Of a stretch of DNA of 64,000 nucleotides, positions 1 through 64,000 are shown in pieces (within the stretch, counting starts at the first letter, position 1; every line of letters starts with the position of its first letter). The notes beneath the pieces were generated by a model, which worked only from the letters and a program-made list of their open reading frames with translations, did not search any database and was not told the origin of the DNA. The stretch lies in IMG/VR virus record IMGVR_UViG_3300045988_160639; one strand, written 5' to 3'. This DNA comes from a virus. The position numbers and the translations under genes are program-made.

Positions 1-621
1 ATTCTTGCCAAGACAGTTGATAAATGTATGAGTTGTCTTACCGTATGTATCAGAAGAGTTACCTACAGAAGCACCTTCCTTTTCATAATCATAAACTACT
101 TCAATTGTACCTGCATCGGTTACATCAGTAGGAAGAGAAAGTTTCTTTGCTTCAGCAGCATAAGAGAAATGTGTGCCATCAGCAGCAGAAGCCTGTTCAT
201 ACTTAGTTGTTGTATTATTAACTGTAATAAGAACACTAAGAATTTCAGAACCAGCAGTACCAACAGCAGTTTCAACTGTAGTTACTTCACCAGCATTTGC
301 TTCAAAAGAAATTACTTCTCTCTTTCTGAACTTAATCTTGCCCTCTACAGCATCAGAACCCGTCTGAAGTGACATAAGCGAACCAGAAATATAACCCGAA
401 GAACCAGAACCTTCAACAGCCTTACCCTTCTTGATTGTAAAGAGTGTAGCATCATTCTTACCAGTTACATCAGAACTGTTTTCTGTATTGGAAAGCTTTA
501 CATTCTTGATCTCATCGAGAATATTAATACAAGTATCGTCTGTACGAGAATAGTTTTCAATTGTCTCTACAGATGTAATAGTCCAGTCTTCAAGCATAGT
601 AATAATATTAGCCATAATCAT
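1..621 (-). CDS. Tail tube / major tail-like structural protein, partial (3' end beyond window edge)
   Basis: Minus-strand frame is open from ATG 621 (AAAGGA SD about 5 nt upstream) to position 1. It is missing from the ORF track because it is truncated. Translation is MIMANIITMLEDW...TLFTIKKGKAVEGSGSS..., rich in Thr/Gly/Val/Ser, and it lies downstream of the neck genes. Confidence 0.45.
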   Translation of the reverse strand, partial: MIMANIITMLEDWTITSVETIENYSRTDDTCINILDEIKNVKLSNTENSSDVTGKNDATLFTIKKGKAVEGSGSSGYISGSLMSLQTGSDAVEGKIKFRKREVISFEANAGEVTTVETAVGTAGSEILSVLITVNNTTTKYEQASAADGTHFSYAAEAKKLSLPTDVTDAGTIEVVYDYEKEGASVGNSSDTYGKTTHTFINCLGKN

Positions 622-635
622 CGTATCCTTTCTTT

Positions 636-1421
636 TTATAAAATTATTCTTTTTAACTTAGAGTCTGAAATCTTAGACAAATCAACGTTACCATACCAGT
701 AACCCGTCATAAGACCATCAATCTCTTGGTTTTTATTTATCTGCTTAAATGAAGCATATAAATCATAAATACTCAATTCTTTTACTGTTTCAAAATTATA
801 TTTAAAGGCATTATTATTGACTAAAAATAAAATAACTCCATCTAAAGCGGAAGATGAGGTTGTTTCTCTTTTATTATTTAATCTTTCTAAACGCCTTTTT
901 CGTTTTAATCTTGCACGTTCAAGAATATATTTGCGAGTATCTATTTCTGGAACTTTTGCATATTCTCGATTTTTTGTTGTCAATAAAACAGCACAAAGCA
1001 AATCGGATATATAATTATATATTTGTTTATTAAATATAACATCTCCATTTGAATTTACAAAAACAAAATTATTTTCTGCGTCATCTGCTTTTAAGACAAT
1101 ATCTTTATAATCTAAATTGAGAAATAATGAGTTCCATTTGACGGGAAAATCGGGATTATTTATGTCAGACAAAAATGAACTCATTAGAATAATAAATAAA
1201 CTATACTCATCAACTTCAGTCCAATCTAATCCCATGTCGTCAAGTTCAATCATCATATCTGTAGGTGTTTGAGTAAATAATGATACCATACTTAAATAAT
1301 ATTTTTCGTATCTTTCATACTTGCTATCATTATCCCATATATCTCCTACTTTTGGAATGTTGATTGTTATATTATCATTTACTTCATAAGTGAATTTGTG
1401 TAATAAGCTGAAATTATTCAT
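636..1421 (-). CDS. Hypothetical virion (neck/tail-associated) protein
   Basis: 261-aa ORF in the late operon. Its start overlaps the stop of the upstream gene. No recognised motif. Confidence 0.6.
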   Translation of the reverse strand: MNNFSLLHKFTYEVNDNITINIPKVGDIWDNDSKYERYEKYYLSMVSLFTQTPTDMMIELDDMGLDWTEVDEYSLFIILMSSFLSDINNPDFPVKWNSLFLNLDYKDIVLKADDAENNFVFVNSNGDVIFNKQIYNYISDLLCAVLLTTKNREYAKVPEIDTRKYILERARLKRKRRLERLNNKRETTSSSALDGVILFLVNNNAFKYNFETVKELSIYDLYASFKQINKNQEIDGLMTGYWYGNVDLSKISDSKLKRIIL

Positions 1422-1911
1422 TTTTTAATCGTACCTTGTCAGACCAATCCGTTACCCTAAAGGTTAATAAGCGACCAGTATATTTATTTGAGATATTATA
1501 TTGAATACGATTGGATACAAAATGAATATTTGCAAGACCAAGTAAATCCTTCTCTGAAAACATATTCTTTATTTCTCTGACCAAAATATCATTACAAAGT
1601 CTACCTTTGTAAATAGGAGACTTTCTATGTGTAAATACCCAAAAATAAATAGGCAATTCAATATAAGTTTTGTCTTGTCGAGAAATGATATTTTCATCTA
1701 CGTCATAAAGAATATATGAGCCTGTGTCAGTGATAGTATCGGGAACATACTGTTGAGGGATTATCCTATCCCAAAGCAAGCTATCAGCATCTTCGATACC
1801 AAGAGTATCTTTGCTCAAAAGTGAAATTATCGTTTCATTTGATAACAGCGTGTTTGTTATGACATTACGATAATCTTCAATTAGGTTATCATATTTACCC
1901 ATATCAAACAC
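1414..1911 (-). CDS. Hypothetical head-tail joining-sized protein
   Basis: 165-aa ORF with overlapping start/stop junctions to both neighbours in the late operon. Confidence 0.6.
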   Translation of the reverse strand: MFDMGKYDNLIEDYRNVITNTLLSNETIISLLSKDTLGIEDADSLLWDRIIPQQYVPDTITDTGSYILYDVDENIISRQDKTYIELPIYFWVFTHRKSPIYKGRLCNDILVREIKNMFSEKDLLGLANIHFVSNRIQYNISNKYTGRLLTFRVTDWSDKVRLKNE

Positions 1912-2920
1912 CTCCCGTTATAGTGATCTCAACCATTCCGATATTTTTATTTTTATCTGTGCAAGATAATGTAAATGTCTGATTTACAATATCCTCGTTG
2001 AAGACACATTTAATCTTACAAACATTACCGTTCAAAATAAGTGATATATTCCCATTAAAATCATTATCAACAGACCAAGTAACAGTTTCAGCAGTATTAG
2101 CAGTAAATGTTTTAGCAGACCCACCCACACGAATTATAGGATTACCTGTATATGTAATTTTAATGGACTGACTTGCTTTAGGCTTAAAATAATCACAAAG
2201 CCAATTTTCGATTGAATCAGTATCAGGATCATAAACATCTTCTGTAAATACAAGACAAATCACACGATTTTCACCATAGGATTCACTAACAGTATCTATT
2301 CTTGTAATTCTATACGGTAATGGATTTATGTCATTATAATCAATAAACATTCGTTTTGTACGATTAAGATATACTGTATTATCATCTAATGATGTATAAA
2401 CCAAAAGCTGATTATATCCAAGTGTAAGAATTTTATCTCCTTCTTCACCTGTATTATACTGAGAAGCATTTTCAACATGAAACGGCTGATAAATTATATT
2501 ACCATCGCCATCTTGCCATTTGGCTATGTAATTGCATAAATACAAAACAACTTTTTCATACACTTTGTTATTTGATGGCATAGTCATAATAAGCCAAATA
2601 TTCCATCGTTTATAATCTTCATCATATATCTTTACATATTTATAATCAGATATTGTTTTTAATCTCGTTAATAATTGACGTTGCCAACCTTTAGTTTGTG
2701 TTTCAGGAGACACTCCTTGCAGAATACCTTCTGTTTCGTATTCAAATTCAAATGATTTATCATCATTGTTAAATTTACCTTTGCAAAGAAAAATTTCACT
2801 CGATAGTGGTGTATCTGTTAAAAAATCATCTATACCTAAATCAGCGTTAAATCGGAAATCATTAGTTTCTGCACCTTCTGTGTAATGTGGTGAACTTATC
2901 AAATACCATTCTGCACTCAT
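1904..2920 (-). CDS. Structural protein with C-terminal Ig-like (Big_2-type) domain
   Basis: 338-aa ORF. The C-terminal ~85 aa (KITYTGNPIIRVGGSAKTFTANTAETVTWSVDND...VEITITGG) has the beta-sandwich pattern typical of phage Ig-like decoration domains. Confidence 0.55.
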   Translation of the reverse strand: MSAEWYLISSPHYTEGAETNDFRFNADLGIDDFLTDTPLSSEIFLCKGKFNNDDKSFEFEYETEGILQGVSPETQTKGWQRQLLTRLKTISDYKYVKIYDEDYKRWNIWLIMTMPSNNKVYEKVVLYLCNYIAKWQDGDGNIIYQPFHVENASQYNTGEEGDKILTLGYNQLLVYTSLDDNTVYLNRTKRMFIDYNDINPLPYRITRIDTVSESYGENRVICLVFTEDVYDPDTDSIENWLCDYFKPKASQSIKITYTGNPIIRVGGSAKTFTANTAETVTWSVDNDFNGNISLILNGNVCKIKCVFNEDIVNQTFTLSCTDKNKNIGMVEITITGGV

Positions 2921-2929
2921 AAACTCACC

Positions 2930-3355
2930 TCAATTATAAGCAGTGGGCAACAGCTTATCATAAAATTCTGCTATCTTTGTATCAACGTAATCCAATTCTT
3001 CTTTTGCGTGTGCTTTATCAGCACTGGTATTATTAAGCGTTAAATCTTTTCCAATTATATTAGTACGCTTTATTATCCTATCATACTGACGTTCACAATA
3101 ATAACGCTTTATTGTGTAACCAAGTATTTGTATGTATAAATAAGGAAGTGGAATAAGATTTTCATTTTTATCATAATACAAAAATGAATCCGTGCCTTTA
3201 TCAAATACAAGAGGTTCTATTTCCCTTGAAAATTCCTCCACTGCCATACTAAACCATTGAAATACAAGGTCTGAATTAAGTTGAAATTTTTCTTGAAATG
3301 TGGCTTCAAAAACATTAACCACATCTATATATGTAGTGCTTGCTATTCTCACCAC
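2930..3355 (-). CDS. Hypothetical head-tail connector-sized protein
   Basis: 141-aa ORF in the late operon, tightly packed with its neighbours. Confidence 0.55.
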   Translation of the reverse strand: MVRIASTTYIDVVNVFEATFQEKFQLNSDLVFQWFSMAVEEFSREIEPLVFDKGTDSFLYYDKNENLIPLPYLYIQILGYTIKRYYCERQYDRIIKRTNIIGKDLTLNNTSADKAHAKEELDYVDTKIAEFYDKLLPTAYN

Positions 3356-3365
3356 ATCCTTTCTT

Positions 3366-3902
3366 TTATACTGTCATTCCACAAAGAGCTTCACATTCTC
3401 TTATTTTATTGAAATCATTAAATCCACACTCTCTAATGAGTTTAATAAGAAGAACCTTTTCTGCCTGAGTAGTAAATGTTTTATATATTTCATTTCTAAA
3501 ATCATCAAGACCATTAATTGCAAAAATCTTCTTTACCTTATTCTTATCAATAAGTTCAGATGTGATGTCAAGATAATCTCTTGTTGCCTTATCGTCTATA
3601 TAAATAGTAGCGTGAGTACCATCACCATCACCACGCAGAAGCTTATTGCTGTTTTCATACTGAGAAATTACCTCTGCACGAGATACACGGACAGAACCGC
3701 CAGCATTAATATTTACTTCACCATTAGACTCAATCTTATTAAAGCCCACCATCCAATTAGCAAGATTTTTAAGTGTTATCTTTTCTTCCATACTAAGGGG
3801 CTTTGTTTCTGTAACTTCAACAGGGATTTCATTAGGAATTGTATTTTCAACAGTCTTTGCATTATTAGACGTTTTTGCCATATCTACAATATATCCTTTC
3901 AT
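3366..3902 (-). CDS. Hypothetical late protein
   Basis: 178-aa ORF. An alternative start is at 3881 (MAKTSNN). It is the first gene after the 0.4-kb non-coding gap that follows the capsid gene. Confidence 0.55.
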   Translation of the reverse strand: MKGYIVDMAKTSNNAKTVENTIPNEIPVEVTETKPLSMEEKITLKNLANWMVGFNKIESNGEVNINAGGSVRVSRAEVISQYENSNKLLRGDGDGTHATIYIDDKATRDYLDITSELIDKNKVKKIFAINGLDDFRNEIYKTFTTQAEKVLLIKLIRECGFNDFNKIRECEALCGMTV

Positions 3903-3911
3903 ATATACTAA

Positions 3912-3939
3912 TTAAGGGCTGTTGATTGACAGCCCTTAA
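3912..3939. terminator. Perfect 11-bp stem hairpin (TTAAGGGCTGT / ACAGCCCTTAA), no clear U-tract
   Basis: The inverted repeat was read directly. It lies at the 3' end (minus sense) of the intergenic structured region. It may act as a terminator or a processing/stability hairpin. Confidence 0.4.
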
Positions 3940-3940
3940 C

Positions 3941-4347
3941 AGCATTAAATTTTATAATTTATATTAAAGGTTTGTATCAGAAAGCATACCAATCTGGAAC
4001 TCTCTGCCCTTTGTAACATCAGTTGCACTATATTTTTATTCAACGAGGGACGCTAATCCTCGCCAGTTTTAAACTTCTTTATATTTCTATAAAGGATAGA
4101 CTATATCTTTACCCATTAAGGGCAAGCACCACTTCCATACGCTTGTATGTACTTCCTTACGGAATAGTCGTTGAACTTTACCTTTCGGTCTTAGCTGCTG
4201 ATTATCCATTGTTAAAGTGTTTAGGTTTTAACCTTGCACTATCTATTCAATTTTTTCTACTTTCGTAACATTCACGCTTATACCCTTTAAGGTATTACGT
4301 TGTAGTTTGAATAGTTTTAAGAGTTCCCAGCAATTCAATGCTTATTT
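3941..4347 (-). ncRNA. Candidate structured non-coding RNA downstream of the capsid gene
   Basis: About 400 nt with no credible ORF in an otherwise tightly packed late operon, and locally higher GC. On the minus strand there are several short hairpins capped by GNRA tetraloops (ACC-GAAA-GGT, TTCC-GUAA-GGAA) plus other stems (CGAGG...CCTCG, TACC...GGTA). Confidence 0.3.
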
Positions 4348-5442
4348 TTACGCACATTTTTCAATATACGGAGTCTGCAAAATGTTAAACTCAATATCCA
4401 TACGAGTGAGTACATGACCGGTTGTTATATCATTACCACTGAATGTAGTCAGTCCACCTCTTGTCCAAGACTTAATAGGAGAACCGTACTGACCACCAGT
4501 AGGAACAACAATGGCAAGACCTGCATCGAGCATAGTATCAAAATTATCGCCAGTAGCATTGAGAGAAGAATAATCATAAGGATTTGTCATCTCTGCAAGA
4601 ATAGTTCCGTTATATGCACCGAGAATACCCTTTGTGCGAATATCTCTAAGGTCTTCTGCGGAAATGCCCTGTGTATAACCATATCTGGAAGAATTATATA
4701 CAAATTCAGAGTTATAACCTGCCCAAGGAGTAAACTGCTGAAGAAGTGCATAATCACCAATTACGGTAGCACCTGTGCCAAGTCTTCTTACCTTCTTGAG
4801 AACATCATCAACACCAGCCTTAGTGAGACCTGCACCCTCAAAGAAATACTTTACAGGAGTAGCGTTCTTAACAGCATTGTAAGCATTAGTTACAATAGCC
4901 TTCTTCATCTTATTGATAATATCAATTCTTACCTGATTCTTGCCTTCGTTCTCCTTAGACATATCACCAAGCATAAGTCTGCGGTAATCGGTAGCCCAAC
5001 CGCCAGAAATAGTCTTTGTGCCTACTGCATACTTGTCACCCGTAATTGCAGGGAAAATTACATCAGCGTTAAGTGCCTGCTCACGAGACTTGTCACCAAT
5101 AAACTTCCAAGACTCTACCTCAATAGACTCGTCATATCCAAGAGCTTCAAAATCACCGAATACAGCAAGATTCTGAATTTCTGCGGTAAGAAGAGGCTCA
5201 ACAGAATACTTTCTAATAGTGTTAAGTTCTGCAAGAGACTTAGGATCACCATTAGCAATACCTGCACCAAGTTCCTTGAGTCTATTTACAACAGCGTCTG
5301 TCTTCTTACCGTATTTAGACGTGTCCTTACCATCTGTAAGGGCGGAGAAAATTTCTACAATAGGAGAATTAGGCTTAATCTCATTTGTAAGAGTGACATC
5401 AGAATCACGTCTTACGTTGTTCATTTCAAAAGTCATATCCAT
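4348..5442 (-). CDS. Major capsid protein (HK97-fold type inferred)
   Basis: 364-aa ORF in the canonical portal-scaffold-capsid order. Codon usage looks highly expressed. Confidence 0.6.
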   Translation of the reverse strand: MDMTFEMNNVRRDSDVTLTNEIKPNSPIVEIFSALTDGKDTSKYGKKTDAVVNRLKELGAGIANGDPKSLAELNTIRKYSVEPLLTAEIQNLAVFGDFEALGYDESIEVESWKFIGDKSREQALNADVIFPAITGDKYAVGTKTISGGWATDYRRLMLGDMSKENEGKNQVRIDIINKMKKAIVTNAYNAVKNATPVKYFFEGAGLTKAGVDDVLKKVRRLGTGATVIGDYALLQQFTPWAGYNSEFVYNSSRYGYTQGISAEDLRDIRTKGILGAYNGTILAEMTNPYDYSSLNATGDNFDTMLDAGLAIVVPTGGQYGSPIKSWTRGGLTTFSGNDITTGHVLTRMDIEFNILQTPYIEKCA

Positions 5443-5468
5443 AATTATTATTCATCCTTTCTTATATC

Positions 5469-5939
5469 TTACTTTACAACAACTTCAACAAGCACGCCGT
5501 TACCATCAAAGTTAATCTTCTTAGCAACCTTGAAATATACACCACCGGAAGAAATACCGGTATTATTCTCTACAATCTTGAGATTACCGTCTGTACCGGC
5601 AGCCATAAGAGTTGTGCCAGCAGTAATAGAAGCATAAGTCTCGGAAGAACCGTATGTAATACTATCAGGAGAAACCTGAAGGAACTTACCCTTCCAAGCA
5701 GATACGTCCCAAGCTGTAACAAGCTCACCAGCAGGAGTAATAAAGTCCTTATAAGCATCATCACCCCTACCATAATTAGCAATGAGCTTAATACCAAGAC
5801 CTGTTGTAGGGGCAGAAGCAACTACACCATTTGTAACAGTGCCAAGATAAAAGTTTTTTGTACCACCAGCAGCAGCCTTTACAGTGCCGTCACCGATACC
5901 AGTCTTTTCAATCTGAGAGATTTCATATACCTTAATCAT
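5469..5939 (-). CDS. Small Gly/Thr/Ala-rich head protein (decoration/cement-like)
   Basis: 156-aa ORF between the scaffold and capsid genes. Beta-rich, low-complexity composition. Confidence 0.4.
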   Translation of the reverse strand: MIKVYEISQIEKTGIGDGTVKAAAGGTKNFYLGTVTNGVVASAPTTGLGIKLIANYGRGDDAYKDFITPAGELVTAWDVSAWKGKFLQVSPDSITYGSSETYASITAGTTLMAAGTDGNLKIVENNTGISSGGVYFKVAKKINFDGNGVLVEVVVK

Positions 5940-5962
5940 TTAAAATTTCCACCTTTCTTAAA

Positions 5963-7144
5963 TTAGTAAATAGAACCATCATCGTTACCATTCGCAGAAG
6001 TGTCATCTACGTCAGCAAAAATGTCAATTTTCTTAGAGTTCTGTTCTGCAATAATCTTTGCCTTTTCAGCCTCAGAAGCAATAGTAGCCTTGCCAATACC
6101 CTCATAAATCTTAGCGGTAATAGAATTGATTTCGGACTTGATAGGGTCAGCATTAAATGCTTCGATTTCAGCCTTTGCGTACTCCTTCTGTTCATCTGTA
6201 AAATTAGCAAGAGCGGTATTCATTTCAGCAAGTCTCTTCTCTGCCTTCAATGTACCAAGTTCTCTTTCAAGAGCATCTCTTTCTGCATAGAAACCTTCTC
6301 TTTCAGTTTCCATATCCTGAATTGCCTTCTGAAGCTTCTCTATTTTATCAGACAGGTCATTATTTTCGTTTGTCTTGATTTCGAGAGCAGAATTAAGCTC
6401 AGTAATCTTTGACTCAAACTCCTCATTCTTACTATTACACTCAGAAATAGTAGCCTTAATGGAATCTGTAATCATACCAAGTGTTTTTTCGTCCATCGTT
6501 ATGATTTCCTCCTCATTTTTATTATTTTTATTATTCAATTCAAGCAGTGAAGCTGTATGATCTGATGGCTGAACACCACAGCCAAGGAGAGCATATCCAG
6601 AAAATTCAAATTCAGTTGGTATTCTACCAATATCTTTATACCCATACAAATAAACCAATGCAGGATTATTTTCTGTTCTTACAATTTCCACACTGCCGTA
6701 AATTGTTTCATTATTAGACAGCTTTTCAGATAAAAGGTCAATACAATCAGAATATCTCATATAGTCTAATGTACCTTCGCCTACAAAAACTTTTTTAGTT
6801 TCTCCGTCATCATCTGTAACTTCGTCCATATAAGCCTTATCAAAATGACCTATCGTAGTGGCATTACTAAGTAGGGGAACACCATCTTTATATTCTCCTG
6901 TTTCACCGTGACCAAGAATATCTGTTTTGCTATCATCTGTAAATTCAACAGTAACACTTGAACCGATAAGAGTATCCTTTACATTTTCAACATATTCATC
7001 TATCCAAGTGATACCATTATCATTATATTTTGTGCCTGTTTCATCAACAATACAGGATTTATCATAAATTTCAGCAAGAATAAGTTTAAATCTCTTATAA
7101 CCTGTCTTTTTTTCCTGTTTATTGTTAATTTCAAAAAGTTTCAT
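5963..7144 (-). CDS. Scaffolding protein (C-terminal coiled coil), possible N-terminal protease-like domain
   Basis: 393 aa. The C-terminal half is strongly heptad-like and charged (EEFESKITELNSALEIKTNENNDLSDKIEKLQKAIQDMETERE...). Located between portal and capsid. Confidence 0.5.
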   Translation of the reverse strand: MKLFEINNKQEKKTGYKRFKLILAEIYDKSCIVDETGTKYNDNGITWIDEYVENVKDTLIGSSVTVEFTDDSKTDILGHGETGEYKDGVPLLSNATTIGHFDKAYMDEVTDDDGETKKVFVGEGTLDYMRYSDCIDLLSEKLSNNETIYGSVEIVRTENNPALVYLYGYKDIGRIPTEFEFSGYALLGCGVQPSDHTASLLELNNKNNKNEEEIITMDEKTLGMITDSIKATISECNSKNEEFESKITELNSALEIKTNENNDLSDKIEKLQKAIQDMETEREGFYAERDALERELGTLKAEKRLAEMNTALANFTDEQKEYAKAEIEAFNADPIKSEINSITAKIYEGIGKATIASEAEKAKIIAEQNSKKIDIFADVDDTSANGNDDGSIY

Positions 7145-7164
7145 TATAAATCACCACCTTTCCA

Positions 7165-8736
7165 TCAACTTGTACTCGGTTTAGGCTGATTATTTGTATC
7201 ATTTCCTTGTGATATTAAAGTGTTATCATTGGTTACGTTTTCAACATTGGGTCTTCCACCCTTATCTTCTTCGTTTGAAATACCATCTCCTGATGAATTA
7301 TAAGATGTTGGATGAGGGGTGTACTTATCATCCCATTTTTCTGACTTTTCCATATCCATAAGTGATAGATAAGCATTTAAATCCCAGCCAACAGATGAAA
7401 TCCAAGCAGACTTGCTACCACTACCAGACATATAGAGTTCTTTATTCAAAGCAACAAATTTGTCTCTATTTACAAGACTTGTGGGTAAATAATAAATACT
7501 AATTTCATTATTTTTGTCTTTCACTATATTTTTGTTAATAACATAAGACAATTCATCTGCTATTTCAGTAACCCAAGTATAAATTTTGCTAAACAGAAGC
7601 TCAAGACTAAGCTGCTGAGATGAATAATTTCCACTTTCACCATCAAGAAGACCTAATGCAAAGCCTAAACCCATTGCAATATTTGAATTAAGTTTAGGTT
7701 CAATTTCTTCATTCAGAATATCAACACTTGTATCAACCGAATCAATCTTTGTACCAGCTGCAACCGTAAAGAATGATGTTCCTCCACGATTATTTTTTGT
7801 CATTACTGCACTTTTAACTGTATTATGCTGATTTTCCTGCTGGTCTTTTGTAAGACTGCATCTACCCTTTTCGCCCTCCGGCAACGTCTGATAAATAATT
7901 TTATTGTTCACTTCGCCAAGAACACTTCTTTTAGTAGTAGTAAGATAATCATTATAAAAAATATCAATTAAGGCAGAAATTGTTATAGGTCTTCCATAGG
8001 GTTCACGTTTATTACTTTTGATTTTATGTACAACTGTTTTATTATTATCTAAAACAATCCAATTACCAACAGTTTTACCATTATTCCATTTTTCATATCC
8101 ATTACGAATTTCAAAAGGATAACACTTTAACCTATTTGTCTTCTTCTTCTCATTAGTGAATTGATTGAAATAATCCAAATTAAAAGCAATAACAGGTCGA
8201 TTATTCTTATAACCTCTTATTTTTACATAGTCTACTGGAAGTGGAATCATAGCTACTGAAACATCAGAATTGTTCAGTTCCATAATGCTTGTAATTTCAT
8301 AATCTGAAACATATTTTGTATTATCAGGACTTTGTGCTTGAATATCAAAGTAATAATAGCAAGCTCCATCAAGACAATCCCTAAATAAAAAGTCTCGTAT
8401 GATATTCTTGTCGTGAATATCACATAAAATACTTTCTACCTTTTGCTTATTATCTTTGACTTTCTTTTTGCTTTTACCAGTTGAAGTAAGTATGTGTGAA
8501 AGGCAGGGGAGAGATACTATATAATCAACTGCATTTGACACAATAGGATTTGTATTATATACTCTACGACTAAGTTTTCTTATTTGCTCATTATTTGTAA
8601 TAGGATCGGATAGTATATCTTTGATTTGTTCAGGAGTATAACAAGAAAATAAATCGAAATTCATATTTGCATATACAATATTATTCCATTGTGAATTATA
8701 TTCATAAGAGGGTTCTTTGTTTTCTATATCACTCAT
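7165..8736 (-). CDS. Portal protein
   Basis: 523-aa ORF immediately downstream of the large terminase. Size and position are typical of a portal. Confidence 0.6.
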   Translation of the reverse strand: MSDIENKEPSYEYNSQWNNIVYANMNFDLFSCYTPEQIKDILSDPITNNEQIRKLSRRVYNTNPIVSNAVDYIVSLPCLSHILTSTGKSKKKVKDNKQKVESILCDIHDKNIIRDFLFRDCLDGACYYYFDIQAQSPDNTKYVSDYEITSIMELNNSDVSVAMIPLPVDYVKIRGYKNNRPVIAFNLDYFNQFTNEKKKTNRLKCYPFEIRNGYEKWNNGKTVGNWIVLDNNKTVVHKIKSNKREPYGRPITISALIDIFYNDYLTTTKRSVLGEVNNKIIYQTLPEGEKGRCSLTKDQQENQHNTVKSAVMTKNNRGGTSFFTVAAGTKIDSVDTSVDILNEEIEPKLNSNIAMGLGFALGLLDGESGNYSSQQLSLELLFSKIYTWVTEIADELSYVINKNIVKDKNNEISIYYLPTSLVNRDKFVALNKELYMSGSGSKSAWISSVGWDLNAYLSLMDMEKSEKWDDKYTPHPTSYNSSGDGISNEEDKGGRPNVENVTNDNTLISQGNDTNNQPKPSTS

Positions 8737-8768
8737 AATTTCACCGCCTTTCTATTATTTTTAGATAC

Positions 8769-10427
8769 TTAGTTTATGAAAGTTGCATAATCATAATCAG
8801 AATTATCTATCTCTTGAGCAAATTTGTTTATATACCATAACATATAAATCATAGCAGATACTCGGTCTTTATCTATTTTTTTTACAACCTTATCAATAGT
8901 AATTCCACCATTATTAAGGTGCTTCATTTTTAGATTAGCTGCTTCTTCTATAAAGGCATCAGTTTCCATAAACGGTCTGACATTATCGTCAAATTTATCC
9001 CATTCGCTATCTTCAAAATCACAATCCTGACGTTTTTCAAGAAGTTTTAATTTTCCACTATCTACCATATCTATAAATATTGTTACTATTTCACTCTGAC
9101 AACTTTGTGCTTTGAGGTTATATAATACTTTTGGAGAATTAGGTATTTCTGGTGTGTTATCATCGTTCATTGTATCCCAACAACCTATGCTTTCTTCTGT
9201 TATAGGGTCAAACGATTCCTTCGACAACTCATCAATTAAACCTGCACCAAGACCATTACCATCTACAACAACAGCTTTGGCATTGTACTTTTTGAATATC
9301 TGTTTTACTTTAATTGCTTGTGCTGTGAAGTTTAATATATTAGGAATTTTAATAATATTTACAACATCAATAGATACAATTCTACTTTTATCAGCACTTC
9401 TTCTCACTTTACCAACAACAACAGACGATTGGTTATTTGATGTTTTCTGACTTCGTGCTACGTCAACTCCAAGATAATATTCATCTGTTTCGTTCTTTGA
9501 TTCTATCACTGCTTCCGTAAGAGTACGACAATTCATCAATCTATTTATATTTACTAATGCTCCATCAGAGCAACCAACCCATTCTTGTTCATAGTTTTGT
9601 GCAAAAGCAACAACTGATGAATTTTTCTTTTTTGAAAGTATTTTACTTTTGTTACTACCTCTTCCATACCAACACGGAAGTTGCCAGTTACTTCCAAGAA
9701 CAATTTTCCCCTTCAAATTTTCCATATCATCAATCATAGTAATACTACGTTGATATTCGTCAGAACCTCTAAATCCTGCTGTTGTGAAAAAATGAATTTG
9801 CTGATTTAACTCCATAGGGTCAACGATTGCCAGTTTTCCAACTGTAAGTCTGGGAACTTCAACAACAGGTTCAAGTGCATCTTGAAATAATACATTATTC
9901 AATAAAGCTGACTCCTCTATCTTTAAACGTCTACGTCGTTGTCCTTTAGTAGACTGAGCGTTAGCAATAGCATCAATAGTTGAACCATTCTTAAATTCAA
10001 TAAATGCGTTACCTTTAGAAAACTTGGGGTCATCTTGAAGTTCATTTTTTAATAATGGATATAATTTTGATATTTCATTCCATTTTGCTTTAAGCAAATC
10101 AGCAGCGTTCTCTTTTGTCTGTGCCGACAATGCTAATTCAATGTTAGGGAAAAGCATAGCTACAACAACCATTGATAAAACCTCATCAAATGTTTTACCA
10201 TAACCACGAGAAAATACCCCATACATACTCATAAATCTTACATCACAACGCAAAAAAATTCGTTGATCTAAATGTAGATTTATACCGCCTGTTTCGGGCT
10301 TCATTAAGTCCAAAAGTAAATCAGGATAGAATTTTGCCCAACTTATAAAATTATAATAGTTATGAAGATTTTTACCAAAGATACTATCACTATTTTTTTC
10401 AAACTCTTTTATTCTCTGCTCATTCAT
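8769..10427 (-). CDS. terL: Terminase large subunit
   Basis: 552 aa with a Walker A-like GVFSRGYGKTF near the N-terminus and a C-terminal nuclease-sized domain. It sits upstream of the portal. Confidence 0.75.
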   Translation of the reverse strand: MNEQRIKEFEKNSDSIFGKNLHNYYNFISWAKFYPDLLLDLMKPETGGINLHLDQRIFLRCDVRFMSMYGVFSRGYGKTFDEVLSMVVVAMLFPNIELALSAQTKENAADLLKAKWNEISKLYPLLKNELQDDPKFSKGNAFIEFKNGSTIDAIANAQSTKGQRRRRLKIEESALLNNVLFQDALEPVVEVPRLTVGKLAIVDPMELNQQIHFFTTAGFRGSDEYQRSITMIDDMENLKGKIVLGSNWQLPCWYGRGSNKSKILSKKKNSSVVAFAQNYEQEWVGCSDGALVNINRLMNCRTLTEAVIESKNETDEYYLGVDVARSQKTSNNQSSVVVGKVRRSADKSRIVSIDVVNIIKIPNILNFTAQAIKVKQIFKKYNAKAVVVDGNGLGAGLIDELSKESFDPITEESIGCWDTMNDDNTPEIPNSPKVLYNLKAQSCQSEIVTIFIDMVDSGKLKLLEKRQDCDFEDSEWDKFDDNVRPFMETDAFIEEAANLKMKHLNNGGITIDKVVKKIDKDRVSAMIYMLWYINKFAQEIDNSDYDYATFIN

Positions 10428-11527
10428 TCGTCATCACCGTTTTTATAATCCTTTGGTAATTTTATAAATGTTTCAACAGAAGGTCTGTTTTTTTTAGAGG
10501 TATCATCCGTAAAAATCCCATAGGGGTCTCCATATTGAGATAAATAATCATCTTTCATCTTATCATAAAAAGCATATACGTCTTTATATTCGCACAATGG
10601 AAGCCCTTTAAGCCTACGGCAATAGTTAATATAACACCAAATAATAAAATCTGGTGCATCATTGGGCTGGTATCTAAATCTTGGTAAGATTTCAACAATA
10701 TCTACTGCTTGCTCACAAGCTTTGGATATTTCGGAGATACAAGTTACACCACCTTGTAAATCAGCTTGTGTGAGTTGTTTGGGTGTAAGTTTTGCTTTAT
10801 CGGCAGCTTCTTGTGCTGCTTTGTTCCATTTGTCCGCAGATCCTACGTCCCCTTGTGCAGTGGCTTCCTCTTCTTTTACTTTAAAACGTACATATGTAGC
10901 GAGTGCTTCTTCGTGCAAATTTGTTTGTATAGAATAATTTTCTTTGAGTTTGTTGAACTTTTTAACCATTTTTCTATACTGCGTTTTTGTATATCCATCA
11001 CCAAACAAATCTAAAACATCATCGGTTACTACAAAGTCATCGACTTGCTTTACATACACTTCCTCATTCTTATTAACGGTCTTACCGGTTGTTGTAACTG
11101 CCGAAGAAACAGTTTTACCTTGAGATAAAAGATTTATAGAATCGAGAAATCCCAATTTTGAGTATTGCGGTAAAGTTCCTATATTTTTAAAATAACACCC
11201 TATAATATCAGTTCTACCTTTTCCAAGTTCAACCGATTTTTGTACTTCTTTTATAGCAGAGTCCAAAGCTTCTGGAACATAAGGCTTATCCATCAACATT
11301 AACTTCTGTTTAAACATTTCAACGTTTATAGTTCCATCTGAATTGCAAGACCCTGTTTTAATACAATTTTTACAAATATCGTAAGTTTTACCATCGCTTG
11401 AAACAGATGATATTTTGGAGGGCGATGATGAACTCACAACGTAGAATTGTGATAAATTTTTTTCTTTTCCACATTCTCGACATACTTTTTTTCCAACAGG
11501 TGCTTTAGCTCGTTTTTTTTGTGGCAT
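10424..11527 (-). CDS. Zn-ribbon protein upstream of terL (possible small terminase / DNA-recognition subunit)
   Basis: Start reset to MPQKKRAK at 11527 (GGAGGTGGG SD). Has a CRECGKEK...CKNC zinc ribbon. Overlaps the terL start by 4 nt. Confidence 0.45.
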   Translation of the reverse strand: MPQKKRAKAPVGKKVCRECGKEKNLSQFYVVSSSSPSKISSVSSDGKTYDICKNCIKTGSCNSDGTINVEMFKQKLMLMDKPYVPEALDSAIKEVQKSVELGKGRTDIIGCYFKNIGTLPQYSKLGFLDSINLLSQGKTVSSAVTTTGKTVNKNEEVYVKQVDDFVVTDDVLDLFGDGYTKTQYRKMVKKFNKLKENYSIQTNLHEEALATYVRFKVKEEEATAQGDVGSADKWNKAAQEAADKAKLTPKQLTQADLQGGVTCISEISKACEQAVDIVEILPRFRYQPNDAPDFIIWCYINYCRRLKGLPLCEYKDVYAFYDKMKDDYLSQYGDPYGIFTDDTSKKNRPSVETFIKLPKDYKNGDDE

Positions 11528-11595
11528 TATCCCACCTCCAATTTTTATTAATTTGGTCATCCTTAATTCCTAACACGGAACTTCAGATATTAATA

Positions 11596-11625
11596 AAAGC
11601 ACCATTTTGTGATGAATGGTGCTTT
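11596..11625 (-). terminator. Hairpin terminator downstream of integrase
   Basis: 11-bp stem AAAGCACCATT / AATGGTGCTTT with A/T runs on both sides, so it could work in both directions. Confidence 0.5.
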
Positions 11626-11804
11626 GCGGATTTTAGACGGTTTCCGTAACCCCTATATAAAACTGCTTTAGGTGCAGTAACCTTTACGGTTTTTAGTAGT
11701 ATCCTTCTACAATGGAATAGGTTTATTGTCTCTATTCCGACATTTCGTTTTATATTGTGTGGGTAAACCACTATGTCTTTTAATGTGTCTGCTGTGAGAC
11801 GATG

Positions 11805-12820
11805 TCATCCTTCAAATCCAAACATATCATTTATGACATCTTCATCTTTGTTCTTTAAGTATCCTTGGGTTGTTCCCACGTCTGTATGATGTGCCACTAC
11901 TCGGACGTGATCTAAATCAAACACCTTATTAGTTCCATCTGGATTTTTAAGCCTTTCATCCTGACCGGTAGATAAGCACTCCAAACGAGAATGTCTTATA
12001 CTATGTGGAAATATATTAACTTCTTCACCACGAATTTCAGATAATATCTTTGAGCATTTTAATATACGGTTGTAAAGGGCATCTTTGGTCACTTCCACCT
12101 TATTCTTACCGTGTCCGTTAATCCAAAGGCTTTCAATATCATCATTTCCACGTTCTTCAAGATATTGACGTATTAACTCTTTAGTGTCGTTTAGATAAAC
12201 AAGAGGAAATGTCTTGCCACGCTTTCCTTTAACAATATTTGTCTTGTTTCCATCAAGTAATCCTGCTTTCTTAACTTGGTATATTTCATTTCTTCTACCA
12301 GCAGAATCATAACTTAAACTCCATAAAACTGCTGTCTGTAAATCACCCATTTCAACAAGTTTATCTCTAACTGCTATAAATTCTTTAAACGTAAAGAAAA
12401 ATCGTCATCATTAGTTTTAACTCGTTCCCTCGGAAGACCTTTTACCTTTTTAGCATAATTGACATCATAATTGTATTCATCGTCCTCTTCGCAGTAAGTA
12501 AGCATACTGTTTACGGTCGCTTTAAGCCTATTTACTCTATTTGCCGACATATTACAATCTTCAGAAAGCCAAATACTCATATTTCTGAAATCTTTCTTGC
12601 TCATTTCAAGAATAGATTTATTTTTATGATGAAGTAATACATAAATTAAAATAAACCTTCCATCTTGAAAATAAGCTTCAATCGTAGAATTAGCTTTCTT
12701 TTGCTGTCTATATTCAGCGAGAAAATCTTCAAGTATAGCTTTATTTTCGGGATTTACTTGCTCCCAAAGTTCAGGAGTATAAACCCTATTATAAACACCT
12801 CTACTACGAGCCAATTTCAT
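11805..12820 (-). pseudogene. Tyrosine recombinase/integrase split by a -1 frameshift at a T5 run
   Basis: ORF 12374-12820 is the SAM-like N-terminal domain. ORF 11805-12350 carries AGRRNEI (Arg), HSIRHSR (HxxR) and HHTDVGTTQGYL (His...Tyr). The -1 frame reads continuously (FTFKEFIAVRDKLVEMGDLQ) across the A5 run at 12397-12401 (plus strand). Confidence 0.65.
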
Positions 12821-12944
12821 CCCGTCCTTTCCAACTTTTAAATAATTATTTTCTCAGAACCATTATGGTAGGGTAGAGTTTAACGTCATTCCACCCTCGA
12901 CTGGACGTACCGTTTATTAAAAGAGTGTCGGTATTCACTTCATA

Positions 12945-13020
12945 TGGGTGCGGAAGTTGGCTCTGCCCCAACGACCTCTTGCCTATGAAACAAGCGAGAT
13001 TCTGACTTCTCCATTCCGCA
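12945..13020 (-). tRNA. tRNA with CAU anticodon (Met or Ile2-type), non-canonical T-loop
   Basis: Hand-folded cloverleaf: TGCGGAA TG GAGA AGTCAGAA TCTC G CTTGT TTCATAG GCAAG AGGTC GTTGG GGCAGAG CCAAC TTCCGCA C CCA. The acceptor stem is a perfect 7 bp and CCA is encoded. Confidence 0.7.
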
Positions 13021-13027
13021 ATAAAAA

Positions 13028-13057
13028 GACAGTGAGCTACTATTGCAACCCACCGTC
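13028..13057 (-). terminator. Rho-independent terminator after gene 13075-13461
   Basis: On the minus strand the GACGGTG...CACTGTC stem is followed by TTTTTAT. Confidence 0.55.
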
Positions 13058-13074
13058 TCAATGTTATTATTTAA

Positions 13075-13461
13075 TTATTCTTCAACAGAGAACACCGTTC
13101 CAAGACCATCAAGACACTTATACATATCTGTATTGACATCAGATGCTACATAATAGAAATCTGATTCACTGCCAAGATATCTCTTTGTTTCATCACTCCA
13201 AGCTTTCTCAACCCAGAGTTCAGGAATATTATCGTGCCAAGTGACACTTACATAATATTCGCCACCATAGTCAAAGTCATTATAATCAAGGAGCTGAATA
13301 TCTATATCATCGTCAATGTTCATCATTGCTTTGATAATAGGCTTTGCGATATCACCCTGTACTACTACAGATACATCAATCTTCTGCTTAACATCATCAA
13401 GTATATCACCAACTAACATTTCTGTTGTAGGATATGTATTATGGGACTTTACCTTTAACAT
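13075..13461 (-). CDS. Hypothetical acidic protein
   Basis: 128-aa ORF with an SD-like GGGGG upstream. Confidence 0.55.
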   Translation of the reverse strand: MLKVKSHNTYPTTEMLVGDILDDVKQKIDVSVVVQGDIAKPIIKAMMNIDDDIDIQLLDYNDFDYGGEYYVSVTWHDNIPELWVEKAWSDETKRYLGSESDFYYVASDVNTDMYKCLDGLGTVFSVEE

Positions 13462-13476
13462 ATAATTACCCCCGAA

Positions 13477-13758
13477 TTACTTACTTTCAGCAACTGTATC
13501 CTTGAACATCTTACCTGCCTTAAATGAAGGTACATTCTTCTCTGCTATTTCAATAGGCTTTCCGGTAGAGGGATTCACACCTGTTCTTGCAGTTCTCTTA
13601 TGCTTTTCAAAAGCACCAAAACCGACAAAATTTACTCTCTCACCAGCAGCAACACTATCAACAATAGTATCAAGAATCACTGTAAGCACCTCATCAATCT
13701 GTGCCTTAGAAAGCTCTGAGTTCTCTCTAACCTTTGTAATAAATTCAGCCTTTGTCAT
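13477..13758 (-). CDS. hup: HU/IHF-family DNA-binding protein
   Basis: 93 aa. The segment GFGAFEKHKRTARTGVNPSTGKPIEIAEKNVPSFKAGK matches the HU beta-arm signature. Confidence 0.85.
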   Translation of the reverse strand: MTKAEFITKVRENSELSKAQIDEVLTVILDTIVDSVAAGERVNFVGFGAFEKHKRTARTGVNPSTGKPIEIAEKNVPSFKAGKMFKDTVAESK

Positions 13759-13790
13759 ATATTTTAATTTCCTTTCAATATCAATAAATT

Positions 13791-14906
13791 TTAGTCTGCC
13801 ATCAGACTATAAATACACCTATCAGAACCGTCATAAACAATAAAGTTCTGACTTGGTTTTGTTATCTTACACAATGAAACGGCGTAATCGTCACTTCCAC
13901 ACAAATTACCATTAACAGTAACGAACACATCACAATCGTTTATATCCTTATAAGAATGTGTATGTCCAAGGTGAATTTCCTTTGGAAGTTTCTTATATAC
14001 ATTTGTAAAATCAGAAATTACAGTGGCAAGTTTATCATTCTGACCGTGTGCAACACAAATTAACTCACCATTGATTTCATATGATACAAAATCAAGACCG
14101 TGAGATGTAATGAGAGTTACACGCTTATCAAGTCTAAGCCTAAGAAATTCAGGAATAAGCATCTCGAAATTTTCAGATGTCGCACAAGCCTTCTTATCAG
14201 CGAAGCAACGACCATGATTGCCTAATGTGGTGACAACTTTAACATTCTCATAATATGGGATAAGCTTATTTATGACCTGTACAAGAAGTTCAGAAACACC
14301 TACTATCTGAGTGATAATATCAGCTTCTTCAACATTTCTTGACGATATATTTATAATACCGTCCAACATATCACCATTTATTTCAACAATAAGGTCTGTT
14401 ACACCGTGTTTCTTGCTCTTAGCAATAATCTTATCTACAATGATATTAGCACGTTCAACAGCAACATCTAAATCATAATAATTCCACTGATTATCTATTA
14501 GCTTGCCATAGTGCCAATCTGAAAACTGTGCAATACCATAAACTCTTTCTAATTTTATGCTTGACTTAAAATCATTCAACTTAATAGGTCTTAAATTCTT
14601 GATTTCTTCTTTGAGAACGTCTGTAAGTGTTTCAAATCTTGCTTCATCACGCAAAATTTTTCTCTTTTCTCTGAGAATGTCTGCATTTTTACAACGTTCT
14701 TTATATACTTCGTTTCTTAAAATTTCAAGACGTTCCTGTTCTTCAGTAGAACAACCCTCAGCAATCTTATTGACGAAATACTTATATACAGCATATCCAC
14801 CATAGCGACCGCCAGTAAATGATTTTCTAAGTACATCTGGATGAGTATTAGTGTTTAACTCATCAACCATATCCACCCAAGTTTTATTGTTCAGAGGATT
14901 ATCCAC
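13791..14906 (-). CDS. Calcineurin-like metallophosphoesterase
   Basis: Ordered motifs SDWHYG (DxH), NGDMLDG (GDxxDG), LGNHG (GNH) and LGHTHS (GHxH). Confidence 0.75.
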   Translation of the reverse strand: MDNPLNNKTWVDMVDELNTNTHPDVLRKSFTGGRYGGYAVYKYFVNKIAEGCSTEEQERLEILRNEVYKERCKNADILREKRKILRDEARFETLTDVLKEEIKNLRPIKLNDFKSSIKLERVYGIAQFSDWHYGKLIDNQWNYYDLDVAVERANIIVDKIIAKSKKHGVTDLIVEINGDMLDGIINISSRNVEEADIITQIVGVSELLVQVINKLIPYYENVKVVTTLGNHGRCFADKKACATSENFEMLIPEFLRLRLDKRVTLITSHGLDFVSYEINGELICVAHGQNDKLATVISDFTNVYKKLPKEIHLGHTHSYKDINDCDVFVTVNGNLCGSDDYAVSLCKITKPSQNFIVYDGSDRCIYSLMAD

Positions 14907-14968
14907 CTTGTCTACAAGGTATTCAAGCTCCTCTTCATATGTAGAAAAATTTATATTAAGCCCTCCCT

Positions 14969-15151
14969 TTACAGTTTCTCACCATAAGAAACTGAAATCT
15001 TAACATCGGGCTTACCTACAAAATCCTTAATAAAGTCAGCAAGCACAACAGGCTCTTCCATATCTTCTACCTCGATAGTAATTATACCGTCATCAGTAGA
15101 AATAAGACCCTTTACGTCGCAACTATATTTTCTGTTAATTTTTGAAGCCAT
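14969..15151 (-). CDS. Hypothetical small protein
   Basis: 60-aa ORF with an AAGGAG SD upstream. Confidence 0.5.
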   Translation of the reverse strand: MASKINRKYSCDVKGLISTDDGIITIEVEDMEEPVVLADFIKDFVGKPDVKISVSYGEKL

Positions 15152-15169
15152 TATAAATATCTCCTTGCA

Positions 15170-15871
15170 TTATTCTAATTCATCTGCATAGTTACTTATC
15201 CAACCACGATAATTATGCGTGAGCTGACACACAGCACACCTTTCATCTTTTGCAAAATGATTAAGATAACGTACAAACCCACTGTTCTGAGGGTTACTAT
15301 ATAAATCAATCTGTCCTGAATGACCTATAACAACCACCTTGCAATTATCGTGTATTCTTGTAAGCACCTTTTTCAATTCATCAGTGTAGTAATTCTGTGC
15401 CTCATCAACAATGACGATTTTATTTTCAAAATTACAACCACGCAAAAACGTGTGTGTCATACATTCTATATATGCAGTACCATTCTTTTCATTCATTATA
15501 TCTGAATACATAGCTGTATTTAGATTTACACCTATCTTTTCCAAAGCTTGATAAAAAGGCTCAAAATAGGGTTCACTTTTCTCTTCGATTGAGCCTTTAA
15601 GAAAACCCTGTTTCTGTTCTTGTGTAGGAGCAGCAATAAATACAATGCCATTATACCTTCCAAATTTAACAAGAAGGTCTGCTGTTGCAGTTGCTATTGT
15701 TGTTTTACCCGTTCCTGCTCTTGCATTACAAAATACTATAAGTTTATCTTTGTTCCAAATAGCATCTCTAAACGCCTTTTGCTCATCATCAAGTGTTAAT
15801 CCAAAGAAAGGATTGTCTTCTAATGTTTCCGGTGGATTATCATATGTAATAGAAATTGATTTTCTTCCCAT
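15170..15871 (-). CDS. phoH: PhoH-like ATPase
   Basis: Walker A NARAGTGKTT, Walker B IVDEAQN, and a GHSGQID-type C-terminal motif. Confidence 0.8.
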   Translation of the reverse strand: MGRKSISITYDNPPETLEDNPFFGLTLDDEQKAFRDAIWNKDKLIVFCNARAGTGKTTIATATADLLVKFGRYNGIVFIAAPTQEQKQGFLKGSIEEKSEPYFEPFYQALEKIGVNLNTAMYSDIMNEKNGTAYIECMTHTFLRGCNFENKIVIVDEAQNYYTDELKKVLTRIHDNCKVVVIGHSGQIDLYSNPQNSGFVRYLNHFAKDERCAVCQLTHNYRGWISNYADELE

Positions 15872-15872
15872 A

Positions 15873-16496
15873 TTAAAGCACCTCGTCCAAGGAACAATCT
15901 ACACCAATAATATAGTCAGTAAAACCATATTTCTTTGCTTCATCAGCATAAGTGTAAAATTCTACACGATAATTTTCGTCATATTCCTTTTCAGTAAGGT
16001 TACTGTGTTCAAGAACATATTCCTTAATTCTCTGCTCACGTTTTTCTTGAAATTTAAGCTGGTCTTTACACTTTGCAGAGCTATCCCACACAAAATTCTG
16101 TCCATCGTGAAGAAGAAAAGTTGCATTTGGCATAGCATAACGTTTATGTCCTGCAAGACCAATAAGAAATCCCATACTATACTGGTATGCAAGATTTATC
16201 GTATACACTGGAGTTTTACTATTTGTAATGACATCTATAATTCCAAACCCGTCTATAACAGACCCTCCAACAGACGTACAATACAGAAAAATAGGCTTTC
16301 TATCAGCTACATCAATATCCTTATCTTCAACATTGAATCTCAAAATTTCATAGATTACATCGTGAGCTGAAATAGCTTCAATTTCATCATTGAGATAGAT
16401 TTTTCTCTCCGAATGCGAACTCATATCAAACAAGTCCATATATTCACAATTTACAGTGAGATTTGCATTTTCCAGAGGCTTCTTAACGTCAATCAT
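15873..16496 (-). CDS. clpP: ClpP-family serine protease subunit
   Basis: IFLYCTSVGGSV, YQYSMGFLI (catalytic Ser context) and FLLHDG (His context) are collinear with ClpP. Confidence 0.7.
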   Translation of the reverse strand: MIDVKKPLENANLTVNCEYMDLFDMSSHSERKIYLNDEIEAISAHDVIYEILRFNVEDKDIDVADRKPIFLYCTSVGGSVIDGFGIIDVITNSKTPVYTINLAYQYSMGFLIGLAGHKRYAMPNATFLLHDGQNFVWDSSAKCKDQLKFQEKREQRIKEYVLEHSNLTEKEYDENYRVEFYTYADEAKKYGFTDYIIGVDCSLDEVL

Positions 16497-16572
16497 ATTA
16501 AAATTTTCCTTAAAAATAAGTTACTGTCACACGACAGCCCTATGTTTTACATAGGATATTTGATTTTTTGTT

Positions 16573-16709
16573 ACTGTCCCACAGCCGTACCTACTATAAG
16601 AAAAGGAGATAAAATATATTTTCAGGAGGTATATATTTATGAAAAGAGTTTGTAAAAGGAGATGAACCACAGTGGCTTGTGGATATAGTAGGTAGGGTTC
16701 TGGGACAGT
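16573..16709. repeat. 26-nt imperfect inverted repeat pair separated by about 85 nt
   Basis: ACTGTCCCACAGCCGTACCTACTATA (16573-16598) pairs with TATAGTAGGTAGGGTTCTGGGACAGT (16684-16709). A third GTTACTGTC copy with its own CTGTC-ACAC-GACAG hairpin lies near 16531. Confidence 0.6.
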
Positions 16710-16721
16710 AGGGATAGTTAG

Positions 16722-16916
16722 TTACTCAGTAATTGACCTAACATCAGTATTTCTGAGCTTCGCCAAAGCAATAAGATTTCTCTTTTCTTCAACAAGATAA
16801 TACTTTCCACGACCTGATTTAGTTCTGAGGGTCTTGTGGATTTCTACATTAGAAAGTATTTTTCTGAGTTCCTGCGCTTCGGCTTTTGAAATTGCGATCA
16901 AATTTTTAACCACCAT
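16722..16916 (-). CDS. Hypothetical small basic protein
   Basis: 64-aa ORF. Its ATG sits only a few nt downstream of a TTGACA...TATTAT-like element, so the mRNA may be leaderless. Confidence 0.45.
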   Translation of the reverse strand: MVVKNLIAISKAEAQELRKILSNVEIHKTLRTKSGRGKYYLVEEKRNLIALAKLRNTDVRSITE

Positions 16917-17026
16917 TCATAATAAATTTTTGTTTAATTTGTCAATTTACATTTGACTTATTGTGTGATATAGTATATACTAGGGGGCTTATTTAAAACT
17001 ATATCATATCATATATTAACAATAAT

Positions 17027-17072
17027 AGAAATCACCCACAAACCACATAGATACGTCATTTGTGGGTGATTT
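17027..17072. terminator. 15-bp stem hairpin terminator
   Basis: GAAATCACCCACAAA / TTTGTGGGTGATTTC, located just downstream of minus-strand gene 17097-17999. Confidence 0.6.
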
Positions 17073-17096
17073 CTATATTAAATAAAAATACGGAAA

Positions 17097-17999
17097 TTAC
17101 TTCTTTTTTCTCTTTCTATCGTATTCCTTCACATATTTATCTTGACATTCATTACACCTCTTCTTATTTTTTACTATACCGACAACTTCAAACTCAGTAC
17201 CACAATCACAACAAACAATGGTTTTTATATTCTTTTTCTCATATCCTTGACATTTATCACAATATATCTGATGATTAGATTTCTTATAAAACACATTGCC
17301 ACACTTATTGCATTTTCTAATTTTCTTATTACCGTTATACCATTCAAACCAATATCCAATATTATTATAATTAATTATTTCAAACGCAACCTCGCCAAAA
17401 TCACCATTATAATCAATCTGCTCCATAAAGTTCATTCTGATACAACCGCGATTGTAAAGCTGTAAATAACCCCTCTTAGCAAGTTTTGAAATGAGGTCTA
17501 TATTTATATCTACCTTACTCGAAATATTACTTATTTTCTTCAGGTTAGAATATCTTGATGTTCCACCTTTAAAATAAATGTTATCATAAGGTTCATCTGG
17601 TTTCTTGATTTCAAAGTATTCTTTATTAAGTTTATAGACTATAAGCAATGTAAACAACAGTTTCTTTTCATCAAGAGTCAGTTCTGCACTATTGAAATAA
17701 TTAATCTCACACTTTAGAACAGGAACACTTTCTATTGTTATTAATTGATTTTTCTTACAAGTAGAATAATCTATCGCCTTATTAACCACCTTGTAGTATC
17801 TCATTCTGTGATAATCTTTGATATATTTCTTACAAATATTATGTAGTTCATTCTTTCTATCTTCCTTTTTTCTTATATCAAGAATATCACGAAGATAAAG
17901 TGCCACAAGTTTAATTTCTGTGTTAAAATACTTTTTAGAAAATCCGTGTTTAATTATATTTTCAGCATAATCTAAGTCTTTATATTTAAACTCATTCAT
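17097..17999 (-). CDS. Hypothetical protein with C-terminal double zinc ribbon, translationally coupled to the RNAP-like gene
   Basis: 300 aa. Motifs CNKCGN...CDKC and CCDCGT...CNEC. Has a 4-nt overlap with the upstream 931-aa gene. Confidence 0.55.
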   Translation of the reverse strand: MNEFKYKDLDYAENIIKHGFSKKYFNTEIKLVALYLRDILDIRKKEDRKNELHNICKKYIKDYHRMRYYKVVNKAIDYSTCKKNQLITIESVPVLKCEINYFNSAELTLDEKKLLFTLLIVYKLNKEYFEIKKPDEPYDNIYFKGGTSRYSNLKKISNISSKVDINIDLISKLAKRGYLQLYNRGCIRMNFMEQIDYNGDFGEVAFEIINYNNIGYWFEWYNGNKKIRKCNKCGNVFYKKSNHQIYCDKCQGYEKKNIKTIVCCDCGTEFEVVGIVKNKKRCNECQDKYVKEYDRKRKKK

Positions 18000-20791
18000 A
18001 CTTCAACCTCCTGCACAGAATAGTTTTCACCCAAATATGTAACATTGCCGTTTTTATCAGGCATCGGAAACATCACTGTAGTTTTGTTCATTCTAAGTTT
18101 TTCATAAATATATCTACCTATTAACTCCCACATAACATCTTTACTTTTTTGAGGATTATTTATGTAAAAATAGTCAATTACATAATTAAACGCACAACAT
18201 ACGCTTCCGACAGAAGCTATAATATCATATGTATACTTTGAAAAATCAAATATGCCACGTTTATCCTTTTCTTTTTCTGCATTCTCAAACTGTAACTCTC
18301 TATAAAAAAGTAAACATTCATCAATAATTCCTGATACTTTTTTATAATCAGAATTATCATATTCAATATCGTATTTTAAATCTAATACAGCTTTATCAGA
18401 ACTTTCTTCTTTAATCTTTTTTGAAATTTCAAAGTTAATACCCTCTATGTATTTACAAAGCAAATTCATTGAACTATCGCTCATTGTAACAGGCATATAC
18501 TTATAATAATTATCTAAGAAAGTCATTTGTTCTGGGGTCTTTTGACTTAAATCAATTAAAGACTTTAAGGAAATACCAAAACGCTGTTTGCAAGCTGTTT
18601 CATTGCTATCAACATATTTATCATACTTCTTCTTACAATCAGGGTATCTGTATCTAAAGAAATATGGATATTTGTCAAGAAGAATACTATTATAAAACCT
18701 TATTTTCTCTATATCCTCTGGCGTATAGCTGTTCTTTTCAGCCGTTTTATCATCAGTTTTTCGATATTCAACCCATAATTTTGGAATACCCTTAACCTCT
18801 CGTCCCAGTTTAGTCTTATCAATCTGACAGCTCTGTGCTTTACAGCACTGGATTAACCTTGAATATGTAATTCTCCACATATCATTATCTTTGCCATATT
18901 TATCTTCAATTTCTTTAAGTAAAGCGTAAGCATTACTACTCTTATTTGTTATTTGACCAATAATTGAACCAAAACCAAACTTGTCGGCATTCTGAATATC
19001 TTCTTTTGTAAAAATTTTCTTTTCAGGCTTTGGAGCATCATACGTCATTGTTAATTCATTTCTGTAAACACCCTTAATAATTGTGGGGTCAGACGTTGTT
19101 GCTAAAATATCAAGATCAAAATCTGCACCCCCGAAATTCTGCACTGTATGACCAAACCAATTTATTATAATGCCAGTTTTGCAATACCTGTACCATTTCT
19201 CAGTTTCAGCATTCTTTTTTAAATTCATAACAACGTGTTCCGATCTGAAAGTGAGGGGAGACCTCATACCGTCTACCTGTGTTACGTTGCGCTCATTCCA
19301 ATAGTTTGAATAAAATTCATCTTTATCAAGTAATCCAGTTGGTTCAATACCACAAACGTGTTGCATATAAGCATATGGGTCAGATACTAAAGTCTGAAAA
19401 TTACCCTTGACATAAATATCACCCATGCAACCCTTTTTTATTTTATTCTTTATCAAATCCCTTATTTTTGTACGAATAAACTTATCATTCTTCAAATCGG
19501 GATTTACCACAAGTGACTTTAACCAATAATTATCACTACTTCTCAAAAAATTGTTTATGCTTTCTTCTGTATTATTTGCTCCAAGCAAAAACAGCAACAT
19601 ATATTCAAAGTTATCATATGAAACACCCGTTATCCAATCAACAAAAGGCTTGCATAGTTCCTTTATGTCAGTTTCGTTCAAGTTCAAAGTCTGTAAGAAC
19701 TGGTAATTCATCTTTAGAATGTTTTTACACTCTTTAGGTGCATACTGGGGAATACCCCATTTCAAACCGTTTTTGTGGCATTTTTCAAGGTAATCATCGA
19801 CACCATTATAACAATTCCAAAGCTTAAACTGCGATTCAGAAATAATAATGTCGTAATCTCGAAGATCAACTTTTATATAATTTCCACTTTCATCTTTATA
19901 AATCGTATCTACTATGTAATTGCCACCGTTTATTTCTTCACAAAATTCGTGAATGGGGAACGTACAAAGCATACCCTTTATAAAGCTTTGCCTTAATCCA
20001 AATTGTGAGGGTATATAATCTAATCCTAACTCATTAGCCCATTTCTTAGCCTGTCTTGGAGATATAAGTCCCATTCCGTCAGTTCTGTTAAAAGTCTGTG
20101 TAACGGTCTTATCTTCTACTAAATCATCGGTGTTTCCTGCTATCTCAGTTACAAAATGTACGTCAAAGGTATCGGTATTTTCAAAATCTTTAACTACAAT
20201 AAACTTTGGTTCACTTACAACCTGAGTTGCAGAACTGCTAAGTCCAAAATAGGCATTATATTTACTTGCAGCGAGAGGAATATTCTTGTTTCTGTCATTA
20301 TCAAGTCTGTGAATTACTTCATCAATAATATCATCTGGACAAACCACAATAGTTGATTTACGAGCTTGTCCAGCAGAACAACTCAACCTGTGATAAACCT
20401 TGCCGTTTATTTCAACGCCATTTTCACAAATATAATCATAATCTTTTGTGCTTTCCATAACGATAGTTACATAATCTTTTACATATAGCATATCGTCTAT
20501 TTCAGATTGTACTTTGTTTCTGTTAGCAACAATCTTTTCAATGTCATCTTTTCCAAGAGATTTTGAATTTGAAAGCTTTTTATCATAAATTTCTCTGTCT
20601 GTATATAATCCCTCAACCTTATCAAAATCAATAACCTGCCCACGGACTTCTCTTATTGTACGAAGCATCTGACTATCAGCCAATGCAATTACACATTTTA
20701 ATTTTTTAGCTTCATCAAATTCCATATTAATTTTATACCCAAATTCCTTCAGAAGCGAAGATTTAAATTTCAGTGTATATATCTGTCTCAT
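17996..20791 (-). CDS. Single-subunit two-barrel RNA polymerase homolog (YonO / cellular RdRP family)
   Basis: 931 aa. IPSQFGLRQSFIKGML resembles the RdRP-family PSxFQxRxxxxKG barrel motif. MRSPLTFRSEHVV...NFGGADFDLDIL resembles the R-x-P ... (N/G)ADFDGD metal-binding loop of the beta-prime/RdRP barrel. Confidence 0.65.
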   Translation of the reverse strand: MRQIYTLKFKSSLLKEFGYKINMEFDEAKKLKCVIALADSQMLRTIREVRGQVIDFDKVEGLYTDREIYDKKLSNSKSLGKDDIEKIVANRNKVQSEIDDMLYVKDYVTIVMESTKDYDYICENGVEINGKVYHRLSCSAGQARKSTIVVCPDDIIDEVIHRLDNDRNKNIPLAASKYNAYFGLSSSATQVVSEPKFIVVKDFENTDTFDVHFVTEIAGNTDDLVEDKTVTQTFNRTDGMGLISPRQAKKWANELGLDYIPSQFGLRQSFIKGMLCTFPIHEFCEEINGGNYIVDTIYKDESGNYIKVDLRDYDIIISESQFKLWNCYNGVDDYLEKCHKNGLKWGIPQYAPKECKNILKMNYQFLQTLNLNETDIKELCKPFVDWITGVSYDNFEYMLLFLLGANNTEESINNFLRSSDNYWLKSLVVNPDLKNDKFIRTKIRDLIKNKIKKGCMGDIYVKGNFQTLVSDPYAYMQHVCGIEPTGLLDKDEFYSNYWNERNVTQVDGMRSPLTFRSEHVVMNLKKNAETEKWYRYCKTGIIINWFGHTVQNFGGADFDLDILATTSDPTIIKGVYRNELTMTYDAPKPEKKIFTKEDIQNADKFGFGSIIGQITNKSSNAYALLKEIEDKYGKDNDMWRITYSRLIQCCKAQSCQIDKTKLGREVKGIPKLWVEYRKTDDKTAEKNSYTPEDIEKIRFYNSILLDKYPYFFRYRYPDCKKKYDKYVDSNETACKQRFGISLKSLIDLSQKTPEQMTFLDNYYKYMPVTMSDSSMNLLCKYIEGINFEISKKIKEESSDKAVLDLKYDIEYDNSDYKKVSGIIDECLLFYRELQFENAEKEKDKRGIFDFSKYTYDIIASVGSVCCAFNYVIDYFYINNPQKSKDVMWELIGRYIYEKLRMNKTTVMFPMPDKNGNVTYLGENYSVQEVEV

Positions 20792-20828
20792 ATGTTATCG
20801 TCTCCTCAAATTTAATAAAAATCTGTTT

Positions 20829-21578
20829 TCATACATTTGTATTCTTAATTCTTTCTTTAGCAATCTCAAAATATGTATTATCTAATTTAATCCCGATAAA
20901 TTTACGATTAAGATTCTTACAAGCTACTCCCGTTGAACCTGAACCCATTGTAAAATCCAATATAATGTCACTCTTATTGCTAAATGTCTTTATTAACTCT
21001 TCCAATAATGCAACTGGCTTTTGAGTTGGATGAAAATTAGATTTTAAACAATCTCTCTGAAACTTCCACACCTGAGTAGGATATCTCCACCCAGTATCTA
21101 TGTATTCTGTAACCTTATGTTCTTTATTGTCCGACAACTTACCGATAACACCATCTTTTACTTTGTTTGAGCGTGGCTTACCCTCATATTTAATCATCTG
21201 TGGATTATATGTAGGTTGTTTTTCATAAAATATAGATATAGTTTCTACCGTTTTACCAATTCTTCTTTTAACCTGCTGAATATTAGTTAATCTTTCCTTT
21301 TCCCAATAAATATCATATTTATAATCTTTTAGATTAGACATTCTCAACTCAGAGGCAAAAGGCTCTTGCCCAAATAATATAATCGGACTTGTGGATTTGG
21401 CTATTCTTTTCAGCTGCTTCCACATATTATCAAAAGGAATTATAATATCCCAAGAACAGGACGTAGAACCATAAGGCAAATCAGTAATTACACAATCAAT
21501 GCTTTTATTAGGGATATTCTTCATAAGTTCAAGACAGTCACCACACCAAAGAGTAACATCATTCATACTTGTCACCAT
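20829..21578 (-). CDS. DNA methyltransferase (beta-class N6-adenine/N4-cytosine type)
   Basis: DLPYG catalytic motif at the N-terminus, then HPTQKP and FTMGSGSTG (AdoMet motif I) toward the C-terminus. This is the beta-class motif order. Confidence 0.8.
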   Translation of the reverse strand: MVTSMNDVTLWCGDCLELMKNIPNKSIDCVITDLPYGSTSCSWDIIIPFDNMWKQLKRIAKSTSPIILFGQEPFASELRMSNLKDYKYDIYWEKERLTNIQQVKRRIGKTVETISIFYEKQPTYNPQMIKYEGKPRSNKVKDGVIGKLSDNKEHKVTEYIDTGWRYPTQVWKFQRDCLKSNFHPTQKPVALLEELIKTFSNKSDIILDFTMGSGSTGVACKNLNRKFIGIKLDNTYFEIAKERIKNTNV

Positions 21579-21888
21579 CCTTACTACTCTGTATCAGTTT
21601 CCACAAATCCTCCAACGTTTCAGAAGGTACAACATTATTATTTACATCAGTAACTTCCATATCTTCCTTAGTTCCCCATTCTTTTTCGTATATGTACCAT
21701 TCTATCCAACTTTCATCGTCACCGATAATGTCAGAAATAGTCTTTATAATAGGAAACAATGATGTGTTGCCAATAAATTTATCACCAACATCTCCAAATA
21801 ACTCGTTGAATTTGTCGTATATACTTTCCAACGAGTAGTATCTTTCCTTTACAACTGTCATAAGTTTTATAAATTGTTCTTTAGTCAT
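21559..21888 (-). CDS. Hypothetical protein
   Basis: 109-aa ORF overlapping both neighbours by a few codons. Confidence 0.5.
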   Translation of the reverse strand: MTKEQFIKLMTVVKERYYSLESIYDKFNELFGDVGDKFIGNTSLFPIIKTISDIIGDDESWIEWYIYEKEWGTKEDMEVTDVNNNVVPSETLEDLWKLIQSSKDGDKYE

Positions 21889-22310
21889 TTATTATCTTCC
21901 TTTCTTAACCTAACAGCAAAATTACCGCCCACAATATCATATGTAAAATCAATATTCTCAAATTTCATAACTTCCTGTATCTGTGACAGATGAAATAAAT
22001 AAGCTGTCTTACCTTTTCTAATCTCAGATAGTGTATCGTTTATCATTCCAACATAATACTTGTCCAAAGTGTCACCGTCACAAGTCATCTTATGTCTGTC
22101 ATCAACAGGTCTTCTTATAAGTCTCTTATCATGTGATTTACCAGTATTCATACGAAGATTGAACGAAATGCTATCCATAATTTTGCTCATATTCTTAGGG
22201 AAATAGTTGTCACAACAATAGGGAAGACCTCGGCTTGAACAGTTTCTAAATCCGCAAGTAGAACAATCGTAATGCAACCCTACAGAAGCAAATTCCTTGG
22301 CAAAGTTCAT
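21885..22310 (-). CDS. Hypothetical Cys-rich protein
   Basis: 141-aa ORF containing CSTCGFRNCSS...YCCDNY. Confidence 0.5.
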   Translation of the reverse strand: MNFAKEFASVGLHYDCSTCGFRNCSSRGLPYCCDNYFPKNMSKIMDSISFNLRMNTGKSHDKRLIRRPVDDRHKMTCDGDTLDKYYVGMINDTLSEIRKGKTAYLFHLSQIQEVMKFENIDFTYDIVGGNFAVRLRKEDNK

Positions 22311-23365
22311 ACTATACCACCTGCTTCCATAGTGCCAGTTTCCACAAGTTGATTTACAGCCTTGGTAAAATCACGTCTAATATCATCAAACTTGGTTACA
22401 AGGTTCTTCTTACTCTTACAATGTCTGCGTGTCATCAGAGCCTTCCAACTTCTATCGGAACGCATAACCTTATAAACTCTTCTATATGTATAGGCGTTGT
22501 TTACAGATGTGTCGTGATACAGATCAACAAGTGGTTTTATAATTTCTTCTACTGTAAGAGTAGAATAGTCTATGATTGAATTTGTCGTGTTAATGTTATT
22601 ATTTACTTCTGATTTTACAATCGAAGTATCTGAGGTAGTAGTATTCATTTCCAAGAGTTTATTAGCACTATCCATAAACATTCTTATATACTCATCAACA
22701 TCTGCCACAGCATCAATAGTTGAAACACTATCTACCTTATACTTATTACAAAATCTATTCATAGCATAAGACTGATTGAAACCTCTCAGAACCATATCAT
22801 CATAAATTACTTTATATGTATCAGCTATCGGCAGACCAAGAATATTAGATATTGTTTTTATAAGAGGTGTTGCAATGCTGTTCTTCCACAGGTAATAATT
22901 GCACTGTGTGGGAGTAACTAAAGATTTTATCTCCGCAACCTCCTGTCTGAGACTGGTTATCTCAGCAAATAACTCTGCGTTATTATTTGTAACACCATAA
23001 CCACCAGTTTTACGAATAGAGGGAAGAATTTCAGATGTTACCCAGTGTTTAAATTCTTTAGCTCTTGGAAGTTTGCTTGACAAGATAAGACTATAAAGAC
23101 CTGACTCATTGATAATGATGGTTTCCTTATCCTGATTACCATCAAAGATCATAACCTTATGTCTGTCCTCTTCATCTACATGACGGTTAATATCTCGACT
23201 ACCGTTTTGGTACCCGAGCTTGTTAGCCACGTCCTTCCCCACAAACCAAGGTTCTTCATCAATCATCATTGTTCTAATCTGACCAAAATTGGGGTTATTG
23301 AATAATACTATTTCTGTAGTATTTGAGCCTGCTGTATTTACTGTTACTACTGAATTTTCAGTCAT
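22307..23365 (-). CDS. Bro-N domain protein (antirepressor-like)
   Basis: Start reset to MTENSVV at 23365 (AAAAGGAG SD). The segment FGQIRTMMIDEEPWFVGKDVANKLGY matches Bro-N. Confidence 0.7.
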   Translation of the reverse strand: MTENSVVTVNTAGSNTTEIVLFNNPNFGQIRTMMIDEEPWFVGKDVANKLGYQNGSRDINRHVDEEDRHKVMIFDGNQDKETIIINESGLYSLILSSKLPRAKEFKHWVTSEILPSIRKTGGYGVTNNNAELFAEITSLRQEVAEIKSLVTPTQCNYYLWKNSIATPLIKTISNILGLPIADTYKVIYDDMVLRGFNQSYAMNRFCNKYKVDSVSTIDAVADVDEYIRMFMDSANKLLEMNTTTSDTSIVKSEVNNNINTTNSIIDYSTLTVEEIIKPLVDLYHDTSVNNAYTYRRVYKVMRSDRSWKALMTRRHCKSKKNLVTKFDDIRRDFTKAVNQLVETGTMEAGGIV

Positions 23366-23629
23366 TTTTATTATCTCCTTTTTCACATTACATATAGTAT
23401 CGCCACTTAACTCATTACATCTCACTCAGAACCACATCGTCCATATCCTCTGAGCCAAGCCCCGTTTCAATAAATATGTTTCGAGCTGTCAGCAGAATAT
23501 AAGCATATAATTCTGAACTAATCTGAACTGATTTCAGCCACTTTAACTTTAATAGTATAATTTCACTTATAAAGGCGCAAAGTATCTGTATCGTGTGCAG
23601 AGTTGAGTATTTTAGTATCGAGTATCGTA

Positions 23630-23941
23630 TTAATAATTTTCTATTTTAGATAGAATTTCATCAAGCCTATTATTGATGTTATTCATATAACCAACAATAT
23701 CATCAATAGTGTCAAGACTACCATCGGACACCTTTTCTCTGATCATAATCTTACGACAACCTCTGATAAGAGCTTCAATAGAAGAATAGTAACCAATAAT
23801 ATCCTCATAGTCTATTATCTCACCAGTAGGCTTCCTTGTTTTACGGTCAATCTTTTCACGCTTACCACACTCTATAAGAATATACTGATCTGAATCAGCC
23901 GTAAAATAGAAATTATCTGTAATTTTAATTTTATTTGCCAT
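23630..23941 (-). CDS. Hypothetical protein
   Basis: Start reset to MANKIK (the GGAGATGTTAAAAATG context also occurs at 48.15 and 48.57 kb). Confidence 0.55.
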   Translation of the reverse strand: MANKIKITDNFYFTADSDQYILIECGKREKIDRKTRKPTGEIIDYEDIIGYYSSIEALIRGCRKIMIREKVSDGSLDTIDDIVGYMNNINNRLDEILSKIENY

Positions 23942-24000
23942 TTTTAACATCTCCTTTAATATGTGTATTTTAATTTTGAGCCTTCTCTGCTCCTAAGTAT

Positions 24001-24029
24001 AGTATATACTGAAAATTTTAGTCTGTCAA
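24001..24029 (-). promoter_or_regulatory. Sigma-A-type promoter (TTGACA-17-TATACT) reading leftward
   Basis: The reverse complement reads TTGACA gactaaaattttcagta TATACT, upstream of gene 23630-23941. Confidence 0.6.
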
Positions 24030-24062
24030 GTAATTTTCACAATAAATCTTATTATTTGCTTA

Positions 24063-24260
24063 TTATTTAGCAGGAGCAATTACAGAGGCAAACTCTTCAA
24101 CTCCGTATCTCTGTTTAAGTTCTTCCAGCAAAGCCTTAATGTTATTCTCAGCTTGGTCATTGGGAAGTACATATATATTAGGGACATTCCTTGGTTCACC
24201 GTCTATGTAACAACTGCCTGTAGTATATTTGATGAATAGGTTATTCAGCACTTTTATCAT
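24063..24260 (-). CDS. Hypothetical small protein
   Basis: 65-aa ORF overlapping the stop of the upstream gene. Confidence 0.5.
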   Translation of the reverse strand: MIKVLNNLFIKYTTGSCYIDGEPRNVPNIYVLPNDQAENNIKALLEELKQRYGVEEFASVIAPAK

Positions 24261-25446
24261 CGTTCTTCTTAGGGTTTACCTCTAATTCCTCAAAACGAAT
24301 ATTCAAAAGATAATCAGTTAATGCTATTTGAATCTCCACGTAATCAGACTTATACATAAATGGTTCTCTCTCAAAAGGATTATATTTACCCCATTCACCG
24401 TTTTCTTCTGCTTCAGCCTTATCACACTCATATTCAAAGAACCTTGCCTCAGCTTCTTTATATTTCTTTTCTGCCTGTGTATTAAGACATTTAATTATCT
24501 CTTCATTGAGCCGAGTTCTTTTGTCTTCAATAGAAAGCTTTTTTATCTCTTCTTCTTTAAGTGGTATTTGTTTAGCAATATCATCAATGTAAACAACTCT
24601 GAGCTGGGGATAACACTTTTCCCACCCATACTCTTCCTTGACATATTTATTAAACTTTTCATAAAAATCGTCACATTTATAACGGAGCATTATCTCTGTC
24701 ATATTATCATATCCCATTTCCTTGATGATTTTATTTTTTGCTTCAAGTATTATCTTATCTTCATAAGCATTTGACTCTCTATAATTAAGATACTGAGAAT
24801 CTTCATCATCGTCATACTCAGCTATAATATTGACTTTCTTATAATCAATAAGGAATCTATTTTTCATACTCCTAAGAGCTGAATAAAGTATCCTGTTGAG
24901 TTTCTGTTCTGCTCTGAAATAAAAGTTGTTTATATCAAAATTAGAAATCTTGGGACTATTTGTAAAAGCAAATTTATCCTCATTATTCATAATAGTCTGT
25001 CTTAATATCTCATTTGCCTTAGCAGAACCCATTCTGTTTCTAATATCATAACGGTCATTAGTCATACCGAGAATACGATACATTTCTTTGTTACCTAATG
25101 TTACTTTATAATCAACCTGTTTTGAAAGAAACTCTAAAAGCAGCAACTCTATGTACTTTACATAAAGACCTTCTCTGCGTTTACGAGCATCATCGGTAGG
25201 AAATGGTTCATCGTATATCTCATCAATAAAAAATTTCTGTCCTTCCTTATGAAACTCAAAATATCTTTTCCAACGATTAACCTGTGCTTTTTTTGAATTT
25301 CCTGTACACTCTTCTTCTCCAATGAGTTGACACATAATTTTATAATTCTTTATAGTATTATCTTCTTTTTCTTCTACATTGTTTTTTATATATTCTTTGA
25401 ATTTAGTAATATCCAAAGTATTCTTATTATAATCTGTATATACCAT
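24241..25446 (-). CDS. Hypothetical protein, first gene of the leftward operon
   Basis: 401-aa ORF. No motif recognised. Confidence 0.6.
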   Translation of the reverse strand: MVYTDYNKNTLDITKFKEYIKNNVEEKEDNTIKNYKIMCQLIGEEECTGNSKKAQVNRWKRYFEFHKEGQKFFIDEIYDEPFPTDDARKRREGLYVKYIELLLLEFLSKQVDYKVTLGNKEMYRILGMTNDRYDIRNRMGSAKANEILRQTIMNNEDKFAFTNSPKISNFDINNFYFRAEQKLNRILYSALRSMKNRFLIDYKKVNIIAEYDDDEDSQYLNYRESNAYEDKIILEAKNKIIKEMGYDNMTEIMLRYKCDDFYEKFNKYVKEEYGWEKCYPQLRVVYIDDIAKQIPLKEEEIKKLSIEDKRTRLNEEIIKCLNTQAEKKYKEAEARFFEYECDKAEAEENGEWGKYNPFEREPFMYKSDYVEIQIALTDYLLNIRFEELEVNPKKNDDKSAE

Positions 25447-25665
25447 TTTATATCTACCTCACTTTTGTCTGTTAAATTTGTACAAACCCGTTAATCCATA
25501 CTTAACTTATTACTTCGTGAAACTTATAAGTATAAAAATTGTCCAATTATATGTTTTATATATACTATAATATACTATTATCTTAAATTTGGACAATTTT
25601 TATTATTCGTTTTTATCATCTCCTTTATTATTAGTAAAAGTTATAATTCGCCCTTTTTTCTTTTG

Positions 25666-25779
25666 CTACTTTTCTTTTTTGGGCGATAGTCGGCTATTTC
25701 ACATAGTTTTATGAGGCTTTGCGTAGCAAAGACCATAAAACGTGAAATGGACGAGTTTGTCAGCAAAAAAGAAAAGTAG
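25666..25779 (-). promoter_or_regulatory. 114-nt imperfect long hairpin in the 5' leader of the leftward operon
   Basis: Basal stem of 16 perfect bp (CTACTTTTCTTTTTTG / CAAAAAAGAAAAGTAG), internal stems TTTCAC/GTGAAA and TTTTATG/CATAAAA, and apical CTTTGC-GTA-GCAAAG. Lies between the promoter at 25823-25850 and the ATG at 25446. Confidence 0.6.
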
Positions 25780-25822
25780 ATTTTCAAATCTTATTACTTA
25801 CTTATAATATATCCACAATACT

Positions 25823-25850
25823 ATTATATCATATTTCATAAAAATGTCAA
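25823..25850 (-). promoter_or_regulatory. Sigma-A-type promoter (TTGACA-16-TATAAT) reading leftward
   Basis: The reverse complement reads TTGACA tttttatgaaatatga TATAAT. Confidence 0.6.
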
Positions 25851-26040
25851 GCGCTTTTTTGTTTGATTGAATTTTATCTTTTACTTAAATATCTTAAATA
25901 TGATGCGTACAATGACCTGTAGCTTATAAAAGTTTATAAATTTTTCATAAAAACACAAGAAAACAATCTGTAATTTTTATAACCTTCGATTTATTTCTAT
26001 GAATTTATGATGTTTACTTGATTTGAGATACTTCTGATAT

Positions 26041-26575
26041 ATTAAATATAGGTTTGATCTTTGATACTTTTGATTGATTTTTATAGTATTCGGAGAAAAT
26101 TTAGAATTTATCGGTGTTTGAGCGATTTAGATTTTGTGTTAATTTTTGAAGTGTTTGACATGTGATTTGAAGTGAATAGGTTGTATTTTGGGTTTAGAGT
26201 TGAGTGCAAATGAAGTATTGTGTATTATTCTTGAGATACTTGTATTAGGCTCTGTGATTAGATTTGAGAGGCATTTGTGTGGGTAGGATAATTTGTTGTT
26301 TGAAATGGTAAAGTGAGTGTAGAGTGTTCTGTGGTTTGTCTGAGAGTGCAGTGTGAGTATGGATTTTGAGTTCTTGAGATAGATATGTTTTGAGGTTGTT
26401 ATTGTTGGTCTGTAAGTGAGATAAATAGGGGAGTCAGCCGAAGAATAGTATCGAATGATTTTTGAGATATTTTTGGAATATTTTTTTGGATTATGAGAAT
26501 GGATCATGAGAAAAAGAAATTATGGATGAGTGTCAATTTGGATTTTTAGACGTGTGAGTTGAGTGGAACTACTAT
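26041..26575. other. C-depleted (G/T/A) arm of the non-coding hub
   Basis: A manual count gives roughly 20 C in about 530 nt of the plus strand, with abundant G. TGAG and TTGAGATA recur many times. A possible plus promoter is TTGATA-17-TAGTAT at 26061-26089. Confidence 0.7.
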
Positions 26576-26778
26576 ACTCTTCTAAGCAAATATTAACAAA
26601 CTTTTAAATGTAAACACACCCCCCCTGTACTGCCGATTCTATGTTATTTTTGTCCCAAAAGCAACATAGACAGTAATATTTTAGAAATATTTCTACTAAC
26701 ATTTCTTAATGAATTTTAAAGCTAATTTTATTAACATTTCTTGAATTTTTTATATAAATATTGTTGCCGGTAGCATTG

Positions 26779-26829
26779 AAAATAATGACTAACGGTCACT
26801 TTTTCAAATAATGACTAATGGTTACTTTT
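26779..26829. repeat. Two tandem ~25-bp direct repeats (AAATAATGACTAAYGGTYACTTTT)
   Basis: Read directly. The first copy contains the palindrome TGAC-N5-GTCA. Confidence 0.7.
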
Positions 26830-26900
26830 AGTGGTTCGCTAACGTTGTTAATTTATTTAACACTGTTAAATAATTAAAACCAAATTAAAGCATAATAAAG

Positions 26901-26930
26901 AAAACAAGAGAAAATAAGAGAAAACAAAAG
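26901..26930. repeat. 3 x 10-bp tandem repeat (AAAACAAGAG / AAAATAAGAG / AAAACAAAAG)
   Basis: Read directly. The period is one helical turn. Confidence 0.7.
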
Positions 26931-26940
26931 CTTACAAGAG

Positions 26941-27350
26941 ATATTTTAAAAAATACATCATAATACATCATAATATATCATAATACATAAGCCTATTTCT
27001 CTAATCGCCAATCCATAACAGCATTAAACTATACCACATTACTATAAATTACACCACATAACCATATATAACCACACCTAAACAGTACATAAATAACCAT
27101 CTTCAAATCTGCTCTGCTCTTCAGGTAAGCTCAACCTCTTCCGCTCAGGCACTTTCATATTTTGCAAAATAGCCAAATTTCACGTCCCAAAACTATGCAA
27201 TGTCACAACATAAATATATCTAACAAATCACATAATTATTACTAAATTATAAACGTCAATTATTGATTATCAATAACAAAATATCAATTCGCAATAAAAT
27301 TATATCAAATAACAATAAATCACGCACACGCCATTTTAACGCACCTGTTA
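26941..27350. other. G-depleted (A/C/T) arm of the non-coding hub
   Basis: A manual count gives only a few G per 60-nt line on the plus strand. Contains ACCACA-type repeats and the palindrome TTATTGAT-T-ATCAATAA at 27260-27276. Confidence 0.7.
26952..26991. repeat. 4 x 10-bp tandem repeat (AATACATCAT), iteron-like
   Basis: AATACATCAT AATACATCAT AATATATCAT AATACATAAG, read directly. Confidence 0.75.
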
Positions 27351-27565
27351 GGGTAATTATACCACTATAAACAAAACGTCATACAGCGCATTGTAGCAGC
27401 ATTTACGACGATTTTATCCGCTTCCAGTCTGATTATACAATATGCACAATACACTGCCGTTATATTTATATATTATACCTATTGACATTTCAATATTGCA
27501 CGTTCTAATTGCATTTGGCTATTAGCTCCGACGCTTATACAAATACTTTATTGCGTTAAAATATA

Positions 27566-27748
27566 TCAATTAAGTATATTATTATCAATACAGTATGTTA
27601 TCATCGTTTCAATAGCTTCTTTTTTTGTAATATCATTTTGTTTACAGTAGTTAATAAATAATTCATATATTTCATTACTTATTGTAATGTTTAATTGTTT
27701 GTTTTTATTATAATAATTTGTTAATGCTTTTTTCACACTTTCTTTCAT
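27566..27748 (-). CDS. Ribbon-helix-helix (CopG/Arc-like) regulator
   Basis: Start reset to MKESVKK (GAGGGGGG SD). LNITISNEIYELFINYCKQNDITKKEAIETMI fits the beta-strand/helix/helix pattern. Confidence 0.55.
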   Translation of the reverse strand: MKESVKKALTNYYNKNKQLNITISNEIYELFINYCKQNDITKKEAIETMITYCIDNNILN

Positions 27749-27826
27749 ATCTAAATCAGCCCCCCTCAATTATAATATTTGTGCATTATTATATGCTATT
27801 TTTCAAAATTTGTGATTGTATTTCCT

Positions 27827-27947
27827 CAATTTGTGCAATATCACAACAAATATACACTATATACAGTATATTCAACTATTTATACGCTGTTTAATACTCA
27901 TATTTCATTGTCATTTTGCACAAATTCCGTTATATTGCACAAATTGA
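27827..27947. promoter_or_regulatory. Operator-like repeats AATTTGTGCAAT / ATTGCACAAATT
   Basis: An exact 12-bp sequence at 27827-27838 and its reverse complement at 27936-27947. Partial copies lie near 27777, 27809 and 27913. Confidence 0.5.
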
Positions 27948-28033
27948 CTCGCTTTACATATTGCTAGGTATATGTTATAATATAATCAAGATAAGGGAAG
28001 GGAAAACAAAAGAAAACAAAATTCCCAACCTAA

Positions 28034-28062
28034 ATAATATCATAAACCAACAAAAATGTCAA
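28034..28062 (-). promoter_or_regulatory. Sigma-A-type promoter (TTGACA-17-TATTAT) reading leftward toward the RHH gene
   Basis: The reverse complement reads TTGACA tttttgttggtttatga TATTAT. Confidence 0.55.
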
Positions 28063-28076
28063 GCATATTTTTCAAC

Positions 28077-28105
28077 TTGACAAAATCGAAAGGAAGTTAT
28101 AAAAT
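28077..28105 (+). promoter_or_regulatory. Sigma-A-type promoter (TTGACA-17-TAAAAT) for the rightward early operon
   Basis: TTGACA aaatcgaaaggaagtta TAAAAT, back-to-back with the leftward promoter. Confidence 0.55.
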
Positions 28106-28333
28106 GACTACAATAAAAGCAACGTTCATTCAAGTGCTCTGTTTTAGGCTTTCCGAATTTTTCAGAAGGTCGCACAAAAAGCAGGTTACAAGAGCCTGCA
28201 CAATGGAATCAATTTAAAAGTAACGGCTTCAACGGCTGAACCAATAAATCAGCCGTCAATATCACGACAAAAAGGTAAATCCCTTCAAGCCGTGCCAAAG
28301 ATAAGCAAATAATAATTATGGAGGTTAAAACAT

Positions 28334-28708
28334 ATGAAAAGTTATATGGAAATAATGCAGACTCTTAAAAGTCAAAAAGCCCATTCAGCTTGGGAAAAGG
28401 GAGTAATAAACACAGCTATTGACCTTCTTGAAAACATTTCAGATTATGAAGTCAATGAAATTTCCAATTCTTCACTTCTTAAAAAGGCACTTTTGAACGG
28501 TGCTTCAAATTGGAGTGAATACAGTTGGGGAGGCTGTTATTTAATTTACAATAGCGATATTGCTGAAATGTTCTGTACACCTTCAGAGTTGAAGAAAACA
28601 CATAACGGTGAACGCAAGCCAAATAAAAATGAAGAATGGCTTGACGTTCAGGCAAGAGCATTAAATCAAGCTGCAAAAATGATTATAACAATAGCTTTTG
28701 AAGGATAA
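28334..28708 (+). CDS. Hypothetical early protein
   Basis: 124-aa ORF with SD GGAGGTTAAAACATATG. Confidence 0.65.
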   Translation: MKSYMEIMQTLKSQKAHSAWEKGVINTAIDLLENISDYEVNEISNSSLLKKALLNGASNWSEYSWGGCYLIYNSDIAEMFCTPSELKKTHNGERKPNKNEEWLDVQARALNQAAKMIITIAFEG

Positions 28709-28717
28709 ACATTTTTC

Positions 28718-28761
28718 AAGCTGTCAAACACAAGTAAATAATAAAATCTGTTTGACAGTTT
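28718..28761 (+). terminator. 13-bp stem hairpin, member of a repeated intergenic module
   Basis: TTTTTC-AAGCTGTCAAACA...TGTTTGACAGTT-TCATAAAGTGC. The flanks are the same as the hairpin at 29734-29773 but the stem sequence differs. Confidence 0.55.
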
Positions 28762-29028
28762 CATAAAGTGCTTTATCTGCACAAATTAAAAAAATTTTGG
28801 GAGGTTAAAACAATTTTGAATTTGGTGCGTATGCGGTAGCAGAACATTAAACACGTCAGGGCGTGTATAAAAAGGCATTTAGGCTCTGAGCGTTTACGGG
28901 GATTTTTCCCCGTAAGGTATGCACAATAAGCATAACAGCACGGTTAAACGGCTGTAAGCCGTTAGTCTCTCGCAATAGTGGGAGACAGCTAAATAAATAA
29001 AACGTGTATTTGATAGGAGGGTTTTAAA

Positions 29029-29322
29029 ATGGATATAACCGTAAAATATAACCGCAAAAATTTTTTCAACTTAGAAGATTATACAGAGGATATAAAGAAA
29101 AATGCAGATTTTAATGATCTGAAAAAAGCGTTTTCAGCACTTAAAAAAGACCGTAATTTTGCAATTCAGATTGATAATTACTGCCTAATCTGGGATACAA
29201 TAGCAGACTTTGAACACGGTTCATTGACTTGCTATGAATACGAAGCTGCCAACAGTCGTAAAGAATATTTGTGGAGTTTTGAGAGCTGTAAAAAGCACTT
29301 TTATTCAATGTTTAAAGATTAA
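29029..29322 (+). CDS. Hypothetical early protein
   Basis: 97-aa ORF with SD TAGGAGGG. Confidence 0.65.
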   Translation: MDITVKYNRKNFFNLEDYTEDIKKNADFNDLKKAFSALKKDRNFAIQIDNYCLIWDTIADFEHGSLTCYEYEAANSRKEYLWSFESCKKHFYSMFKD

Positions 29323-29428
29323 TTGCAGAGCATTGCAGGCGGTGCAATTCCGCTTGTAATAATGCAGCTTAACGGAAACGTTAAAAGGTTGCAAGCCCTT
29401 AAAAATTGAATTGATGGAGGTTTTAAAT

Positions 29429-29710
29429 ATGGGAAATGTGGAAAAAGTAACATATAAAGAATTTTATTGCAGATTAATACCTGTGTTGATATGGGATGAA
29501 CAATTACAAACAGCAAAATCAAAAACCGCTGTTGATTTTTGCAGAATTAAGATAAATAATTCATTGGAGGAAAATAATATTGTAAATTTGCGCACAATGA
29601 ACGGGAAATATTTTCCCCAAAAATTAACGGAGATTATGAAGAAAGTCTATTGTAACGAAGAGTGTTGGGAAACACTTGAAACTATTGCTAAAAAATATAA
29701 TATTGATTAA
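29429..29710 (+). CDS. Hypothetical early protein
   Basis: Start reset to MGNVEK (SD GATGGAGG). Confidence 0.6.
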   Translation: MGNVEKVTYKEFYCRLIPVLIWDEQLQTAKSKTAVDFCRIKINNSLEENNIVNLRTMNGKYFPQKLTEIMKKVYCNEECWETLETIAKKYNID

Positions 29711-29733
29711 TATTATATTTTCAAATGTTTTTC

Positions 29734-29773
29734 AAGCTGCTGAAAGCTAAAGAGCGGATAATTTCAGCAGCTT
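29734..29773 (+). terminator. 12-bp stem hairpin, second copy of the repeated intergenic module
   Basis: TTTTTC-AAGCTGCTGAAA...TTTCAGCAGCTT-CATAAAGCAC. Confidence 0.55.
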
Positions 29774-29978
29774 CATAAAGCACTTGAACTATATAACAGC
29801 ATATAGCAATGCAGAAATTGAATTTATACCCAAACGCATTATATGGTAATTCAACCATATTAATATCAGCGTGAAGAATAACCGCTTCCGCTGGAATATC
29901 TCCCGATCATCTGCATGAGGGTATGAGGGAGAGCCAAACGCCACAAGCGGAATAATACATATTATGGAGGTTTAAGCT

Positions 29979-30476
29979 ATGGATAATAACATTTTATCGG
30001 TATTTAAAACAAACGTGCAAACACACGCTGAGGAAATCAGAACGGCGCAAAAAGCCTATATCACAGCAAAAGCAGCCGAGGAAGCTATAAAGGGAATTGC
30101 TGAGGATATACAGCGGAAAATTCTTGCTGAAAATGTTTACATTATATCACCTGAATTTCAGAACAAAAGGGGTATTGGTGAACGTGTCACAGAACCTAAA
30201 CACACGTATTTAATGGACGAAGAAATATTCATCAATGACTTTCTTGAAAAGTGCTATGCAGAATATCAGAAGGCAGGGATAGCAGACAGCCGAGGAAAAG
30301 AGTATGTTCCTGAAGCCGTTGCAAGAGACACAAGACTTGAAGCGGAAAAAGCATTGATACAGCTTGCTGTTAACATACTGCCTGACATTCCCGAAAAGGA
30401 AACGTTAAAGAAAGCAACAACACATTGGAAATACAGAGACCAAATTCTTGATTTAATTTTGAGACTTGATGCTTGA
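29979..30476 (+). CDS. Hypothetical early protein
   Basis: 165-aa ORF with SD ATGGAGG. Confidence 0.65.
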   Translation: MDNNILSVFKTNVQTHAEEIRTAQKAYITAKAAEEAIKGIAEDIQRKILAENVYIISPEFQNKRGIGERVTEPKHTYLMDEEIFINDFLEKCYAEYQKAGIADSRGKEYVPEAVARDTRLEAEKALIQLAVNILPDIPEKETLKKATTHWKYRDQILDLILRLDA

Positions 30477-30490
30477 GGAGGATTAAATAA

Positions 30491-31006
30491 ATGAATAAAA
30501 CACAGATAAAAGAGCTTCAAAGAGCTATTGCACAAATGAATGCAACAGACAAAACAAAAAGCACATTTACTATTGAGGATAATTTTGTTTACTTTACACC
30601 AGAAGGTCATAGGGCATATAAAATAAATGTTAATGTTTTGTCGGAGACTGTAGAGGAAATTCCCAAAAGCAATTACAGCCGTTTAATTTCTGATGTATTC
30701 AATACAATAGCTACTTACGGAATAAATCAGATAAATATAAATCAGTCTGATTTATTGCAGCTTGCAAGGCAGCACAAAAAGGAAAATTCAAAAACACCGT
30801 TTATATTTGAATATCACGGTAAAAATTATGGCTTCCAGTCCAGATATATAATTGATGCTTTGAAAACTTTAGGCGCAAAAAGCAGGATATACATCAGCAA
30901 TGAAAAATATTCAAAGCTATACATAGAATCAGAGATAGGAGCTATAATTATATTGCCTATGAGGTTAAACGCAAACAGCACTATAAAAGCCGATTATACG
31001 GAATAA
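30491..31006 (+). CDS. Hypothetical early protein
   Basis: 171-aa ORF with SD TGAGGAGG. Confidence 0.65.
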   Translation: MNKTQIKELQRAIAQMNATDKTKSTFTIEDNFVYFTPEGHRAYKINVNVLSETVEEIPKSNYSRLISDVFNTIATYGINQININQSDLLQLARQHKKENSKTPFIFEYHGKNYGFQSRYIIDALKTLGAKSRIYISNEKYSKLYIESEIGAIIILPMRLNANSTIKADYTE

Positions 31007-31035
31007 AATAATTGTTTGATGAGGAGGATACAATA

Positions 31036-31191
31036 ATGAGCAAAGCGGAAAAAGCAATAGAAAAAGCCTATAAGGCTAAATGTAAACTCGCAACAGCATA
31101 CAACGTTGAAATAACTTCTATAGTCTGGATGGGTGACAACAAGTTTATTATTGTTGATAATGGAAAAGAAATTGAAGTCAATGCGGAATAA
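31036..31191 (+). CDS. Hypothetical 51-aa protein (below the ORF-track cutoff)
   Basis: MSKAEKAIEKAYKAKCKLATAYNVEITSIVWMGDNKFIIVDNGKEIEVNAE with SD GAGGAGGA. Confidence 0.5.
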   Translation: MSKAEKAIEKAYKAKCKLATAYNVEITSIVWMGDNKFIIVDNGKEIEVNAE

Positions 31192-31232
31192 AACAATACT
31201 TTGATGACTTTGATAAAAGGAGGAAAAATTCA

Positions 31233-31307
31233 ATGTTCATAATAGTTTTAATGCTCTATCTTTTCGCAGGCGTATGTGAAGATATATGGCTTCAGATCAA
31301 AAAATAA
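31233..31307 (+). CDS. 24-aa hydrophobic micropeptide
   Basis: MFIIVLMLYLFAGVCEDIWLQIKK with SD AAAGGAGGA. Confidence 0.35.
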   Translation: MFIIVLMLYLFAGVCEDIWLQIKK

Positions 31308-31325
31308 TACGGAGGAAAAAATAAA

Positions 31326-31508
31326 ATGAGAACAAAAGTAAGAACAACAAAACGGAATATAAATATTATAAACCTTGTAAGCACTGTAATATTATTGTAT
31401 ATCCTCGGAAGTTTTTTCGAGGTTAATATACATAATAAACTTGATGCTGATCCATTGGAAAATCCATATAACGCTTTTAGCCTGTTAAGTCAGGCTATGA
31501 GCGAATAA
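31326..31508 (+). CDS. Small membrane protein
   Basis: 60 aa with one TM segment (LVSTVILLYILGSFF). SD CGGAGGA. Confidence 0.55.
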   Translation: MRTKVRTTKRNINIINLVSTVILLYILGSFFEVNIHNKLDADPLENPYNAFSLLSQAMSE

Positions 31509-31537
31509 ACAAGTTAAACAAGTTGGAGGAAATTACT

Positions 31538-31816
31538 ATGAAAAATTACACTGTTGAAGTAAAGGTTAACAAGAATTTTTATAATGAACCGGATTATAAC
31601 ATTTGGGATTCTGATGCCTACCCTGAAGTGGATGCAGATACTGCGGAAGAAGCCATTTCAATGGCTATTGATAATTATCAGGATTCAATGATTTCTGATG
31701 ACACTGTGGAAGATGTGGAAGATATTGACTGCGAGAATGATACAGTATATTATACTGAAAATGGGATTCCTTGTAGAGTGATGTTTAGAGCTATAGAAAG
31801 GGAAAAGGTGGTTTGA
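31538..31816 (+). CDS. Hypothetical acidic protein
   Basis: Start reset to MKNYTVEV (SD TTGGAGGA). Confidence 0.6.
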   Translation: MKNYTVEVKVNKNFYNEPDYNIWDSDAYPEVDADTAEEAISMAIDNYQDSMISDDTVEDVEDIDCENDTVYYTENGIPCRVMFRAIEREKVV

Positions 31817-31817
31817 T

Positions 31818-32015
31818 ATGATTAACACATCGGAATTTTCAACTATTCTTACTGGATTATTCAGTGGGAATAGAGGAGAGGCACAACAAGCTGCGGAGAT
31901 CATCCGATATGACAATACATTTAGTCTAGAAGAATACGACAGAAGAAAACAGGATCGTTTAAATTATGAGGCGATGAAATTCAGCAAAAGCCTTGATTAT
32001 CACTTTATAAAGTGA
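31818..32015 (+). CDS. Hypothetical small protein
   Basis: 65-aa ORF with SD AAAGGTGG. Confidence 0.5.
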   Translation: MINTSEFSTILTGLFSGNRGEAQQAAEIIRYDNTFSLEEYDRRKQDRLNYEAMKFSKSLDYHFIK

Positions 32016-32071
32016 TATAATTAAATGTAGTAGTGTATGGATAAAATCACGATTTTGTAGGAGGAATAGCA

Positions 32072-32170
32072 ATGGAAATTCTTGAGGGCTTACAGCGTTT
32101 ACAGGTAATAAAAGACTTTAAGCGGGATAAATTTGCAATAAACAATAACGCTAAAGACATCAATAAGTAA
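32072..32170 (+). CDS. 32-aa micro-ORF matching the DGxQR core of the DUF262/ParB-like paralogs
   Basis: MEILEGLQRLQVIKDFKRDKFAINNNAKDINK, with strong SD GTAGGAGGA. It aligns to LVDGLQRTTTLVDFYHDKFAL of ORF 39453-40811. Confidence 0.45.
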   Translation: MEILEGLQRLQVIKDFKRDKFAINNNAKDINK

Positions 32171-32198
32171 ACGAAAATACATTGTAGGAGGAAATATT

Positions 32199-32393
32199 GT
32201 GAATAAATCAGAAATGGAAAAGAAGCTTGTGGAATATTTAGACGAAAGATATTCTTTAACGCTTGATATCAATGAGTCTATGTCTGTAAGAAGTGCAAAT
32301 ATGATATTTTACAACGGAGCGTGTACTGCCATTGCTCAAATCGGCAGCTGGGAACGCAAAGAAAACGGAAAACACATTGTAAAACTGAATTGA
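32199..32393 (+). CDS. Hypothetical small protein (GTG start)
   Basis: 64-aa ORF with SD AGGAGGA 7 nt before the GTG. Confidence 0.55.
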   Translation: MNKSEMEKKLVEYLDERYSLTLDINESMSVRSANMIFYNGACTAIAQIGSWERKENGKHIVKLN

Positions 32394-32425
32394 GATAAAG
32401 ATACATTTTATAGGAGGAATTTATT

Positions 32426-32620
32426 ATGACTATACAGGACTTTATGGAATTGCTTATTGACGGAGATTCACAACACTTCAATGTCTATGACAACGAAAAG
32501 GAGGAAATTATATTTGACGGATCTGGAAGTGAAATACCCGATGAATTTCTGGATGAGGAAGTTTCTTCTATGGATAATGTTTATGGTGATAACGATATTA
32601 TTACGTTAAACATCAATTAA
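32426..32620 (+). CDS. Hypothetical acidic small protein
   Basis: 64-aa ORF with SD TAGGAGGA. Confidence 0.6.
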   Translation: MTIQDFMELLIDGDSQHFNVYDNEKEEIIFDGSGSEIPDEFLDEEVSSMDNVYGDNDIITLNIN

Positions 32621-32788
32621 ACTTGGAGCGTTTGACATGGAGAAATTAATGTAAAGAGTATGAAATAAGCTATTCCGCAAGCGGAAGCACACAACTTCCG
32701 CATATGCTCCAAAGTCTGCATGATGACAGAGAAGCAACCAAACAATACATAAACACAAAACCGAAGGCACTAACAGGAGGAATTTATT

Positions 32789-32996
32789 ATGAAAACAAAA
32801 CAGGAACTTTTACAGATGCTTTTTTTCAAAGCTGGCTGAACTTCAAGACTTGAACAAAAAAGGGTTTACCACTAAAACGGTTTGGGAAACAGCAAATCTT
32901 ACTGCTAAACTTCAGGCAGAAATTACTTTACTTTATGACATTCTCGGTGAGGACGTTCCCGAAGAATACTGGGAGCAGATAGAAGAAGTGATCTAA
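32789..32996 (+). CDS. Small ORF needing a +1 shift at a T7 run (or a homopolymer error)
   Basis: ATG 32789 (SD CAGGAGGA) reads MKTKQELLQMLF and stops soon after the T7 run at 32820-32826. The +1 frame continues SKLAELQDLNKKGFTTKTVWETANLTAKLQAEITLLYDILGEDVPEEYWEQIEEVI. Confidence 0.35.
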
Positions 32997-33110
32997 AAAG
33001 TTGTCCGAGCAGCTATAAACAGTCCATTAAGCTCGGAGCGTTTGGCAGTCTGAGTAAGGCTGTCAAGGTTGGAAAAATCAAAGTAGGAAAGAATATGGAG
33101 GAAATAAATT

Positions 33111-33251
33111 ATGTACAGGGTACTATATAAAGGTTTTAATGGAAACTTTTCAATGTCAGACGAAATGTCATTAGAAAAAGCACAAGAGTACAAACAGAAA
33201 CTCATTAACGCACATTATCCAGTCGTTTATATAATTCAGATTGTAGAATAA
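33111..33251 (+). CDS. Hypothetical 46-aa protein
   Basis: MYRVLYKGFNGNFSMSDEMSLEKAQEYKQKLINAHYPVVYIIQIVE with SD ATGGAGGA. Confidence 0.45.
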   Translation: MYRVLYKGFNGNFSMSDEMSLEKAQEYKQKLINAHYPVVYIIQIVE

Positions 33252-33273
33252 TTTGAAAGTGAGGAAAATAATA

Positions 33274-33441
33274 ATGACTAACGAAGAATTTGTAAAGCTG
33301 TACAACATGAAATTACAGGAACTTAAAGAGGAATGCAAAGAGCAGGTAAAAGATGGAGAACTTACGGAAGAGGAAGCTGCATTTCGTTATGAAATGGTAA
33401 AGGATGAAATTTTATGGACGATGCCTGACCCTGTAGAATGA
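33274..33441 (+). CDS. Hypothetical small protein
   Basis: Start reset to MTNEEF (SD GTGAGGA). Confidence 0.55.
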   Translation: MTNEEFVKLYNMKLQELKEECKEQVKDGELTEEEAAFRYEMVKDEILWTMPDPVE

Positions 33442-33476
33442 AAACTTCGTTTTATCGGAAGAAAGGACGTGTAGGA

Positions 33477-33638
33477 ATGGAAGGACTAGAGAAACTTACT
33501 GGTAAACAGATCATTGATTATTTTACAAATAAAATAGCAGAAGAAAGAGGTATTCCAAAGCTGTTAGCACGGAAAATAGTTGTCATCGTTATGGCTAATG
33601 AAATTAATAAACGGCTCGGACTTTTTCACGGAATATAA
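33477..33638 (+). CDS. Hypothetical small protein
   Basis: Start reset to MEGLEKL. The SD is weak (TAGGAATGG). Confidence 0.4.
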   Translation: MEGLEKLTGKQIIDYFTNKIAEERGIPKLLARKIVVIVMANEINKRLGLFHGI

Positions 33639-33683
33639 AGGTGATGTGGAAATGAAATAGTTTAATGAAAGGCGTAAATAATT

Positions 33684-34181
33684 ATGGAAATAAAAGATTA
33701 TATTAATTTAAAAAGTCGTTTGAATCATAATTTAACAAATGACGGAATTAACAATCGTGACTGGCACAAGAATGATGATGCTGTTTTATTTTTTGGACTT
33801 AAATGTTCAAAGTGCGGACATACAGAAAAATTACAGTATCAAAACACTAAATCTAATGAAAATTTTGAAAAGGATTTTTCAGAACTTAAATATAAGGTTT
33901 CTTTATGGCTTTGTAGTGATGATGGAAAATTCCTTTGTCCTAAATGCTATAATGATTTTATGTTTAAAAAATCAGAAGAAAAAAGAAAACATTGTTGCTT
34001 ATGGTGCGAATATAGTTGGATTGAAGAAGATATTTTAAAGTGTTATCTGCATCAAAAACAAGTTTCGTGTAGTGAATGCTGCGATGACTATATTAAAGCA
34101 CATAGAGACAGAGATCCTGTAAAACAAGAAGAATTAAGAGAAAATTTTTATAAAGAATATTGTAATAAATCAGGTGAATGA
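33684..34181 (+). CDS. Cys-rich multi-zinc-finger protein
   Basis: 165 aa with CSKCGH, CPKC, CCLWC and CSECC clusters. Confidence 0.6.
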   Translation: MEIKDYINLKSRLNHNLTNDGINNRDWHKNDDAVLFFGLKCSKCGHTEKLQYQNTKSNENFEKDFSELKYKVSLWLCSDDGKFLCPKCYNDFMFKKSEEKRKHCCLWCEYSWIEEDILKCYLHQKQVSCSECCDDYIKAHRDRDPVKQEELRENFYKEYCNKSGE

Positions 34182-34241
34182 GGAACTATAATGGTAACTA
34201 TCGTATTTATTAAATATAGGGGATATTAAGGAGATGTTAAG

Positions 34242-34808
34242 ATGAACGAATATGAAACGTTACATATAGAATTTCATGCAGCTGGAGAATGTGATTCTTT
34301 AAATATCAATTTTAAAAATTTAGGTTGGTTTTATGATACAAAAACTGGCATCGCAATATATAAGAAATATATTGAAGCTGATTTAAAGGTAGGTACAATA
34401 TATGATTTTACATATGAAAACGAGGATGATTTAGTTATATACACTTATGTGGTTGTAAAGAAGGAAAATAATATCTATTATTTGGCTGAATATTATCATA
34501 ATAAATTTTATAAACCACAAGAAAATCATTTAGGAGAAAAGTGGATTAAGTGTGATGTAGAAAAGAAATTTGATATTAATTTAGAGAATTTTGTTGTAGA
34601 AGTTACAGAAAAAGCACTTGATGGCGTGGAAATAACAGGTTATAATAAAGGAAAAATTGACGGAATAAAAGAACTTGTAAAAGAATTAAAACAACATTCT
34701 TGTTTTTATGATTTTATAAATTATATAAGTTTTGAAGCTGTTGACATAGAAGCTATAGACGAAATAGCAGAAACGATGATAAAGAAAATTCGAGGTGAAA
34801 ACAAATGA
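34242..34808 (+). CDS. Hypothetical protein
   Basis: 188-aa ORF with SD TAAGGAG. Confidence 0.65.
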   Translation: MNEYETLHIEFHAAGECDSLNINFKNLGWFYDTKTGIAIYKKYIEADLKVGTIYDFTYENEDDLVIYTYVVVKKENNIYYLAEYYHNKFYKPQENHLGEKWIKCDVEKKFDINLENFVVEVTEKALDGVEITGYNKGKIDGIKELVKELKQHSCFYDFINYISFEAVDIEAIDEIAETMIKKIRGENK

Positions 34809-35338
34809 CTGGAATAAAAAGATTTAGCGATATACCACAATTCACAAGAGACGGAGCGTGGGAATGCAACTTTGATATAGAAGGCATTGCCCGTTGGATA
34901 AAGCAAGAGCAGGAAGAATTAGGCTTACAGCTTAATCCTAAATTTCAGAGAGGACACGTCTGGACAGAACAACAGCAAATAGCATTTCTCGAATATTTCT
35001 TTCGTGGTGGAAAATCAGGGTTGGTATGCTATTTCAATAAACCCGATTGGAATATTCACGTTCCCGATGAAGCATATAATGAGTATGTTTGCGTTGACGG
35101 ATTACAACGAATTACAGCTTGTCTGAGGTTTGTCAATAACGAAATCCCTATCTTTGGACGTTATTATAAAGACTTCGAGGATAAACCAAGAATGAGACAT
35201 ACATTAAGGTTCAATGTCAATGATCTAAAAAACGAAAAGGAAGTTTTGCAATGGTATATTGATATGAACGCAGGTGGAACATCTCATACATCGGAAGAAA
35301 TTGAACGTGTAAAAAAGATGATTGAGGAACTGGAATAA
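34805..35338 (+). CDS. Short DUF262/ParB-like (Srx-fold) protein, paralog 1
   Basis: KFQRGHVWTEQQQ, CVDGLQRITACLRF and DMNAGGTSHTSEE, in the order typical of DUF262. Confidence 0.7.
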   Translation: MTGIKRFSDIPQFTRDGAWECNFDIEGIARWIKQEQEELGLQLNPKFQRGHVWTEQQQIAFLEYFFRGGKSGLVCYFNKPDWNIHVPDEAYNEYVCVDGLQRITACLRFVNNEIPIFGRYYKDFEDKPRMRHTLRFNVNDLKNEKEVLQWYIDMNAGGTSHTSEEIERVKKMIEELE

Positions 35339-35361
35339 TTTAATGAAAGGTGGGTTTTATT

Positions 35362-35805
35362 ATGTCAAATGAAAATAGAGTATATCAAATATCGTGTCCA
35401 AATTGCCATCACGAGTGGAGTTATAGCGGAAACTATTATTCTCAGAAAATAAAACAATTAGGACATGACATTGAAGAAATAAATAATCAAATTTCAAAAA
35501 ATAAAAAGCTTCCAGAATGCAAAAGAAATAAGGAGTGGGAAAAAAGTGCTATTGAAGCAAAAAATATAAAACTTAAACAGTTAAAAGAACTTAAAGATAT
35601 AAAATCTCAATATAATATTGAAATGAATATGAATATCTATGAATGGTTCAAACAGCTTGTTAAGGATGAAATTGGAGAAAAACGTTATAAAGAACTTATT
35701 GAACAAGCTGATAAAGAAGCAAGAGCATATAGTATAAATACTATTGCAAGAACAACATATTCAAGAAAGGACGGAAAGAATATTATTTCAGTAACTAAGA
35801 TATAA
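35362..35805 (+). CDS. Zn-ribbon plus coiled-coil protein
   Basis: CPNCHH zinc ribbon followed by a Lys/Glu-rich helical region. Start reset to MSNENR. Confidence 0.55.
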   Translation: MSNENRVYQISCPNCHHEWSYSGNYYSQKIKQLGHDIEEINNQISKNKKLPECKRNKEWEKSAIEAKNIKLKQLKELKDIKSQYNIEMNMNIYEWFKQLVKDEIGEKRYKELIEQADKEARAYSINTIARTTYSRKDGKNIISVTKI

Positions 35806-35926
35806 TAAAACGCAAGTTCTATGAATTTGCAAGTGAATAATAAAATAGAACTTTCCTCTTGACAAATTGGGAAAAGCGTGATAATATTAAATTATCATTA
35901 CTTTTAATTTTGTCAGGAGGATTTTT

Positions 35927-36940
35927 ATGGATAAATTTAAAATGTACCAAAAAGGTATCAGCATTAAATCCCTTTACAATATGTACTATGAAGATGTTCC
36001 CGAGGTTGACTTCACGGACGATATGCAGCGTGGAGAGGTGTGGAGTAATACCCGAAAATCTCTCTATATTCATTCAATCTTACTGAAGATTACCGATGCA
36101 CAGTCCCCATTTATTGCAGGTGTAAGGGAACTTCCTAACGGAAATACTCTCCTGAAAATCTTTGACGGAAAGCAAAGAGGAACAACCATAATCCATTATA
36201 TAGACGGAGATTTTGCCCTCACGGGACTGACAAACGAGCCTGATATATACCTCAACGGAGAACCCGTTAAGCTTCAGGGCAAGCGTTTTAAGCAGCTTCC
36301 TCCCAAACTCCAAAGCTGGATACTTGATACAACTCTGAACGTTTCTATAATAGAAAATGCTACACCCGAGCAGGAATCCCTTATTTTTCGCAGACTTAAT
36401 AACGGAAAAACGGTTAGTAAGTTCGATATCGCCCGTTCCTATAAGCAGGGAATGGAAGATATCAAGGAGCTTACCAGCCACGAGCTGTTTAATGTAATGC
36501 TCACCTCAACGGAAAGAAAAGCCCTTAAACAGCAGGAAATCATAATCAGATCGTGGATAGCTCTCTTTGAGGAAGAACCAAACCTCACTCCAGCTCATGT
36601 CAACGAGGTTATGAAAGTCCTCAGTATTGATGCAGACGAAAGGGAACAGCTTAAGTCTTCATATGATTTTATATTTGAAGCATATAAGCTTATGGCAATA
36701 GAGAAGGAAAATTCAGATATCATCAAACTGATGTTTAAACCAACTCATCTTATAGGATATCTGCCTTATCTGGAAAAATTTGATACCCCAGATCAGTTTG
36801 CAAAATGGACTGGAAAATTCTTTGGTAATATGCCCGAAGAATATGCTTCTCTCGTCAGAGAACATACCACAAGCCCCACAAGCATAAAAGCAAGAAGAAA
36901 TATTATAGAAAAATCTATCAATGAATTTCTTGGAAAATAA
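35927..36940 (+). CDS. DUF262/ParB-like protein, paralog 2
   Basis: DMQRGEVWSNTRK, IFDGKQRGTTIIHY and FRRLNNGKTVSKFD. Confidence 0.75.
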   Translation: MDKFKMYQKGISIKSLYNMYYEDVPEVDFTDDMQRGEVWSNTRKSLYIHSILLKITDAQSPFIAGVRELPNGNTLLKIFDGKQRGTTIIHYIDGDFALTGLTNEPDIYLNGEPVKLQGKRFKQLPPKLQSWILDTTLNVSIIENATPEQESLIFRRLNNGKTVSKFDIARSYKQGMEDIKELTSHELFNVMLTSTERKALKQQEIIIRSWIALFEEEPNLTPAHVNEVMKVLSIDADEREQLKSSYDFIFEAYKLMAIEKENSDIIKLMFKPTHLIGYLPYLEKFDTPDQFAKWTGKFFGNMPEEYASLVREHTTSPTSIKARRNIIEKSINEFLGK

Positions 36941-36969
36941 TTTTTCACAATAATAAAACCGTCACTCAA

Positions 36970-37518
36970 TTAAGGGTGACGGTTATTTTTTATAAATTCG
37001 GAAAATTGGTTTAAGACCGTTTGTTCATAAGAGGATGTGAAGAAATCATTCCGGTGATATAGTAATTCAAGTCGTCTGGAACGAATTTTAGCTGCCCTTT
37101 CAGGAATGTGACACATATTTATGAGGTCTTCTATTTGATGAATATTACAAGCCCATAAAACGCACGCAGGAGCGAGAATATTTATTCCAAAATAATCTGC
37201 CTCGGTTTCATCTAAAGTTGGAATAATTATATGCCCAAACTCGTGAGCAATAATGAATCTTTGTTGATAAAACGGTTCAGAATCATCAACAATAATATAG
37301 TTTTTACTGGATTTGTTTAGGGTTGTAAAAGATTTCCCCAACTCTAAAGGCTTTAGCTTGGCAAAATTATTGCTTGGAATATTGGAATTTTTTATAATGT
37401 CGGTGTTATAATTTACACATAAGGGTATAAAATCTAAAGGTAAAGTTTTTATTTTGCAATCAATGAGGCATTGACAAGCTCTGTCTCTTGCACGTACATA
37501 ATCTTTATACGGAGAAAT
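36970..37518 (-). CDS. ImmA/IrrE-family zinc metallopeptidase, with no canonical start for its N-terminal domain
   Basis: HEFGH motif. The frame stays open and ImmA-like (ARDRACQCLIDCKIKTLPLDFIPL...) up to 37545, but the only ATG/GTG/TTG is the TTG at 37341. A candidate ATT start at 37518 follows AAGGGTGA. Confidence 0.6.
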   Translation of the reverse strand: MSPYKDYVRARDRACQCLIDCKIKTLPLDFIPLCVNYNTDIIKNSNIPSNNFAKLKPLELGKSFTTLNKSSKNYIIVDDSEPFYQQRFIIAHEFGHIIIPTLDETEADYFGINILAPACVLWACNIHQIEDLINMCHIPERAAKIRSRRLELLYHRNDFFTSSYEQTVLNQFSEFIKNNRHP

Positions 37519-37522
37519 AAAA

Positions 37523-37555
37523 TCACCCTTAGTTAGAATTTGTAACTAAGGGTGA
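37523..37555 (-). terminator. Rho-independent terminator after the LexA-like gene
   Basis: Perfect 13-bp stem TCACCCTTAGTTA / TAACTAAGGGTGA, followed on the minus strand by TTTTATTT. Confidence 0.65.
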
Positions 37556-37572
37556 AATATGTTTGGAAATAA

Positions 37573-38295
37573 TTATTTAGAAAAATCATTATTGGAAATA
37601 GGAAGAGAACTTAAAGACTGAATGTCATTTGATGTAATCTTTCCAATAGTATTGTCAGGTGTCTTTGCAGCTTCCTGAATGATCTCATCAGAATTTTCAT
37701 CATATGAGCCAACAACTTTTCCAAATACGGAAAATTTATCGGTATCGTAAACTTTAATAACTGGATAATCTGAATTTATTGAGTGTAAGCCATCATGTTC
37801 ATATATTTTGAAATAAGGACTACCATTTAAAACAGCAATAACTTCATCACCATATTTGACCTCAGTAGTTTGTTTTACCCAAACGATGCTTCCGTGTGGA
37901 TAATCTGGAGACATTGAATCGCCGTTAATACGTATTCCGCAGTCAGCGTTTGACGGAATAATATCGTCTGGAAATTCTATTTCTTCAAAAGCATTATTTA
38001 AATAAAAATTAGTTGATATTCCTGCTCCAGCTGCAACTATAGCAATAGGAAATAATTTTTTATTACAAGATGTGCAAGTTATTTTGGAAATATCAGGGAT
38101 ATAACTGAGAATGTCTGATATATCACATTTAAAATAATCGCACAACTTATTCAAGTTTTCAACAGAATAAGTTTTAGATTTGCCAGTTTCCATATCAGAA
38201 ATCGTTTGTTTTCTAATTTTAATGCTTTTGGATAATTCTTCTTGAGATAATTCATTATGGTTAAATCTCAGTGTTTTTAAATTACATTTAATCAT
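37573..38295 (-). CDS. LexA/CI-like repressor (XRE HTH plus S24 peptidase domain)
   Basis: N-terminal HTH (LSQEELSKSIKIRKQTISDMETGK). C-terminal GDSMSP motif and a downstream Lys region typical of S24 autopeptidases. Confidence 0.8.
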   Translation of the reverse strand: MIKCNLKTLRFNHNELSQEELSKSIKIRKQTISDMETGKSKTYSVENLNKLCDYFKCDISDILSYIPDISKITCTSCNKKLFPIAIVAAGAGISTNFYLNNAFEEIEFPDDIIPSNADCGIRINGDSMSPDYPHGSIVWVKQTTEVKYGDEVIAVLNGSPYFKIYEHDGLHSINSDYPVIKVYDTDKFSVFGKVVGSYDENSDEIIQEAAKTPDNTIGKITSNDIQSLSSLPISNNDFSK

Positions 38296-38365
38296 AGTGT
38301 TACACCTCTTGTATAAAATGGATAAATTGTTATGGATAACTTTATATATTATTTATCCCAAAATA

Positions 38366-38407
38366 CACGAAATTCGTATTGACATTATGCGAATTTCGTG
38401 ATATACT
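38366..38407 (+). promoter_or_regulatory. Rightward promoter TTGACA-17-TATACT bracketed by an 11-bp inverted-repeat operator
   Basis: CACGAAATTCG (38366-38376) and CGAATTTCGTG (38390-38400) flank the -35 and cover the spacer. -35 is at 38379-38384 and -10 at 38402-38407. Confidence 0.6.
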
Positions 38408-38452
38408 TAATACATACCAAAGAGATGCAGAGATGCAAATCCTTAGTATTAC

Positions 38453-38481
38453 ATAATAACATATTTCAATAAAAAAGTCAA
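38453..38481 (-). promoter_or_regulatory. Leftward promoter TTGACT-17-TATTAT (TG-extended) for the LexA-like gene
   Basis: The reverse complement reads TTGACT tttttattgaaatatgt TATTAT. It faces the rightward promoter about 45 bp away. Confidence 0.6.
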
Positions 38482-38668
38482 GTAGTAAGAAAGGAAGACA
38501 ACGATGTGATATTATAATTTACATAATAATAGGAAATCGCACTAAATCGACTTGATTTATTATCTGCATTGCAGTATAATAGATATAGTAGGTAATCTGA
38601 TACATAATCAAAAGCAAAAGCTCCCACTACCCATAACGTGAGAGCCACCCATACTAACGCTCTGGGTG

Positions 38669-38827
38669 TTAATCTATCGGTCTAATATCGACCTTGAATC
38701 CATTCTTTCCGAGACGAATGGAGAAACGATGTTTCTTGTCATTCAGGCACATTTTCACGATAATTACGAGCGTTATTGGAATAACGATTGTGCCGAGTAT
38801 GGACAGCAACGCAATCAAAACCTCTAT
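38669..38827 (-). CDS. Type-I-toxin-like small membrane protein (about 52 aa, non-AUG start inferred)
   Basis: IEVLIALLSILGTIVIPITLVIIVKMCLNDKKHRFSIRLGKNGFKVDIRPID. GAGGAGGGG SD lies 8 nt before an ATA codon (alternative TTG at 38818). An upstream CCCCTTTCCCC tract could pair with the SD. Confidence 0.4.
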   Translation of the reverse strand: MEVLIALLSILGTIVIPITLVIIVKMCLNDKKHRFSIRLGKNGFKVDIRPID

Positions 38828-38909
38828 ACAAATCCCCTCCTCTGTAGGTAGTCAAACTGCCGTAAGTAATACGGGGAAAAGGGGTATATGGGTCTTCCAA
38901 CTACTTTTG

Positions 38910-38938
38910 ATTATACCAGATTATCTACAAAAAAGCAA
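38910..38938 (-). promoter_or_regulatory. Leftward promoter TTGCTT-17-TATAAT with TG extension, upstream of the small membrane ORF
   Basis: The reverse complement reads TTGCTT ttttgtagataatctgg TATAAT. Confidence 0.5.
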
Positions 38939-38941
38939 GAA

Positions 38942-38985
38942 AATAGTGCGGTTTGATAGAAAAATTGTCAGACCGCACTATTTTT
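38942..38985. terminator. Bidirectional rho-independent terminator
   Basis: 11-bp stem AATAGTGCGGT / ACCGCACTATT, with an A-run upstream and a T-run downstream. Confidence 0.65.
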
Positions 38986-38991
38986 ATTGTA

Positions 38992-39222
38992 TTATTTGTT
39001 AATTTTGTCAAGATTTGATTTATCAGGTATATACTCCATTAAATCCGAGGGCTGGCAATTAAATAAAGCACACAACTTGTTTATGGTCTTAGCATCTAAA
39101 CCTTTTGTTCCATTCTTTAATCCATAATAAGTTGCTTGTCCAATAAGACCTGTTTCTCGAATTTTTGTTGCCGTATAACCATGTTCTGTTAAAAGTTTAA
39201 AAAGTTTATCATAATTAAGCAT
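38992..39222 (-). CDS. Cro/CI-type HTH regulator
   Basis: 76 aa. GQATYYGLKNGTKGLDAKTINKLCALFNCQPSDLMEY is typical of XRE-family HTH proteins. Confidence 0.75.
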   Translation of the reverse strand: MLNYDKLFKLLTEHGYTATKIRETGLIGQATYYGLKNGTKGLDAKTINKLCALFNCQPSDLMEYIPDKSNLDKINK

Positions 39223-39237
39223 TTAATACACCTCACT

Positions 39238-39320
39238 CAAATGAGTGAAAAATCACCATAAAAATTCACTTAATTTTGTGAAATGTGTGTATTGAAATTC
39301 ACTTAATTAAGTGATATACT
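39238..39320 (+). promoter_or_regulatory. Three operator-like palindromes plus rightward promoter TTGAAA-17-TATACT
   Basis: AATGAGTGAAAAATCACC, TTCACTTAATTTTGTGAA, and the perfect palindrome TCACTTAATTAAGTGA overlapping the spacer. -35 is at 39292-39297 and -10 at 39315-39320. Confidence 0.6.
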
Positions 39321-39360
39321 TATATCAAGGTCAAATCATAAAGGATTCAAACCTTAGTCT

Positions 39361-39421
39361 TATATAATAACATATGTTCTGAGATTTGTCAAGCACCTTT
39401 CAGAAAATATGTTATTATATA
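39361..39421 (-). promoter_or_regulatory. Leftward promoter TTGACA-17-TATTAT embedded in a perfect 15-bp inverted repeat
   Basis: The arms are TATATAATAACATAT (39361-39375) and ATATGTTATTATATA (39407-39421). The minus-strand -35 is at 39387-39392 and the -10 at 39364-39369. Confidence 0.6.
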
Positions 39422-39452
39422 AGTAAGTAAAAATTCAAAGGAGGATATACAT

Positions 39453-40811
39453 ATGGCAAAGACAGCAAAGAAAAAAGATTACAATTCTATTGAAATCAAT
39501 GGAACTGCTTATACCATTGCAGAGCGTGTGAGAGAAGAATCTGATGTGCGGATGATTCCTTATTCAGTAAAAATGTATGTTGAAGAAGTTGACGATGGAG
39601 AGATTTGTCGTGATCCACTTATACAGAGAACGGATGACCAGTGGACAAAAAAGCAGAAGTCTAAGTTGATTGAAGCTGTTTTACATAATAGACCTATCGG
39701 AAGTATGGCACTTGCCAAGGGTAGAGCTGAGAGTAAAAGTTATTCAATCACATCTCTCGTAGATGGATTGCAGAGAACCACAACACTTGTAGACTTTTAT
39801 CACGATAAATTTGCTTTGGATAAAAGAGCATTACCTGTTGTGTGTAGATGTGTTGACGAAAATGGCAATGAACAAAAAGTTGAAATTGATATTGCAGGGA
39901 AAAAATATTCTCAGCTTTCTGATGCGATAAAGACATTCTTTAATAAATATAGTCTTACCACATATATGCACGAGGGCTTTTCTGATGAAGAATTGGACGA
40001 CATTGTATTCTGTATGAATAACGGAAAGTCTCCAAATGCTTATCAGAAAATACGTTTTGCTCTCGGTTCAACAATTATGCGTTCTTTGCAGCCAATTTGT
40101 GATAGCACACTTTGGGAAGATGTTAATGGTTGCAAGGCAAAAAATGACAGTATCCTTTGTTGTATAGTAAGAACTCTTATGATGATGACATTTTACAATT
40201 ATAATAATCTTGGCTCTGCAACGATGACTAAGTTTGTAGATGATTTTGATGATTATGTAAAAGCATCGGATATCGCTAATCTATCTATACTCGTAGAGGA
40301 ACTTGCGGAAATTAAGATGAATCTGTCGGAAGAAGAATCTACAAGATTAGATTCTGTGACTATTCCACATTATATAATGAGTCTTAATTCGTTTAAGAGA
40401 AAGAACAAAACAGCCACTGATTACAGAAACTTTCTCAATAAATTCTGGAGCAGTGATAATTTTGAACTGCTTACATCAAGCTGTGAATCTAATGGTAGCG
40501 GAAGTTCTCTGTATTCTGCTGAAATGGTAGAAGACAGACAGTATGCTATAGATGATTATATGGACGAATATCTTGATGAGAATGAGGGTGAAATAAATGG
40601 CGAAGAAAACGGCACTGACGAAAGCGGAGCAACAGGAAATACTAACAACGGAGATAATGGAACTGAAACAGACATTATCTCAGACGTGTTTGACACTGAA
40701 ATTGTGTCAGAGGATAGTGGAACTGGCAACTCGTCAAGTGGAATTGAATCCGAAGTCAATGAAGATGGAAACGTCCTACAGGGAAGTGGGCAAAGCTTTA
40801 GGTCAGCCTGA
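39453..40811 (+). CDS. DUF262/ParB-like protein, paralog 3, with a long acidic low-complexity tail
   Basis: LIQRTDDQWTKKQK, LVDGLQRTTTLVDF and MNNGKSPNAYQ. The C-terminal ~90 aa is rich in D/E/G/N/S/T. Confidence 0.75.
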   Translation: MAKTAKKKDYNSIEINGTAYTIAERVREESDVRMIPYSVKMYVEEVDDGEICRDPLIQRTDDQWTKKQKSKLIEAVLHNRPIGSMALAKGRAESKSYSITSLVDGLQRTTTLVDFYHDKFALDKRALPVVCRCVDENGNEQKVEIDIAGKKYSQLSDAIKTFFNKYSLTTYMHEGFSDEELDDIVFCMNNGKSPNAYQKIRFALGSTIMRSLQPICDSTLWEDVNGCKAKNDSILCCIVRTLMMMTFYNYNNLGSATMTKFVDDFDDYVKASDIANLSILVEELAEIKMNLSEEESTRLDSVTIPHYIMSLNSFKRKNKTATDYRNFLNKFWSSDNFELLTSSCESNGSGSSLYSAEMVEDRQYAIDDYMDEYLDENEGEINGEENGTDESGATGNTNNGDNGTETDIISDVFDTEIVSEDSGTGNSSSGIESEVNEDGNVLQGSGQSFRSA

Positions 40812-41328
40812 CAGAACTGCAAGAGATTGTAAATGTGTCTTATCTTGTTATGATAAGCTTATCAAAAGTGAAATAAATGACAAGTGCGTCAATAAAGTTT
40901 TATCGGAAAATTCAACATCTCAAGCTACAAAAGTAATTTCCGCTTTAAATTATTGCAGTGACGAAGATAAAACACTTTATCTCGACAACGAAATAAGTTC
41001 AACGGGACTTTATAAACGCAAAGGGAATGTTGTTATTGTCGGTACTAAAGCAACAGATACAATGTTGGATAGAGCCAAGCGAATGAAGGACGATTCAGAA
41101 GAATCCCTTACGTTTGCAATGATAACAAGTATGTTCAAATCAGAAACTAAAAATTACATCGAATCTCTTAAAGATTATATTGAAATGGTGGATAGAGTTT
41201 CTGATAAGCAATATACCAAAAAAGAAGCCATAGCTGATATAACACTTACATTAAGTACAGTGGTAAATACAATAACTTCCTTAAAAGAAGCAATTATAGA
41301 AAAGTCTAATATAATAATGGAGGAATAA
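40597..41328 (+). CDS. HTH-like protein whose first ~215 nt overlap the previous gene out of frame
   Basis: ATG is preceded by GAGGGTGA. The N-terminus MAKKTALTKAEQQEIL...SYREVGKALGQPDRTARDC looks protein-like with an HTH. Confidence 0.5.
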   Translation: MAKKTALTKAEQQEILTTEIMELKQTLSQTCLTLKLCQRIVELATRQVELNPKSMKMETSYREVGKALGQPDRTARDCKCVLSCYDKLIKSEINDKCVNKVLSENSTSQATKVISALNYCSDEDKTLYLDNEISSTGLYKRKGNVVIVGTKATDTMLDRAKRMKDDSEESLTFAMITSMFKSETKNYIESLKDYIEMVDRVSDKQYTKKEAIADITLTLSTVVNTITSLKEAIIEKSNIIMEE

Positions 41329-41332
41329 AATT

Positions 41333-42115
41333 ATGGAATTTTCAGCACAGCCCAGTTGGACAACAAGAACGATCAACTCATCTCAGCTTAAAAGCAAACA
41401 GCCATATTAGCGTAAAATTGATATGAAATTTATTGCTAAATGTGTTAAAGATTTCAATCTTAATAAGGTTGACCCTGTTCACGTTTCTTATCGAGACGGA
41501 AAGTATTACGTAATTGATGGACAGCATACAGTCATTATTCTCGAAGCTGTTAACGAAAATAAGCCTGTGGATATTCAGTGTATTGTACATAAGGGAATGA
41601 CCTATACTGATGAAGCTGATTATTATGTTGACCAGTATGAAAAGAAACATCGACATACATTTAATGAAATGACACTTGCTTCTTATGAAGCCGGCAGAGA
41701 ACTTCCTTGTGAGCTTGCATTAAAAGTTTCTCGTGTTGGTGGTAGATTACCTTATGATAAAAAGACCACTACCGGAATGAGAATCAATGCAGTTAAAAAG
41801 GTGGAAATGCTATATAAGAAGGATTCTGATGATACTATTCTTGCCATAAAGTGTCTTGTTGAAGCGTATAACGGAAGAGAATCCAGTTTGCAGGGCGATA
41901 TCATAGCAGGAACAACAGAGTTTCTCAAACTTTACGGAAATAATATCGTCACATCAAGACTTGTCAATGCACTTGCAAAATACACTCCTCAGATGCTCAC
42001 AAATACAGCCAAGAACCTCAAGATGTCCTATCCTATTAACTGGACGGAAACTCTTAGAGACAAGTATAACGAGGTATCCAAGCGTGGTAAGATAAAGCCG
42101 ATATACGGAATTTGA
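41333..42115 (+). CDS. ParB-like (DGQH-type) protein, paralog 4, with an in-frame TAG at codon 26
   Basis: ATG 41333 has a strong SD (ATGGAGGAA). The same frame continues through the TAG at 41408-41410 into the tracked ORF (41423-42115), which has no SD of its own. VIDGQHTVIILEA motif. Confidence 0.55.
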
Positions 42116-42155
42116 TTATATAAATATAATACTTCTAAATGAAAGGATAATCACT

Positions 42156-42998
42156 ATGAACGCAGCTATAGCTTATAATTCAACAACAGCTAATATCATT
42201 GATATGTCGGGCAGAAAAAGCAGACGTAAGATATCTCAGAGACAAGTTGTTGTTACTGAGGTGGAAGCTCCTACTAATCATTCTGCCGATGCGTTTATGT
42301 GCGAAAATGATATCAACGCTGTTATTCGTCAGTGTTTCAAAGAAAGAGCATATCATAAAATGGTAATGTTCATCTTCGGAATAAACACAGGCTATCGCTG
42401 TGGTGATATTCTTTCGTTTAAAGTAAAAGATGTAACAGATGAAAACGGAAACATTCTTGATGTTAAGTATATTTCTGAGCAGAAAACAGGCAAGGCAAGA
42501 CCTGTGTATTTTAATAGGGCTGTAAAAACGGCTCTTAAATATCTTATTGATCGTAAGGGATTAACTTCTAAAAATTATCTTTTTAGAGGTGATGGAAACC
42601 GTAGAGCATATTTCGATAAATTTATCTATGATAAATGCGGAGAAATTACAGATGTAATTACGACAGGGGAGAGGTACGATGAAAATGGCAATGAAAGAGA
42701 AATTGCTCCTATGACCGTATCGTCAGTGAGCAGATGGCTTAAAACAATAACACAAAAACTTAACATAGTGGGACATTATAGTTCTCACGCTATGCGAAAA
42801 ACTTTCTGTGAGTTTATCTCACGGAATTGGAATGATAATAGGAATGTAATGGTTGCTTGTGTGGCTGTAGCTCACGCCGATGTTGATACAACAATGAATC
42901 ATTATATGACGGTAAATCCATTGAAACTTCGTCAAAAATGGCTTGACCTTAATCTTGGACTGGAAGAATTTGAAAAGCTGTCTGGATATAAAATTTGA
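42156..42998 (+). CDS. Tyrosine recombinase
   Basis: NTGYRCGDIL (Arg), HYSSHAMRKTF (HxxR) and AHADVDTTMNHY (His...Tyr). Confidence 0.75.
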   Translation: MNAAIAYNSTTANIIDMSGRKSRRKISQRQVVVTEVEAPTNHSADAFMCENDINAVIRQCFKERAYHKMVMFIFGINTGYRCGDILSFKVKDVTDENGNILDVKYISEQKTGKARPVYFNRAVKTALKYLIDRKGLTSKNYLFRGDGNRRAYFDKFIYDKCGEITDVITTGERYDENGNEREIAPMTVSSVSRWLKTITQKLNIVGHYSSHAMRKTFCEFISRNWNDNRNVMVACVAVAHADVDTTMNHYMTVNPLKLRQKWLDLNLGLEEFEKLSGYKI

Positions 42999-43012
42999 AA
43001 GGAATGATATAA

Positions 43013-43567
43013 ATGACCGTTAAAGAATTTAGAGCATTGGCTCGGAAAAGTGGAAAAATAAGAAAGATACCGGTATCAATGATAAGAATGATAGAGAAGG
43101 TTCATTATAATAGCGACCTCTCCCAGATACCTAGTCTTAACAAAGACAAAAATAAACTGTTGATAATATTACATGATAATAAGGACTGTACTTATAACCT
43201 TATCACGGGTTGGAAAGACTATACTATTGCAATCAGAGATGGCATAAAGACTATAAATGCTGTTTTGGTAGATTCTGTCACCAGAGATAAATTTTATGCT
43301 GAATTGTCGGATAGTACGGAATGGGTAACTCTTCCTGAAATAATAATTCCGTCCTCATTTAAGAAAAGTCCACCAAAAGAAGAAAAGTTACATAACACAA
43401 TTATGAATATGAAAGAAGCATTGAGAACTAATACTATTTCAGAATATCTTGATACAAAGCCAATAACGATATCCAAAAATAACACACTTGTAGATGGATA
43501 TACAAGATATTTGGCTCTCAAATTTATAAGATATCAGGGTAAATTTCCAGTAATAAGAAAGGATTGA
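43013..43567 (+). CDS. ParB N-terminal-domain-like protein, paralog 5 (two tandem halves)
   Basis: YNLITGWKDYTIAIRDGIKTINAVLV, then a second half ITISKNNTLVDGYTRYLALKFIRYQGKFPVI. Confidence 0.55.
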   Translation: MTVKEFRALARKSGKIRKIPVSMIRMIEKVHYNSDLSQIPSLNKDKNKLLIILHDNKDCTYNLITGWKDYTIAIRDGIKTINAVLVDSVTRDKFYAELSDSTEWVTLPEIIIPSSFKKSPPKEEKLHNTIMNMKEALRTNTISEYLDTKPITISKNNTLVDGYTRYLALKFIRYQGKFPVIRKD

Positions 43568-43569
43568 TA

Positions 43570-43824
43570 ATGGTGTTGCAGATAGGTAAATACAAGGTCA
43601 GCGATGACCTCAAGACAAAGCAGAAAGAAAATCCCATACTTGCAAAAGATGTTGCGACAGCTTTATATGCTCATATAACTGGAATGTGGGCTGAAAATGC
43701 AGCCGGACATTATGAGCAGGCGAAGAACGGTGAGAGAGTAACAGCTATATTTCCTACTGTCTGCGGAAATATCGTCATTGATACCCTTGCAGATCGTACA
43801 CAAACAACAATTTCAATGGAATAG
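43570..43824 (+). CDS. Hypothetical small protein
   Basis: ATG at 43570 lies 7 nt after AAAGGA. Confidence 0.5.
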   Translation: MVLQIGKYKVSDDLKTKQKENPILAKDVATALYAHITGMWAENAAGHYEQAKNGERVTAIFPTVCGNIVIDTLADRTQTTISME

Positions 43825-43834
43825 GGATGTATGT

Positions 43835-44266
43835 ATGGAAATTGTAATAGGTATTATTATTGGTACTGTTTTAAACAGCATCATAAATGTTATAGTGCTG
43901 AAGAATGAGGAAGATTTATTGTTTCAAATTTTTGCTTTTGTAATATTTTTTATTTACGATGCAATTCGTACAGTCATGTACAAAATTAAGAAAATCTTTA
44001 CCTCTCCTTTGTATTGCTATTTGCGATATGATAGGATAAATAAGACTACTTATTATGTCCCATATTTAAAGATAAAAAGATTTGATAAAAAATATAGGGA
44101 TAAATACACTGTTATTGAAAACGATAAAGTCTTGAATAGAAAACTTGAAGAATTTTGGGGTCACGCACTTACGGCGTATGATGTAGAAAGAATAAGGACT
44201 GCAAGGTTTAAAATAAAAGAGGTTGAACAATGCGGTATAAAAATTGCACCAGAATTATTAAAATAA
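43835..44266 (+). CDS. Membrane protein (two N-terminal TM segments)
   Basis: Start reset to MEIVIGIIIGTVLNSIINVIVL...FAFVIFFIYDAI. Confidence 0.5.
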   Translation: MEIVIGIIIGTVLNSIINVIVLKNEEDLLFQIFAFVIFFIYDAIRTVMYKIKKIFTSPLYCYLRYDRINKTTYYVPYLKIKRFDKKYRDKYTVIENDKVLNRKLEEFWGHALTAYDVERIRTARFKIKEVEQCGIKIAPELLK

Positions 44267-44280
44267 TGGAGGAAAATCAA

Positions 44281-44661
44281 ATGAATATGTATGATGAAAT
44301 ACTCAACAAATACGCTCAGTTTCTCGGATATGATGGGAAGGTAAAAGCAGACGAAAAGTATCTGCTCAGTGAGAGAGATAAGCTCGAAAGACTTATTAGG
44401 CTTAATGATGAACTTGACTCGATAGATAAACATAGCAAGGCAAAGAATTATGGCAGGACAATTTTGGCTTGTTATGAAAGTAACTTTGCATATAAATCCG
44501 AAGGTGAACCTGCTTGTCAAGAACCAGACCCTGAAATGATAATTTTTAAGATTTGTTATGCTAAAAAAGTTCCTTGTATTTGTTTTGAAATTGATGTCAG
44601 GGGCAATACATATAGAGAAATAACCTTTAAAGAAGTAACAGATATTCTGCATCTGAGGTAA
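44281..44661 (+). CDS. Hypothetical protein upstream of hicA
   Basis: Start reset to MNMYDEIL (SD ATGGAGGA). Confidence 0.5.
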   Translation: MNMYDEILNKYAQFLGYDGKVKADEKYLLSERDKLERLIRLNDELDSIDKHSKAKNYGRTILACYESNFAYKSEGEPACQEPDPEMIIFKICYAKKVPCICFEIDVRGNTYREITFKEVTDILHLR

Positions 44662-44665
44662 TACT

Positions 44666-44842
44666 ATGGATATAAGGAAGTTTCTTACAATGCTAACGGA
44701 TAATGGCTTCACATTTCTCCGAAACGGCAGCGGAAGTCATCAAATATGGATAAATGCCAATGGGAATGTTTTCTCGTTCCTATACGGCAAGTCCGTATAT
44801 AAGGGAATTGTGTGGCAATTCAGACGAAGATTTTGTAAATGA
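44666..44842 (+). CDS. hicA: HicA-like mRNA interferase toxin (58 aa, below the ORF-track cutoff)
   Basis: MDIRKFLTMLTDNGFTFLRNGSGSHQIWINANGNVFSFLYGKSVYKGIVWQFRRRFCK. The GSH plus basic-tail pattern matches HicA/YcfA. Confidence 0.6.
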   Translation: MDIRKFLTMLTDNGFTFLRNGSGSHQIWINANGNVFSFLYGKSVYKGIVWQFRRRFCK

Positions 44843-44855
44843 CACGAAAGGATTG

Positions 44856-45281
44856 ATGAAAATGAGTATAGAAGGTATAAAAAATCAGTTGTCCCAATGT
44901 TTTAAAAACGGAAAAATCGAATTTCTCACATTTATAGATGGTAGTAAAGTCAAACGCATATACACAAATATAAAAGATATTGATACCGACACCAGCGAAG
45001 AAACTCATCTCAATATCACACCTCACAAAGAGAAGGTGGAATTTGAATTGATGAAAGGTAATAATATAGTATATATTATAGAAGATACATATGATAATAT
45101 CCTTGGAATAGCCTTTACACAGTGGTTCAAGCCAATTTTAAGAAATATTGTCAAAGATAAATACGAACTGGAAGGGAAGATAAGATCCGATGAATTAACA
45201 GGAACAGATTATTGTCAGATCAGAGAAGACGGAATATTGCTTTTTAACAATCTCTCTGAAATAATAGAATTTGCAATTTAG
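44856..45281 (+). CDS. Hypothetical protein downstream of hicA (not recognisably HicB)
   Basis: Start reset to MKMSIEGIK (AAAGGA upstream). Confidence 0.5.
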   Translation: MKMSIEGIKNQLSQCFKNGKIEFLTFIDGSKVKRIYTNIKDIDTDTSEETHLNITPHKEKVEFELMKGNNIVYIIEDTYDNILGIAFTQWFKPILRNIVKDKYELEGKIRSDELTGTDYCQIREDGILLFNNLSEIIEFAI

Positions 45282-45386
45282 ACACAAAATATAGTATAAA
45301 TAAAAATATGTAAATGATAAAATATAGATAATAAAACGTAGAACAACGGATTTACTGCTAATCTGAATGAAAGGAGAAAATAAAAA

Positions 45387-45812
45387 ATGATTGCTAATAG
45401 CTCAACTGATTTTAGACATTATGATAATAAGTATCATTCAACTGTGATGGAATATCACCGTGGCGATATTGTCTGGGTCGATTTTGGAAATACGGTCGGC
45501 TCAGAACAAGGTGATATCCGTCCAGCCGTAATAATACAAAATGAAGTAGGAAATAAACACTCACCATGCCTTATAGTGGCTATCATGACCAGTAAGGAGA
45601 AAAAGCCAATGGTAACGCACGTAAGTATAAATCCATCTGTAGAGACCGGATTAACAAAGCCTACTACTGTAATGACAGAACAGATAAGAACTATTGATAA
45701 GAGCCGAGTTCTGAGCTGGGCAGGAAAGCTTGGTGAAAGAATGATGACTTGTATTGATAGAGCCATCGCTGCAAGCTTTGGTCTGGAAAATAATTCTGCG
45801 TATTCTGTATAA
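45387..45812 (+). CDS. mazF: MazF/PemK-family endoribonuclease toxin
   Basis: GDIVWVDFGNTVGSEQGDIRPAVIIQNEVGNKHSPCLIVAIMTS...TVMTEQIRTIDKSR. Confidence 0.8.
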   Translation: MIANSSTDFRHYDNKYHSTVMEYHRGDIVWVDFGNTVGSEQGDIRPAVIIQNEVGNKHSPCLIVAIMTSKEKKPMVTHVSINPSVETGLTKPTTVMTEQIRTIDKSRVLSWAGKLGERMMTCIDRAIAASFGLENNSAYSV

Positions 45813-45877
45813 TTTATCTTGACAAATCAGAAAGAAGATGATAAAATTGATTTAGTGAATATAGAAAGGACGATTAT

Positions 45878-46849
45878 ATGGTACCATACTTTGAAGAATA
45901 TTGTCAGCATATTATTGAAAAGAATCCCAGTTTTGGTAATTACGCACTGAGGATATCGTGTTTAAACAAAGTAGAGAAAAATATATTTGATATGTCAGCC
46001 GAGGAAATTGCTGATGCTGTAGAAGCTGATAAAAAGAAAATTACTACTTTAAATGCTTTATACGGCGTTTTGTGTGACTATTACAGATGGGTAAATAAGA
46101 CTTATGATTTATCCATAAAGGATAGTTTTTACGAAATCAATAGACTTAAAAGTATAGTATCCGATATAAAAACCGAAAGCGGTAAAGATGAATACTTTAC
46201 TACTTTTTCAGAATTGAAACAGGCTTTAACTCAGGCAGAAGAGGATTATCTTATTCTGCAAGAATCTGAATTATCCGAAAAAATGTATGAAAGTTTAGTT
46301 GTGCGACAAAAGAAATTCAATGTATTTAATGTATTTCTTTGGGAGCAACTTACAACAGATGATATGATTTCTATTACATTGTCTGATGCAAGGAATATAA
46401 TCAGTACCAAACAGCTGACCGTCAACGGAAAGTCTATTGAACTTTCAGATGAGGAAATTCAGTTTATTGATGACCTGTATTCGGAAATATTAGAATTGCA
46501 AGCACAGGATGAGCAAAATAGCGTAAAAAGACAGTATAAAAGAAAAACAAAGAATTGGACATATGATAATTTATTTAATTCCGAAAAGAAATCAAGTTTC
46601 GTAAATTTAAAGTGGAACGCAATGGGGGCATTTATACAGGATGTGCGACTGGAAGCTCCCAATGTTAAAAAAGCAGGTATGTTCAATAAAATGTATCAGT
46701 ATGAAAGAAAAAATGATTATGTCTTTTCTGGAGACATGAATAGTGCAGAAACATATGCTCGGACATTCAATACTTCAGTGACCAAAGCATATCGTATGGT
46801 GAGCGAATACAATAAGTTCAGACAGAGTATTGAGAATGCAGAAAATTAA
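45878..46849 (+). CDS. Hypothetical protein
   Basis: 323-aa ORF with SD GAAAGGA. No catalytic motif recognised. Confidence 0.6.
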   Translation: MVPYFEEYCQHIIEKNPSFGNYALRISCLNKVEKNIFDMSAEEIADAVEADKKKITTLNALYGVLCDYYRWVNKTYDLSIKDSFYEINRLKSIVSDIKTESGKDEYFTTFSELKQALTQAEEDYLILQESELSEKMYESLVVRQKKFNVFNVFLWEQLTTDDMISITLSDARNIISTKQLTVNGKSIELSDEEIQFIDDLYSEILELQAQDEQNSVKRQYKRKTKNWTYDNLFNSEKKSSFVNLKWNAMGAFIQDVRLEAPNVKKAGMFNKMYQYERKNDYVFSGDMNSAETYARTFNTSVTKAYRMVSEYNKFRQSIENAEN

Positions 46850-47005
46850 GAGAAATATGGAAGTGAAAATCACTTCCAATACATAAAGCAAAGCAAATAA
46901 TAAAATATTTGCAAAAGCACTTGACAAGTGCAGGGTTATCGAGTATAATATATATGTAGTCAAATGATAAGCAAGTAATAAGATTTAGTATCAAAATAAA
47001 TATAT

Positions 47006-47080
47006 TTGGGATTAGTATAATGAGAAGTACATCAGCCTTTGACACTGATAGTTTCGGGGCAGAGCCGAAATCCCAAACCA
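47006..47080 (+). tRNA. tRNA-Gln (anticodon UUG), non-canonical T-loop
   Basis: TTGGGAT TA GTAT AATGAGAA GTAC A TCAGC CTTTGAC ACTGA TAGT TTCGG GGCAGAG CCGAA ATCCCAA A CCA. Confidence 0.65.
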
Positions 47081-47150
47081 AATGTTAGTTTTATTCTGGC
47101 ATAGCCTCCCTACGGTTTCTCTGACTTCCGTATAAAAAAGTCAGGAATAA

Positions 47151-47224
47151 GCACCATTAGTTCAATAGTAGAACAAACGACTTTTAATCGTTAAACATCG
47201 GGGCAGAACCGATATGGTGTACCA
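47151..47224 (+). tRNA. tRNA-Lys (anticodon UUU), non-canonical T-loop
   Basis: GCACCAT TA GTTC AATAGTA GAAC A AACGA CTTTTAA TCGTT AAAC ATCGG GGCAGAA CCGAT ATGGTGT A CCA. Confidence 0.7.
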
Positions 47225-47474
47225 TTGGTGGTTGATTGATACTGTCAAGGTATCTTCAATCTAATACATATTTTGTCTGATGCTCTGCAAAGCTCAGACA
47301 TACTTATAAAAGATATCGCAATATTTTTTATAAGTATTTCATTAAAATATGTGTTAAGTGTCTAAACAGCAATAACAAGTCGTATTCTGTTGGCACTAAA
47401 AATCGAATATGAGGTTTCATATTAACAAATAGCGACTTTGAACGGATGAAAAACCTGCTAAGTGGTTTAAATAT

Positions 47475-47551
47475 CTCCCAATAGTCCAATCGGCAGAGAC
47501 ACAGAACTTAAAATTCTGACAGTGTGGATTCGAGTTCCACTTGGGAGACCA
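47475..47551 (+). tRNA. tRNA with anticodon UAA (Leu codon UUA) but a short variable arm
   Basis: CTCCCAA TA GTC CAATCGGCAGA GAC A CAGAA CTTAAAA TTCTG ACAGT GTGGA TTCGAGT TCCAC TTGGGAG A CCA. The T-loop is canonical. Confidence 0.65.
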
Positions 47552-47709
47552 AATCTGAAATTGGAAAAAACAGCAACATTAGGGTTGTTTGTAGAACAAG
47601 AGTAGGCGAGTAGTTCACGAAACGAATAGCAACTTTGTGGTTTTAGCGGATGAGGATAACTTTAGAATGAACCGCCCAAAAGCCTGTGAGGATAATCAGG
47701 CACTCATCT

Positions 47710-47794
47710 GCTCCTATGGTGGAATTGCAAGACACGCTTGACTCAAAATCAAGTACCGAAAGGTGTGACGGTTGGAATCCGTCTGGGAGTACCA
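47710..47794 (+). tRNA. tRNA-Leu (anticodon CAA), type II with a long variable arm
   Basis: GCTCCTA TG GTG GAATTGCAAGA CAC G CTTGA CTCAAAA TCAAG TACCGAAAGGTGT GACGG TTGGAAT CCGTC TGGGAGT A CCA. Confidence 0.65.
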
Positions 47795-47834
47795 AAACAG
47801 ATAAGACAAACAAAATAGTTTTATTATAGTTATG

Positions 47835-48080
47835 TTATTTTTCATTGTAACTCTTATCAATAGTTATAGCACCTGCATCATATAATCCTCTTATAGCTGT
47901 TCCAACATTACTTTCGTCCATGCCAAGATTATCAGCTATTGTTTCATACGTTACATTTGTGTTATTCTGAAGATTTCTTATCAGACACAAGTAAACTAAG
48001 TATTCTGTTGAGGATATTATTTTATTTATCGTCTTATCTGTTATTTTTGCGGAACGCCTGATGCTAAAGTTGAGATTACA
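47835..48080 (-). CDS. Winged-helix-like small ORF with no canonical start for its N-terminal helix (possibly decaying)
   Basis: The open frame reads ...STEYLVYLCLIRNLQNNTNVTYETIADNLGMDESNVGTAIRGLYDAGAITIDKSYNEK. The only canonical start is the TTG at 47990, inside helix 1. Confidence 0.3.
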   Translation of the reverse strand, partial: CNLNFSIRRSAKITDKTINKIISSTEYLVYLCLIRNLQNNTNVTYETIADNLGMDESNVGTAIRGLYDAGAITIDKSYNEK

Positions 48081-48091
48081 TCAAAACTTAT

Positions 48092-48397
48092 GTGGTTCAT
48101 CACCACACTTCCGCTCCAACTAAACTTAAATTTTATTGTGTATCAAAGGAGATGTTAAAAACGGAAGTGAAAGTGAAATATAAATTCTATGTCAGTAGAA
48201 TAGATAATTCTCCTATTCTTAAATTTTCTTTTACATATTATGGTCATTGGTTTTATAGAAATATGAATTTAAGATGGGATGAAGAATGGGAAGAATATTT
48301 ATTTAAGAAGTTTAACAATGACCAAGTAGGAATTGAAGAAAAGGATTTTTTAAAATCAATAAAATATAAAAATGGGATTATATGGCTTGTCAATTGA
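48092..48397 (+). CDS. Hypothetical protein (start uncertain)
   Basis: ORF-track entry. The GGAGATGTTAAAA context suggests a start around 48152-48170. Confidence 0.45.
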   Translation: MVHHHTSAPTKLKFYCVSKEMLKTEVKVKYKFYVSRIDNSPILKFSFTYYGHWFYRNMNLRWDEEWEEYLFKKFNNDQVGIEEKDFLKSIKYKNGIIWLVN

Positions 48398-48587
48398 AGA
48401 TATAATTTTTGTTTTTGATAGACTAAACTTAGAAACAATAATAAGGGATTTGGTCATTGGCATAATTGAATCTTACAATGAAAAACATCAATCAAAAATA
48501 AAGCATAAAAAAGATATATTGCATCTGAAAAATTTAGCTACAAAAGATTATAAAATATTAAGTATTACCGAGGAGATGTTAAAATGA
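48372..48587 (+). CDS. Hypothetical small protein
   Basis: 71-aa ORF overlapping both neighbours. Confidence 0.45.
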   Translation: MGLYGLSIEDIIFVFDRLNLETIIRDLVIGIIESYNEKHQSKIKHKKDILHLKNLATKDYKILSITEEMLK

Positions 48588-48856
48588 ACGTTGTAGTTGT
48601 AATAGTTAAACACGAAAATTGTGGAGCAAAGTATGTATTTCTTGTTCCTGAAGACAAAACGCTCAAAACTGGGGATTTAGTCAAGGTAAATACAAAGCGT
48701 GGCGAAACACTTGCAACCTGTCTGTGTGATAGTTTTACAATAGATACAACAGATAAGGAAAAGATGAAGAGTATTTTCAATGCTTTTGGTGTAGATGAAC
48801 CGACTGCTTATGTTTTTGGTAAATTTACATATGACGAATGGAAAAGAATAGAATAA
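48584..48856 (+). CDS. Hypothetical small protein
   Basis: 90-aa ORF with SD GAGGAG. Confidence 0.6.
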   Translation: MNVVVVIVKHENCGAKYVFLVPEDKTLKTGDLVKVNTKRGETLATCLCDSFTIDTTDKEKMKSIFNAFGVDEPTAYVFGKFTYDEWKRIE

Positions 48857-48886
48857 AATTCTGATTTTGTGAAAGGAAATATACAT

Positions 48887-49003
48887 ATGTTTTGGATAGG
48901 AATTGCAATAGGATTTATAATCGGAATAATCACACTCACGGCAATATCTTGTGTAATAGCATCTGGTGAGGTAGAAAAGAATGAGAATAAGACAGATTAT
49001 TGA
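48887..49003 (+). CDS. 38-aa single-TM micropeptide
   Basis: MFWIGIAIGFIIGIITLTAISCVIASGEVEKNENKTDY with SD GAAAGGA. Confidence 0.4.
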   Translation: MFWIGIAIGFIIGIITLTAISCVIASGEVEKNENKTDY

Positions 49004-49145
49004 TAGAATAACGTTTATTCCTTGGTGTTGGTTTGAGGTTACTATATTGCATAATAACATCAACATAGATAGATGTTATAAATACGGTTATTGTTCTAAA
49101 TTGCAGTATAAGTTATGTAAATTTATGATAAGAAGGTGATGAAAT

Positions 49146-49349
49146 ATGGGACAGCATAAACATAATCCAATAGCAATTAAAGTCAAAAATGGTGAAATTA
49201 AGCCTAAAGAAAAAGGTATGAGTGAAGCTGAGTCTTGGAGAAGAGTACAAGATGCTTGTCGTTCATATTTTAAAGAAACTTTTCCAATATATACACCAGC
49301 TTATTATGATGCTTATGATGATGAATTTTGGAAATTACTTGGAGGATAA
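49146..49349 (+). CDS. Hypothetical small protein
   Basis: 67-aa ORF with SD AGAAGGTGA. Confidence 0.55.
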   Translation: MGQHKHNPIAIKVKNGEIKPKEKGMSEAESWRRVQDACRSYFKETFPIYTPAYYDAYDDEFWKLLGG

Positions 49350-49354
49350 AGATA

Positions 49355-49669
49355 ATGGAACTTAATTCTAATGGTGTAAACAAAGTTACTAAAGCACAAA
49401 TCAAGAGTAAGATACATAAAGTTTGCGTGAATAGATTTCCCGTGTATGACAGTGACGGAAGAGTTCAACTTTATAGACGACCAGACCTGTCTGAATGGGC
49501 AGCGAAAGCAGCTGCTGATGGTGAAAGATACTTCTATATTGAGGCTATAAACCCCAATATCAATGGCGGTAAGCTTAGATTATGCTGTCCTAAATACGAG
49601 TACAGAGTTGATAGTCTCACGCAGGAAGAATATAATGCCCTGAAAGAATTATTAAATGGAGATGATTAA
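49355..49669 (+). CDS. Hypothetical protein
   Basis: Start reset to MELNSNG (SD TTGGAGGA). Confidence 0.6.
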   Translation: MELNSNGVNKVTKAQIKSKIHKVCVNRFPVYDSDGRVQLYRRPDLSEWAAKAAADGERYFYIEAINPNINGGKLRLCCPKYEYRVDSLTQEEYNALKELLNGDD

Positions 49670-49671
49670 TT

Positions 49672-50181
49672 ATGACAACAGAAGAAAAAATCGCAGAACT
49701 TGAAACCAGCTGTAAGGCAATGACAGAGAAAATCGAAAGACTCAAAGCTGAACTTGTTGAGAAAAATGAAACAGTGTGGCTGCCTAAAAGCGGAGATGGT
49801 TATTCTTGTATCCAAGGTGATGGCAATATTTTGATTGGCCTTTATAGATCAATTAGTTCCTATGATTTGGGATTAATTAATATGAACGCTGCGTTTAAAC
49901 CAGACACTGAAACTCAAAGACATCTTCGGTGGTATCGTGACAACGTTCTCCGTGTTCAGAATAAGCTGATGCAGCTTCACGAGTTGCTGTGTCCTGATTA
50001 TTTTCCTGATTGGGAAGATGATGAACGCAAATGTTATATTTATTATCATTATAAAAAGAATGAGTGGTGTTGCGATAATATACAAAGTATGAAAGAATTT
50101 ATTGTTTATTTCAATGCGAAAGCAGCAAAAAAGGCTTGCGAAATTCTCAACAGAGAAAAGTTTATGATGGAAAGTATATAA
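49672..50181 (+). CDS. Hypothetical protein
   Basis: 169-aa ORF with SD AATGGAGA. Confidence 0.6.
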   Translation: MTTEEKIAELETSCKAMTEKIERLKAELVEKNETVWLPKSGDGYSCIQGDGNILIGLYRSISSYDLGLINMNAAFKPDTETQRHLRWYRDNVLRVQNKLMQLHELLCPDYFPDWEDDERKCYIYYHYKKNEWCCDNIQSMKEFIVYFNAKAAKKACEILNREKFMMESI

Positions 50182-50312
50182 TATAATAAAAGAAATGTTT
50201 TGTGGTGGATTTATATAAACGAAAAGCGACCACCATTGTAATAAACAGTGATCGCTACATAGCTGATTCCTCGGTATTAGACATTGGGATTCGTCCCTTC
50301 TCTATTAATTTG

Positions 50313-50615
50313 TTACCTAATAAGACCTATAAAATACACCAGCACGCTTACCGAAATGATCATTATTCCGAATGATACGCCTATAGAAATAATAATTTTC
50401 GCAAAAGCCTTCAGCTGTGGAGGAGAAAAGTTTGACACAACATTGACTTTGGGGTTTCCACTTTTTACAATAGAGTTTTTTGTAGGTCTATACTGATCAC
50501 CTTTAAGCTTCTTGCTTTTTTGTTTCTTGCAGGTTGTCTGAGATTTTGATTTTTCCTGAGTATTTACGTTGGTGTTTAACTGTGGTCTTATGCCGAGATG
50601 CCCTCCTGATTCCAT
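50313..50615 (-). CDS. Basic tail-anchored membrane protein
   Basis: 100 aa. Lys/Gln/Ser-rich N-terminus and a C-terminal TM segment (IIISIGVSFGIMIISVSVLVYFIGLI). SD AAGGAGG. It is the lone minus-strand gene here. Confidence 0.6.
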   Translation of the reverse strand: MESGGHLGIRPQLNTNVNTQEKSKSQTTCKKQKSKKLKGDQYRPTKNSIVKSGNPKVNVVSNFSPPQLKAFAKIIISIGVSFGIMIISVSVLVYFIGLIR

Positions 50616-50703
50616 TTGATAGACCTCCTTATATTTAATAATTTTCTAAGGCGTCTCGGACTATTTTTCGCACAATTAATTACTAATTGTGAACGCATCC
50701 TAT

Positions 50704-50732
50704 AATATAACATGTTTTAATGTAAAAGTCAA
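50704..50732 (-). promoter_or_regulatory. Leftward promoter TTGACT-17-TATATT
   Basis: The reverse complement reads TTGACT tttacattaaaacatgt TATATT, upstream of 50313-50615. Confidence 0.55.
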
Positions 50733-50913
50733 GTACCAATTTGCATAATTATTGAGCATATATTGTGTGTAAATATCACAAAAAGGAAAATAATGTCACG
50801 AAATGTATAAAAAACAATCAATCAGCTCTAAGCTGTTTATATAGATTTTACCTTAATTCCGTCCGAAAGGACGTTTATATAGATATTCTTATTTTGTAAA
50901 AGGAGTGGTTGAA

Positions 50914-51237
50914 ATGGCTAAGACAAAGCCGATTAAGGTATTTATTTCTCAGGTAATGAGAGATAAGACAGAGGAAGAAATTCTTACAGAAAGAAATCTT
51001 GCTATTGATAAGGTCAAGAAGATTTTCCCTGACAGAGAAGTTGAGGTTATTGATAGTTATTTTGAGGACTATAACCCAACGGGTGGAAGTGTTCCTCTAA
51101 AGTATCTTTCCAAGGCTATTGAACTTCTTGCAGATGCTGACATTGCTTATTTTTGCTTTGGTTGGGATACGGCAAGAGGTTGTAAGATAGAACACCAGTG
51201 TACTGTTGAATATGGAATAAATAGAATTTATGGGTAA
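50914..51237 (+). CDS. DUF4406 / nucleoside 2-deoxyribosyltransferase-like protein
   Basis: KVFISQVMRD...LADADIAYFCFGWDTARGCKIEHQ resembles the Rossmann-like NDT/DUF4406 pattern. Confidence 0.45.
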   Translation: MAKTKPIKVFISQVMRDKTEEEILTERNLAIDKVKKIFPDREVEVIDSYFEDYNPTGGSVPLKYLSKAIELLADADIAYFCFGWDTARGCKIEHQCTVEYGINRIYG

Positions 51238-51434
51238 TGCTAAAGAACTGAGGAACGATTGAATCAAATCAGTCTGAAAAAGAATATAATAACGGCATTT
51301 GTTCTGAATGTGGCGGTCATTATAAATTTGTAAGCTCTTCTCACATTAGGAATAGTAGTGATGAATATTATTACTCTTGCGAAGATTGTGGCTATACAAT
51401 AATGACACACATATTTTATCGAGGAGGGAATTGA
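51237..51434 (+). CDS. Zn-ribbon small protein with an in-frame TGA at codon 5 (or an ATT start at 51258)
   Basis: The ATG overlaps the upstream stop (TAATG) and reads MLKN-TGA-GTIESNQSEKEYNNGICSECGGHYKFV...SCEDCGYTIMTHIFYRGGN. No canonical start follows the TGA. Confidence 0.4.
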
Positions 51435-51563
51435 GCTGTGGGTTATAGGGCGAGAGACAGAACACGACTAAACCAAGATTTTATTGGATTTTAAAAATGT
51501 AAGTAAATAATAATATAAGCGTTAAAATTATTAAATTATACATATTGAAAGGATTTTGAATTT

Positions 51564-52532
51564 ATGAGTATGAAGAAGTTTGAAAACACAATTACAATGG
51601 CTGGTATTCTTGTTAAGCATACACTTGAAGAAGCTACATACGGAACTAACAATGATATTGAGTGTATTCGTGGTGAAGTAATTATCAGAACAGCCGATGA
51701 AGGCGAACACTCGGTTAGATTCTTTGCTAATAAGTATAAGAAGGATGCGAATGGTAACTTTACATCGGAAGAAAATAAGATTTATAAGTCGCTCAGTACA
51801 GTTATGAATGAGTACAGAACTCTGGAAGAATATCCTGATGACCCTGATTATGTCGAGATTACATCTGCTTCATTTGGTGTAATGGACTATGTGTCTAAGA
51901 ATACAAATGAGCTTGTAACGATCAATACTATTTCTTCTAACTTCATCAACAGAATTACTAAGGAAAAGTATGAAGCATCTTCTCCTACAGCGACATTTGA
52001 GGTTGCCGGTGTAATAGCAAGTATTAAGGATGAAATTATTAAGGAAACTCCTACTGGAAATCTGATTGTTATTATGAATGTAATCAATCAGATTAAGAAG
52101 GGCAACGGTAAGGATGCTACATTTGACGTTAAGGATATGTTTCCTCTTAGACTGACTATTCCTGCCGATCTTGCAGACACTTTTAGAAGTATGTATTCTG
52201 AGGGTGTATTTACTAAGGTTTGTGGAGATGTAATTAATAGAACAGAAACCACAACAAAGACTGAAAAGGCAGCTTTCGGTAAGGATATTGTAAAGACATT
52301 CACAAATACAGTAAGAAAGAATGAAGTAACGAGTGGCGTAGAGCCTGTAGATATTTATTCCGTTGGTCTCACCGATGAAATTTGTTCTCAGCTCATTTCG
52401 AGAAGAAATGCAACTATTGCAGAAGTAAAGAATGGCAAGAAGAATAGTTCATCGTCAAACACAACAACTGAAAACACAGTGTCAGCTTCTACATCTAATC
52501 CTTTTGCTTCAAAGAACCCTTTTGCTAAGTAA
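51564..52532 (+). CDS. Single-stranded DNA-binding-like protein
   Basis: 322 aa, first large gene of the replication module. Has a Ser/Thr/Asn linker and a terminal NPFASKNPFAK tail reminiscent of SSB C-terminal tips. Confidence 0.45.
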   Translation: MSMKKFENTITMAGILVKHTLEEATYGTNNDIECIRGEVIIRTADEGEHSVRFFANKYKKDANGNFTSEENKIYKSLSTVMNEYRTLEEYPDDPDYVEITSASFGVMDYVSKNTNELVTINTISSNFINRITKEKYEASSPTATFEVAGVIASIKDEIIKETPTGNLIVIMNVINQIKKGNGKDATFDVKDMFPLRLTIPADLADTFRSMYSEGVFTKVCGDVINRTETTTKTEKAAFGKDIVKTFTNTVRKNEVTSGVEPVDIYSVGLTDEICSQLISRRNATIAEVKNGKKNSSSSNTTTENTVSASTSNPFASKNPFAK

Positions 52533-52594
52533 TTGTATATAAATAACTGTCTATTTAAATTTGTAATTGTGATATTGAAAGGAAATAATAATAT

Positions 52595-53593
52595 ATGATT
52601 AACCTTATGACACTTGAAGAAAATAAGATTAGTACAGATTTTAGTGGTTATCCTGTTGTATTTATGGGTGAGACAGGAGACGGAAAGACAGATTCACTCA
52701 ATCGTTTCCTCCGCTCTGTTGCTCCTGAAGGCAAAGTTCCTCTGTTTGTAATGTTTGAGGATAGATATAAAACTATTCAGAACATTATGGCTGTCAGAGT
52801 ACATTCTATTCCTGATGTACTTGCTGTTGCTTCCCAGCTCAAGAATCCAAAGACAAGAGAACGTTTCTCTTGTGTAGTTTTTGATACAGCCGATAAGTTT
52901 GAGGAAATGGCAAGTAGATATATAGCTTCAAATAAGGAAACGGAGATTATTGAAGATATTGGTTTTGCTCGTGGTAAGAAGTATCTTTCGTCTGTAATGG
53001 GTATTGTAGGCGAAATCAGAAATCTCGGACTTCCTGTCCATTTTGCAGTGCAGTCCTATAAGATAACTGATTTCAAGACAGGCGCAATTACATACAAGTG
53101 TAAGCTGAATGAGGCTACTAAGAATCAGATTTTCCACGATGCTTTCCTTGTCGGAATGGTTTCTATTGACCCAAAGGCAAAGGGTAATGTAAATGCAGAC
53201 AGACTTATTACATTTAAGAAGACTTCCGAATATATTGAACTCAAGGATACTTGGGGACTGCCTGACAAGATGTATGTATCTGAAATTAAGAGCAATCTTG
53301 AAAAGCTGTTTAATGCCAAGTATGATAGGACTGAGCTTGTAGATGTTCCTGCACTGGAAGAAATCAAGGACGAGGTTTCTTTTGATGAAGTAAAGTCAAG
53401 AGGTATGGAACTTGGTTCAATTCTTGCTGAAAATGGTTATCTTAATGAAGCAATGAATGTACTCAAGACTACAATAGGTCAGAATGAGGACGGTTCTGCT
53501 AAGATGTTTGATGATATTCTTCCTACTCAGATTGACCTTGCGCAGGTAGTAGTTATGAAGCTTGAAGAACTCAAGACATCTAAGGGTATCTGA
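52595..53593 (+). CDS. AAA/RecA-like ATPase (Sak4/AAA_24-like)
   Basis: Walker A GETGDGKTD and Walker B-like VVFDTADK. Confidence 0.6.
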   Translation: MINLMTLEENKISTDFSGYPVVFMGETGDGKTDSLNRFLRSVAPEGKVPLFVMFEDRYKTIQNIMAVRVHSIPDVLAVASQLKNPKTRERFSCVVFDTADKFEEMASRYIASNKETEIIEDIGFARGKKYLSSVMGIVGEIRNLGLPVHFAVQSYKITDFKTGAITYKCKLNEATKNQIFHDAFLVGMVSIDPKAKGNVNADRLITFKKTSEYIELKDTWGLPDKMYVSEIKSNLEKLFNAKYDRTELVDVPALEEIKDEVSFDEVKSRGMELGSILAENGYLNEAMNVLKTTIGQNEDGSAKMFDDILPTQIDLAQVVVMKLEELKTSKGI

Positions 53594-53673
53594 TAATACA
53601 ATTAAACAGATAACAAAAAAGGGCGGTGGGTGGATAGCCTACCGTCTGTTTTGTCTATTCAGGAAGTGATTAT

Positions 53674-54147
53674 ATAAGCAGACCTGCACACTGCAAATGT
53701 TGCAATAAAGAAATCCGAGGAGAAGAAATATTCAAACATAATAACAAGTCATATTGCAAGCAATGTTATGAAATAATACACTCTGAAAGTGAAGATTATA
53801 AAACGCTTATATCTATGATTTGTGAGTATTTTGAATGTGATGAACCCACCGGAATGATAATGACACAGATAAAAAATTACAAAAAAGACTATGATTTAAG
53901 TTACGCTGCTATTGGATATACACTTTGGTATATCAAAAACATTATCGGAGATAAATTCAATATAAAATACGGCATCTTTCAAGTTAAAAATGAATATAAA
54001 AACGCTGAAAAATATTTTAAGGAACAGCAGTTGATCAGTGAAAAGGCTTATAATTTCGAAGAAAAAGAACGGATAGTAAAATTAAAGCCTAAATCAAAGA
54101 AAAATAATTACCTTATAGATTTAGATAAATTTGTAGAAGGGGAGTGA
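53674..54147 (+). CDS. Zn-ribbon replication-associated protein, probable ATA start
   Basis: The tracked ORF starts at 53815, but the frame is open from 53638 and encodes CKCCNKE...YCKQCYE upstream. The only start-like codon with an SD (AGGAAGTGA) is the ATA at 53674. Confidence 0.5.
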   Translation: MSRPAHCKCCNKEIRGEEIFKHNNKSYCKQCYEIIHSESEDYKTLISMICEYFECDEPTGMIMTQIKNYKKDYDLSYAAIGYTLWYIKNIIGDKFNIKYGIFQVKNEYKNAEKYFKEQQLISEKAYNFEEKERIVKLKPKSKKNNYLIDLDKFVEGE

Positions 54148-55769
54148 CTACTGAGTTGGACGTTAAAGGTCTTGTTGATAAAAGAAATATATTCCTGCTT
54201 TTAGGTTGTTATTGCAATAATCCTAAAATGATATTTGATGAAAAGTATGAAACAAACGCTTATGATTATTCAGAAACGTTTCATAAAACAATTTGGGGAG
54301 CTATTGTTAATATCGCTAAAAAGGGAAATATACAAAAAATTTCACCTGTTGAAATAGAAAATGAAATTGCTCAGTTCCCAAGTGCGACTACTGTTTGGAA
54401 GAATAATGACGGTTGGAATTACATAGATAAGGCTATTGCAGAATCCGCAGATAAGCTTTTAAACGCTGGATTTTACAGAGATACAGTGCGTAAATATTCA
54501 ATTATTAGAAATGCGATTGAATCTTTAAAGTTGGACATATCATTTTTGTATGATGAAGAGGACGAGGTTAAGCTTGATAAATTCAATAGTATGACAAGTA
54601 CAGACGTGCTTAATGAAATATGCTGTAAATTCAGTGATTTTAAAAATCTTTGGAAAAGTGCTTTTGGAGATAATTATTCTTTTCACGCAGGCGATGATAT
54701 TAAAAATCGAATATCTGAATATAAAAATCAGACAAATACATATGGCTATCCCTTTCAAAGCGGTTATCTCACTACAGTATATCGTGGAATGAGAAGCAAA
54801 AAGATGATTATTCGCAGTTCCATCTCAGGCGGTGGTAAATCTCGTTCAAGTATGGCTGATGCTGTAAATATAGCTTGTGATAAGATTTATGACTGGCAAA
54901 AGAAAGAGTGGATAGCAACAGGTGAAAAAAGACCGGTGTTATTCATATCAACAGAGCTAACAAAGGAAGAAATTCAAGACTGTTTGCTTGCACATATCAG
55001 TGGAATTGAACAGGACAGACTTGAAGAATGGAAAGATATAACTCCTGAAGAAGAAAAAGTTCTCGATAAATCCGCTGAAATTGTAGAAGAATCACTGCTA
55101 TATGGAGAATATCAACCCGACTTTACCATTGATACTATCTGCGAAACCATAGAACAATACATAATAAATCAGAAAATAGAATATGTTTTCTTTGATTATA
55201 TCAATGACAGTCCTTCTCTTTATGCTTATTACTTTGAAAAAACCAAAACACGACTTAGAACAGACCAGATTTTGTTCCTGTTTAGTGCAGCTTTAAAATC
55301 AGCTTGTAATAAGTACGATGTTTTCTTAGGAACATCTACTCAGCTAAATGATACATATAAAGATGATATAAATAAGGATTCGGGAGCATTGAAAGGTTCA
55401 AAGAGTATTATTGAAAAAGCTGACGGTGGTATGCTTGCATTACCTGTTACAACTAAAGACCTTAAAAAGCTTAAGCCAATACTTGAAGCACGAGGAAACT
55501 TTAATCCTACTGTTCCCAATATGGCATATTGGATATTCAAAAATCGTGGAGGAAAGTGGAAAGCTATCGTTATCTGGACTAAAATCAATCTTGGTACAAT
55601 GCGAGAGATGGATTGTTTTGTCACTGATTATAATTATGAGCTTATAGATGATATTGAAAAAACGATTATTGAATTTGAATTTGACGATGTTGGTAACGCC
55701 GAAATGCTTGATACAACAGTAGATGTTGATGCTGTGAAGGTCATTGATAACATTCTGAATCCAAATTAA
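54144..55769 (+). CDS. DnaB-like replicative helicase
   Basis: 541 aa. Walker A SISGGGKSRS and Walker B-like VFFDYIND. Sits upstream of the primase. Confidence 0.7.
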   Translation: MTTELDVKGLVDKRNIFLLLGCYCNNPKMIFDEKYETNAYDYSETFHKTIWGAIVNIAKKGNIQKISPVEIENEIAQFPSATTVWKNNDGWNYIDKAIAESADKLLNAGFYRDTVRKYSIIRNAIESLKLDISFLYDEEDEVKLDKFNSMTSTDVLNEICCKFSDFKNLWKSAFGDNYSFHAGDDIKNRISEYKNQTNTYGYPFQSGYLTTVYRGMRSKKMIIRSSISGGGKSRSSMADAVNIACDKIYDWQKKEWIATGEKRPVLFISTELTKEEIQDCLLAHISGIEQDRLEEWKDITPEEEKVLDKSAEIVEESLLYGEYQPDFTIDTICETIEQYIINQKIEYVFFDYINDSPSLYAYYFEKTKTRLRTDQILFLFSAALKSACNKYDVFLGTSTQLNDTYKDDINKDSGALKGSKSIIEKADGGMLALPVTTKDLKKLKPILEARGNFNPTVPNMAYWIFKNRGGKWKAIVIWTKINLGTMREMDCFVTDYNYELIDDIEKTIIEFEFDDVGNAEMLDTTVDVDAVKVIDNILNPN

Positions 55770-55781
55770 GGCGGTGAATAA

Positions 55782-56846
55782 ATGACTGCCGAAGAACTCA
55801 AATCAGCTTTAACTACTGAAAATATAAAGACTTTGATGGAAATTCTCGGTGGAACAGTATATACAGATAATGATGATTATATGATATATGATACTATTTG
55901 CCATTGCGGTACAAGTCATAAACTTTATTACTACAAATCATCTAAATCTTTTTACTGTTATACCGAATGTGGAAGTCTTGATATTATTGAAATAGTGAAA
56001 AGACTGAAAAAATATAATCTTCCAGAAGCTATTACTTGGATTTCAAATCAGTGCCATATTGATGAAAGACGAGGCTTCGGAAACAGTTATATCTCCGATT
56101 GGTCTTTTATAAAGGATTACGATAAATCCAAATCAAAGCAAACGATCATCAAAGACCTTGATAGTTATGACAGTAAAATTCTAAATGTTTTTCAGAACAA
56201 ATACTATCAAGGTTGGATTGATGAGGGCATTTCCATAGAAAGTATGCAGAAATATAACATTAAGTATTCTCCTTACTTACGCCAGATAATTATTCCTCAT
56301 TATGATATAACAAATCGTTTAGTTGGAATACGAGGACGAATGATGACAGAGGAAGATGAAGAACGCTATGGAAAATATTCTCCCATTAAAGTAGGAGATA
56401 TAATGTACAAGCATTGCCTTTCTTATAACTTTTACGGCATCAATCAAAACCTAAACACAATAAAAAACAAACACAAAGTTATGCTTGTAGAAGCTGAGAA
56501 ATCAGTTCTGCAAGCAGACACACTGTTTGGAGAGAATAATTTCACGTTGGCTGTTTGCGGAAGTGCATTTCATTCTTATCAGCGAGATATGTTGATTATG
56601 CTCGGAGTAAAAGAAGTGATAATTGCACTTGATAAACAGTATGAAACAGCCGATTCACAAGAAGCTATGGATTGGCAAAATCATATAATAAAGCAGTTTA
56701 TAAAGCCTTTGTCTCCATATTTTGCGGTTTATGTACTTTGGGATACAGAAAATTTGCTTGATTATAAGCAATCTCCTACCGATAAAGGTAAAGAAACGTT
56801 GTTAAAGCTTATGAAAAATAAAATTTATGTTCCGTCTTATGATTAA
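55782..56846 (+). CDS. DnaG-type primase (zinc finger plus TOPRIM)
   Basis: CHCGTSHK...CYTECG zinc finger, VEAEKSV (TOPRIM Glu) and ALDKQ. Confidence 0.7.
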   Translation: MTAEELKSALTTENIKTLMEILGGTVYTDNDDYMIYDTICHCGTSHKLYYYKSSKSFYCYTECGSLDIIEIVKRLKKYNLPEAITWISNQCHIDERRGFGNSYISDWSFIKDYDKSKSKQTIIKDLDSYDSKILNVFQNKYYQGWIDEGISIESMQKYNIKYSPYLRQIIIPHYDITNRLVGIRGRMMTEEDEERYGKYSPIKVGDIMYKHCLSYNFYGINQNLNTIKNKHKVMLVEAEKSVLQADTLFGENNFTLAVCGSAFHSYQRDMLIMLGVKEVIIALDKQYETADSQEAMDWQNHIIKQFIKPLSPYFAVYVLWDTENLLDYKQSPTDKGKETLLKLMKNKIYVPSYD

Positions 56847-56860
56847 ACGAGGTGAATTAA

Positions 56861-58636
56861 GTGACTTTTGAATATCAAACACGAGGAAGTATTGGAATAG
56901 GTAATCCTGTTACAAAAATTCTTGAAAATCGGGGAATAAAAAATGTTCCTATGTTTTTAAATCCTACAAAATCCTGTTTAGAGGATAATCACCTGTTAGA
57001 TAATATTGATTTGTCAGTTGATATTTTTCTTAAACATATGAATAATAACAGTAAAGTTGTAGTGTTGCAGGATTGTGACTGTGACGGTGTGACTTCCGCA
57101 GCTTTAATGATACAGTATATAAATGATAATTTTCCGTCAATTTCAGTGGATTATATTATACACGACAATAAAGAACACGGTCTTGATAATAAATCTATGC
57201 TTGAGATTGAACCGAAAAAGCCTGATTTGCTTATTATTCCAGATGCCGGAAGTAATGATTTGAGACAGTTGAAAACATTAAAATCTGTCGGTATTGATGT
57301 CATTGTTCTCGATCATCACGATGAATCGGAAAAGGTTACACGATTAAAGTCTATATATAGGCTTAATAATCTTAATGATTTCGCAGTGATAGTAAATAAT
57401 CAGATGTCATCAAAAGTAAATGACAAGTCAATGACAGGCGTAGGAATAGTCTATAAGTTTTGTTCTGTTGTTGATGAAAGACTAAAGCGTGATACAGTTA
57501 ATAAATATCTTGATTTGGTAGCCCTCGGAATGATAGCTGATTCGTGTGATTTGTCACAGTTGCAGACACGATATTTAGTTCTCGAAGGCATTAAACAGAT
57601 ACAAAACGAGACAAATCATAATAAATTCATTTCGGAATTAGTCAAGTCTCAGGCTTATTCATTACATAGTAAAGCAACCATTTTAGGTATAAGCTTTTAT
57701 ATTGCACCTCTTGTAAATGCTCTGATCCGACTTGGTACAAAAGACGGCAAAGAAATAATGCTTAAAGCATTTCTCAATTCATCGGAAAAAGCGATTGTTA
57801 AAATTCGTGGTAAAGGTGAAATTGAGGTTTCAATTCAGGAACAAGCGAGAAGATTATGCGAAAGTTATAAACGCAAACAGCAGAAAATAACAAGTGATTA
57901 CACAGAAGTCCTTAAAGAGCAAATAAATGAATTTGGATTGAACGAATATCCTGTAATCTGTTGTAAAGCCGATAAGTCATTTGAAAAAACATTTACAGGT
58001 CTGATTGCAAATAAACTTACATCTATGTATAATAAGCCGTGTCTGCTTCTGAGAGATTATAATGATATTCTTATGGGAAGTGCAAGGGGATTCGATAAAT
58101 CTCATATTAAAGACATTAAGGATTTCTGCTTGCAGACAAAATTGTTTGATTTGGCAGAGGGACATCCTAACGCTTGCGGTGTAACTATTAAAAAGGATAA
58201 TATTTCAAAGTTTTACGATTATCTTTCTCAGCAAAATTTTGATAATACTTTAAATTATACCGTGGATGCAGTTTTTGACGAAAAATCACTCACCGCAGAG
58301 GTAATTCAGTCAATTTTTGCACTTTCTGACGTTTGGGGAACAAATATTGAAGAACCTCTATTTTTATTAAAATTGAAATGCCCTACTGATGGGGGTTTCA
58401 CGGTGCTTGGAAATGAAAAAAACACAATAAAATTGACATTTCATAATATTGAGATTATTAAGTTTCGTTCCTCTGAAAATGAGTACAATGAGATAAAAAC
58501 TCTTGGTAAAATGGTTGAATTTACAATAGTGGGCAAGTTTTCAGTCAATGAATATAACGGAAAGAAAACTCCACAGGTCATAGTGGAAAACTGGATGTAT
58601 AAACCTTGTACCGAAAAGCCTAAATTCAGATTTTAA
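56861..58636 (+). CDS. RecJ-like DHH-family phosphoesterase/exonuclease
   Basis: DCDCDGVTSAA (DHH motifs I/II) and VLDHHDE (DHH motif). Confidence 0.75.
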   Translation: MTFEYQTRGSIGIGNPVTKILENRGIKNVPMFLNPTKSCLEDNHLLDNIDLSVDIFLKHMNNNSKVVVLQDCDCDGVTSAALMIQYINDNFPSISVDYIIHDNKEHGLDNKSMLEIEPKKPDLLIIPDAGSNDLRQLKTLKSVGIDVIVLDHHDESEKVTRLKSIYRLNNLNDFAVIVNNQMSSKVNDKSMTGVGIVYKFCSVVDERLKRDTVNKYLDLVALGMIADSCDLSQLQTRYLVLEGIKQIQNETNHNKFISELVKSQAYSLHSKATILGISFYIAPLVNALIRLGTKDGKEIMLKAFLNSSEKAIVKIRGKGEIEVSIQEQARRLCESYKRKQQKITSDYTEVLKEQINEFGLNEYPVICCKADKSFEKTFTGLIANKLTSMYNKPCLLLRDYNDILMGSARGFDKSHIKDIKDFCLQTKLFDLAEGHPNACGVTIKKDNISKFYDYLSQQNFDNTLNYTVDAVFDEKSLTAEVIQSIFALSDVWGTNIEEPLFLLKLKCPTDGGFTVLGNEKNTIKLTFHNIEIIKFRSSENEYNEIKTLGKMVEFTIVGKFSVNEYNGKKTPQVIVENWMYKPCTEKPKFRF

Positions 58637-58648
58637 GGAAGTGATAAA

Positions 58649-61198
58649 GTGGATTACAATATCTTTGGTTACGATTTTGAAGTTTTTAAGTACGATTGGC
58701 TTGTTGTATTTGTTAATAAGAATACATCTGAAAGAACAGTAATCGTTAATGACAGACAAGCTTTAAAGGATTTTTATAATACGAATAAAGACGCTATTTT
58801 TGTAGGATATAATTCAAGAAATTACGACCAGTTCGTTTTTAAAGGCATCTCGTGTAATATGAATCCAGCAATTATCAATGAAGAATTGATTGTTAAAGGG
58901 AAATCGGGCTATCAGATTGTGAAAAAAGCAAAGGACATTCCTTTTAATAATTATGATGTTTCGGATATTCAGCATAGTTTAAAGCAGCTTGAAGCTTTTA
59001 TGGGTCACGATATTAAAGAGTCGGAGGTTGATTTTACAATAGATAGACCTCTGACACAAGCCGAAATCGAAGAAACAATTAAGTATTGTACTCACGATGT
59101 AACGGAGTGTTTGGCTGTTCTCGATTATAAAATCGGTGATTTCGATGCTCAATTTAGTCTAATTGAAGCATTTGATTTACCTTTTGAGATGTTTAATAAG
59201 ACTAAAGCACAGCTTTCAGCTCATATTCTCGGTGCAGTAAAACAGCACACAATGGACGATGAATTTGAATTTACAATTCCTCCGACTTTAAAATTGGGCA
59301 AAAAGTATCAGTTTGTAGTCGATTGGTTTAAAAATCCTGTGAATAAAGCTTATAAGACGGCAACTTATTCATATGAAAATCAGCACAAACGTGAATTAGA
59401 TTGTATGATAGCAGGTGTTCCTCATATTTTTGCTTATGGTGGAGTACATGGTGCTATCCCTAACTATCACGCAAAAGGAATAATATTGTGCCTGGATGTT
59501 GCCAGCCTTTATCCGTCAATTATGATTGAATATGGTTATCTCAGCCGTAAACTCAAGAATCCTCAAAAGTACAAAGAGATTCGAGACGAAAGACTTAGAC
59601 TTAAAAAGTTAAAGGATAAACGTCAGCAACCTATGAAAATCGTACTTAATTCCACATATGGAATACTCAAAGATAAAAATAATCCACTTTATGACCCTCT
59701 TATGAGCAATAACGTTTGTGTTACAGGTCAACTTTTGCTTCTTGATTTGATTGAAAAGGTAGAGCCGTATTGTCAGTTGATTCAAAGTAATACAGATGGT
59801 ATCTATATGCTTGTTAAAGATATGGAGACAGTAAAAATAATTGAAGATATTGCTCACGAATGGGAGACAAGAACAAGGCTCTCGCTCGAATTTGATATTT
59901 ACAATGAGATTTATCAAAAAGATGTAAATAACTATATCATCATCTCCGAAGACGGACATTATAAATCAAAAGGAGCTTATCTTAAAAAACTAAGTCCCAT
60001 TGATAATGACTTGCCTATAATCAATACTGCTTTGATTGAATATTTTGTACATCAAACTCCTATTGCAGATACAATAAATAAATCGAATAAGTTGATTGAT
60101 TTTCAAAAGGTTGTCAAGCTCACAAGTCTTTATAAGGGTGTTGTTTATGGAGAATGTGTTACAGAAACAATAGATGGTAAGTCAAAAGTTGTTGTTAAAA
60201 ATGGAGAACATCTCAGAGAAAAAGTGCATAGAGTATTTGCCTCAACCAATCCTCACGCAAAAGCGCTGTATAAAACTAAAACAGAAAAGGGGGAACAGGT
60301 TTATGAAAAGATAGCTTATACTCCTGACCATTGTTTTATCAATAACGATAATATCTTAGATGTTCCTGTCCCCGAAGAACTTGACCGTCAATATTATATC
60401 AATATGGCAACTGATAGATTGAATCAGTTTCTTGAAGTCACTGAGGAAAAACACGATGTCATTCCAGAAATTTTGTATGATAATATGCTCAAAACAAATA
60501 ATTTTTATGAATTTCTGGAATTATGCACACAGACCTTGCCTATTAAAATCAGCAATAAGATATTTACTAATTACATAATTGCTGATTGCTGTTTTAAATA
60601 CGGTAAAACAAAGCATTTACTTGATTTTATCAAATGGTTTGACTTATTGTATGGAAAAGACAAATTAACAGTAAAACAGGCAGAAACTAAATTTGATAAT
60701 GTTAAATCTATAATTGATAAATATTCAGAACTAAGTGCAACAGGTAAAACTCTTATTATAGACAGCAAGAAAATCTTAATTGAACTATTTGATAATATTC
60801 CAGATGAAGATTTATATTTACCTGAAATATTGGAGATGCAGATAAAACTATTTGAAAATTTAAGATATGTAAATTCAGAAATGAATGAAAATTACTATTA
60901 TGTTCTCAATACCAGAAATGAAATAAAGCCCAATTTAATAATTTATCAGCTTAGTACGGGTAATATTCTTAATGTTAAAGTTGATAAACAGATGTTTGAT
61001 ATTCTCTTTATACAAGATGGTGACATCGTTCAAGTCAATAAATCTGAGTATAGATATGGAGTTAAAATCATCGGTAAAGACGAAGACGGAGTAAACATCA
61101 CCGATGCAGATTATAATAAGCAGTATTTATACTTGCTTGGATATGATATTCTGTACAGAGATTACTCAAAGTCCAATAAATCATTGGTGGAGGAATAA
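58649..61198 (+). CDS. Family B DNA polymerase
   Basis: Exo I FGYDFEVF, motif A LDVASLYPSIM and motif C QSNTDGIYM. Confidence 0.85.
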   Translation: MDYNIFGYDFEVFKYDWLVVFVNKNTSERTVIVNDRQALKDFYNTNKDAIFVGYNSRNYDQFVFKGISCNMNPAIINEELIVKGKSGYQIVKKAKDIPFNNYDVSDIQHSLKQLEAFMGHDIKESEVDFTIDRPLTQAEIEETIKYCTHDVTECLAVLDYKIGDFDAQFSLIEAFDLPFEMFNKTKAQLSAHILGAVKQHTMDDEFEFTIPPTLKLGKKYQFVVDWFKNPVNKAYKTATYSYENQHKRELDCMIAGVPHIFAYGGVHGAIPNYHAKGIILCLDVASLYPSIMIEYGYLSRKLKNPQKYKEIRDERLRLKKLKDKRQQPMKIVLNSTYGILKDKNNPLYDPLMSNNVCVTGQLLLLDLIEKVEPYCQLIQSNTDGIYMLVKDMETVKIIEDIAHEWETRTRLSLEFDIYNEIYQKDVNNYIIISEDGHYKSKGAYLKKLSPIDNDLPIINTALIEYFVHQTPIADTINKSNKLIDFQKVVKLTSLYKGVVYGECVTETIDGKSKVVVKNGEHLREKVHRVFASTNPHAKALYKTKTEKGEQVYEKIAYTPDHCFINNDNILDVPVPEELDRQYYINMATDRLNQFLEVTEEKHDVIPEILYDNMLKTNNFYEFLELCTQTLPIKISNKIFTNYIIADCCFKYGKTKHLLDFIKWFDLLYGKDKLTVKQAETKFDNVKSIIDKYSELSATGKTLIIDSKKILIELFDNIPDEDLYLPEILEMQIKLFENLRYVNSEMNENYYYVLNTRNEIKPNLIIYQLSTGNILNVKVDKQMFDILFIQDGDIVQVNKSEYRYGVKIIGKDEDGVNITDADYNKQYLYLLGYDILYRDYSKSNKSLVEE

Positions 61199-61202
61199 TA
61201 TA

Positions 61203-63557
61203 ATGTTTGAAAATGACGAGTCAATCATAAAATGCGAAATAAAATTAAGCAGAATATTTTATCCTAAGAATGTGAAATCTGTAGAAACAGGGGAATATGC
61301 AATATTTGCAGGCACAGTAGTTGTTCCTATTGAGAACTGCTACTTAGATGATGTCATCAAATTCAAGGGTAATGTTCCTGTTCTTGAATATGGAACATCA
61401 TATAAGGTCACAGCTTCTCTCGCCGATCATCACGAAATTTATGGTGATACTTATGAAATTCTCTATATGAGTAAGAAAATAAATATCTCAAATAAAGAAA
61501 GTCAAAAGGAATTATTAAGTACAATTTTACCTGAAAAGACAGTAGAAAATTTGTTTAATACCTATGATGACATTGTTTCATTACTTGAAAAGAGAAATAC
61601 AGAAGCACTGTGTAAAGTTAAAGGCATTACGGAATCCAATGTTGATAGACTGTACAGAGCTTATGACGATACAAAAGATTATAGTCAAATTTTTGTAGAA
61701 CTTAGTAGGTCTGGACTGTCAGGAAATCTCATTAAGAAAATAACTGATTATTATAAATCTCCCGAAAAGGCATTAGACGTAATCAGAAAAACACCATATA
61801 AACTTGTAACAGTTGATGGTATTGGTTTTAAAAAAGCAGATGAAATTGCTCTTAAAATGGGAGTAGATAAATTTGATTGTCAGAGAATTAAGGGATATTT
61901 AATTCACGTTTTGCTTGAACAAGCAGAATTAGGCAGAAGTTATCTTCATTATTCTGAGCTTATGAAAATGTTATATGATACCTTGGGTTTTGTGCCTGAA
62001 GAAATAGTCAATAAGACAGCTCAGATAATGATAGATGATGGAAAAATACATATATCTGAAAATGGTGAAAACATAGGTCTTACAAGATATTATAATCTTG
62101 AAAAAGATATTTGCAATGAAATTGTGAGACTTATGATTGGTTCATCTAAAGACAATGTTGATACTGATAAAAATTCTGTTCCTAAATATATTCCCAAAGA
62201 TTTTAATATCTTTAATCCTGAAAATGTAATAGCGAAAGTTGAAGATGAACAAGGCTTTGAATTTACAGACGAACAGAAAAGTGCGATATATACTTGCTTA
62301 AACAACAGGGTTATTGCTATTACAGGTGGTGCAGGCGTTGGAAAGACTTCAACAGCAAACGGCATTTGTAAAATGTTTAATGGTTATTCAGTTTATGCAG
62401 TGGCACTTTCCGGTAAAGCAGCTTTGAGAATAACAGAAGCAACAGGACTTCCGGCAAGTACAATACATAAAGCGTTAGGGTGGTTCAAGGGACATTTTAT
62501 TCATTGTAAGGAAAATCCTCTCGAAGCTGATATTGTCCTTATAGACGAAGCAACTATGATAAATGGCTCATTATTTAGAGATTTGCTTGAAGCCATTCCA
62601 ACAGGGGCGAAAGTAATAATAATGGGCGATGTACAGCAGTTGACACCAATAGGAAGTTGTCAGGTGTTTGCTGATATGTTAAACAGTGGTGTAGTTCCAA
62701 CAGTGAGACTGACTAAACTTCATAGACAAGCTTTGAATAGTGGTATCATTCCTACATCTATTAAGGTAACAAACCAAGAACAGTTGTTTTCAAACACATA
62801 TCAGGGTTCAGAAATCATTGGTGAATTGCAAGATATGGAGTTAAATATTACTACTGAAAAATGTAATTTATCTGATTATGTAGTTGAAAAGTTTAAGCAA
62901 GAATATGAAAAATTCAAAGATATAAATGAAGTTCAGGTTGTATCAGCTATGAAAACAAGAGGCGATCTGAGTTGTTATAACTTAAATACCAAAATTCAAG
63001 AAGTATATAATCCCATTTCAGAGGACGATATTTTCATTGAAATTAAGCTTTCTGAAAAGAAGGGTAAGACAACAGATATATCTTCTGTCAAGAAATACAG
63101 GATTAAGGTTGGTGATAAAGTAATCAATACTAAGAATAACTACACCTGTACTGATTTAGATGGTAATGTTTGCCCTGTATTTAACGGTAATATAGGTACA
63201 GTCACCAATGTAACACAAAACGGTATCACTATTGATTTCATCGGTATTGGAGAAGTGTGGTTTGGCAGAGACAAATTCAAAAATCTTGAATTAGGATATT
63301 GTATTACAACTCATAAATCACAAGGCTCGGGTTTTAAATCGACTATAATAGCTTTAGATGGTAGTAGCTATATAATGAATAATGCAGAATTGCTCTATAC
63401 AGCTATCACAAGAGCAAAGAAATATTGTATCCTTGTGGCAACAAATTCTGCTGTCAGAAGTGCTATAAGTCATAAGGAAGTTAATAACAAACAAACATAT
63501 CTCAAGGATATGCTTATTAATAATGAAGACCTGAAAGGAGACTTTACAAATGAATGA
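61203..63557 (+). CDS. RecD/Dda-like SF1 DNA helicase
   Basis: Start reset to MFENDES (SD GGTGGAGGA). Walker A ITGGAGVGKTS, Walker B LIDEATM and motif VI TTHKSQGSGF. Confidence 0.8.
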   Translation: MFENDESIIKCEIKLSRIFYPKNVKSVETGEYAIFAGTVVVPIENCYLDDVIKFKGNVPVLEYGTSYKVTASLADHHEIYGDTYEILYMSKKINISNKESQKELLSTILPEKTVENLFNTYDDIVSLLEKRNTEALCKVKGITESNVDRLYRAYDDTKDYSQIFVELSRSGLSGNLIKKITDYYKSPEKALDVIRKTPYKLVTVDGIGFKKADEIALKMGVDKFDCQRIKGYLIHVLLEQAELGRSYLHYSELMKMLYDTLGFVPEEIVNKTAQIMIDDGKIHISENGENIGLTRYYNLEKDICNEIVRLMIGSSKDNVDTDKNSVPKYIPKDFNIFNPENVIAKVEDEQGFEFTDEQKSAIYTCLNNRVIAITGGAGVGKTSTANGICKMFNGYSVYAVALSGKAALRITEATGLPASTIHKALGWFKGHFIHCKENPLEADIVLIDEATMINGSLFRDLLEAIPTGAKVIIMGDVQQLTPIGSCQVFADMLNSGVVPTVRLTKLHRQALNSGIIPTSIKVTNQEQLFSNTYQGSEIIGELQDMELNITTEKCNLSDYVVEKFKQEYEKFKDINEVQVVSAMKTRGDLSCYNLNTKIQEVYNPISEDDIFIEIKLSEKKGKTTDISSVKKYRIKVGDKVINTKNNYTCTDLDGNVCPVFNGNIGTVTNVTQNGITIDFIGIGEVWFGRDKFKNLELGYCITTHKSQGSGFKSTIIALDGSSYIMNNAELLYTAITRAKKYCILVATNSAVRSAISHKEVNNKQTYLKDMLINNEDLKGDFTNE

Positions 63558-63558
63558 G

Positions 63559-63663
63559 ATGACTAACGTATTCAAGATATTCAATCAGCTCCAGTCAACA
63601 AGCAAAAAATTTGAAAAGATTGAAATTCTGAAAGCTAATGAAAGAAACATTTTATCGTTTTAA
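63559..63663 (+). pseudogene. 34-codon fragment resembling the N-terminus of T4-type ATP-dependent DNA ligase
   Basis: MTNVFKIFNQLQSTSKKFEKIEILKANERNILSF-stop is collinear with the T4 ligase start (MILKILNEIASIGSTKQKQAILEKNKDNELL, quoted from memory). Confidence 0.45.
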
Positions 63664-63679
63664 AAGAGGAGAACTGCAA

Positions 63680-64000
63680 ATGAATAACAATACTTCAACT
63701 ACGAATTTACCACAAATGTTATGTATAAAAACAGATAAAGGTTGTTTTATATCTGATTGTCTTACTGTAAATGGTTACGATTATGAGTATCATAGAACTG
63801 AAATTGATAATCTTCTGTTTGATGGTAAAAAAGCTGTAGGAGCGCATTGTAAGAATTGGTATTACATTGATAAATATCCAACACTTATCCAAAGAAAAGA
63901 ATCAGGAGAGAGTATCAATAGAAGATATGAGATTAAAAATGAATCTTTGATCTCAGATAGCCTACCAGCTGTTATTCCTTATGAAGAAGCCGAAAATTAT
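63680..64000 (+). CDS. Hypothetical protein, partial (runs off window)
   Basis: ATG preceded by AAGAGGAG. The frame is open to the window end. Confidence 0.5.
   Translation, partial: MNNNTSTTNLPQMLCIKTDKGCFISDCLTVNGYDYEYHRTEIDNLLFDGKKAVGAHCKNWYYIDKYPTLIQRKESGESINRRYEIKNESLISDSLPAVIPYEEAENY

Follow-up and report, generated by a model that had tools for sequence, protein, structure and literature searches.

ParB/sulfiredoxin-superfamily genes around the lysis-lysogeny switch of a large temperate gut phage

Organization of the switch region

The 64-kb stretch of DNA analyzed here (the window) belongs to a large temperate gut phage of ~120-135 kb that is SPbeta-like, and its nearest relatives in genomes were found in MAGs of Oscillospiraceae and other Clostridia. 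Synteny between the window and SPbeta extends from the YonO-type RNA polymerase and YonG/YonD/YonB through YorF to Sak4, DnaB, primase, RecJ and polymerase. Five genes, designated P1 to P5, are confirmed members of the ParB/sulfiredoxin (Srx) superfamily and lie around the lysis-lysogeny switch. The initial annotation had assigned this fold to five genes within 9 kb, which was borne out by Pfam, PHROG, AlphaFold and a PDB fold search, and every motif that it quoted was found at its place in the translations. The genes and their surrounding features are:

20829-21578, minus strand: N6_N4 MTase
34805-35338, plus strand: P1, DUF262 (ParB-DUF262) domain alone, 177 aa (Pfam GmrSD_N/DUF262, E 1.5e-12)
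35350-35805, plus strand: Zn-ribbon/coiled-coil protein between P1 and P2, listed for context; no significant family match in Pfam or PHROG
35927-36940, plus strand: P2, NsnA-type (ParB-DUF262 plus helical ParBDB-like domain), 337 aa (Pfam GmrSD_N, E 9e-9)
36970-37341, minus strand: ImmA-like M78 metalloprotease, start probably further upstream (Peptidase_M78, E 7e-6)
37573-38295, minus strand: CI/LexA-like repressor, HTH plus S24 peptidase (Peptidase_S24, E 4e-18; HTH_26, E 1e-14)
38379-38407 (plus) and 38481-38453 (minus): near-duplicate promoter pair, from sequence
38992-39222, minus strand: Cro/CI-type HTH repressor, 76 aa, divergent from the P3 operon (precomputed Pfam HTH_26)
39266-39423: switch region, with face-to-face promoters, operator palindrome and inverted repeat
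39292-39320, plus strand: predicted rightward promoter TTGAAA-17-TATACT, palindromic operator inside the spacer
39359-39423: 24-nt inverted repeat in the P3 leader
39392-39364, minus strand: predicted leftward promoter TTGACA-17-TATTAT, facing the rightward one
39453-40811, plus strand: P3, NsnA/DndB-type (ParB-DUF262 plus all-helical domain), 452 aa (Pfam GmrSD_N, E 2.7e-14)
40597-41328, plus strand: gX, 243 aa, possible HTH (by eye), no family match
41333-42115, plus strand: P4, DUF6551 ParB-like, open ORF from ATG 41423 (Pfam DUF6551, E 1.4e-28)
42156-42998, plus strand: Yrec, tyrosine recombinase, 280 aa, catalytic domain only (Pfam Phage_integrase, E 3.5e-14, residues 49-254)
43013-43567, plus strand: P5, two tandem ParB/Srx-like halves, 184 aa (AlphaFold model, pLDDT 84.5)
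45387-45812, plus strand: MazF/PemK toxin (PHROG MazF-like, E 3e-29; precomputed Pfam PemK)
45878-46849, plus strand: conserved protein, 323 aa, function unassigned, downstream in the same conserved operon as P3

P2 closes the upstream rightward operon, which converges on the immunity genes, and is located on the far flank from P3. The latter opens a rightward operon, and in the relatives it invariably comes first among the genes that diverge from an HTH or S24 gene of repressor type. The first 63 codons of gX overlap the acidic-tail region of P3 out of frame over 215 nt; the overlap was found again in L030, L050, L055 and L056, and the N-terminal 63 aa of gX are conserved in L029, where gX and P3 do not overlap. 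The order P3-gX-P4 and the overlap persist in Oscillospiraceae/Clostridia MAGs at identities as low as 36-45%. The sole recurrent motif detected was a set of leftward promoters, and repeat and motif searches found no parS-like repeat cluster.

Family membership, conserved motifs and partners

Pfam DUF262 was matched by P1, P2 and P3, and DUF6551 by P4. P1 corresponds to phrog_1583 (E 4e-27), and the motifs QRGHVW and DGLQR are readable in its translation. P2 and P3 resemble NsnA of the Menshen system (Li et al., 2025 NAR, PMC12065111) in that both cover most of the PADLOC NsnA profile (P2, E 1.2e-27, profile positions 43-283 of 385; P3, E 1.6e-26) and carry QR..W, DGxQR and F/xxxN ahead of an all-helical domain. 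The NsnA architecture, a DUF262 domain joined to a DNA-binding ParBDB domain, is common to DndB, GmrSD and SspE (PMC12065111). P3 differs from NsnA in its extra C-terminal tail, which is acidic, disordered, ~75 aa long and overprinted on the next gene. The DUF262 members keep their nucleotide-binding motifs, and QR..W, DG.QR and NNGK are invariant in the P3 family (21 homologs). The AlphaFold model of P3 gave BrxU as the best match, then ParB and SspE with weak scores (E 0.03-0.05, SspE at 0.05), and it also matches many viral nuclease-less DUF262 proteins in BFVD. Since this model is all helices past residue 175, it contains no beta-beta-alpha nuclease finger.

P4 matches the PHROG 'ParB-like partition protein' (E 1e-8), while its best PDB profile match, sulfiredoxin, is weak (E 0.24). 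The interval 41333-42115 assigned to P4 in the initial annotation stands as a gene (DUF6551) but not as an uninterrupted ORF: an in-frame TAG at 41408-41410 leaves 41423-42115 open. The TAG falls at the motif-I Gln, which is CAG in the relatives, and Staphylococcus, Mycobacterium and gut-phage homologs all keep Q26. Because the nonsense codon belongs to a lineage that many samples yielded, P4 is dispensable there or tolerant of motif I loss. In vitro binding of CTP or ATP has been reported for phage DUF6551 proteins, and binding of ATP and GTP for DndB-like proteins (PMC12704722).

P5 itself has no Pfam match. Its N half carries GWKDY in place of the ParB GERR and its C half DGYTRY, and the PDB matches to its model are all of the ParB/Srx fold: ParB, Noc, KorB, sulfiredoxin and pNOB8 ParB-N (probability ~1, E ~1e-4). 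In addition, homologs of P5 match Pfam ParB_N; one of them, 35% identical to P5, scores 33.8 bits against a cut-off of 26.3.

Partners were sought with Pfam and PADLOC among the 60 ORFs of at least 100 aa in the window, and the precomputed Pfam annotation of the matching contigs was also read. Neither source contained ParA/CbiA, DUF1524, HNH, AAA_15/DUF3696 or NsnC, and neither Pfam nor PADLOC found Menshen NsnB or NsnC within the 64 kb. The sole methyltransferase is the N6_N4 MTase, ~13 kb off in another transcription unit. The original description of a locus with no nuclease, ParA or methylase partner holds within the window, no methylase being adjacent, and its distinction of the locus from an ordinary GmrSD or ParABS cassette is supported by the absence of DUF1524/HNH and ParA. 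The phage locus differs from Menshen in being without NsnB (AAA_15/DUF3696) or NsnC and in having its genes in an early operon adjoining the lysogeny switch; unlike GmrSD, BrxU and SspE, of which BrxU comes structurally closest to P3 in the PDB, neither the P proteins nor their neighbors contain a DUF1524 or HNH domain.

Inheritance across related loci

Comparison of ~45 related loci places the genes in four inheritance groups: the P3-gX-P4 core, P2, P5 with Yrec, and the P1 cassette. P1 is confined to near-identical strains and is absent in L004 and L006-L019; it is a strain-specific accessory gene on a strain-variable cassette, and the Zn-ribbon/coiled-coil gene beside it is two separate ORFs in L001. 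Homologs of P2 (39-74% identical) hold an equivalent position with respect to the repressor in L021, L022, L029, L030, L050 and L055. In L035 and L036, where the background is otherwise near-identical, distant homologs have taken the place of P3 and P4, with Yrec-P5 still 97% identical, and one relative carries P3 without P4 or P5.

These patterns bear on the initial proposal that the five genes constitute a single array, acting either as one NTP-dependent clamping or nicking system or as a recently expanded arms-race family of paralogs. Five superfamily members do lie within 9 kb, and a sixth small DUF6551-like ORF in L008, L011-L013 and L015-L019 indicates that this phage group accumulates ParB-fold genes. 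However, P1-P5 are spread over at least two transcription units, parted by the leftward immunity genes, they are inherited separately, and by pairwise BLAST they fall into at least four divergent families. Similarity was detectable only between P2 and P3 (23% identity, E 5e-6), so that 'paralogs' was too strong a term. Recent arms-race duplication is excluded on the same ground. The comparative data largely refute the proposal, to which we give the lowest credence of the readings discussed here.

The nuclease-less P1, P2 and P3 could alternatively be anti-defense decoys that mimic the sensor of a host Menshen, type IV restriction or Dnd/Ssp system, either titrating the host transducer or effector or occupying modified DNA and thereby shielding the incoming phage. 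The Menshen sensor NsnA is the best-scoring model for P2 and P3; P1 and P2 are at the end of a long operon whose genes are small and early, where accessory and anti-defense genes are typically found, and the P1 cassette varies among strains; a near-identical relative has a Gad1 (anti-Gabija) homolog at a position just past the end of the window; and the replacement of P3 and P4 in L035/L036 is expected under diversifying pressure. We nevertheless consider decoys unlikely, since P3-gX-P4 is fixed by the switch down to 36% identity, unlike typical anti-defense genes with their fast turnover, a passive decoy would not need strictly conserved nucleotide-binding motifs, and the presumed hosts are without a demonstrated Menshen or GmrSD.

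The downstream part of the operon raises the possibility of phage-borne defense or superinfection exclusion, in which P3, with gX and P4, would sense DNA that is foreign or modified and then set free the MazF RNase of the same operon, a Menshen-like logic without the NsnB ATPase. MazF/PemK and the ~300-aa protein follow P3 in those relatives whose loci extend that far, including the minimal version in L021 (P3, a 235-aa protein, PemK and a 289-aa protein), and Menshen effectors are mostly RNases. A PBECR2/3 RNase gene also adjoins the L021 repressor. Against this, the ORFs scanned in the window include no NsnB-type ABC ATPase or NsnC, several genes separate MazF from P3 in most genomes, and a lytic-type promoter facing the repressor promoter suggests that the operon is repressed in the lysogen, when defense is needed. 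A defensive role therefore appears quite improbable.

Yrec and P5 are adjacent in the window family and in L050 and lie within 0.55 kb of each other in L029 and L030; the pair has three different genomic positions in all, and the P5-like genes of L047-L049 are without a recognisable neighboring recombinase. The catalytic R, K, HxxR, H and Y of Yrec are conserved in all homologs, distant ones included; Pfam detected no N-terminal core-binding domain, and an NCBIfam match that classes the protein as Xer-like is weak. If P4 and P5 were centromere-binding proteins, the short, Xer-like Yrec a resolvase and MazF an addiction toxin, the set might keep an extrachromosomal prophage stable. Many of the contigs are free-standing (115-135 kb), the toxin gene lies within the same operon, and a frameshift splits the canonical integrase gene located at another site in the window. 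However, the 64 kb hold no ParA or other partition NTPase and no parS-like repeat cluster, P4 is broken in this strain, and a search of 72,556 plasmid records gave no P4 homolog, whereas temperate phages that integrate, Staphylococcus phage EW among them, do have one. Relatives are also embedded in contigs of 280-333 kb, which exceed the phage in length and point to integration, or possibly to concatemer assembly. Plasmid-like maintenance is, in our judgment, very unlikely.

Parallels with known regulators and a proposed role

The SPbeta protein YopQ/SroE (Pfam DndB, E 7e-16; DGQHR domain, E 5e-10) is the second repressor of that phage and is needed for lysogeny, which it manages together with the integrase-fold repressor YopR/SroF of the sro operon. 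Like P3, it has ~450 aa and a ParB-superfamily (DndB/DUF262) domain followed by a helical domain, and YopQ/YopR resemble P3/Yrec in the nearness of a tyrosine-recombinase-fold protein and in their location between late genes and yor-type replication genes. No homology beyond the superfamily level was detected between P3 and YopQ by BLAST or hhalign, and Yrec has no detectable sequence or profile similarity to YopP/YopR. YopQ was not among the 50 listed BFVD structural matches to P3, a database that may or may not hold YopQ. In contrast to the sro system, Yrec keeps its catalytic residues and the phage also has a CI/LexA-type repressor; because this repressor and ImmA are present, the phage has no a priori need of a second, sro-like repression system. 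Arbitrium genes were not noticed in this phage. The place of P3 in a rightward, lytic-type operon is a better fit to early lytic functions than to lysogeny maintenance.

DndB, the ATP-responsive repressor of the dnd operon, is likewise a stand-alone ParB-superfamily protein with a helical DNA-binding domain that regulates transcription, but dnd genes are missing here and P1-P3 match DUF262/NsnA rather than DndB models. KorB (RK2), BisD (ICEclc), HerB/YfjB (F plasmid) and Noc are further examples of the ParB fold without ParA on mobile elements; they regulate transcription as nucleotide-gated DNA clamps, and some are expressed early. Structures of KorB, Noc and ParB are matched by the P5 model. 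These proteins combine a canonical ParB_N (with GERR) and an HTH in one chain, whereas P5 consists of two minimal ParB domains with no HTH, and P1-P4 are of the DUF262 and DUF6551 branches. Unrelated temperate phages, too, can carry a pair of ParB-family genes immediately downstream of the lysogeny switch. In Staphylococcus phage EW (ORF013 and ORF017), cro is followed by a Pfam ParB_N gene and then by a DUF6551 gene homologous to P4; in an Agathobacter phage, the DUF6551 gene on the cro side of the switch is preceded by a gene whose ParB-like motif was read by eye only. Mycobacterium prophiGD11-1 (gp14 and gp15) has an HTH-annotated gene and then a DUF6551 gene at the same place by the switch. 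The partner proteins in these three phages are not homologous to P3 or gX.

Prophages are enriched in orphan ParB-fold proteins, which have already been catalogued (PMC12704722). P1-P5 belong to such phage families, catalogued and still uncharacterized, and do not form one new system. From the folds, motifs, gene order, conservation pattern and missing partners, all directly observed, we tentatively favor (at a probability of roughly 0.4) that P1-P5 are several divergent orphan modules, of which P2-P4 would be nucleotide-gated DNA-binding regulators or accessory factors of early phage development. The precedents for such a role are DndB, SPbeta YopQ/SroE, KorB, BisD and HerB. The P3-gX-P4 core would be the first genes transcribed rightward from the face-to-face promoter switch under the small HTH repressor. 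Through their conserved QR, DGxQR and N motifs, P2, P3 and P4 may bind nucleotide, which could switch their binding to, or clamping of, phage DNA, and P5 might supply DNA binding or synapsis control to Yrec. By this means P2, P3 and P4 would regulate early development or the lysis-lysogeny decision of the phage.

Domain content of the five genes

The initial annotation had described five ParB/DUF262-like genes, and all five open reading frames (ORFs), with the motifs quoted for them, are present in the translations. The genes discussed here are as follows.

34805-35338 (+), P1, DUF262 member
35927-36940 (+), P2, DUF262 member
38992-39222 (-), 76-aa HTH gene of the Cro/CI type, divergent from the P3 operon
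39453-40811 (+), P3, DUF262 member
40597-41328 (+), gX, gene between P3 and P4
41333-42115 (+), P4, DUF6551 member
42156-42998 (+), Yrec, tyrosine recombinase
43013-43567 (+), P5, ParB-fold protein
45878-46849 (+), g45878, 323-aa protein after a MazF/PemK gene (45387-45812)

Pfam placed P1, P2 and P3 in the GmrSD_N/DUF262 family (PF03235) with 48.5, 36.2 and 54.2 bits, respectively (gathering cut-off 33.2); neither P4 nor P5 matched this model. The DUF262 motifs I (QRxxxW), II (DGxQR) and III (FxxxN) are visible in the translations of P1 to P3 and are invariant within the P3 family. The NsnA profile of PADLOC, most of which was covered, matched P2 (E 1.2e-27) and P3 (E 1.6e-26). An AlphaFold model of P3 gave BrxU as its best match, with ParB and SspE next at weak scores (E 0.03-0.05), and also matched dozens of viral nuclease-less DUF262 proteins; the model is purely helical past residue 175 and disordered from residue 379. 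The sole return of a PDB search with the P3 family sequence profile was a low-complexity artefact. The term paralogs proved too strong: in an all-against-all BLAST, P2 and P3 share 23% identity, and the other pairs showed no detectable relation.

P4 matched DUF6551 (PF20188; 100.5 bits, E 1.4e-28, gathering cut-off 26.8) as well as a PHROG annotated as a ParB-like partition protein, and residues G63, Q64 and H65 of its DGQH motif are invariant in the family. The interval assigned to P4 calls for a correction: an in-frame TAG at 41408-41410 breaks the ORF. This codon stands at Gln26, which is encoded by CAG in nine related contigs and is invariant from Staphylococcus and Mycobacterium to gut phages; P4 is therefore truncated or crippled in the window lineage. 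The lineage carrying the stop was recovered from many samples. A general recoding of TAG to Gln was rejected as its cause, since no amber-suppressor tRNA was found and the late genes have no in-frame TAG; a window-wide check located no other internal TAG in a conserved gene. TAG ends one of 46 confident window ORFs (TAA 27, TGA 18) while making up 16% of the stop trinucleotides. Its use as a stop codon is nonetheless strikingly rare. Homologs of P4 were seen in phages only, and a PLSDB search for it on plasmids returned 0 matches. Several related contigs (L008, L011-L013 and L015-L019) carry at about 14.8-15.2 kb, downstream of P5, a sixth, small DUF6551-like ORF of 115-142 aa (E about 1e-12 against the P4 family HMM), which is absent from the window.

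P5 itself had no Pfam match. The N-terminal half of distant P5 homologs did match Pfam ParB_N, in one case with 33.8 bits against a cut-off of 26.3. A PDB fold search with the AlphaFold model of P5 (pLDDT 84.5) returned ParB/Srx folds only, namely ParB, Noc, KorB, sulfiredoxin, PadC, SbnI and the ParB-N domain of pNOB8 (rmsd 2.3 Å over 84 columns). The motifs GWKDY and DGYTRY take the place of the box II GERR of ParB_N (PF02195), and the secondary-structure elements of the whole model follow an order that would fit two tandem minimal ParB domains.

Phage background and inheritance of the genes

The 64 kb window has a GC content of about 33%, with minus-strand genes at 0.6-25 kb and plus-strand genes from 26 kb on. 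PHROG, Pfam and precomputed annotations revealed an SPbeta-type synteny.

Minus strand: portal, terminase, YonG/YonD/YonB-like structural genes, YonJ-like exonuclease, YonO-type single-subunit RNA polymerase
Plus strand: YorF, Sak4, DnaB, primase, RecJ, DNA polymerase, RecD-like helicase

Many human-gut metagenome contigs of 115-135 kb carry the same sequence. Among isolated phages no close relative was found, as a megablast with a 10 kb region gave no match and a tblastn of P3 gave two weak matches only. A single-sequence P3 search of GTDB genomes found no close relatives and an alignment-based scan recovered distant ones; among genomes, Oscillospiraceae and Clostridia MAGs carry the nearest P3 relatives.

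Several further features of this phage group were recorded. In the structural region, Rfam located a group I intron (69.3 bits, full-length model) at 4077-4397 (-), at or beside the 3' end of the ORF at 4348-5442 (-). On the plus strand, a long rightward operon of small early genes contains two pistol ribozymes, at 28851-28922 (67.5 bits) and 32999-33073 (55.6 bits), and a twister-P5 ribozyme at 29324-29400 (39.6 bits). Two more tRNA-like genes, matched by Rfam and missed by ARAGORN, are situated at 47006-47077 and 47151-47221 (+); they have atypical T-arms and anticodons that read UUG (Gln) and UUU (Lys). The ImmA-like gene (36973-37572, -) and a Zn-ribbon gene (53638-54147, +) have 60-77 apparently coding codons ahead of the first ATG, GTG or TTG, beginning directly after an in-frame TAG, and may start at ATT or ATA. 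About 0.7-1.7 kb past the right end of the window, contig L025 encodes a Gad1 (anti-Gabija) family protein (17822-18838), in the order RecD-like helicase, Gad1, then DNA ligase and RNA ligase genes.

Inheritance was followed with a local HMM for each family across about 45 related loci, and P1 to P5 were not co-inherited as one unit. P1 is restricted to near-identical strains, where an indel cassette about 2 kb long carries it. Locus L021 has P3 and lacks both P4 and P5; in L035 and L036, P3 and P4 are swapped for distant homologs while Yrec and P5 remain 97% identical. One reading offered by the initial annotation was that the five genes form a single novel system. This separate inheritance, together with the fact that only P2 and P3 are similar, does not bear that reading out, and we regard it as highly improbable.

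Wherever it occurs, P3 opens a rightward operon that diverges from a repressor-type gene. In most relatives gX and P4 come next, an order that persists in MAG prophages at identities as low as 36-45%. Genes of the P2 type are found across the immunity genes (minus-strand genes for an ImmA-like M78 protein and a CI/LexA-like S24 repressor) from P3 in L001-L007, L021, L022, L029, L030, L050 and L055.

The immunity switch and the P3/gX overlap

Two promoter pairs and an ORF-poor stretch were located around the switch.

38379-38407 (+), rightward promoter, TTGACA-17-TATACT
38481-38453 (-), leftward promoter, TTGACx-17-TATTAT
38410-38985 (+), ORF-poor stretch of about 570 nt
39292-39320 (+), rightward promoter, near-duplicate of the first
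39392-39364 (-), leftward promoter, TTGACx-17-TATTAT

The rightward promoters contain a different palindrome in each spacer, and each is faced by one leftward promoter; the latter would presumably drive the CI/S24 gene and the 76-aa HTH gene. Other face-to-face switches suggest, by analogy, that the P3 operon is the rightward, lytic-type operon. A 27-nt motif (at 38456, 39367 and 50707), which has five matches against 0.37 expected, was considered as a ParB site or shared leader, and proved to consist of the -35/-10 elements of leftward sigma-70-type promoters. At 25 matches against 15.2 +/- 4 expected, a parS-like palindrome, ATAACATATGTTAT, showed no enrichment and was dismissed. Downstream of the strong promoter at 38379-38407, the ORF-poor stretch runs up to a 20-bp terminator hairpin (38939-38985) that closes it shortly ahead of the 3' end of the leftward HTH gene. 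Rfam gave no match for the stretch, which may represent a regulatory RNA of the switch, non-coding or antisense.

The gene gX encodes 243 aa, compared with the 180 aa assigned by gene callers. Its N-terminus overlaps the acidic tail of P3 out of frame for 215 nt (40597-40811), and an out-of-frame P3/gX overlap of 200-280 nt recurs in distant relatives. In related phages, one TnpB/IS605 OrfB-type insertion between P3 and gX uncouples the overlapping genes; the first 63 residues of gX are conserved in L029, where the insertion parts the two. Since the overlap is kept in distant relatives, the sequences suggest overprinting of the P3 tail and the gX N-terminus. Insertions of this type were recorded in related phages at L029 8413-9633, L029 14534-15724 and L030 7683-8903.

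Partners, known systems and possible roles

The partner scan compared 60 window ORFs of at least 100 aa with Pfam and PADLOC, listing 25 of 26 matched Pfam families and the best 25 of 73 PADLOC families, and also drew on the precomputed Pfam annotation of matching contigs. In agreement with the initial annotation, ParA, DUF1524, HNH, AAA_15/DUF3696 and NsnC-like families are absent among those listed and from the contig annotations, and the sole methyltransferase, an N6_N4 enzyme at 20829-21578 (-), belongs to a different unit. In contrast to the type IV restriction systems GmrSD, BrxU and SspE, no DUF1524/His-Me (HNH-like) nuclease was found fused or adjacent, P3 being all-helical after residue 175. 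P2 and P3 resemble NsnA, the ParB-DUF262 plus ParBDB sensor of Menshen (NsnABC), whose helical ParBDB DNA-binding domain is common to DndB, GmrSD and SspE (PMC12065111). However, NsnB, an ABC-type ATPase (AAA_15 and DUF3696), and NsnC (inactive PIN and nuclease) are absent among the families listed, where a very weak PADLOC match is possible. Nor were dndACDE or sspABCD of Dnd/Ssp phosphorothioation among the Pfam families listed for the window. Proteins that look like defence sensors and have no effector beside them might serve as anti-defence decoys, an explanation that we consider unlikely, given the place that P3 holds beside a repressor-type gene.

A role in plasmid-prophage maintenance is very unlikely. 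Unlike ParABS, the locus lacks a ParA-type ATPase (no CbiA, ParA or AAA_31 among the window Pfam families listed or the contig annotations), no cluster of parS-like palindromes was found, and repeat searches gave promoter and operator elements only. An exclusion system coupled to the MazF/PemK gene is quite improbable. The locus reveals no new defence or partition system.

The likeness to the SPbeta sro operon is one of architecture and genome position only. YopQ (SroE), which matches Pfam DndB (E 7e-16) and a DGQHR domain, acts as second repressor of that operon, in which it shares a transcript with the integrase-fold repressor YopR; it thereby sets a precedent for an SPbeta-like phage pairing ParB-superfamily with recombinase-fold proteins near lysogeny control. 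Orthologs of SroE and SroF (YopR/MrpR) were sought and not found, with no significant similarity of P3 to YopQ (BLAST, hhalign), g45878 to YopR or Yrec to YopP; at the sequence level, P3 and YopQ appear to share no homology beyond the superfamily. The Pfam domains of MrpR were not found in the window, and an MrpR-like integrase fold for g45878 was dropped for want of sequence evidence. In Staphylococcus phage EW, cro, a ParB_N gene and a DUF6551 gene succeed one another; in the corresponding place of a Mycobacterium prophage the DUF6551 gene comes after an HTH gene, and in an Agathobacter phage it comes after a gene with a ParB-like motif. No similarity of gX to the EW and Mycobacterium partner proteins or to YopM/N/O was found. 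A recent survey (PMC12704722) reports an enrichment of orphan ParB-fold proteins on prophages and plasmids, as well as binding of CTP or ATP by phage DUF6551 proteins. KorB, BisD and HerB are orphan ParB-like proteins of mobile elements that act as nucleotide-gated DNA clamps controlling transcription.

Yrec keeps the catalytic R, K, HxxR, H and Y in all homologs. Its Pfam match starts at residue 49, and Pfam detected no SAM-like N-terminal core-binding domain. P5-type genes adjoin Yrec-type genes in the window family, in L029/L030 and in L050, each time at another genomic position, but not in L047-L049. This lack and the recurrent linkage of the two genes suggest that P5 may give Yrec DNA binding or control, pointing to a possible partnership of a mini-ParB with a minimal tyrosine recombinase. 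A 222-aa protein after the recombinase in L022 was rejected as a P5 homolog. A frameshift divides a second tyrosine recombinase of the window (11805-12820, -) between an ORF for the core-binding domain (12374-12820) and a catalytic ORF (11805-12350). This recombinase may be an inactivated canonical integrase; L023 has an intact, unrelated 342-aa integrase in the same place.

We favour, at a probability of roughly 40%, the reading that the five are orphan, probably nucleotide-gated DNA-binding proteins that act as regulators or accessory factors in the immunity and early region. A more specific version, tentative and on the whole doubtful, joins two proposals. The conserved trio beside the immunity switch, P3 (an NsnA-type DUF262-ParBDB protein), gX (an overprinted gene with no family match and a possible HTH) and P4 (a DUF6551 ParB-like protein), would form a hitherto unrecognised controller that is nucleotide-gated and governs early development or the lysis-lysogeny decision. 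A large group of SPbeta-like Clostridia phages would use it as a functional analogue of SPbeta SroE. For tyrosine recombinases lacking a core-binding domain, the tandem mini-ParB P5 would be a DNA-binding accessory subunit of a new kind.

The families themselves (DUF262/NsnA-type, DUF6551, ParB fold) are already known. The conserved switch-flanking arrangement, the P3/gX overprinting and the association of a mini-ParB with a recombinase appear to be undescribed within the literature searched. Prophages abound in orphan ParB-fold and nuclease-less DUF262 proteins, almost none of them with a known role. The locus shows such proteins as fixed parts flanking the lysis-lysogeny switch of one widespread group of large gut phages, and not as random cargo, and DUF6551 genes are placed likewise in Staphylococcus and Mycobacterium phages. 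The locus hence offers a concrete, testable setting for the role of nucleotide-gated ParB-like switches in phage development.
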